IMG/VR virus record: IMGVR_UViG_2814123274_000001
Reading direction: 5' to 3' (one strand)
Source of the DNA: an uncultured virus (IMG/VR IMGVR_UViG_2814123274_000001)
Taxonomy: Duplodnaviria > Heunggongvirae > Uroviricota > Caudoviricetes
Length of the DNA stretch: 23,489 nt
The position numbers and the translations under genes are program-made. The first letter of the stretch is position 1, and each line of letters opens with the position of its first letter. The notes under the pieces are model-generated. The model was not told the DNA's origin. It searched no databases and saw nothing but the letters and a program-made list of their open reading frames with translations. Of this stretch, positions 1-23,489 are shown piece after piece.

Positions 1-37
1 CTTTAGCCACGATTTTCTCCTTTCGTGCGTAAAACGC

Positions 38-397
38 TTATGGATATACTCCGTCTTCTGTTCGGAAGAGACCGATGACCTCCTTGTCGATAAACTCTGC
101 CGCAACGCCAAACACATTCCGCATCTTTGCATCAAAAGAAGTGCATGCATAGCCGTACAGCTTCAGCGCAAACCGATAGGCGACGTCCTCGACGGGATTG
201 TCTGGATCTTCCACAATGGTTTTCGCCAGCTCTGAAATCGCCCATCTCTGAATGCACCGTTTCTCAAATTCTTTTTCTTTGTCTTGAGCACGTCGGCATA
301 CCATCAGACCTTCTTTGATGTTGTTGCGTAAATTGTCCGGCTCGGTATAATCCAAAAATGCATACATGCCATCGACAAACGCTTGATGTTCGTACAT
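38..397 (-). CDS. Hypothetical phage protein (paralog family with 11538-11840 and 13553-13885)
   Basis: ORF with GAAAGAGG RBS; shares RW(A)xxEL...RFxxKL...FxVA pattern with two other ORFs. Confidence 0.75.
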   Translation of the reverse strand: MYEHQAFVDGMYAFLDYTEPDNLRNNIKEGLMVCRRAQDKEKEFEKRCIQRWAISELAKTIVEDPDNPVEDVAYRFALKLYGYACTSFDAKMRNVFGVAAEFIDKEVIGLFRTEDGVYP

Positions 398-475
398 AGT
401 AATGCCTCTTTCTCAGGGGGGGGGGGATAAGGGAGCGCCGGCTATCTCCTTATTCACCGACGCCCCCATGGATAT

Positions 476-973
476 TTACTCCTCCGGATACTCTTCGCCG
501 GCGTATTTCTCGGCGAACCTATCCTCCTCGATGACGACATACATATTCCGCAGATAGGCCTTAACACCGCGCTTTTCGTTCGTGGTGCCCTCCTGAATGA
601 CCCAGTTGTAGGGACGGATGGTCAGATCCACGTGCCGGATCTCCGCAAAATCGAGGACATCAATGGCCTCCTCGTCCAGTTTGGTCTTTTTCTTTTTCCC
701 TTCAGGAATCATATAGACCGTAGGCGGAATGTTCCCAAAGCTGACCGCCACCTGAATATAATAGCGGGGGTCTTCGCCCTCCTCACGGGGCGGGCGCTCC
801 CGGATGTTCCAGCCATCATCCATGAGCTTTTTCGCATCCTGCGGGTTATCGATTTGGACACAGAAGTTACGCTGGCCGGCTCGGTTATACTTACCCTCCC
901 GTCCGGAGAAGTTCCGAAACATAATATGGGCGTCTTCAATCACGAGGTTGTCATTTACTCTGGAATTAGCCAT
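476..973 (-). CDS. Putative phage single-stranded DNA-binding protein
   Basis: FRNFSG...GQRNF, DLTIRPYNW, GVKAYL motifs and acidic C-terminal tail; next to the polymerase; AAAGGAG RBS. Confidence 0.75.
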   Translation of the reverse strand: MANSRVNDNLVIEDAHIMFRNFSGREGKYNRAGQRNFCVQIDNPQDAKKLMDDGWNIRERPPREEGEDPRYYIQVAVSFGNIPPTVYMIPEGKKKKTKLDEEAIDVLDFAEIRHVDLTIRPYNWVIQEGTTNEKRGVKAYLRNMYVVIEEDRFAEKYAGEEYPEE

Positions 974-975
974 AA

Positions 976-1185
976 TCAGAATCTCCTTTTCAAATCTTCG
1001 ATTTCTTCTTCGAGCTTTTTTACGCGGTTAAGCAGACGGCCCTCATAGCCCATAGCCATGAGAGCCATCAGAACTGCCAATACGATATTGACCACACACC
1101 AAAACGGACGGCCAGTGACGCCTGAGATGAAGGCAGCCACAACATTGAACCAAAATATCGTCAGTAAAATGGTCATACCCGTCAC
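976..1185 (-). CDS. Small membrane protein (two hydrophobic segments, coiled-coil tail)
   Basis: Start overlaps the polymerase stop (GTGA); hydrophobic N-terminus. Confidence 0.65.
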   Translation of the reverse strand: MTGMTILLTIFWFNVVAAFISGVTGRPFWCVVNIVLAVLMALMAMGYEGRLLNRVKKLEEEIEDLKRRF

Positions 1186-4100
1186 CTCACATCAAAGGGC
1201 GTCGCAGCGTCTTCATGGGGTTCCCCGGCACTGAACCAGGGCGGCATATCATCCTCGGCCTTCACATAGGGATCATCTGAGATAAACCATTCAAAGTCGC
1301 CGTATTTGGAAATATCCGCGACAGCGGCATCCACCATAGCGTCGTAGTAGCCCCGGTCAATGCCGTCCTCTTTACCGAGCTGTTTGACCATCTCAGACTC
1401 CAGCCAGCGATAGCCCTTGGTCCCACCGGCCAAGGCGTAGCTCTTCTCGCCGGTCTTCTTATCCACGACTTCCCGCAGCAGCAAGCCTCCATTGTAGCCG
1501 GGTTTCATGGGGCAGAAGGAGCCGACCTTTCCCACGAAAATATAATTGTGACCCTGCTCGATCAGTGCGCCAAGTTCTTCATCGGAAACATGCCCCCATG
1601 TCTCAAGTAAGGCTTGATCCTTTTTGCTGGTATGCTGATCAAGGAACTTTTCGCCAGTTGTAGGATTCAAAATATAAGCTGTTTTCCGAAGAACAGAAAC
1701 TCGCTCATACTCGGAAACATCTGGCAAAGTCTCGTTCGTATCCAAATACAGCGCGCTGGTGACCGACTTGGTCTCGCACATATCCTCGAACAAGATTTCC
1801 TCTTTGGAGAACAGTTTCTTGAACACATACGGAATCTGGAACTGGGTGCCGGTCGCCGTCCATTCGCCGGGGTGCTTCCGAATATCACCCGGCACATACC
1901 CATACGCCTGCTGGCATTTCTCCTCCGTGGCATATTTGGCAATGTAGACCGCGTTGTTCACCAGGCACATCCGGTCATAGGTGGCCTCGTGCTCAAAGAC
2001 ATAACCGTACTTTTTGCCGTAATCCATGACGAACTGAATAATCTCCGGCGTTGCGTCCGGGATTTTAATGGAGTCCGTCTTGATGTGGGCAACAGTAAAG
2101 CCCTGTTTCTGGACCTCATGCTTGAGGTTGACCATGAACAGGGCTCCGCGCTTGGCGACGATATTATCTTTGTTCCGGGTGTCCCGGAAGGGATTCTCAA
2201 AGTTGGCCGAGGTCAGGCCATAGACCGAGTTGATGGCGATCTTCAGCGCCTGGGCCAGAGCATCCGCCGAACTCTCGTCCGTCAGGTACTTGGCCAAAGC
2301 GCCGTTCAGCATCTTTTTCGCCTTGTCGAAGTTCTTATGCTTAATCTCCACCCGGGCGTCCTTGATCTCCTGGAACCGTTTGGTGTATTCCGGCCCGAAC
2401 AGCTCCTCGGCGATGATGCTGCTGGGATGCATGGAGGCGATGTCCAGCAGTGCGATATCGCCGTACATACCCGGCTCGGCGTAGACGTAACCGCCTTCGC
2501 CCACCTCCTCGCCGCGATAGATGGATTTGCCGCCTTCAAACTTGTATCCGGGGAAGATGGGACGGCCCTTCTTGTCAAAGACCGTGAATTCATCGAACTC
2601 TGGTTTCCCCATCGTAAACGGCAAATCCCGGTATGGGTCGTTGATTTGGGTCACATCGCCCATATTCCGGTAGCTGAACTGGTCTTGCGGGTGCTTGTTT
2701 CCGCCAAATATAATTCTGGTGGTCAGGGAATTGGTGGTGTCGTTCACCGTCATCCCCGCCACGTCCGCCAGAATCTCCCGAGCCACGAAGTCGGCTTTCC
2801 GGGCGTTGAATACCGCCTCGGTGGCAATGACGTCGTTGTCGCAATACTCCGCGACCTTCTGCCACATATTCTCCGGCACCGGCTGGTCCCAGGGAAGCCC
2901 CAGCTCCTGATGGTGGATACCCAGCTCGATCTCCCATTTCTTCAGGCTCTGCTTAACCGAGCAGAAGTCATATACGTCCGTATAAGAGACGTTATACGCC
3001 TCCCCAAAGAAGCAGTTGTTGCTCCGGGCCTTCTTCTCACTGCTGATGATCTTCTGGGAGAGATTATAGAGCTGCTCATTGGTGTAGCCCATCAGCCGGG
3101 CATACAAAATATGGTTGTCGTACCTCCGGCAGTTGAACCCCACCAGACGGAACTTCATCAGCTCCTCGATCTCCGTGGGTTTTGGATTGATCATCCGGAC
3201 CACGGTCTGCCCGGGGCCTTCGATTTTCCAGTTTACCAGGAACAGGTTAGGGAAGACCTCCACGTCATAGAAGACCAGCTTGGCCTCATCGTTCTTCACC
3301 GCGGGGCCGTCTTCGGCGGATTTGAACGGCATCTTGTTCACCAGCTTGATGCAGTAGTCCGCCTGATTGGTACTGTTGGCCGCGAAGGCCAGGACGGCGT
3401 TGCGCATATCGGTGACGTCATAGGTCAAACCGCTCTCATACGCATCCGTCAGAATTTTGTAGATAAAGTCGATTGAGGGCTTAGTTGCCGGATGAATCTC
3501 CTTATTCAAATTTCGTTTGATCTGAACTCTAAGCCCTTTCTCGCTTTGAATGACTTTGGAATTTACCACGTTGTTTTCTCCTTTCAATGGTAACCCAGAG
3601 CTTATCGTAGCGATAGGCAGGTCGTTGCACTTGGACAATTTGCGGCGCAACGAGCTGTTTCCGGTAAACACCTTGACCTCGATATGGTCGTCGTAGACCC
3701 GGCTGAGCCTGGTCACATCTCCGGAATAAATATAATGCAGGTGGATGCCGCAGCCGCTTTTACTCACCTCCGCATAGGTTGCCGGCCACTTGCCCGCCTC
3801 TTCCAGATTCCGCTCAAAGGACTTTCCGCCCTTGTCATCCGGAATATCAAAGTCGATGACGATGTGGTTCTCCGGCACTTTGACATAGTGAAGTTTTGTG
3901 GTGTCAATGGAGGACAGCTTCGTTGCGACCTTCTCCCATTTCCGCCGGGGCGTGCCCTCCTCATTGGCATACTGCGCCAAACAGCCGGCGCAGTCCCGGT
4001 CGAAGGCGGAGGTCTGTCCCTCCACAAGATTGATGGTGGGATGGGGCGGTTTATCGGCTGCCGGCTTTTCTTCCGGAGCCTGCTCCTCAAACTTTTCCAC

Positions 4101-5384
4101 CCGAAACCCGCTGTAATAGTTCCGAACACGGGAGCCATCTCCCATGCTGAACCGTTCCTCATACTTTCGGAAGTAGTTTTTCAGCTCCTCCTTAAATATC
4201 ATGCGGGAAACTGGATAGGGCACTTTTGCGTCGTCGCAGTAGGTCTTATACATTTCCCAGGCCGATTTCAGCGATACGCCGTCCTCCTGCTTGAACACAT
4301 GGTAGGAGTCCACCACGAAGTTGTAGAAGTCATTGGAGGCCCCCATCATAGAGATGGGAATATAATCGTCATAGTAGTCCGGGTCCTCCAGATAGACCTC
4401 CTGGCAGTGGTACGCAATGCCGCCCAGCTCAAAGGGGATCTGCTTGGTCAGCGTCCGGTACTCCGCCGGGGGCACCTTGTCTCCGGTGGGTGTCACGTCG
4501 ATCAGCCGTCGGATGATGCCCGACTTGGCGTCCGTGATCTTCACCGGCTTGTTAGTTCCCATGATCAGGAACGCCTTGAACCGGTTGGAATAGGCCGAAC
4601 GGAATTTCTCGTTGACCGTCATCATCTCATGGGAGACCAAGCTGTTGATCCGGGTATTGTCCTCAATGCGGGAAAGGTCGCCGTCATGCTGGATCGCCAC
4701 CAGCGGATTGGAGCGAAACGCCTCCAAAGCGAACGCGTTGCTGGAGGAGCCCAGATCCTTTGCGTTGAAGCTGGTGTAGTAGCCCTCGAAGAGCTGCTGG
4801 ATCACATTGATGATCGTGCTCTTTCCCGTTCCCACCGCGCCGTAGAACACCAGGAACTTCTGAATCCGCTTGGATTCCCCGGAGACGATGGCCCCGATAC
4901 TCCACTCGATCTTGTGGCGTTCCTCTGGAGAATATAATGTGGATACCAGCTTGTCCCACGCCGGCGTCTCTCCCGGCTCCAGAGGATAGGGCAGGGACTT
5001 GCTGGCATAGTCGCGTTTTCCCGCTTTTGTGTTGGAAAATATCAGTTTCTCGTCAAGCATGTGGAACTGGTCTTTCATCTGTTTCTGGCAATACTTGTGC
5101 CAGGTGTCGATCATGCCAGTCTCCGCATCCCACATGTGCAGGACACGAATGTTACCGTCAAAGCGCTTGCGGTTTTCTTCTGCGTATTGGTCCAGTTCAC
5201 GGTCGATCAAGTCGACCGCATCCTGTTCATCAGTCGACCATATTCCCCGTTCGTCAATCCATATTGCATAGAAGTCGCCGCCTCTGATCATGAGGTCGTT
5301 ACTTTTCTTGATGATAAACTTGGGATAGATCTCGATGACACCGCGTTTCCCGCTGCGCGTAGAAATCATCAAGAAGTCCAGCAT
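1182..5384 (-). CDS. Fused SF3 (D5-like) helicase + AEP/prim-pol primase + family B DNA polymerase with 3'-5' exonuclease
   Basis: Walker A GAVGTGKST, Walker B IQHDGD, motif C GTN; primase VIDFD and SKSGCGIHLHY; ExoI FYDVEVF, ExoII GFNCRRYD, ExoIII YCDNDV; PolB LDIASMHPS, KIAINSVYG, IKTDS. Confidence 0.9.
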   Translation of the reverse strand: MLDFLMISTRSGKRGVIEIYPKFIIKKSNDLMIRGGDFYAIWIDERGIWSTDEQDAVDLIDRELDQYAEENRKRFDGNIRVLHMWDAETGMIDTWHKYCQKQMKDQFHMLDEKLIFSNTKAGKRDYASKSLPYPLEPGETPAWDKLVSTLYSPEERHKIEWSIGAIVSGESKRIQKFLVFYGAVGTGKSTIINVIQQLFEGYYTSFNAKDLGSSSNAFALEAFRSNPLVAIQHDGDLSRIEDNTRINSLVSHEMMTVNEKFRSAYSNRFKAFLIMGTNKPVKITDAKSGIIRRLIDVTPTGDKVPPAEYRTLTKQIPFELGGIAYHCQEVYLEDPDYYDDYIPISMMGASNDFYNFVVDSYHVFKQEDGVSLKSAWEMYKTYCDDAKVPYPVSRMIFKEELKNYFRKYEERFSMGDGSRVRNYYSGFRVEKFEEQAPEEKPAADKPPHPTINLVEGQTSAFDRDCAGCLAQYANEEGTPRRKWEKVATKLSSIDTTKLHYVKVPENHIVIDFDIPDDKGGKSFERNLEEAGKWPATYAEVSKSGCGIHLHYIYSGDVTRLSRVYDDHIEVKVFTGNSSLRRKLSKCNDLPIATISSGLPLKGENNVVNSKVIQSEKGLRVQIKRNLNKEIHPATKPSIDFIYKILTDAYESGLTYDVTDMRNAVLAFAANSTNQADYCIKLVNKMPFKSAEDGPAVKNDEAKLVFYDVEVFPNLFLVNWKIEGPGQTVVRMINPKPTEIEELMKFRLVGFNCRRYDNHILYARLMGYTNEQLYNLSQKIISSEKKARSNNCFFGEAYNVSYTDVYDFCSVKQSLKKWEIELGIHHQELGLPWDQPVPENMWQKVAEYCDNDVIATEAVFNARKADFVAREILADVAGMTVNDTTNSLTTRIIFGGNKHPQDQFSYRNMGDVTQINDPYRDLPFTMGKPEFDEFTVFDKKGRPIFPGYKFEGGKSIYRGEEVGEGGYVYAEPGMYGDIALLDIASMHPSSIIAEELFGPEYTKRFQEIKDARVEIKHKNFDKAKKMLNGALAKYLTDESSADALAQALKIAINSVYGLTSANFENPFRDTRNKDNIVAKRGALFMVNLKHEVQKQGFTVAHIKTDSIKIPDATPEIIQFVMDYGKKYGYVFEHEATYDRMCLVNNAVYIAKYATEEKCQQAYGYVPGDIRKHPGEWTATGTQFQIPYVFKKLFSKEEILFEDMCETKSVTSALYLDTNETLPDVSEYERVSVLRKTAYILNPTTGEKFLDQHTSKKDQALLETWGHVSDEELGALIEQGHNYIFVGKVGSFCPMKPGYNGGLLLREVVDKKTGEKSYALAGGTKGYRWLESEMVKQLGKEDGIDRGYYDAMVDAAVADISKYGDFEWFISDDPYVKAEDDMPPWFSAGEPHEDAATPFDVR

Positions 5385-5392
5385 TGGGCCGA

Positions 5393-5650
5393 TTACTCTC
5401 CTTCACCATACTCCAGCTTTTTCACCCTGACGGAAAGCTGATAGACCTCTTCCTCCTGTTTCCGCCGCTCTATCTCCGCCCACACCGCGTAACCAAAGGC
5501 GGCGATGGCGAGCACGGCGACGCTGCGGTTCCTCCGTGTCAGCTTGGTCAGCCGCTTATCCAGGACCCGGCAGTTGTAATTCAGCAGCCCCGTCAAGTCG
5601 CCCAGGGTGTTCAAATGAAAAACCGGAACAAATTGCCCTTTCTTGCCCAT
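5393..5650 (-). CDS. Hypothetical single-pass membrane protein
   Basis: ORF in operon, central hydrophobic stretch VAVLAIAAFGYAVWA. Confidence 0.7.
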   Translation of the reverse strand: MGKKGQFVPVFHLNTLGDLTGLLNYNCRVLDKRLTKLTRRNRSVAVLAIAAFGYAVWAEIERRKQEEEVYQLSVRVKKLEYGEGE

Positions 5651-5651
5651 C

Positions 5652-6209
5652 TCAAATGCTCCCTTCTTTAATGATTTCTCTGAGGTAGTAGTTCATCTGA
5701 TACCAGATCTCCGTGCGCCGCATATCACGGCCGTTGTTGACCGTGAAAAGGCCGCCCTCTCCATTGCGTTCGTACCCCCGGTCCAAAAACCGTTCCAGCG
5801 TGGCGTCGACCAAATATCGGTCGAACTTCCGGTCTTCCATGCCGCCAAGCCCCAGGCTCACCAGCATGCTCCAGAACCACTGCCCAGTCCGGTCTCCCAC
5901 GTCCGGGTCATCCATGATGTGCTCCTCACAGCGGATGGAGAGGGCGATCATCATCTCTAAAATGCTGCATGGCCGGTCGTCCAGACAGGACGCCACCATG
6001 ACGTCAGAATATAATTGCTCGCGACCGAACCGATATCTAAGATTGATGCCGTCTTCGGCCCGGTTACCGTCCATCGGAATCGTATAAGTGAATTCCGTAT
6101 CGTAAAGTCTGGCAAACAGCTTACGATAGGACTTGTTAGAATATCGGTCATCAACCACGAGCTGATACATCCAGTCAAAATACTGGTCAATCAGTTCATC
6201 CCGGGTCAA
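5652..6209 (-). CDS. Conserved hypothetical phage protein
   Basis: TTG start with GGGAGG RBS; MDGNRAEDGINLRYRF, CSILEMMIAL, GEGGLF, EIWYQM motifs recalled upstream of this polymerase type. Confidence 0.75.
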   Translation of the reverse strand: MTRDELIDQYFDWMYQLVVDDRYSNKSYRKLFARLYDTEFTYTIPMDGNRAEDGINLRYRFGREQLYSDVMVASCLDDRPCSILEMMIALSIRCEEHIMDDPDVGDRTGQWFWSMLVSLGLGGMEDRKFDRYLVDATLERFLDRGYERNGEGGLFTVNNGRDMRRTEIWYQMNYYLREIIKEGSI

Positions 6210-6225
6210 ATGTTAGACCTCCCTT

Positions 6226-6840
6226 TCAAATTTTCGGAGGCAGAGTGCTGCGGAATTCCGCATAGCTGCGAAGATCCCGAAGAATCTCATAGTCGCACCG
6301 CTTGGGGTCGCTCCGGACAAAGACAGAGTCCTCCTCATACTCCCCAAAGTGGTTCAGCGCATCACCGACAATGTCCTCCGGCTCGTCGATGATGACTCCG
6401 TTCTCGTCAGACAGAATGCCGTCATCAAAGTAGGTCAAGCTGATCTGTGTGTACCCCTCTATCTCGCCAAACTCGTCCGGGGAGATGACGTAGGGCGCCT
6501 CCACCTCATGCTCAGGAGGCTGCGGCACCGAAGTCCTGGAATACTGCACACGGTTGACCATCTTGGCGTAGTCGTTGATGTCGCCCTTCTCCCGGTTCTT
6601 GGCGGCCGATGCCTGAATGGTTTTGGGCTCCTCCGTATCCATGTCCGGGCTCTCCAACCGCTCCTTGAGGTTGTCAATTTCCCTTTGCAGTTTTTCCTCT
6701 CTGGCCCGGAACGCCTGCTTGGCGGAGCAGATATCCTGCTCGGAAATCTCTTCGTATCTTGCCTTTAGAACATACCAAACAGAACCCCCGCCAACAGCGG
6801 CCCCGGCGAGGAACGCCAGGACGGTTCCAAGTTTACTCAT
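6226..6840 (-). CDS. Hypothetical phage protein with N-terminal membrane anchor
   Basis: ATG at 6840 with GAGGAGG RBS; hydrophobic N-terminus, acidic C-terminal domain PYVISPDEFGE. Confidence 0.75.
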   Translation of the reverse strand: MSKLGTVLAFLAGAAVGGGSVWYVLKARYEEISEQDICSAKQAFRAREEKLQREIDNLKERLESPDMDTEEPKTIQASAAKNREKGDINDYAKMVNRVQYSRTSVPQPPEHEVEAPYVISPDEFGEIEGYTQISLTYFDDGILSDENGVIIDEPEDIVGDALNHFGEYEEDSVFVRSDPKRCDYEILRDLRSYAEFRSTLPPKI

Positions 6841-6997
6841 TGTATTCATCCTCCTCATCCCGCACGCTCATCACTGTAATGGCAAGGCCCCCGAACAGCA
6901 GCGCGGCACTGATCAGGAGCCCTCCGGTGATGTGGCGTTTTCTTCTCGTGTTGACGGCATAGTCCAGCATGGACACCAGATTCGCAAATCCCTCCAT
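6833..6997 (-). CDS. Small membrane protein (54 aa)
   Basis: ATG at 6997 after GGGAGG; RHITGGLLISAALLFGGLAITVMS hydrophobic segment. Confidence 0.7.
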   Translation of the reverse strand: MEGFANLVSMLDYAVNTRRKRHITGGLLISAALLFGGLAITVMSVRDEEDEYNE

Positions 6998-6999
6998 GC

Positions 7000-7101
7000 T
7001 CACTGCCTCCCGGACGACAAAATGGTGACGCCGCCGACAAGGCACAGCCCGGACACAGTCGCCAGGGCATAGGACAGCAAGGTTTTAAGACAGTTTTTCA
7101 T
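7000..7101 (-). CDS. 33-aa hydrophobic peptide MKNCLKTLLSYALATVSGLCLVGGVTILSSGRQ (absent from ORF track)
   Basis: AAAGGAGG RBS; fills the gap between the hydrolase and 6997. Confidence 0.65.
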   Translation of the reverse strand: MKNCLKTLLSYALATVSGLCLVGGVTILSSGRQ

Positions 7102-7115
7102 GATGCGCGCCTCCT

Positions 7116-7706
7116 TTAATCATAACTTGAAAAATAATGCGCCCCGACCTGGAACATCGGAACGCCGTAGGAATGGTAATGGCCGGTGCGGAAGAAGACC
7201 GCGTCGTAATTTGTGCGGCTCTCCAGCTCTTCCCGCACCAGCTGCACCAATTCATCCTTCACATAACAGCGGGTGATGCGGTCTCCATACATACCGGAAA
7301 ACTGATTCTTCTGGTAAATCACATCGTAAATTGTGTCGGGAAAGTGGGGGTCGTCCACCCGGTTCAAAATCACATCAATTACCAGCCGCTGGCCATACTC
7401 GCACTCTCCCTCGGCTTCCGCCATAACACAGAGGGCAATCAGTTCGATCTCCTCCTGGGAGACGGAAGGAACCTCCGGCTCCGCGGCGACGGCCTCCTCA
7501 ACGACCGGCTGCTCCACAGCAGGGGCCTTTTCTTTCGGCATATCGGCCGAAATATCAGTTTTCTGGGCAGGCTTGACGCTGTTTACGACCACGACTTCGT
7601 ATGTATCCGCCGCTTCATAGGCGGAAGCCATCTCCGCTTTCCCAGAAAAGGATATGCCGGTCAGCGCCATCACCACGACCAGCAGGGAACATATCAATTT
7701 CTTCAT
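7116..7706 (-). CDS. Cell wall hydrolase, SleB/Hydrolase_2 family, with signal peptide
   Basis: AEAEGE...GQRLVIDVILNRV...FPDTIYDVIYQKNQFS...VGAHYF signature; N-terminal signal sequence. Confidence 0.85.
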   Translation of the reverse strand: MKKLICSLLVVVMALTGISFSGKAEMASAYEAADTYEVVVVNSVKPAQKTDISADMPKEKAPAVEQPVVEEAVAAEPEVPSVSQEEIELIALCVMAEAEGECEYGQRLVIDVILNRVDDPHFPDTIYDVIYQKNQFSGMYGDRITRCYVKDELVQLVREELESRTNYDAVFFRTGHYHSYGVPMFQVGAHYFSSYD

Positions 7707-7716
7707 GGTTCAGCCC

Positions 7717-8682
7717 TCACAGGGTCTGGTGGGTAGCCAGGGCGTCGGTGATGTCGCCCACCACGTTGAAGTCCAGAACGAAGGAACGCTCATACCCATT
7801 CACAAAGTCCACGGCCTTCTCGCGGCAAACCTCGAAGATGCCGAAGTCCACGAAATTGTCGCCCATAGGCTCCTTGTCGTCATAGATCCACCCCACCACG
7901 GCGCCAGCCTTGGTCAGCGGGAACCCGAGCATCTCATAGACTTCGTTGAGGAACAGATGGCCGCGGGACTTGAGCCGGTCGTTCGCCTGGGACTGCCGGG
8001 CCAGCAGATAGAACCGGTTCTGCTCCGCGTCCTTCATGTAGGCGGGGTGTCCCTCGTCAAAGATGCGGGCATAGGGGCTGTACTTGGAGGGGTCCCAGCC
8101 CTCGTCCACGACGTCCACGGTCTCCTTGACCTTCTTTTCTTTGCCCTTTTCATCCACAACGGTGGTCTCGATCTCCTTGGCCTTGAGGTTGTACCGGAGC
8201 TCCTTTTCCACCTGCTCGCCGAATCGCTCCAGCACCCGGCCGCGATAGTCCTTAAAGGACTGGTCCAGCGTCGCATAGGCCGCCGCCAGCGCCATGTTGC
8301 GCTTTCTCAGAATTTTGTGACTGGTGAGAATGCAGGTGATGGATGCCGCGCCCAGCAGAACGGCGGGGGCATACAGCTTGACATACTGGAACCCGGTGTG
8401 GGAGTAGACCTGAATGCGGTCATTGCGGGCGTCTTCCTGGGTATAGAGCTCACCTGCCGGGGTCACGCCGGACTCCTCCGCATTCTGAATCCGGTCCATA
8501 TCATCGCCGGTCTTCTCCGCAACCTTGAGCGCCTTGGGGGTGGCCTGGCAGGCCATGACAGCGCTCACCACCACGCCGACCACTCCGGCTGCCACTAGGA
8601 GCTCCGGGCTCTTCTTCTGGAGCTGGAACCCAATCTTGTTGAACGTCAGGTTCATAGACTTGACAAGTTCGTTCTTCTTCAT
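7717..8682 (-). CDS. DUF6353-like phage protein (paralog 1)
   Basis: KKSPELLVAAG...ATPKAL, YAPA, RNMALAAAY, GHLFLNEVY..LG, VGW; AGGAGG RBS. Confidence 0.75.
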   Translation of the reverse strand: MKKNELVKSMNLTFNKIGFQLQKKSPELLVAAGVVGVVVSAVMACQATPKALKVAEKTGDDMDRIQNAEESGVTPAGELYTQEDARNDRIQVYSHTGFQYVKLYAPAVLLGAASITCILTSHKILRKRNMALAAAYATLDQSFKDYRGRVLERFGEQVEKELRYNLKAKEIETTVVDEKGKEKKVKETVDVVDEGWDPSKYSPYARIFDEGHPAYMKDAEQNRFYLLARQSQANDRLKSRGHLFLNEVYEMLGFPLTKAGAVVGWIYDDKEPMGDNFVDFGIFEVCREKAVDFVNGYERSFVLDFNVVGDITDALATHQTL

Positions 8683-8684
8683 GA

Positions 8685-9209
8685 TCAAATGTCCTCCTTA
8701 GAGAATGATTTCGCAATGGATTTATAGATTTTTCCGACATTCTGAAGGTTTCCGTTGAACTCCTCCAAAATATCATCGAGCTTATCGTCAAACTTGTCGG
8801 CGATCTGCTCCTTAGCCTTCTGCACAACCTCTTTCTTGAGGCGGCTTTCATCGATTTTGGCCACACTTTTTGCGATCTGGTCGGTTACCCCGTCCGAAAT
8901 CGCGTCATAGTGCTCCTTCACGGCGGCGCCGACCCGGGCCTCGATCTCCCGCTTAACGTCGTCCACCACCTCGTCCGTAGCCCGTTTTACCGCGGAATAG
9001 GACTCCCGGTCCACCGCACGCTGCACCGCCTGGTCGATGACCTTGGCCGGAATATCAACCTCAGTCTCGTTTGCCAGCCGGTCAATGCTGGTGTCCAGCT
9101 TGTCACATACCGCCTTCATCCTGGAATGGACGCCGACGGCATAGCCAACACCCAGCAATCCCAGGATACAGATGCCGACGCCAACGAAGGAATCGGTATT
9201 CAGCTTCAT
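8685..9209 (-). CDS. Hypothetical protein with N-terminal TM segment and long helical region
   Basis: ATG at 9209 overlapping upstream stop (ATGA). Confidence 0.7.
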   Translation of the reverse strand: MKLNTDSFVGVGICILGLLGVGYAVGVHSRMKAVCDKLDTSIDRLANETEVDIPAKVIDQAVQRAVDRESYSAVKRATDEVVDDVKREIEARVGAAVKEHYDAISDGVTDQIAKSVAKIDESRLKKEVVQKAKEQIADKFDDKLDDILEEFNGNLQNVGKIYKSIAKSFSKEDI

Positions 9210-9319
9210 GTCTCTTCCATCTCCCTCACGTATTCGTGGTACTCGGCGTCCGTGGCAAACAGCATCCACTTGCCGCAGACCATGCCCTTGTACCCAAAGG
9301 AAGTCTCGTAACCATACAT
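9206..9319 (-). CDS. 37-aa peptide MYGYETSFGYKGMVCGKWMLFATDAEYHEYVREMEET (absent from ORF track)
   Basis: AAGGAGG RBS; ATGA coupling with the next gene. Confidence 0.7.
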   Translation of the reverse strand: MYGYETSFGYKGMVCGKWMLFATDAEYHEYVREMEET

Positions 9320-9332
9320 GGCTCGCGCCTCC

Positions 9333-9947
9333 TTAATTGATTTGAACCGCCCGCGGGAGCCGGATCACATAGCCCTCCGACGTCCGAACCACCTTGGCCG
9401 ATTGAATATCCGACCAGCCGTAGCGGTTGGCCGTGTAATTCCGGCAGGTAACGCCGGCCAGATCGTAGAGATCCGCCACCGAGGCCACCTCATACTTGGC
9501 GATGGCCGACTCCAGCTGATCCAGCACCAAATCGGCATCCCCCCGGGTTTCAAATATAATGTCGTCATACTCAAACCCGACCGCCGCTCTGGGCCGCCCA
9601 TACTCTCTCCGGTCGTCCCGCCGGTCATCGTAATACTTCTGGTAGGCAATTCTGGAACCACCGCTTTTCCTGCTGCCAATGCGTCCCGTGTCCCCGAACA
9701 GGACAATGCTGATCACATCGGCGATGGCGGCCTTGACGCCCGGAACGATGACGTCGGAAAGAATGGAGCTCTTGACGTTCTCCGCGTCATCCGGCGCAAA
9801 GATGCTGAGGAACCTCCGGGCCTCGCTTTTCTTTTTCGTTTTCGCCGCTCCGGTGACCACCTTATTCAGTTTTTTCTCTGTCTTTCCGGCCGCGGCGGCG
9901 TCCGATCTTTTCCGTGCGCTGTGGGAATTGTTGGGGTATTCCGCCAT
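9333..9947 (-). CDS. Conserved hypothetical phage protein
   Basis: AGGAGGAG RBS; C-terminal domain VADLYDLAG...YGW...GYVIRLP shared with 9963-10310. Confidence 0.8.
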   Translation of the reverse strand: MAEYPNNSHSARKRSDAAAAGKTEKKLNKVVTGAAKTKKKSEARRFLSIFAPDDAENVKSSILSDVIVPGVKAAIADVISIVLFGDTGRIGSRKSGGSRIAYQKYYDDRRDDRREYGRPRAAVGFEYDDIIFETRGDADLVLDQLESAIAKYEVASVADLYDLAGVTCRNYTANRYGWSDIQSAKVVRTSEGYVIRLPRAVQIN

Positions 9948-9962
9948 TGTGTCTCCTCCTTG

Positions 9963-10310
9963 TTACTTGAGAGGCGTCGCTCTCGGCAGCTCGATGGTGT
10001 ATCCGTTCCGGGTACAAACGATCTTTGCGCCCCGAAGCGACGTCCACCCGAATTTGCAGTTCTCATAAAGAGCCCGCACCCCGGCCAAATCATAGAAATC
10101 GGCCAGTGTGGCATGTCCGTATTTCGAGATAACCCAGCGCAGATTGTCAAGCACATCGTCCGCGCTTTTTCTGTTTTCAAACAGAACCTCCTGGCACTCG
10201 CGCCAATTCTGCCGCTTGGCAATCTCCTTGCCGTGCATAGCGCCAACAATCGCCTTCTGGGTCGCCATACTTCCCAGAACAACGCCGCCCACCACCAGCA
10301 AACCGTTCAT
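9963..10310 (-). CDS. Paralog of the C-terminal domain of 9333-9947, with N-terminal hydrophobic segment
   Basis: ATG at 10310 with AAAGGAG; LADFYDLAG...FGW...GYTIELPRA. Confidence 0.75.
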   Translation of the reverse strand: MNGLLVVGGVVLGSMATQKAIVGAMHGKEIAKRQNWRECQEVLFENRKSADDVLDNLRWVISKYGHATLADFYDLAGVRALYENCKFGWTSLRGAKIVCTRNGYTIELPRATPLK

Positions 10311-10388
10311 ATTTTCTCCTTTCCAAAAATGAAAAAAGGGAAAGCACCTGGTTTTAGGTACTCTCCCTTTGGCGAACCTCTTGCTCAA

Positions 10389-10670
10389 TTACTTTTCAGA
10401 GTCTTCCTCGTCAGAATCCTCCGCAGCGACTTCGGTGTACTCCGCGTCCACCACTTCGGCCTTAGCCTTCTCCGCAGTCTTGCGCTCAGCCAGCTTGGCG
10501 CCGACAAAGCCCCACAGCCTCCTGACCCCGCCAATCATGGCGTAAGCCAGGAAACCGCCGACAACTCCGGCTACCAGCGCACCGGCGCTGCCGCTCTCCT
10601 CAGCCTCTTCGACCTCCGTGATGTCTTCGAGTTCCTCGTTCTCCATCACTTTCGCGTTCATTTCTTCCAT
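10389..10670 (-). CDS. Acidic single-pass membrane protein
   Basis: ATG at 10670 with AAGGAGG; downstream of motif copy 10711-10740; followed by a terminator. Confidence 0.75.
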   Translation of the reverse strand: MEEMNAKVMENEELEDITEVEEAEESGSAGALVAGVVGGFLAYAMIGGVRRLWGFVGAKLAERKTAEKAKAEVVDAEYTEVAAEDSDEEDSEK

Positions 10671-10742
10671 CGTAAAGTCCTCCTTGTCATATAATGTTCC
10701 ATAGATGGTTCTCCATAATAGGAGATGCAATTTTTGCGGATG

Positions 10743-11507
10743 TCACCAGCCGATGTACCGTGGCGGGTTGCGGTGTCCGATCACCAGATAGGGGATGCCG
10801 TCCACCAGTTGAGAACTGAAATCGAACTCGACCCACCCCTTATCCACGTCCCAGCCAAGATTGTCACCAATGGCCGGATCACAGGAAGGGAGGCCGAGCT
10901 CTTCCAAAAAGTCGTTGACCGTGATCTTTACCTCGTCCCGCAGCCGCTTATTCAGTGTGTTCTCAACCCCGCGGAGGGTTTCATAATCTGATTTGAAACA
11001 GGCGTTGGTCAGCGGGTCAAAGCAGGGCGTCTCGCCCCGGCCGGTGGGGATGAACTTTCGCTCCGGCACCCCGGCCTGCTCCAGCTGTTCCTTCGCCACG
11101 GCGTCCCGAATGGCCTGCTCCTTCTTCGGCCCTACGACTTCCACCGCCTTATCCTTGTACTCCTTCAGAGCAGTCTCGGAAATGGTATAGGCCGTGACCA
11201 GGGCCGCGTTCCGCCGTGCGCTGATGGAGCTGGCCCCAATAATGCAGGCGGCGGAGCATACGCCGGTAACGGCGGCCGGAATATAACATTTCCAGGTGGT
11301 TTTGACGATCTCAGAGGTGGTCAGGCGTTTCCCGTCCTCAATCTCCCTGTCGTCCACCATACGAAGCGCCTTGGGGGTGGCCCTTACCGCCATAACGGCA
11401 GCCGCCGCCATCCCGGCAATGCCGATGCCTGTCAAAATGGCCGGGCTGTGTTTTCGCATGGTCTTTTGCAGTGATTTCAGCGTGTTTGCGATGGCCTGTT
11501 TGTTCAC
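10743..11507 (-). CDS. DUF6353-like phage protein (paralog 2)
   Basis: GTG at 11507 with GAGGAG RBS; KHSPAILTGIG...AVRATPKAL, YIPA, RRNAALVTAY, NDFLEELG, LGW. Confidence 0.75.
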   Translation of the reverse strand: MNKQAIANTLKSLQKTMRKHSPAILTGIGIAGMAAAAVMAVRATPKALRMVDDREIEDGKRLTTSEIVKTTWKCYIPAAVTGVCSAACIIGASSISARRNAALVTAYTISETALKEYKDKAVEVVGPKKEQAIRDAVAKEQLEQAGVPERKFIPTGRGETPCFDPLTNACFKSDYETLRGVENTLNKRLRDEVKITVNDFLEELGLPSCDPAIGDNLGWDVDKGWVEFDFSSQLVDGIPYLVIGHRNPPRYIGW

Positions 11508-11537
11508 AATGCCTTCTCCTCTCAAATATAATTTTGC

Positions 11538-11840
11538 TCAACGCTCGATCGCTTTGATGTCGTCGAGGAATTCCCATATGGTCTCTGCCGCAATCTTGAA
11601 AATCCGGTACTGGGCGTCTGTGTTGCATGTCTCGGAGTAAATCTCCAGCTTTGACGCGAACCGCTCCACGGTCTCCGAGGCCAGCGTCCACGGGTGGTCC
11701 CAGACCTGCTGCAACAGTTCCTCCAAGGCCCATCTGGAGAACGTAACTTCCTCGGCCTCATGCCGGGGCCAATCAGACCTTGGCGGGTCTTCAAACCCCT
11801 TCAAAACCGACATGAGAAACAGAATCGCCCGTTCATTCAT
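11538..11840 (-). CDS. Hypothetical protein (paralog family with 38-397 and 13553-13885)
   Basis: SRWALEELL...VERFASKL...IFKIAAE pattern; start at 11840 inferred. Confidence 0.7.
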   Translation of the reverse strand: MNERAILFLMSVLKGFEDPPRSDWPRHEAEEVTFSRWALEELLQQVWDHPWTLASETVERFASKLEIYSETCNTDAQYRIFKIAAETIWEFLDDIKAIER

Positions 11841-11874
11841 GGAAACCGGCCCCTGCAAAAGCAAAGAGCCCCGG

Positions 11875-12051
11875 TCAGGGCTCCTCGCTTCCAGATGTTC
11901 CATGCTCACGGGCGGCAAGCGCTTCGTTCACTTTTTCCTCGATGATCGCGTCCTGTTCCTTATCGTCCGCCCAGCTGGACAGCAATGTTCCAATCCCGCC
12001 GAGGGCCAGTCCGACCAGGGACAGCACCTTAAATATCGTTTTCTGGTTCAT
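11875..12051 (-). CDS. Small membrane protein (58 aa)
   Basis: AGGAGG RBS, downstream of motif copy 12080-12109. Confidence 0.7.
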   Translation of the reverse strand: MNQKTIFKVLSLVGLALGGIGTLLSSWADDKEQDAIIEEKVNEALAAREHGTSGSEEP

Positions 12052-12113
12052 AAACTCAAACCTCCTGTTTTTCATGGTTCTCCATAATAGGAGATGCTAT
12101 TTCTGCGGACTGG

Positions 12114-12944
12114 TCAGATCTCCATGTCCTCCCACTCTTCGTAAGTGACCGGCGGGAACGGGGCGTCGATGATCCAGCACTCCACCTCGCCGTTCAGCCC
12201 GTCGTCCACCACCGTCCTCTGATGGTCGAAGTCCACCCAGTAGAGCCCGTCCGAAACCATCCATCCGATCTTGTCCCCCTCCGGCGTCTTGCTGATGCCC
12301 AGAAAGTCATAAAAATCATTCAGCGTGATGAATCCGCCGCTAAGAGCAAAATTCCGGTTGAGATGGTATTCGGCCTGCAAGACTTGGCTGATCGTGGCCT
12401 GGAAATACCGGTCGGAAATGGCGTCGTAGAACAACCGCTCCTCCTCGTCGGCCTCCTCAAACCCCAGCGAGGTTGTGGCCACAAAGGTTCCGGCGTAAAT
12501 GGGGTGCTTTTCGCTCTGTTCTACGGCCAGCGCGGCCATCACCTTTCTGTGGGCCTCCTCGCCGTAGAGCTCTTTCACCTTCTGCTTGTAGCGGTTGAGC
12601 GAACGGCTCGCCAGGGCGTAGGCGCTGACCAGAGAGGCCTGCTGACGCCGGTTCAGGACATTTGCGCCGAAAATACACCCGATTGTAGCGATTCCCGTGA
12701 CTGCCGCGGGAACATAGCATCGCCAGCAAGCTCCTATCGTCTCCATTCGGGTCAAATTTCCGCCGTTTTCCACGTTTTTGGCCTCTTTTTCCCGCTCAAT
12801 GCACTTGAGCGCCTTGGGGGTGGCCCTTACCGCCAGGACCGCTGTGGCCACCACGCCGGCACTGCCGGCGCACGTCAAAATAGTTGGCGCCGCTTTTTGA
12901 AGCGCCTTTCCAGCCCTTTTGAACAGGGCGGGTTTTGCTTTCAC
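12114..12944 (-). CDS. DUF6353-like phage protein (paralog 3)
   Basis: APTILTCAG...AVRATPKAL, YVPA, RRQQASLVSAY, LNDFYDFLG, IGW; AAGGAGG RBS. Confidence 0.75.
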   Translation of the reverse strand: MKAKPALFKRAGKALQKAAPTILTCAGSAGVVATAVLAVRATPKALKCIEREKEAKNVENGGNLTRMETIGACWRCYVPAAVTGIATIGCIFGANVLNRRQQASLVSAYALASRSLNRYKQKVKELYGEEAHRKVMAALAVEQSEKHPIYAGTFVATTSLGFEEADEEERLFYDAISDRYFQATISQVLQAEYHLNRNFALSGGFITLNDFYDFLGISKTPEGDKIGWMVSDGLYWVDFDHQRTVVDDGLNGEVECWIIDAPFPPVTYEEWEDMEI

Positions 12945-12957
12945 GTCCGTACCCTCC

Positions 12958-13530
12958 TTAAATAGAATCGAAGAGATGATGCTTCCGGCAGATCTCGCAG
13001 AACTCGCCTCTCAGAGCGTTATGTACCTCCAAAATCACAGGAACCTCAGGCGGCTCCGGCGTCTGAATGGAATGTCCTAGCACCTCTTCCACGAAATCGA
13101 CAACCTTCCCGGCCGTACCCTCCAGAACATAGCCGGTATAGGCGGTGATGACCAGTTTTTCACGCTCGGTCAGCCCGGGTTTTCGGTGGAACCGGCGGTA
13201 TTTCTGATAAAGCTCCGGGATGCCATGCTCCTCGACCGACCGTTTCCAGTCCAGATGGTGCTTGTCCGCATCGAGGATCACCATGCCGTGCCTGACCGCC
13301 CGCACCAGCTCCGCCTCGCTTGCCCCGTACCAGCACATATCGGCAATCAGGTTGGAGTTTTTCCCCACCTCGATCCGATGCTGCTTGGGGGAACGGAACA
13401 CCGGCGCCGCCTGGCCGGGAACGGCATACTCCGCCCTGGGGTCGAACTTCCGCAGCGATTCAAGATTCTCCTCGCTCAGAAAGAGGTCGATACCCCGTTT
13501 GGTCAAAATATCAAGATAGGTCTTCGCCAT
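12958..13530 (-). CDS. Protein resembling an isolated non-catalytic segment of a phage DFDGD-type RNA polymerase, fused to a small C-terminal phage domain
   Basis: FDPRAEY...GKNSNLIADM..GASEAELVRAVRHGMVILDADKHHLDWKRS..HGI..LYQKY matches from memory a segment of large RNAP-like proteins of related phages; no DxDGD here. Confidence 0.5.
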   Translation of the reverse strand: MAKTYLDILTKRGIDLFLSEENLESLRKFDPRAEYAVPGQAAPVFRSPKQHRIEVGKNSNLIADMCWYGASEAELVRAVRHGMVILDADKHHLDWKRSVEEHGIPELYQKYRRFHRKPGLTEREKLVITAYTGYVLEGTAGKVVDFVEEVLGHSIQTPEPPEVPVILEVHNALRGEFCEICRKHHLFDSI

Positions 13531-13552
13531 GATGTTTTTCTCCTTTCAAATT

Positions 13553-13885
13553 TCAATCTCTGAAATATAATCCGTCCAGAATGGACTGGGCCGCGTCTCT
13601 GGCCACGGAAAAGGTAAAACCGGGATCTCCGGTGTCTCTTGCCGACGCGGACATTTTCTCCACGAACCGCGCCACTACGGCGGTGGGAGAGACTCCCTTC
13701 TCCCGGTCGATCTCCCGAAGCAGCTGCTCCAACGTGAACCTTTGCAGACCAAGCTCCTGGAAATAGGAATCATTTGCCGGGACCAGGCCCATGTTATACT
13801 CAATGTCGCCGATGAGGTCCTCGATAAAGTCGCCCATGACCACATCGGGATATCCACGTTCCGCTTTCATGGCGTCAGGGCTCAT
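13553..13885 (-). CDS. Hypothetical protein (paralog family with 38-397 and 11538-11840)
   Basis: QRFTLEQLL...VVARFVEKM...FSVARDAAQSILD. Confidence 0.65.
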   Translation of the reverse strand: MSPDAMKAERGYPDVVMGDFIEDLIGDIEYNMGLVPANDSYFQELGLQRFTLEQLLREIDREKGVSPTAVVARFVEKMSASARDTGDPGFTFSVARDAAQSILDGLYFRD

Positions 13886-14333
13886 AGGGAACCTGCTCCA
13901 CGTCTCCGCCCGGAACTGTCACCGAGCGCATGAGCATGCCGTTCTCCTCGTCGAAATAAATGGCGTCTGCCCGATGATCCCAGTCCTCAAACTGTTCCGA
14001 GATATTCTTCCTCCGGGACCGCCGCAGGGCAATCAGCTCCTCGGCAATGACGCGCCGCCATGCCCGTGCGATGGGCTTCCGGCTCTGGGCAAGGACGTTA
14101 TACAGGCCCGTCTCTGTGATGAACGTGACCTTTCTCCGCTGCCCGCCCACGATGGCCGGGAGCACCAGCTTCTCGTCGTCTTCACAGACGTTGGTCAGGT
14201 TCCAGACGTTGTTGTCCCCATAGCTCAGCAGCTCGGCCACGTCCGTGGCCTTGAACAAGGGCTCATCCAAATTCCCATACACCGGGAGGGTACGGTTCTT
14301 GAATTGGATACTGCCTACGATTTTGACTTCCAT
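13875..14333 (-). CDS. BRO-N domain protein (antirepressor-like DNA-binding)
   Basis: EPLFKATDVAELLSY...GGQRRKVTFITETGLYNVLAQSRKPIARAWRRVI is a typical BRO-N signature. Confidence 0.85.
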   Translation of the reverse strand: MEVKIVGSIQFKNRTLPVYGNLDEPLFKATDVAELLSYGDNNVWNLTNVCEDDEKLVLPAIVGGQRRKVTFITETGLYNVLAQSRKPIARAWRRVIAEELIALRRSRRKNISEQFEDWDHRADAIYFDEENGMLMRSVTVPGGDVEQVPYEP

Positions 14334-14334
14334 T

Positions 14335-14646
14335 TTATTTTCCTCCTTCTACAATAAGTTCCGGAATTTTGATAAAGAAACCATTCTTGTCTTTCCTTAA
14401 TTGCAGAACCGAATACTCATTATCGAAAAGTTCTGCGATTTCTTTATTGTCCGCATCCTGTAAATCACAGTTTTCGATGTAAAATAAACGGTTTGCTCTC
14501 ACAGAATCAAAACGATATAAATGATTCACAAGGTCGTTTTCCAGCTTTTTATAAAGGTCTTGAAAGTCAACCTCCTCGTGAATATAGAGGATAATACCCT
14601 GGTAATTCAGCTCTTCACAAAAATCATGGATGTAATATTTTCCCAT
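14335..14646 (-). CDS. AT-rich hypothetical protein
   Basis: ATG at 14646 with AAAGGAG; visibly lower GC than its neighbours. Confidence 0.7.
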   Translation of the reverse strand: MGKYYIHDFCEELNYQGIILYIHEEVDFQDLYKKLENDLVNHLYRFDSVRANRLFYIENCDLQDADNKEIAELFDNEYSVLQLRKDKNGFFIKIPELIVEGGK

Positions 14647-14690
14647 TATTTTCTCCTTTCTGAAATTATGTTTCTCCATAAAAGTAAAAA

Positions 14691-14764
14691 GAGAAAGTGC
14701 CGGACTCGAACCGGTGCCCTCCGGGCATTTCAGCCTGTTGCTCTACCATTGAGCTAACCTCCTC
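14691..14764 (-). tRNA. Degenerate tRNA-like RNA (Phe GAA-like loop; probable pseudo-tRNA)
   Basis: GAGGAGGT TA GCTC AATGGTA GAGC ... CCGG TTCGAGT CCGG C ACTTTCTC: canonical D and T arms, wobble-rich acceptor stem, irregular anticodon arm (GGC-TGAAAT-GCC), no CCA. Confidence 0.65.
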
Positions 14765-14828
14765 TCCATAATAGGAATTGCAAAATCTGCGGAAGAAAGG
14801 CAAAAGCCCCTGTCACGGGGCCTCCGCC

Positions 14829-15044
14829 TCAGAGTCCGACGCTTTTCAGTAATTTGTCAAGCTCTTCCTTTGTGAGTTCCAAATCCACATTCAACTCCAC
14901 ATGCATCTTGTCCTCCAGAACCGTTGTCCGCAGCCGGTTGAGCCGGATGGCAACATCATAGCCCAGCTTGTCGCGGACAAGCTTCTCTGCGAGTTTCGAT
15001 GCAATCACAGTCGTAAATTTTGATTCAAGTCTCATTTCGTCCAT
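14829..15044 (-). CDS. Conserved small hypothetical phage protein
   Basis: AAGGAGG/AAAGGAG RBS; lies between motif copy 15074-15103 and a terminator. Confidence 0.75.
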   Translation of the reverse strand: MDEMRLESKFTTVIASKLAEKLVRDKLGYDVAIRLNRLRTTVLEDKMHVELNVDLELTKEELDKLLKSVGL

Positions 15045-15140
15045 GCTCCTTTACCTCCTTATCGAGCATCGTTCTCCGTAATAGAACCTGCGAAATGAGC
15101 GCAAACAGAAAAGGAAAGAGCCCTTGTCCGGGCCCACCCC

Positions 15141-15290
15141 TCAGTAAATCCAATTTTTCTTCGCAAAGAACAGCGGAACAGCAATCGTTCCAAGAAGCGC
15201 CATCGCCGTTCCATCACTTCCCACATAGGCCGATAAGCCTCCGCAGACAAGTAATCCAACCGCGCACAGCTTGTTTTTCAACGTCTCCAT
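15141..15290 (-). CDS. Small two-TM membrane protein (49 aa)
   Basis: METLKNKLCAVGLL...PLFFAKKNWIY, downstream of motif copy 15323-15352. Confidence 0.7.
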   Translation of the reverse strand: METLKNKLCAVGLLVCGGLSAYVGSDGTAMALLGTIAVPLFFAKKNWIY

Positions 15291-15339
15291 AAACCGCAGC
15301 TCCCTTCCAAAATTAGTTGGTTTTCCATAAAGGGAGTTG

Positions 15340-15699
15340 TCAAATCGGCGTATGGTCAAAGACCGTCTCCCACGGCTGCTTTGGCAGAGGCTTCATTTTC
15401 AGCGCCCACATGATTTGCCGGATGGTCACCGTGGGGTAGAGGCCGTCCGTACCCTTCGTCGCCCTGCTGTCAAAGTATGCCCGGAATCCAGGGTGCAAAT
15501 ATAATGGGTCGGTGAGCCAGTCGTCCACTTCCGTCCAAAAGGTCGCCTTTGTCTCCAGGTCAAACCGCTGCTGAATCACCGCTAGGCCCCGCTCCTCCAC
15601 CAAGAACAGGGTGCAGGAGTTGTAGACCGGGTGGTCGCACCGATAACGCTGCCCATACATGGACAGATAAATCGGAGGTTTCTCAAAGTGATAGCGCAT
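15340..15699 (-). CDS. Conserved hypothetical phage protein
   Basis: ATG at 15699 with GGAGG RBS. Confidence 0.75.
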   Translation of the reverse strand: MRYHFEKPPIYLSMYGQRYRCDHPVYNSCTLFLVEERGLAVIQQRFDLETKATFWTEVDDWLTDPLYLHPGFRAYFDSRATKGTDGLYPTVTIRQIMWALKMKPLPKQPWETVFDHTPI

Positions 15700-15750
15700 G
15701 GTTTCCTCCAAATACAAAAGAAAGAGTCCCGGTCAGGACTCCTCCTCTTG

Positions 15751-15942
15751 CTATTTCAGAAATTTTTCGATGGGGTAACCTAATCGTTCCAAACAATCAA
15801 AGCACTGCATCGTATGATTTTTTATCACCAATTCTGCTTTTTCGTCCTTCAAAATGCCGATTTGGTTCAGCACATTACAGACGTCAAGCATGTTTGCGTG
15901 GTATTTGAACCTCAACGCCGCTACTTTTTTCGTAATATCCAT
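15751..15942 (-). CDS. Small hypothetical protein
   Basis: GAGGAGG RBS; bounded by motif copy 15967-15996 and a terminator. Confidence 0.7.
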   Translation of the reverse strand: MDITKKVAALRFKYHANMLDVCNVLNQIGILKDEKAELVIKNHTMQCFDCLERLGYPIEKFLK

Positions 15943-16057
15943 GACTGGTTCCTCCTCAAAATAGTTTCTCATAATACACTCTGCCATTTCTGCGCCCAAA
16001 GCAAATATAAAGAGGAAAAGCCCCTGTTACGTGACTTTTCCTCCGCGTTGATAATGC

Positions 16058-16399
16058 TCAGTCGTCGAACATCTTGCACGACGCCTTGCAGTGAGGGTAG
16101 GGTCCTCCGCAGGCCCTGCATCCGGCGGGCGGCATATCGTCCCGGAAGACCAGGTAGCCGTCGCCTCTTTCGTCCTGTACGAGCTCCATCGGATCTCCGC
16201 TCTCGTACTCATACTCCATTTCGTCAATCTCCCATCCGCACGATGGGCAGGCGTAAATATCGCAGCCACCTCTCGGATCTTCTTTCCGGTCCATAACCGC
16301 TCCGCACCGGTTGCAGATCGCGAACCCCCGGTTCAGGTAGTCCATCAATTCGGCTCCCTCCGGGATAATGACCTTGTTCCTCTTTTTACGCATTTGCAT
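16058..16399 (-). CDS. Cys-rich Zn-ribbon-like protein
   Basis: CNRC, CPSC, CRAC, CKASC motifs; AGGAGG RBS. Confidence 0.75.
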   Translation of the reverse strand: MQMRKKRNKVIIPEGAELMDYLNRGFAICNRCGAVMDRKEDPRGGCDIYACPSCGWEIDEMEYEYESGDPMELVQDERGDGYLVFRDDMPPAGCRACGGPYPHCKASCKMFDD

Positions 16400-16474
16400 T
16401 ACCTCCTAAGCAGTCCGGGGCCTTGCGGCTCCGGCGTTCTTGAGGTAAAGAGCGCTCTCTCCTCATAAAGCGCC

Positions 16475-16503
16475 TTGTAAATTTGGCGGAGTTGTGTTAG
16501 GAT
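16475..16503 (+). promoter_or_regulatory. Sigma-A-like promoter TTGTAA-17-TAGGAT (extended -10 TG), overlapping motif copy 16461-16490
   Basis: Consensus-like hexamers at 17-bp spacing upstream of the + strand gene. Confidence 0.55.
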
Positions 16504-16535
16504 GGAGCCAAAAAAAAGGGGGGGGGGATAAACCT

Positions 16536-16745
16536 ATGAAAACCTGTCCGCGCTGCGGCGATGATTTTGACCCGGATTCCGCCAGAAATAAAATCAACCG
16601 CATCTACGGCGAAGACATCTATGAAAACTACTATTATTCCGAGGAGGAAGAGGTCTGCGCCGAATGTGCCCTGCGGGAAATCAGCGCCGATTACGGAACC
16701 GGGGAGGAGCTTGCGGAGGATATGGGCTCCGGCTGGGACGATTAA
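16536..16745 (+). CDS. Small acidic Zn-finger-like protein, opposite orientation to the surrounding genes
   Basis: MKTCPRC...CAEC; poly-G tract in the RBS position; own promoter. Confidence 0.7.
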   Translation: MKTCPRCGDDFDPDSARNKINRIYGEDIYENYYYSEEEEVCAECALREISADYGTGEELAEDMGSGWDD

Positions 16746-16782
16746 AAGCAAGAGTCCTTGCCTGGACTCCTGCCTTGTTGAA

Positions 16783-16971
16783 TCACCCGTTTCTTTCCCG
16801 TCTCTTTTGATCGATGATTTTGAAGTTCCCAATCCACTTTTCCATCAGCGTAACAGGCCGCCTCACAACCGCCGCAATCTCTTCTGCATTTTTCCCTTCG
16901 TCATACAAACGGCGTGCGCGGCCAATGTCAATTATCAACATGGGGTTCAATTTTTCTTCTGTCATCTTCAT
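16783..16971 (-). CDS. Small helix-turn-helix-like protein
   Basis: ARRLYDEGKNAEEIAAVVRRPVTLMEKWI; GAGGAGG RBS. Confidence 0.6.
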   Translation of the reverse strand: MKMTEEKLNPMLIIDIGRARRLYDEGKNAEEIAAVVRRPVTLMEKWIGNFKIIDQKRRERNG

Positions 16972-17090
16972 AACAAAAACCTCCTCAAAAAATATCGGGT
17001 GTTCTCCATAAAGCGCCCTGAATAATCCGCGGATAAAACGAAGAGACTGTGCAGCCCGCACGGCCTCTTCATTTTTTTTGAGCCTGCCCG

Positions 17091-17531
17091 TTATTTTGCC
17101 GGCTTAAAGCGGCCAAACAGATTTCGGAATGTTGTGGACGAGTAGACGCCGGATTCCTCAAACTTGAATCCCCGTTTCATCCAGATTCCGTAGAATACCA
17201 ACGGCAATATCAGTTCCGCGGCCGCGACACCCGTCCGCACATACCGGTCGATCTTCTGCTCCCGAAGCTGACGCGCCTGATTTTCCTCCTCGCGGGTCCG
17301 GTCAGCATCCTTAGCGGCAAGTTCCTCCTCGCGCTGTCTGCTGTCCATTTCCCTCCGTTCAGATTTCTCCTCCACGTCAGCCCAAGCCTTGATCTCCTCG
17401 ATGCGGAGCTTATGCAGCGACACCAGATCCCGAATCGCGTCACCTCTCCGCTCATCCTCGACCGGCAAGGTCTTCAAGTTCGAGATCTCCGTTTCGATCA
17501 CCTCGTCCAACAAAGTTTTGATCTCTGCCAT
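17091..17531 (-). CDS. Coiled-coil protein with C-terminal TM segment
   Basis: AAAGGAG RBS; GVAAAELILPLVFYGIWMKRGFKFEE. Confidence 0.75.
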   Translation of the reverse strand: MAEIKTLLDEVIETEISNLKTLPVEDERRGDAIRDLVSLHKLRIEEIKAWADVEEKSERREMDSRQREEELAAKDADRTREEENQARQLREQKIDRYVRTGVAAAELILPLVFYGIWMKRGFKFEESGVYSSTTFRNLFGRFKPAK

Positions 17532-17580
17532 ATGCTTTATCTCCTTTCAAAATTTAGAGTTGGCTCCATAATAGCCGGTG

Positions 17581-17799
17581 TTATTCGTGCGGGATGAAGT
17601 CTTTGACTCTGACCCGGAACGCAACCCGCTTTTTACGGAGAATTGCGGATACGTCCGTATCCAGCTCCAAATATAAATGTGGCCCGTCCACCGGGTCTGA
17701 ATGGTCAACCCGTAAATCACCAACCGGACGGTCTTGAAACAGACGCATGCCAATCAAAATACCGATGCAAAGCGCTGCCATCACTGCGAAAATAACCAT
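17581..17799 (-). CDS. Small membrane-anchored protein
   Basis: GGAGGAG RBS; N-terminal TM then GDLRVDHSDPVDGPHLYLEL. Confidence 0.7.
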   Translation of the reverse strand: MVIFAVMAALCIGILIGMRLFQDRPVGDLRVDHSDPVDGPHLYLELDTDVSAILRKKRVAFRVRVKDFIPHE

Positions 17800-17921
17800 A
17801 AAAGCAACTCCTCCATTTGAACTGTTTTCTCAAATTTTCCTCCCGGGAATTTTTCAGGGTATCACTGTAACACGGTTTCCAGGCGGCTGCGTGCGGAAAA
17901 TGGAAAAAGCAAAGGGCCTGT

Positions 17922-18095
17922 TCAGCCCTTGCTTCTAGAGTTGAATTTCCATTTCAGCTCTTCTAGCTTTCTTGACGCCGTATTCCTGACCTCTGGAATG
18001 GACGCGAGTGCGACCGCCATCGTGACGGCGGGCACAATCACCTGTCCGATCCAAAGGCGCAGCTCCCGGCTTGCCTCAATCTGCTTGTAAGTCAT
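17922..18095 (-). CDS. 57-aa membrane protein MTYKQIEASRELRLWIGQVIVPAV... (absent from ORF track)
   Basis: GGAGGTGA RBS contributed by motif copy 18107-18136; followed by a terminator. Confidence 0.75.
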   Translation of the reverse strand: MTYKQIEASRELRLWIGQVIVPAVTMAVALASIPEVRNTASRKLEELKWKFNSRSKG

Positions 18096-18180
18096 AATGC
18101 TATCACCTCCATAAAGGCCGCTGCTGTTTCCGCGTAAATATAAAAGGAAAGAGCCCGCGTTTCCGCAGGCCCTTCGCCAA

Positions 18181-18423
18181 TCAGAATAAGGTCTTTCTCA
18201 ATTCGGTATGACTAAAAAGTTTGAAGTATCGACACGTCAGCGTGCTCGACTCAAATAAGTTTCCGTAATCTTCGGGTTTTACAACCACAATTCCGATACG
18301 ATGGTCATACTTGATTGTGTGGCCAGCTTTGTATAGGACTATGCATCGTTTCCCCTTATCTTTTCCTCGTGTGACTAAGCAAGTGTCTCCAATCTTCAAA
18401 TCGTCAAACTCTTGAATTGTCAT
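18181..18423 (-). CDS. KOW-motif / SH3-like small protein, AT-rich
   Basis: LKIGDTCLVTRGKDKGKRCIV resembles the uL24/NusG KOW motif. Confidence 0.6.
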   Translation of the reverse strand: MTIQEFDDLKIGDTCLVTRGKDKGKRCIVLYKAGHTIKYDHRIGIVVVKPEDYGNLFESSTLTCRYFKLFSHTELRKTLF

Positions 18424-18455
18424 AGAATTCGCCTCCTTTCCATAAAGGAGCCTGC

Positions 18456-18662
18456 CTATTCCGCGGATTTATCCTCATACACCACCCGTTTTCGGAGCGA
18501 ACTCCAGGGAACATACCGCTCCTTCCGGCAGACCGGGCACCAGAACTGGCTCGTTTTCCCGCCGATGTCTACCAGCTCACCAGAGTCGGCCTCCAGTTTA
18601 CTGCCGCAAATAGGGCAGTTGAAGCGGTAACACTGCCTGACCGCCACATCCACAATTCTCAA
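18456..18662 (-). CDS. Zn-ribbon protein
   Basis: TTG start at 18662 with AAGGAGG; CPIC...CPVC. Confidence 0.7.
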   Translation of the reverse strand: MRIVDVAVRQCYRFNCPICGSKLEADSGELVDIGGKTSQFWCPVCRKERYVPWSSLRKRVVYEDKSAE

Positions 18663-18664
18663 GC

Positions 18665-19087
18665 TCAGTCCCTCCTTTTGCTCAGCAGCCAGAAGAACCG
18701 TCTGTACGCGGCGTAATAGACGTCCCGGCAGCATGGAATATCATACTTCATCTTCAGCGCGTCATAGGAGAGCCCCTCCGTTACGCCCCGCAGCAGATAG
18801 GGGTAGAGGTCTGGGTCGGCCCCGATGGCCGCCTGCTCTACCATCTCCATACGCTCGGCGAAAAAGAGCCGGGACTGGGCGCACCGCTCCGTGGGGTCGC
18901 CCTTCATCTGGCCGCTCTTGACGAAGACCTGGAGATCGGCCGGACGCTTGCTCAGCCCGTCCAAAGAGCTGCGGGCCCTCTTCCAAATGGGGTATTGCAG
19001 GCAGAAGTGCTTCAGCTCATAGTAGCGGTGCTTGCCGATCCAGAATGGGTTCTTCTGGGACACCTCCGGGCGAATATCATGGGCCAT
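18665..19087 (-). CDS. Putative phage transcriptional regulator (RinA/ArpU-like)
   Basis: About 140 aa, GDPT motif, C-terminal HTH-like LSYDAL...RDVYYAAYRRFF. Confidence 0.5.
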   Translation of the reverse strand: MAHDIRPEVSQKNPFWIGKHRYYELKHFCLQYPIWKRARSSLDGLSKRPADLQVFVKSGQMKGDPTERCAQSRLFFAERMEMVEQAAIGADPDLYPYLLRGVTEGLSYDALKMKYDIPCCRDVYYAAYRRFFWLLSKRRD

Positions 19088-19338
19088 TATCGCCTCTCTC
19101 CTTTCCAAAAGTATCCGGTCTCCTCGTACAGCCGTTTTGGGGAGATGTAGAAATTGATCCTCCCATACCGGGAGTCCATCTCCTCAATGCTGGTCACCAA
19201 ATTGCCGCCGCGGGTGGCCTTGCCAATCGGCAGCCAGCCTGAGATAATGCCGGCTCTCACCCAGGACGCATCCTTTCCGTAGACTCTGGCGACCACAGCG
19301 ACCGGAACGGAGCCTGGATGAAATTCCTGTTCATTCAT
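19087..19338 (-). CDS. Excisionase-like / winged HTH DNA-binding protein
   Basis: VPVAVVARVYGKDASWVRAGIISGWLPIG...FYISP; AAAGGAGG RBS; upstream TTTACG-18-TAGAAT. Confidence 0.55.
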   Translation of the reverse strand: MNEQEFHPGSVPVAVVARVYGKDASWVRAGIISGWLPIGKATRGGNLVTSIEEMDSRYGRINFYISPKRLYEETGYFWKGERR

Positions 19339-19448
19339 CGGCGTCTACCTCCTTTCAACGGCTATTCTAAATTAGGGACCGCGTCTTCGTAAAAACAACC
19401 TCGGTGGAAAAAAGAGAAAGAGCCACCTGTTACGGCGGCTCCCGCTCT

Positions 19449-19643
19449 TTAGAATCTTCTTCCCGGATGCCAGATCATGAACAATTTCTTCGCTTTCTTC
19501 TTGAAACTGCTCCACCAGGCCGGTTCAAAGCTGGCGATGCACCATACGAAACCAGCAATTACACTGATCACATATACCACGCCGCACAGCTTGAGATAAC
19601 CGCCCCAGGTGATAGGCTTCTCGGTCCATTTCTGCTTGTTCAT
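19449..19643 (-). CDS. Small membrane protein (64 aa)
   Basis: AGGAGG RBS; KPITWGGYLKLCG then TM. Confidence 0.7.
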   Translation of the reverse strand: MNKQKWTEKPITWGGYLKLCGVVYVISVIAGFVWCIASFEPAWWSSFKKKAKKLFMIWHPGRRF

Positions 19644-19714
19644 AATATCTACCTCCTGATTTTGTTCTCCATAATAGGCGGTGCCGTTTGTGCGGAAAAG
19701 GGAGAGCCGCCGTA

Positions 19715-19903
19715 TCAGCGGCTCCTCCCGGCTTTTCGGAAGTCCACAAATATAATTTTGTCCGACTTCGGATGTGTCAGTTTCATCTTGACCATCTGAA
19801 ATTTCCTGTCCAGAACATTCGTCCACAGGGCAGCGCCCGCTGTTGATACCGCACCCACAATCACAAACGTTCCGATCGCGCTCAGAATTTTCCTGGTTTT
19901 CAC
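19715..19903 (-). CDS. Small membrane protein (62 aa)
   Basis: GTG at 19903, GGAGGTGA RBS from motif copy 19913-19942. Confidence 0.7.
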   Translation of the reverse strand: MKTRKILSAIGTFVIVGAVSTAGAALWTNVLDRKFQMVKMKLTHPKSDKIIFVDFRKAGRSR

Positions 19904-20058
19904 AACCGTCACCTCCATAAAGGGCGTTGCCGGAATTGCGGAGATTAACATTTTCGCAAAATACGCAAAAGCATTCATCGAATCGGTTTCCAAAGATGTG
20001 CAAAGCGACCTTGAAGCTGAGTCACGTCGCCGTCAACTACGAATCATAAACAACAATG

Positions 20059-20090
20059 AGAGGAAGCTCGGATAGGGCTTCCTCTTTTTT
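20059..20090 (+). terminator. Plus-strand intrinsic terminator
   Basis: AGAGGAAGCTC-GGATA-GGGCTTCCTCT then T-run. Confidence 0.65.
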
Positions 20091-20107
20091 ATAAAACGGG
20101 TCTTTAC

Positions 20108-20410
20108 TCAATCCTTAATCTCCTTTACCCGCCCTAATCTTTTAAGTTCATTCATGTGACGCTCCGCCACATCATCCCAGCAAAGCGTATTCCAGATAAA
20201 TAACCAAATTCCGTAAAACACTTTTAAACTTTCAACGCGCCACCATATGTTTATCACTTTTTCTGTAATTGGAGATTCGTCCATCCACCCAATGGGGGTG
20301 CTTTCTTCATCCAATTCAACATATCGAATCAATCGCAGACGCGTCATAATGTCACAGAGCCGGATTTGCTTTTCATTTAATGCCGCCATTTGAAAAGTTA
20401 TCTTTTTCAA
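20108..20410 (-). CDS. AT-rich hypothetical protein
   Basis: TTG start with GAAAGAGGGG RBS. Confidence 0.6.
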   Translation of the reverse strand: MKKITFQMAALNEKQIRLCDIMTRLRLIRYVELDEESTPIGWMDESPITEKVINIWWRVESLKVFYGIWLFIWNTLCWDDVAERHMNELKRLGRVKEIKD

Positions 20411-20446
20411 AGCGATGCCCCTCTTTCATCAAAATGAGAATAGAAA

Positions 20447-20554
20447 GAGAAGGAAATGGCTTCAGAGTCGTGCCCGCTTATTGCGTTGCCTACTCCGTAC
20501 CCGGCTTCGTAGCTTGCCGCTGGATTTCCACCAGCATCTATCCATTTTCTTCTC
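20447..20554 (-). ncRNA. Candidate structured non-coding RNA (about 110 nt)
   Basis: Closing stem GAGAAGAAAATGG / CCATTTCCTTCTC, internal hairpins, begins at motif copy 20552-20581. Confidence 0.5.
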
Positions 20555-20688
20555 CATAAAGGGATTTGCAAAATCTGCGGAAGACCTCAGAGCTCCGCTT
20601 TCTAACTTAGATTAGACCGGTCTATCTTAAGTTAAAGAGGGGGAGAGGGTAAAAGAAAGAGCCGCTGTAAGGGCGGCTCAATCCTTTG

Positions 20689-20925
20689 TCAAATATCCTT
20701 ACTCAGAAACACTTCGTTTCCACGTCTCCATACCTTGACCGAGCGCTTCGACCGCTTGATGGCCGCGGCCAGACAAGATCGGCAGACCGTTGGGGATTTG
20801 TAGCCGTCCTCGCCAAAATCCACTTTTACGATTTTCGCGTCTCCGTTTACAAATTCCTCAATCAAGTCTTGCAGCTTGTGATAGCCGCCCATCTATGGTA
20901 TCGCGTCAACCGGTATCAGTTTCAT
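20689..20925 (-). pseudogene. Small phage protein interrupted by an in-frame TAG at codon 11 (20893-20895); remainder is 20689-20892
   Basis: AAAGGAG RBS at ATG 20925: MKLIPVDAIP*MGGYHKLQDLIEEF; no RBS before the second ATG. Confidence 0.55.
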
Positions 20926-20945
20926 GATTACAAAACTCCTTTCGC

Positions 20946-21272
20946 TTATGGATACCTCCATAAAAGGAGCTGCGCTTTCTGCGAAAGCCACCGCAGCATG
21001 GTCATCTCGCAGGGATAGTCCTCAAACCCAATCGTCTCACAGGTAATCAGCCCCTCCAGCACGCCGATGATAACCTCCGCCTCATACTGCTTGTAAGGGA
21101 CCAGCAGCTCCGACAGTTCCCGGTGAACCGCCCCGCAGTGGACGCACCGAAACCGGCGCATAGGCACCCTGGCCGTCTCCCGCCCCTTCGTCCGTACCAG
21201 TCTCGGCACGCTGTCGTAGTATTTCAGCTCCCCGCCGCACTTAGGGCAGGTGGATTGGTCCCGCATCACCAT
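20946..21272 (-). CDS. DUF6431-like Zn-ribbon protein
   Basis: CPKCGGEL...RRFRCVHCGAVHREL...PYKQYEAEVI. Confidence 0.7.
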   Translation of the reverse strand: MVMRDQSTCPKCGGELKYYDSVPRLVRTKGRETARVPMRRFRCVHCGAVHRELSELLVPYKQYEAEVIIGVLEGLITCETIGFEDYPCEMTMLRWLSQKAQLLLWRYP

Positions 21273-21318
21273 AAGCCGCCCTCTATTCCAAGTTAAAAAA
21301 TATTGTATAGGAATATGC

Positions 21319-21364
21319 TTGACAATTCATACACTATCATATATGATTAGGACGGGCGGCGCAA
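21319..21364. promoter_or_regulatory. Two overlapping opposed sigma-A promoters: + TTGACA(21319)-17-TATGAT(21342); - TTGCGC(21364)-17-TATGAT(21341)
   Basis: Both -10 boxes are halves of the palindrome ATCATATATGAT. Confidence 0.7.
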
Positions 21365-21413
21365 GGGGCAAAAAAGAAAAGGAGCTGCTAAATCAGCAGC
21401 CCCTCTCCAAAGA

Positions 21414-21656
21414 TTACTTCTTTGCCATGGTAATCGACCATCGAACAACTTGATCGCTTGCGTTGTGTCCCCGTTGAATCAGCAATTCCCCCAGCTTACC
21501 TAAATCTCCGACTGCTAAATCGGTCGCGATATATGCGCCTTTCCGATTCTTACCGAAAATCGTATAAGTGACCGCTACACCAGCCATAAAGCAGGCAATG
21601 CCGATCATTTCATTTCTGCGGACTGCACAAACCTCTTTCAGCTTATCTTTGTTCAC
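21414..21656 (-). CDS. Small membrane protein
   Basis: GTG start with AAAGGGG RBS, downstream of motif copy 21682-21711. Confidence 0.6.
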   Translation of the reverse strand: MNKDKLKEVCAVRRNEMIGIACFMAGVAVTYTIFGKNRKGAYIATDLAVGDLGKLGELLIQRGHNASDQVVRWSITMAKK

Positions 21657-21721
21657 GATGATTCCCCTTTCAAAATTAGTCTTCCATAAAAGACGATGTT
21701 ATTTCAGCGAAAGGAGCCGCT

Positions 21722-21925
21722 ATGAAGAAACCGAAACATGTGAACCCCAAAATCTTTTTGCACAAAGTCTACACCGAAGAGGGCGGAGTAAAAGAGCATA
21801 ACAAAAATCAGCAGGCGGTTGGGGCGCTGAAACTCGCAGGAGCTGTCTTGATTGCGACCAAGCTCTTGCTGATGTTAGATAAAGTCGAGGGCCGCCCAAT
21901 CAAGGCACTCAAAGAGAGGCGGTGA
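21722..21925 (+). CDS. Hypothetical protein directly upstream of the integrase
   Basis: AAAGGAG RBS; stop overlaps or abuts the integrase start. Confidence 0.55.
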   Translation: MKKPKHVNPKIFLHKVYTEEGGVKEHNKNQQAVGALKLAGAVLIATKLLLMLDKVEGRPIKALKERR

Positions 21926-23163
21926 TCCGAATGCTAACCCAATGTCCAGAGTGCGAACTGCCGGTGAGCGACAAGGCAACCGCCTGTCCCCATTGCGGCT
22001 ACCCGCTGAAACCCTCTGAAAAACAGAAAAGACCCCGCAAATCCAACAAGCGTCGGCGACTGCCCAACGGCTTCGGTCAGATCAGCGAAATCAAAAACCG
22101 CAATTTAAGAAACCCCTTCCGGGCAATGGTAACAGTGGGGAAGACGCCGGACGGGAAACCAATCTGCAAACCGTTGAAACCGGAGTCCTACTTCGCCACC
22201 TATAACGACGCCTATGCCGCCCTGGTGGAATATAACAAGAACCCCTATGACCTGGAGCCGTCCATCACCATGCAGGAACTCTATGACAAATGGCTCCCGG
22301 AGTATGAGAAGACGGTGAAGAGCACCAAATCTGCCACCTCGGCCTGGGCCTACTGTTCCGGCGTTTATAAGATGCGGGTCATGGACATCCGTGCCCGCCA
22401 TGTAAAAGGATGCATGGAAGAGGGGGTGGCCGTCATCCGCGGCAAGGAACAGCACCCCACCGCCACCATGAAGAACCAGATCAAGTCCCTGTTCAACATG
22501 CTGCTGGACTACGCCCTGGAGTATGAGCTGGTGGACCGGAACTACTCCCGCACCTTCAACCTCACCGAAGAAACGGTCAAGGAGATCCAGTCGGTGAAAA
22601 AGGAGCATATCGCCTTCACCGACGAAGAGATGGACCTGCTCTGGGCCAATGCCAGCAGCAAGCAGGGCGTCGACATCCTGCTCATCCAATGTTATTCCGG
22701 TTGGCGTCCTCAGGAGCTCGGTTTACTGGAACTGAAAGATGTGGACTTGGAGAACTGGACCTTCCAGGGCGGCATGAAGACGGACGCCGGCGAGAACCGC
22801 GTCGTCCCCATCCACTCCCGCATTCAAGACCTAGTACTCCGAAAATATCAGGAGGCGGAGGCACTGGGCAGCCCCTATCTGCTCAACTGGGCCGACCCCA
22901 ATAACCGCAACCGGAAAAATCTCAAGCTGACTTATGCCCGGTATCAGAAAGCATTCGAGCGCATCCGGGACGAGCTGAAGCTGAACCCCAACCACCGCCC
23001 ACACGACGGCCGTACCCACTTTGTCACGATGGCCAAGCGCTACGGCGTGGACGAGTACGCCATCAAGTACATGGTGGGACACAAGATCTCCGACATAACG
23101 GAAAAAGTCTACACCCGCCGGGAGTTTGCCTGGCTCCGGGAAGAGATCGAGAAAATAAAATAG
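21922..23163 (+). CDS. int: Tyrosine recombinase / phage integrase with N-terminal Zn ribbon (start 21922 GTG or 21931 ATG)
   Basis: CPEC/CPHC; RRRLPNGFGQI arm-binding-like segment; catalytic R (SGWRPQEL), K (MKT), HDGR, VGH, VYT. Confidence 0.92.
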   Translation: MIRMLTQCPECELPVSDKATACPHCGYPLKPSEKQKRPRKSNKRRRLPNGFGQISEIKNRNLRNPFRAMVTVGKTPDGKPICKPLKPESYFATYNDAYAALVEYNKNPYDLEPSITMQELYDKWLPEYEKTVKSTKSATSAWAYCSGVYKMRVMDIRARHVKGCMEEGVAVIRGKEQHPTATMKNQIKSLFNMLLDYALEYELVDRNYSRTFNLTEETVKEIQSVKKEHIAFTDEEMDLLWANASSKQGVDILLIQCYSGWRPQELGLLELKDVDLENWTFQGGMKTDAGENRVVPIHSRIQDLVLRKYQEAEALGSPYLLNWADPNNRNRKNLKLTYARYQKAFERIRDELKLNPNHRPHDGRTHFVTMAKRYGVDEYAIKYMVGHKISDITEKVYTRREFAWLREEIEKIK

Positions 23164-23175
23164 TGTGAGTATGAC

Positions 23176-23204
23176 TTGCGCGCCACAATATTTTGTGGTA
23201 TGCT
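23176..23204 (+). promoter_or_regulatory. Sigma-A-like promoter TTGCGC-17-TATGCT with a palindromic spacer
   Basis: Hexamers at 17 bp, extended -10 TG, CCACAA-TATT-TTGTGG inverted repeat. Confidence 0.55.
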
Positions 23205-23288
23205 GCTCGACAAAAAAAGAGATACCTCGTATATGGAGAACCGGACTGGTATGGAGGAACACTATTAAGCCAGAAAGAAGGCGCTTCC

Positions 23289-23489
23289 ATGGCCAGATTG
23301 ACCAATGAGCAAATTCGGAATATGCCGATTGACGAAGCCGACGCATATACCGATGCTCATCCCGCTGAAGCATGGAGTTTTGCCAAAGCTCACGGTGCTT
23401 CCGCTATTGCACAGACAAAGAAAGCGGCAAAGCATGGCTCCAAGACCAAGGTTCTATTTGCAGAACCGGAAACAATCGAACTTGCCTGA
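23289..23489 (+). CDS. Small hypothetical protein (66 aa)
   Basis: ATG at 23289 after GAAAGAAGG; upstream promoter. Confidence 0.5.
   Translation: MARLTNEQIRNMPIDEADAYTDAHPAEAWSFAKAHGASAIAQTKKAAKHGSKTKVLFAEPETIELA

Follow-up and report, generated by a model that had tools for sequence, protein, structure and literature searches.

This locus raises the question of which enzyme reads a motif that recurs many times on one strand of a viral genome. A first-pass annotation of the window (the whole analysed stretch of 23,489 nucleotides from an uncultured virus, IMG/VR IMGVR_UViG_2814123274_000001) had described sixteen co-oriented, fixed-spacing copies of this motif and had attributed them to a promoter class served by a phage-encoded polymerase or activator. 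Our analysis suggests that the motifs are probably promoters for a single-chain two-barrel RNA polymerase of the phage itself, encoded outside the window (positions 52390-55110 of G001, a near-identical 60.7-kb virus record with 99.9% identity).

A pattern scan for CGC-N8-CA-N7-TTAYG confirmed 16 matches in the window (10714-10738 to 21685-21709), all on the minus strand and where they had first been reported; 100 dinucleotide-preserving shuffles averaged 0.07 matches and never exceeded 1. G001 carries 20 forward copies and no reverse ones. A weight matrix derived from these 20 gives them scores of 26.8-43.2, as against 16.0 for the next site on the forward strand and 7.2 for the best one on the reverse strand; the gap between 26.8 and 16.0 indicates that they form a discrete class. 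The blocks start at motif positions 1, 12, and 21, i.e., 11 and 9 bp apart, which agrees with the spacing of 9-11 bp proposed earlier. Conservation extends beyond the blocks named in the first-pass annotation: the G001 profile also retains A6 and C18 (17/20 each), together with T at -2 (18/20), G26 (18/20), and A27 (17/20).

The surroundings of the copies are largely as the first-pass annotation had described them. A strong hairpin with a T run lies directly 5' of six of the 16, in line with a frequent position after terminators. The four reported overlaps with the 3' end of an upstream ORF are made up of three copies beginning 10-11 nt within it and one (20959-20983) lying within the 38 terminal nt of the DUF6431 ORF. 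The GGAG tail does double as a ribosome-binding site in some copies, with GGAGG at motif positions 25-29 and the smallest gaps between G25 and a start codon being 13, 15, and 18 nt.

Table 1. Motif copies and neighbouring features in the window
Feature	Position	Strand	Remarks
Motif copy 1 (CGCTGAAATAACATCGTCTTTTATG)	21685..21709	-	First unit beside divergent integrase gene; GTG start codon 29 nt past G25
Motif copy 2	20959..20983	-	Within 3' end of DUF6431 ORF (20946-21272)
Motif copy 3	20555..20579	-	Followed by ~145 nt without SD or ORF (candidate ncRNA)
Motif copy 4	19916..19940	-	SD is GGAGG at positions 25-29; GTG 13 nt past G25
Motif copy 5	19670..19694	-	Hairpin 19729-19700 and TTTT directly before
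Motif copy 6	18441..18465	-	Starts 10 nt within upstream ORF; SD at positions 30-34
Motif copy 7	18110..18134	-	Hairpin 18183-18141 before; SD GGAGG at positions 25-29; ATG 15 nt past G25
Motif copy 8	17567..17591	-	Starts 11 nt within upstream ORF
Motif copy 9	17007..17031	-	Hairpin 17075-17035 before
Motif copy 10	16464..16488	-	C-run/T-run tract before; leader 71 nt
Motif copy 11	15970..15994	-	Hairpin 16025-16011 before
Motif copy 12	15326..15350	-	Starts 11 nt within upstream ORF
Motif copy 13	15077..15101	-	Sole TTACG copy; hairpin 15135-15118 before
Motif copy 14	14767..14791	-	Hairpin 14830-14797 before; tRNA-like RNA starts 3 nt past G25
Motif copy 15	12083..12107	-	6 nt past stop of DUF6353 gene
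Motif copy 16	10714..10738	-	4 nt past stop of DUF6353 gene
tRNA-like RNA	14690..14764	-	Rfam tRNA, 43.2 bits; 8-bp acceptor stem, 8-nt anticodon loop
Candidate non-coding RNA	20412..20555	-	Starts at G25 of copy 3; conserved in G002 and G005, more loosely in FP_oengus
190-aa ORF	12958..13530	-	Residues 23-114 45% identical to phage polymerase residues 541-632
Tyrosine integrase	21922..23163	+	Divergent from motif-bearing gene array; prophage end marker

Rather than being a signal of the host, the motif clusters in the prophage in four host genomes. In the complete 3.6-Mb genome G002, 16 of 22 matches fall within 63 kb on one strand, and six lie elsewhere, compared with ten for the reversed control pattern. 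Matches inside the prophage amount to 17/20 in G003 (one contig stretch), 22/27 in G005, and 9/18 in G004, all on one strand; the reversed-pattern controls gave 8-15 matches per genome in the four hosts. The first-pass annotation had regarded equal frequency in the host or on both strands as evidence against its reading, and the distribution found, centred on the prophage and there confined to one strand, is in favour of it. The genes behind the motif copies are early genes of the prophage, which resides in a gut bacterium.

Related phages carry the same type of motif: Faecalibacterium phage FP_oengus has 12 forward and no reverse copies, Arthrobacter phage Circum nine forward and none reverse, Lactococcus phage 1706 ten copies of CAC-N8-CA-N5-TATAGTAG and none reverse, and Streptomyces phage HotFries six copies of CGCA-N14-TATAGT-like-GAGACCCC. 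The four share one register, with CGC/CAC at positions 1-3, CA at 12-13, a TAT-type hexamer at 19-24, and a purine at 25. In 18 of 18 prophage loci, the polymerase gene is preceded by a forward copy at a distance of 0.9-2.6 kb (905-935 bp in 14 of them), with one reverse hit overall. Among ten IMG/VR contigs picked by the exact motif, six encode the full polymerase, including all five rated complete; of the other four, three are incomplete and have a paralogous fragment only, and one has neither. In phages of both Firmicutes and Actinobacteria, the motif and the polymerase gene go together. This co-occurrence with a predicted polymerase, together with the prophage clustering, supports the promoter class proposed in the first-pass annotation. 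It counts against our reading that the 5.6 kb of G001 sequence 3' of the polymerase gene contains no motif copy.

No gene for a DFDGD two-barrel polymerase occurs within the window, and the search of the remaining genome that the first-pass annotation had recommended found one in G001. It encodes 906 aa, matches the PHROG 4291 profile over positions 5-907 of 909 (1198.6 bits, no stops), carries GADFDGDQ at 516-523, and has helix-turn-helix (HTH) domains at both ends. The protein is 55% identical to that of FP_oengus and 48-49% to those of Arthrobacter and Streptomyces phages. Across a 74-sequence alignment (44-57% identity to the query), R471-x-P473 and, about 45 residues further on, D518/D520/D522 of the metal-binding loop are invariant, matching the R-x-P...DxDGD invariants which the catalogue in PMC2919709 lists for all two-barrel RNA polymerases (in QDE-1, R962, P964, and 1007-DYDGD-1011). 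Similarity to Pfam RdRP (PF05183) is weak, reaching E<=1 in 16 of 19 members (best 7.2e-5, the G001 protein 0.074; all below the curated cut-off); Koert et al. (10.1101/842583) give an HHpred value of 95.7% to PF05183. Sequence searches of the PDB returned HTH hits only, besides one weak match of the catalytic stretch to the tape-measure polymerase of P23-45 (8h2n, E 0.69).

Homologues are present in 251 of 50,697 phage records, the background against which the six of ten motif-picked contigs are to be set; many are annotated only as a DNA-binding protein. Koert et al. (10.1101/842583) include the HTH-flanked protein in the small set of genes that are conserved throughout the phage supercluster. 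Gene order in the phage is the same as in FP_oengus, and PHROG scans of ORFs picked from G001 (44 + 64) named no other RNA polymerase. Judging from these similarities, the G001 protein is a predicted RNA polymerase and falls into PHROG 4291, the "1706 family" among the YonO-like proteins.

The start site, which had been placed near ATGGAG, is supported indirectly by two features. The 5' ends of the tRNA-like RNAs, all with an 8-bp acceptor stem, fall at motif position 28 (window, G002, G005) or 26 (FP_oengus), and in the window this end fixes the latest possible start for motif copy 14. In addition, the SD core begins at motif positions 25-30 in 17 of the 51 copies with an SD and an ORF (54 copies minus three artefacts). 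Both point to a start around G25, which would be the first base transcribed, and not 7 nt past a -10 box. The candidate non-coding RNA downstream of copy 3 gave no more than a sub-threshold AdoCbl riboswitch hit. In the assembled metatranscriptome contigs of three runs, several motif sites are bridged, although assemblies cannot show starts.

We suppose that the polymerase carries its own DNA readers, two N-terminal HTH motifs and one C-terminal HTH resembling sigma region 4, which would recognise the duplex boxes CGC (-24 to -22) and CA (-13/-12), separated by one helical turn. Melting would then take place in the T-rich TTAT (-4 to -1), and RNA would begin at G25 (+1) of TTATG-GAG. The boxes are presumably read by the polymerase itself and not by a partner; an 87-aa protein, whose gene follows that of the polymerase in 15/15 genomes, could, however, be the specificity factor instead of the HTH domains. 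Transcription from each of the 16 window copies would cover a short unit, made up of one or a few small genes of the early region, of a tRNA-like RNA, or of a non-coding RNA; an intrinsic terminator closes many of these units. Another conserved copy stands at the head of the operon small ORF-exonuclease-polymerase, so the enzyme would amplify its own synthesis after the first molecule.

It counts against our reading that the operon itself lies behind a motif copy and a terminator, with no forward sigma-70-like site above 9/12 around it (G001 48000-57800) that could supply this first molecule. The operon's position is simply explained if the host enzyme reads the motif. Positions 19-24 would then be a sigma-A -10 hexamer, CGC and CA (about -30 and -19) would be bound by a phage protein replacing the -35 contact, as in activator-dependent promoters of the T4 MotA type, and transcription would start about 7 nt past position 24. 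The hexamer is TATAAT in Circum and TATAGT-like in 1706 and HotFries, i.e., a good sigma-70 -10 element, which counts against a dedicated phage enzyme; in the window it is TATTAY in seven of 16 copies (5/6 or 4/6 to TATAAT). The earlier statement that the motif lacks any TTGACA/TATAAT match needs qualifying in this respect for TATAAT. No TTGACA-like hexamer lies 16-18 bp upstream, columns -4 to +2 of the 20-copy profile showing T(-2) and CGC only. The conserved protein does possess HTH domains and passes for a DNA-binding protein in many records, but it also has an invariant ADFDGD catalytic signature. Furthermore, the other nine window copies have YTTTAT, with T and not A at hexamer position 2, as do 11 of 12 in FP_oengus (CTTTAT in 10, TTTTAT in one; the twelfth is CCTTAT), and no site from a sigma-70 consensus scan of the window coincides with a motif copy. 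A sigma-70-type start near position 31 is at odds with the tRNA-like 5' ends in four phages, removing 3-5 nt from their 8-bp acceptor stems, and would cost 17 of 51 downstream genes their sole SD. Conservation running to positions 25-29, and to 35 in HotFries (GAGACCCCTAC), is unusual for sigma-70 promoters, and a single geometry is retained although the hosts belong to two phyla that differ in their sigma-A preferences. We consider host-enzyme promoters of this kind improbable.

Still less probable, to the point of being very hard to sustain, is that the repeats serve mainly as boundaries of recombination modules or as an RNA-level signal for processing or translation, and not as initiation sites. 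T4-type phages shuffle genes via cassettes of a promoter plus a stem-loop. The copies here sit between small, variable genes, the gene content between them differs among relatives, one metatranscriptome contig has 66 other letters in place of 14334-14726, and GGAG also serves as an SD in some copies. However, block spacing of 11 and 9 bp is of the protein-DNA contact type; the copies stand before non-coding RNAs and behind terminators, places that call for renewed initiation; and most are 30-70 nt from the start codon, too distant for an SD role. Pairing of positions 14-18 with 25-29 (TCTCC...GGAGA), which could also have formed a conserved promoter hairpin of the N4 virion-RNAP type, occurs in some copies only and fails, e.g., at G001 12070, 12564, and 11529. 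Use in recombination would, moreover, be compatible with promoter function.

The preferred reading, promoters of a phage-encoded two-barrel polymerase, has several relatives among known systems. The core of the 1706 motif, CACTATAG, is reminiscent of a T7-type promoter. Such promoters and the motif described here have a layout in common, a contiguous element of 23-30 bp with upstream specificity boxes, a TATA-like melting stretch at -4 to -1, and purine-rich +1 to +5, present in many one-strand copies, often behind terminators. The T7-type polymerase has a right-hand fold of the Pol I type, unrelated to the two-barrel fold.

The best-characterised example of the same logic is Thermus phage P23-45, whose single-chain two-barrel polymerases gp96 and gp64 have AT-rich and GC-rich promoter motifs mapped by cappable-seq; the motifs stand upstream of the mapped starts and only in relatives carrying the enzyme (PMC10770324). 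The sequences are unrelated besides the weak catalytic-stretch match, and the motifs differ. P23-45 is also lytic, with one enzyme injected as part of the tape measure, and the available account reports no built-in HTH (PMC10770324). Late promoters of the phiKZ non-virion polymerase (5'-T(-3)ATG(+1)-3') and of AR9 (A(-11)ACA-N6-TA/G(+1)) likewise serve two-barrel enzymes; a start at the G of TATG would be shared, and the AR9 upstream ACA resembles our CA box (PMC7598289). Those enzymes are, in contrast, multisubunit, the AR9 enzyme recognises the template strand and requires uracil, and phiKZ is described without a conserved upstream box (PMC7598289), whereas the 30-bp motif here has upstream boxes of the duplex type at both -24 and -13.

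In SPbeta, likewise a temperate phage of Firmicutes, the single-chain two-barrel polymerase YonO transcribes phage genes from its own start site (PMC5467207), while the polymerase here is a predicted one. YonO drives late genes, in one late operon with one mapped start (PMC5467207), compared with 16-20 copies here, most of them in the early-region gene array. It belongs to another of the five YonO-like families delineated in PMC2919709, and hhalign detected no similarity between its profile and the G001 polymerase family (probability 0.1-0.2%). Its promoter sequence, according to the passage in Forrest et al. 2017 (PMC5467207), remains to be determined. Within a 40-kb SPbeta stretch, TCATTTATGA(A/G)GG has just two matches. 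They lie in the yonN-yonK gap on the strand of the late genes, and one falls between the two P_YonO primer-extension primers (primer table of PMC5467207). The sequence resembles the YWTTATG-GAG core of the window motif and may be the P_YonO start element.

The G001 polymerase belongs to the HTH-flanked "putative RNA polymerase" family of the Lactococcus 1706/FP_oengus/actinobacteriophage supercluster (10.1101/842583, PMC2919709). The literature searched contained no published promoter for PHROG 4291 or "1706 family" polymerases. In their available texts, Koert et al. (10.1101/842583) and Ruprich-Robert and Thuriaux 2010 (PMC2919709) treat the protein only, the word "promoter" being absent from the former. 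The present analysis adds the promoter-like motif, with a register that is conserved throughout the group; the protein family itself was already described.

A broader view, which we put forward tentatively and regard as somewhat doubtful, is that of a sigma-free system in one polypeptide: a two-barrel polymerase of ~900 aa with built-in HTH readers and a 30-bp duplex promoter, its register kept between Actinobacteria and Firmicutes phages. Since the polymerase operon lies behind the same promoter in 18/18 relatives, the decision between lysis and lysogeny would have this autocatalytic loop as its bistable core, with the early units silent until the first polymerase molecule appears. If the TTTATG start element is common with SPbeta YonO, it would represent that enzyme's long-missing promoter.

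By its alignment, the 190-aa ORF of the window is a paralogous fragment from just beyond the polymerase DFDGD loop. This ORF marks the phage group, even in records without the polymerase end.

The pattern CGC-N8-CA-N7-TTAYG, with positions counted from its first C, matches 16 times in the window and always on the minus strand, and in 100 dinucleotide-preserving shuffles of the window the number of matches averaged 0.07, with a maximum of one; this confirms the 16 single-strand copies and their coordinates as listed by the first-pass annotation. The genome-wide analysis was based on G001, a 60,733-bp IMG/VR record that aligns with the entire window (99.945% identity). All 20 of its copies are on the gene strand: besides the 16 of the window there is one at 36.2 kb, and a further three lie at 50.4-51.5 kb. 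Scored with a weight matrix made from them, these copies reach 26.8-43.2, against 16.0 for the next forward site, which is a decayed copy (50713), and 7.2 for the best reverse site; the motif class is therefore discrete. Conservation among the 20 copies extends from T(-2) through about position 29, with the consensus T-c-CGC-A-r-A-W-W-t-n-R-CA-n-c-k-C-C-Y-W-TTATG-G-A-G-a.

The prophage arm covered by the window is the integrase-proximal one; it has an array of small minus-strand genes and also encodes a cell-wall hydrolase, a 1400-aa primase-polymerase and a single-strand annealing protein. A strong hairpin with a T run (-18 to -28 kcal/mol) stands directly before six of the 16 copies, three copies start 10-11 nt within the preceding ORF and one within the 3' end of a DUF6431 ORF, while one copy precedes the tRNA-like RNA and another a stretch of about 145 nt free of ORFs. 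This agrees with the terminators, ORF overlaps and downstream RNAs described earlier. A hairpin reading of the motif itself was rejected, its pairing not being kept across the copies. Two of the three DUF6353 genes of the window stop 4-6 nt ahead of a motif copy, and the related phage FP_oengus likewise has three DUF6353 genes.

Coordinates of the features discussed in the text
Feature	Location	Strand	Remarks
Tyrosine integrase	window 21922-23163	+	
DUF6353 paralogues (n = 3)	window 7717-8688, 10743-11507, 12114-12944	-	PHROG 2152
190-aa early-region ORF	window 12958-13530	-	residues 23-114 45% identical to polymerase residues 541-632
tRNA-like RNA	window 14690-14764	-	Rfam tRNA, 43.2 bits
Counterparts of the tRNA-like RNA	L032 8122-8194; L031 (reverse complement) 10019-10092; L006 2935-3006		
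Candidate non-coding RNA	window 20412-20555	-	starts at G25 of copy 3
IS110-family transposase	G001 39630-40865 = L183 331-1566	-	sole long opposite-strand gene inside the phage
PHROG 4291 polymerase, 906 aa	G001 52390-55110		end-to-end profile match, 1198 bits ("RNA-dependent RNA polymerase")
87-aa protein	L005 15129-15392 = G001 55129-55392		MLTTxDNPYDPFTQ...GYHS...LARIARTSDQLS

The motif belongs to the phage rather than to the host. In G002, a complete 3.6-Mb host genome whose prophage polymerase is 93% identical to that of G001, 16 of the 22 matches lie on one strand of a single 63-kb span, and outside this span there are six matches versus ten for a reversed control pattern. The shares within the prophage are 17/20, 22/27 and 9/18 in the host genomes G003, G005 and G004, respectively, so that the equal frequency in the host genome, which would have spoken against a phage promoter, is not seen in these four genomes; the motif is clustered in the prophage. 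The first 50 kb of FP_oengus (polymerase 55% identical) contain 12 exact copies, all forward and placed as in G001: an early array, one copy mid-genome and one before the endonuclease-exonuclease-polymerase genes.

In remoter relatives the register is kept and the letters are changed. Lactococcus phage 1706 has ten forward and no reverse copies of the form CACAtgTTTTACAtacaC-TATAGTAG, Arthrobacter phage Circum has nine forward and none reverse in the 38 kb read (CGCGTAAATTACAnGGGCTATAATG), and in Streptomyces phage HotFries the form CGCAnGTTTTnCnnGCTTTATAGT-GAGACCCCTAC is present at six of 11 GAGACCCC sites. All three open with C-N-C (1-3), and positions 19-24 form a TAT-type hexamer that is followed by a purine at 25; CA stands at 12-13 in 1706 and Circum, and HotFries usually has C at 12 alone. 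The motif is kept in the examined phages of two host phyla.

The motif also travels with the polymerase gene. All 18 prophage loci found via the polymerase (99-45% identity) have a forward copy 0.9-2.6 kb upstream of this gene, at 905-935 bp in 14 of them, with one reverse-strand match overall. Starting from the motif instead, ten contigs were taken from an exact-motif scan of IMG/VR (at least 150 stretches); among the matches listed, the full polymerase occurs in six, including all five rated complete, three incomplete contigs have only a 100-aa paralogous fragment, and a 21-kb fragment has neither; as a baseline, a homologue is present in 251 of 50,697 phage records.

A candidate for the two-barrel enzyme with a DFDGD loop that was to be sought in the rest of the genome is present in G001, as a protein with GADFDGDQ at residues 516-523. 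R471-x-P473 and D518/D520/D522 are invariant in an alignment with 74 relatives (44-57% identical), and they match the R-x-P...DxDGD signature that the available text of PMC2919709 gives for all two-barrel RNA polymerases; the same text counts five YonO-like families, phage 1706 among them. Residues 867-906 form a C-terminal HTH resembling sigma region 4, and two HTH-like repeats lie at the N-terminus (about residues 40-114). Weak Pfam RdRP matches occur in 16 of 19 family members, the best at 7e-5 and that of the G001 protein at 0.074. No similarity to YonO was obtained by hhalign profile comparison, and searching the PDB by sequence, with the single protein as well as two profiles, yielded HTH matches only, besides a weak match to 8h2n, the P23-45 tape-measure polymerase; the negative YonO comparison and the dominance of HTH matches count against the two-barrel assignment. 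The family comprises 3763 cluster representatives at E<=0.001. Koert et al. (10.1101/842583) described this protein (DxDGD, HTH at either end) as a signature gene of a supercluster uniting phages of Streptomyces, Arthrobacter, Gordonia and Rhodococcus with FP_oengus and the Lactococcus 1706-like phages; the word "promoter" is absent from the available text of that work.

Two indirect lines bear on the position of the transcription start, and they agree. A tRNA-like RNA has its 5' end at motif position 28 in three cases (window, G002, G005) and at 26 in FP_oengus; each of these RNAs has an 8-bp acceptor stem, the 5' strand of which would be cut by any later start. We surveyed ribosome-binding sites (SD) behind 65 exact copies in four genomes: an SD with an ORF within 140 nt was found for 54, of which three were excluded (two frames overlapping tRNA-like genes and an upstream ATG of ambiguous status). 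Among the 51 left, 17 have an SD core that begins at positions 25-30. One such copy, 18110-18134, lies directly behind a terminator hairpin of -24 kcal/mol. We place the putative +1 at G25, the G after TTAT, give or take one nucleotide, because these stems and SDs would be lost with a start of the sigma-70 type, 7 nt past position 24; the start near ATGGAG proposed in the first-pass annotation is indirectly supported by the same RNA ends and SD positions. With +1 at G25, CGC occupies -24 to -22, CA -13/-12 and TTAT -4 to -1, a layout resembling a T7-type promoter. Assembled contigs (three gut metatranscriptome runs and three other runs) over 9800-22300 represent related phage variants and bridge several copies, and such contigs cannot show starts.

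Taken together, co-occurrence with the polymerase, restriction to the phage and the start-site arguments support the earlier reading of a promoter class served by a phage-encoded polymerase or activator, and we suggest that the motif is probably recognised by the phage's own HTH-bearing two-barrel polymerase. A MotA-like scheme, combining an activator box at -30 with a host -10 hexamer at positions 19-24, seems improbable to us. With TATAAT or TATAGT, the actinophage and lactococcal relatives have a good -10 box here, the operon of the polymerase itself lies behind a motif copy and a terminator, and no forward sigma-70-like site in the stretch scanned around the operon matches more than 9 of 12 positions; the -10-like hexamer of the relatives and the operon's place behind a copy therefore make such a scheme geometrically possible. 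It is opposed by the truncated tRNA-like RNAs and cut SDs that a host-type start would entail, by T at the second hexamer position in 9/16 window and 11/12 FP_oengus copies, by the conservation continuing past position 25 and by a motif that stays constant between hosts of two phyla. If the phage polymerase reads the motif, its first molecule may come from packaging of the enzyme, from read-through of co-oriented genes upstream or from weak recognition of the hexamer by the host.

The word TGATATTT was considered as a second promoter class and rejected, since many copies are intragenic (Asp-Ile-Leu/Phe codons) and the rest stand directly before an SD. Its strand bias is strong (G001 31:2, FP_oengus 33:0), and about a dozen copies directly before an SD have the form GATATTTTGAAAAGGAGA (e.g., G001 42713, 43027, 45079 and 46450). 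Probably, it reflects translation-initiation context and codon usage and is no promoter.

Cellular-type (two-barrel) RNA polymerases usually depend on separate promoter-finding factors. For the minimal single-chain YonO-like enzymes, promoter finding was left open in 2017, according to the available text of PMC5467207, and the literature searched gave no answer. The closest characterised systems are those of YonO in the Bacillus prophage SPbeta, for which that text gives one mapped start (genome position 2225998) and states the promoter sequence to be undetermined, and of Thermus phage P23-45, with two single-chain two-barrel polymerases and motifs mapped by cappable-seq (PMC10770324, available part). 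The start element TTAT-G25 is similar to T(-3)ATG(+1) of phiKZ (PMC7598289, available part). For the 1706/FP_oengus/actinophage family, no promoter was found in the literature searched (including PMC13432834; subscription journals lay outside the search). A defined promoter together with the 906-aa enzyme would make the promoter-finding question testable with one protein and one 30-bp DNA with three boxes. The pair would explain how many phages of gut, dairy and soil express their early genes, and it could act as a compact orthogonal expression system in Gram-positive bacteria.

In the 40 kb of SPbeta examined (SPBc2 record 40000-80000), TCATTTATGA(A/G)GG has just two copies, at locus positions 20447 and 20604 on the minus (late-gene) strand, 157 bp apart in the yonN-yonK gap. 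One of them falls between two primer-extension primers for the YonO promoter (P_YonO) from the available supplement of PMC5467207; these primers were placed on the record. This sequence is a candidate YonO promoter core resembling the window motif, and if the P_YonO start were the G of TCATTTATG-AGGG, the TTTATG start element would be common to two YonO-like families.

The tRNA-like RNA behind copy 14 has an 8-nt anticodon loop, and ARAGORN reads the four-base anticodon GAAA. This form is kept in three related prophages, whereas in FP_oengus the loop is of 6 nt; the RNA could be a tRNA of the frameshift or decoy type. The candidate RNA after copy 3 has a purine-rich 5' end able to pair with its pyrimidine-rich 3' end, and its conservation extends to G002, G005 and, in looser form, FP_oengus. 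Its sole Rfam signal is the AdoCbl riboswitch (20.2 and 18 bits versus a threshold of 50; none in FP_oengus), an identity that we rejected, as the full-length match is far below the threshold.

The 87-aa protein directly follows the polymerase gene in 15 of 15 genomes examined, from Streptomyces to Lactococcus phages, matches no Pfam family and is a candidate accessory or specificity subunit. The 190-aa ORF may be a regulatory or decoy paralogue; the matched polymerase residues are the stretch right after the DFDGD loop, and the gene is found in four of five related IMG/VR records examined. The polymerase N-terminus (HYGVKRRSGRYPWGSG) has a short HYG(V/I)K...G motif common to two other phage proteins (L005 12390-12470 for the polymerase, 10816-11187 and 17200-17718; all G001), one of which adjoins the terminase gene. 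It matches Pfam DUF7211, weakly in the polymerase (E 0.015), and might act as a signal, common to these proteins, for targeting or processing.

On the minus strand, G001 has one lone gene, which was considered as a repressor and rejected, being an IS110-family transposase; an insertion sequence has landed in this phage genome. A hypervariable homopolymer tract, about 10 C and then about 8 T, lies upstream of copy 16464-16488 (window about 16495-16520, minus strand). Its length varies among the window, G001 and the sequencing runs, with two letters absent at 16509 and GGG inserted at 16517. In a metatranscriptome contig of run X2, 66 other letters replace window 14334-14726, a region with a 103-aa gene and one portion of the tRNA-like gene. 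Close relatives differ here in gene content within the motif-bounded array.

Follow-up and report, generated by a model that had tools for sequence, protein, structure and literature searches.

The window analysed here is a stretch of 23,489 nucleotides from an uncultured virus (IMG/VR record IMGVR_UViG_2814123274_000001) and is a piece of the genome of a temperate phage of a gut bacterium. A tyrosine integrase lies on the plus strand (21922-23163), and the minus strand encodes a primase-polymerase of 1,400 amino acids (1182-5384), a single-strand annealing protein, a cell-wall hydrolase, a Bro-N protein and three DUF6353/phrog_2152 paralogues (7717-8688, 10743-11525 and 12114-12944), two of which, when compared, were 32-36% identical. 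The same strand carries two small phrog_10740 ORFs (38-397 and 11538-11918). The second of these, together with ORF 11875-12075, forms a small-ORF cassette just upstream of the DUF6353 gene at 10743-11525, and the three DUF6353 genes share DNA repeats of 66-74 nt close to their 5' ends.

The gene studied here, which we call the short gene and its product the short form, occupies 12958..13530 on the minus strand (stop codon at 12958-12960) and encodes 190 amino acids, as the ORF list gives it and as the initial annotation had claimed. A canonical Shine-Dalgarno sequence, AGGAG, can be read at 13540..13544 on the same strand, 9 nt 5' of the ATG, so that the gene does have its own ribosome-binding site. 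The stop codon of the upstream ORF lies 22 nt from the start of the short gene, and the end of the short gene lies 13 nt from the next start. Its neighbourhood is accessory in character (Bro-N, DUF6353 paralogues) and about 37 kb away from the gene for the long, polymerase-like protein described below (the long form). The order Bro-N, ORF110, short gene, DUF6353, ORF66, ORF126, DUF6353 was conserved at all 26 loci. In a clade with copies of 71% identity (L020-L026 and L041-L043, about 2491-3000), approximately 500 nt separate the ORF110 homologue and the short gene, which leaves space for an extra small ORF absent from the phage of the window.

A promoter-like repeated motif of 30-36 nt occurs in at least 12 copies in the window, all in a single orientation. 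On the minus strand it reads approximately TCCGCA-n6-GCA-n4-CCT(A/T)TTATGGAG and extends into the ribosome-binding site or the ATG of whichever ORF comes next. Copies in this reading lie at 10705-10740, 12074-12109, 14668-14703, 14758-14793, 15068-15103, 15317-15352, 15961-15996, 17558-17593, 19661-19696, 20546-20581, 20950-20985 and 21676-21711, with further positions at 16459, 17004, 18107, 18436 and 19913. One copy ends 1 nt 5' of the ATG of ORF 11875-12075, and a similar copy was found about 900 nt upstream of the long-form gene in another viral record (G014; L126 8861-8889). GC-rich, terminator-like hairpins with T-runs are present on the minus strand at 11858-11886, 14796-14824, 15110-15138, 15716-15744 and 20651-20679; some of them stand just upstream of motif copies, which suggests short transcription units. 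The copy at 14758..14793 (minus strand; repeat family D1-D3) is listed as the nearest upstream of the short gene, four genes away, and a possible unit starting from it would comprise ORF14335-14679, the Bro-N gene, ORF13553-13885, the short gene and the DUF6353 gene, its boundary being a prediction. A scan for sigma-70-type promoters near the short gene returned 4 sites against 2.1 expected, none of them convincing. Metatranscriptomic contigs from two libraries of one study overlap the gene (X18, 13019-13532 and 12598-12968; X20, 12466-13103 and 13379-14333); since these are contigs only, with possible DNA carry-over, and a DNA run of the same sample contains the stretch, the libraries do not establish transcription.

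The short gene is a real gene under purifying selection, though a fast-changing one. It was intact and 573 nt long in all 25 DNA copies (the window, the nearest viral record G001 and 23 others), at dS values of up to about 1.2. We found 52 relatives in the databases (104-333 aa), of which 23 are exactly 190 aa long and 34 fall between 186 and 191 aa, with a lowest identity of 57% among the full-length 190-aa relatives; further viral records also carry the gene, and the short form is thus conserved in other phages. Genome matches came from three Clostridiales (a MAG, strain CCNA10 and Muriventricola aceti); CCNA10, a Clostridiales bacterium, and M. aceti are cultured lysogens whose copies are 71% identical. 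Pairwise dN/dS over the whole gene ranged from 0.095 to 0.50 and was mostly 0.10-0.35, compared with 0.006-0.078 for the long gene in matching phage pairs. By part, the values were 0.11-0.37 for the N-terminal domain and 0.07-0.26 for the C-terminal domain, against 0-0.067 for the equivalent segment within the long form, and across nine diverged pairs the non-synonymous rate of the short form was about 4-35 times that of its long-form counterpart. This faster evolution is also compatible with a function that has drifted away from the polymerase.

Residues 19-113 of the short form match phrog_4291 ('RNA-dependent RNA polymerase') at positions 534-631 of 909, with an E value of 2.6e-26 and 93.2 bits, far beyond chance. 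The initial annotation had placed the N-terminal part in the segment that follows DFDGD in large RNA polymerase-like phage proteins, and that placement was confirmed by the PHROG profile and by a tblastn search of cultured phages, which gave matches in 250 records (Arthrobacter, Gordonia, Streptomyces, Lactococcus 1706-like, Faecalibacterium FP_oengus and others). The match fell inside a long protein of 921-1,029 aa in all four annotations examined (FP_oengus, Camille, 1706 and Scarif). In the PHROG match and in a column comparison with 60 long forms, the segment common to both reads G-x-x-S-N-L-I-x-D-M ... V-V-I-D-A-x-K-H-x-L-D. It begins 25 residues after ADFDGD in gp55 of Faecalibacterium phage FP_oengus and likewise 25 residues past D522 in the 906-aa long form of the nearest viral record. 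The matched part amounts to only about 98 of the 909 profile positions and starts, at 534, past the catalytic loop. Correspondingly, DxDGD is missing from all 190 residues of the short form, and the barrel domains are absent, as the AF2 model has no strands of three or more residues; the description of the protein as non-catalytic therefore stands. With both barrels and the Asp triad missing, the short form cannot polymerise. A 190-aa relative that is 84% identical (BFVD/UniProt A0A8S5QFQ9) is named 'RNA-dependent RNA polymerase'; this name overstates what it is, and the protein cannot be one. Naming of the long forms is itself inconsistent, with 'RNA-dependent RNA polymerase' in RefSeq and 'helix-turn-helix DNA-binding domain protein' in SEA-PHAGES.

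The same phages also carry the long form. The nearest viral record, G001 (95% of sampled words), encodes, besides the short form, a 906-aa protein whose match to phrog_4291 spans the full length (1,198.6 bits). Both forms were present in 15 of 22 further viral records with the short gene, one long copy being cut by a contig end; the long form was absent from the other seven, which are 40-65% complete, and among records at least 90% complete both forms were found in five of five. The long-form copy of the segment retains every residue that is invariant across 60 long forms, which indicates that the short form is no replacement for a lost part. Conversely, the query matched 251 places in the 250 cultured-phage records with a long form, so that a second copy is almost never present and the short form is not a general partner of the polymerase. 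In one complete genome, the long gene has an exonuclease gene ahead of it and is followed by small ORFs and then by genes for a virion structural protein and the large terminase. FP_oengus is similar, its long gene coming after an exonuclease gene and before genes for a virion structural and a tail protein, and in actinophages Camille and Scarif the exonuclease gene is likewise found just ahead of the long gene. GenBank labels the long protein 'structural' in phages 1706 and ReqiPoco6, a hint that it may be packaged in the virion.

Several lines of evidence bear on what the long form may be. At least 26 of 40 long forms gave sub-threshold matches to the Pfam RdRP profile (PF05183), the best at 21.8 bits against a cut-off of 23.8. 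These matches start at 424-429 in 25 long forms and at 380 in one, and their profile ends range from 457 to 579, 12 of them lying beyond 512; in L004 (1498-4218), residues 509-620 align to profile positions 426-544. The family is termed a putative RNA polymerase in passages of PMC2919709 and bioRxiv 10.1101/842583, one preprint gives an HHpred value of 95.7% to the RdRP family, and RNA polymerase activity is established, according to PMC5467207, for YonO, a distant relative of the long form. We regard the long form as polymerase-like and as a putative RNA polymerase. Near its N terminus (residues ~11-26) the long form carries a nearly invariant motif, 'HYG.KRRSGRYPWGSG..PYQH', in which G13, S18, G19, R20, G24 and G26 are invariant across 60 sequences. 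In one IMG/VR contig (L044, 2232-5038) the long form is split into ORFs of 597 and 344 aa. The frame changes precisely ahead of the invariant 'MG..SNLI' helix, whose Met is the first residue of the second ORF; the break could reflect faulty sequencing, a genuine split or a site of frameshifting.

In the AF2 model (mean pLDDT 87.7; block means of 84-97 over residues 1-110), the short form is all-helical and consists of a long hairpin (helices 48-67 and 72-91), two short helices, a linker and a three-helix C-terminal domain. The N-terminal domain (residues 1-114; 13189..13530, minus strand) is, by the phrog_4291 match, the comparison with 60 long forms and the AF2 model, a paralogue of the post-DFDGD segment. 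For QDE-1, PMC9508822 reports catalytic residues D1007/1009/1011, bridge-helix residues L1082, M1084, N1087 and R1091, and a trigger loop at 1102-1136 in which V1115, D1116 and K1119 are placed on the NTP, the bridge helix and trigger loop being packed as a rigid unit; according to the P23-45 paper (bioRxiv 10.1101/2022.12.01.518664), single-subunit two-barrel polymerases generally have DPBB-A followed by a helix, the bridge helix and the trigger loop. The long form has D518/520/522, then an invariant M573-G574 and an invariant I/V604-D605-x-x-K608-H609. Compared by hand from the printed residues, the spacing from Met to (V/I)-D is 31 residues in both the long form (M573/I604) and QDE-1 (M1084/V1115). 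The short form keeps this spacing of 31, with V55 followed by L86-D87-x-x-K90, and its L86-D87-A88-D89-K90 corresponds to I604-D605-A-A-K608 of the long form. The copied segment is probably a bridge helix with the N-terminal part of a trigger loop, as judged from motif, spacing and literature: the helix at residues 48-67 (13330..13389, minus strand) would be the bridge-helix equivalent on the basis of the AF2 helix, its conservation and the QDE-1 residues, and the helices within residues 72-111 (13198..13317, minus strand) would be the trigger-loop equivalent on the basis of the AF2 model, the column comparison and the QDE-1 motif.

Residues were not retained uniformly. G56, N60, L61, I62, D64, M65, A70, K90, L93, I104, L107 and Y111 are kept at 90-100% among short forms, whereas constraint is looser at three positions that do not vary in any of 60 long forms: M573, which is V55 (60%), D605, which is D87 (77%), and H609, which is H91 (60%). 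Invariant and specific to the short form are C66 and W67, which lie at the hairpin turn together with a near-invariant Y68 (90%), as well as G82, which replaces a Ser, and R112-R113. The pattern of kept and relaxed residues is that expected if the fold and one surface matter and catalysis does not.

The initial annotation had proposed AlphaFold and Foldseek as a check; the short-form model proved all-helical, and Foldseek gave no match in the PDB at E <= 0.001. A wide VIA search with the model reached a best Z of 5.9, for designed or generic helical bundles and no polymerase, and the two fold searches speak neither for nor against a polymerase fold. A PDB sequence search with the short protein gave 0 matches, and a hairpin profile gave only chance-level matches to PDB sequences. 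The long-form profile matched HTH proteins in the PDB and a phage beta' at E 1.4-1.5, the latter over the DFDGD loop only, and neither QDE-1 nor gp66. As the PDB profile searches missed these two proteins, the bridge-helix/trigger-loop assignment rests on motif, spacing and literature. The Atlas search with the N-terminal domain gave no usable match, and beyond the short form's own family (84% identity) BFVD offered only a 101-aa protein of Streptomyces phage TieDye, an unverified lead at E 0.07.

The C-terminal part (residues ~120-182) shares no homology with the polymerase, in agreement with the earlier description of a fusion to a small unrelated domain. It is a DUF7736-like three-helix domain (residues ~120-190; 12961..13173, minus strand), as delimited from Pfam, PHROG, Atlas and invariant columns. 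Residues 123-181 align to positions 2-57 of 59 in DUF7736 (PF24875) with 21.5 bits and E 2.7e-4, below the gathering cut-off of 25. At E <= 0.01 the profile matched 15 of 30 members of the short family, the best at 5.1e-6, and two relatives of the short form carry a precomputed PF24875 label. A match to phrog_13999 was also weak (E 7.6e-4), and the nearest Atlas feature clusters were DUF7736 phage proteins of 66-84 aa (score 0.85). Among 30 sequences, H153, C181, H184 and H185 never vary and C178 is retained in at least 90%, which suggests that these residues probably form a metal site. A search with this domain alone against a set of 5.8 billion proteins returned only fragments of its own family, and we found no mention of DUF7736 in the literature searched.

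An exhaustive profile-free search yielded 812 proteins at E <= 0.001 and 250 at E <= 1e-10. The majority are long forms of 830-1,034 aa, matched at about 480-700, and about 12-18 are more distant stand-alone proteins of 105-127 aa that contain the helical unit alone (mini forms). These begin with Met and end just past an 'EL..KY' motif; some lie on contigs of 5-106 kb, so that they are not truncated by contig ends. Our careful tree had 52 rows and 111 columns and included 7 of 30 short forms and 28 of 60 long forms, with MINI_P0211, a long branch, left out. In it the 190-aa family was monophyletic (99/100) and grouped with 12 of 17 mini forms (99/97), apart from the long form of its own phage. 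Joining the short family to its own long form lowered lnL by 41.3 and was not rejected by the AU test (p 0.103; MINI_P0211 left out). We therefore favour an old, separate origin of the short family but do not consider it proven. A quick tree, also without MINI_P0211, was set aside as unreliable, its free search having overlooked a better tree.

Some relatives are rearranged. In P0156 a motif 'RRSGRY.WP', which resembles the 'RRSGRYPWG' of the long-form N terminus, is joined directly to the hairpin unit, and the protein adjoins a long form in the careful tree; at least this mini form resembles a long form whose interior has been deleted. In P0028 a deletion has fused the N terminus of the upstream ORF (window 13553-13885) to the short form, and the C-terminal part is frameshifted in P0043 and in P0049, which comes from Intestinimonas timonensis. 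The mini form P0064 was found at 0 loci in viral contigs. The A7 alignment gave only a frameshifted long form in viral contigs and none in metagenomes, and P0156 was matched at 80 metagenomic loci, all of them long forms, and none of these has another ORF with the hairpin less than 10 kb away.

Taken together, we tentatively propose, at a little less than even probability, that the short form is an accessory two-part protein, a non-catalytic modulator or mimic that would act in trans and be tied to the phage polymerase. Its first part (~1-114) is a free-standing paralogue of the helical unit that follows ADFDGD in the 906-aa protein of the same phage, and its second (~120-190) the small DUF7736-like domain with its probable Cys/His metal site. 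Such a protein could present a polymerase-like bridge-helix/trigger-loop surface in trans to phage transcription, through which it may bind the polymerase itself or vie with it for a factor that usually docks there; a further contact would come from the DUF7736 domain. A broader version, which we consider unlikely, holds that phages with YonO/RdRP-like polymerases have repeatedly released the bridge-helix/trigger-loop unit, as the 190-aa family and the mini forms, to serve as a mimic of an active-site element. Such a mimic might dock on a polymerase, either its own or that of an incoming rival phage, and switch it off or retune it, or it might shield the polymerase by absorbing inhibitors.

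A job independent of the polymerase is a real, though less probable, alternative: the old polymerase-derived helices may have been exapted as a helical body, an oligomerisation module or a DNA- or protein-binding module for a DUF7736-type protein. This would account for the faster evolution of the short form relative to the long-form segment, the relaxation of long-form invariants alongside the new C66-W67-Y68 and G82, the placement of the family with 12 mini forms (99/97) away from its own long form, the accessory surroundings (Bro-N, DUF6353) with the long gene at a distance, and the lack of the short form in most long-form phages. However, the long form was found in every sufficiently complete genome with the short form, and the retention of N60, D64, K90 and the hydrophobic core at 90-100% goes beyond what a plain helical scaffold needs. 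We think it rather improbable that the short form is instead a decoy or anti-defence mimic, whose free surface would soak up a host or rival-phage factor that otherwise blocks the phage polymerase. An accessory, lineage-restricted distribution, a place in a variable early/accessory gene block and a dN/dS several-fold above that of the polymerase, as expected of conflict genes, are consistent with it; against it, the dN/dS is well under 1, and no defence or inhibitor partner is known or came to light here.

That the gene is what is left of a dead partial duplication, having survived by chance and been scored as an ORF, is very improbable and already strongly disfavoured. Its homology is indeed to a fragment of a larger gene, and damaged copies exist (the frameshifted P0043 and P0049 and the deletion fusion P0028), but 25 of 25 copies are intact at exactly 573 nt despite the divergence noted above, dN/dS is 0.1-0.35, 190-aa relatives extend down to 57% identity, and the gene has a canonical Shine-Dalgarno sequence and invariant residues in both domains. 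Hardly credible is an obligatory trans subunit needed by the polymerase, for which split two-barrel enzymes (archaeal A'/A'', jumbo-phage beta' pieces) offer a precedent and the L044 long form is broken exactly before the 'MG..SNLI' helix, but the long form of this lineage has its own complete segment with all invariant residues and cultured long-form phages have no second copy. A dispensable modulator or mimic acting in trans fits best a protein that is non-catalytic, accompanies the long form, is under purifying selection, changes fast, is lacking in most long-form phages and sits in an accessory or early block away from the polymerase gene. For an exapted scaffold the agreement is poorer, and these facts speak against both a dead remnant and an obligatory subunit.

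Beyond what the initial annotation had noticed, our analysis adds an intact full-length copy in the same lineage, the probable bridge-helix/trigger-loop identity of the copied segment and a DUF7736-like second domain. Neither of the two outcomes that would have refuted the initial annotation, a lack of alignment to DFDGD-containing proteins or a lack of conservation of the short form, was obtained. Within the two-barrel superfamily, the 1706/YonO-like polymerases form a branch that has received little study, and Forrest et al. 2017 left open whether extra factors are needed. The short form, which is easily expressed and has 71%-identical copies in cultured lysogens, is a ready-made probe of how these polymerases are regulated. 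If the broader reading as a released mimic of an active-site element is true, it would be the first core catalytic element of a two-barrel RNA polymerase to be used as a diffusible regulator. We found no paper on a stand-alone copy of the post-catalytic segment in the literature searched, and the passages of PMC2919709 and bioRxiv 10.1101/842583 that name the long family a putative RNA polymerase mention no short form.

Among known proteins, the short form is homologous to positions ~534-631 of the phage 1706-type YonO-like proteins (phrog_4291; Lactococcus 1706 orf75, FP_oengus gp55, actinophage 'HTH DNA-binding domain proteins'). It differs from them in having 190 aa rather than ~900-1,030 aa, in lacking the DPBB barrels, DxDGD and the terminal HTH domains, in its extra DUF7736-like domain and in evolving several-fold faster. 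That domain is here fused to a polymerase-derived unit, whereas the DUF7736 clusters that we found are stand-alone. In overall build, a long hairpin and a small Cys/His domain, the short form resembles the secondary-channel factors DksA and Gre, which combine a helical hairpin with a small globular domain that is zinc-binding in DksA. This is an analogy only; we found no homology, and these factors were absent from the Foldseek and VIA results of the short form. A precedent for a duplicated transcription component becoming a trans-acting regulator is TFS4 of Sulfolobus, described in PMC5715097 as a transcription-factor paralogue turned RNA polymerase inhibitor; unlike the short form, it derives from a cleavage factor rather than from the polymerase core, and the two have no sequence relation. 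An equivalent would be the bridge-helix/trigger-loop unit of two-barrel polymerases, which likewise follows DPBB-A, forms a helix-turn-helix and has a Met and then (V/I)-D-x-x-K. In all enzymes described, that unit belongs to the catalytic polypeptide or to an obligatory subunit of a split enzyme, whereas here it is a separate protein beside an intact enzyme.
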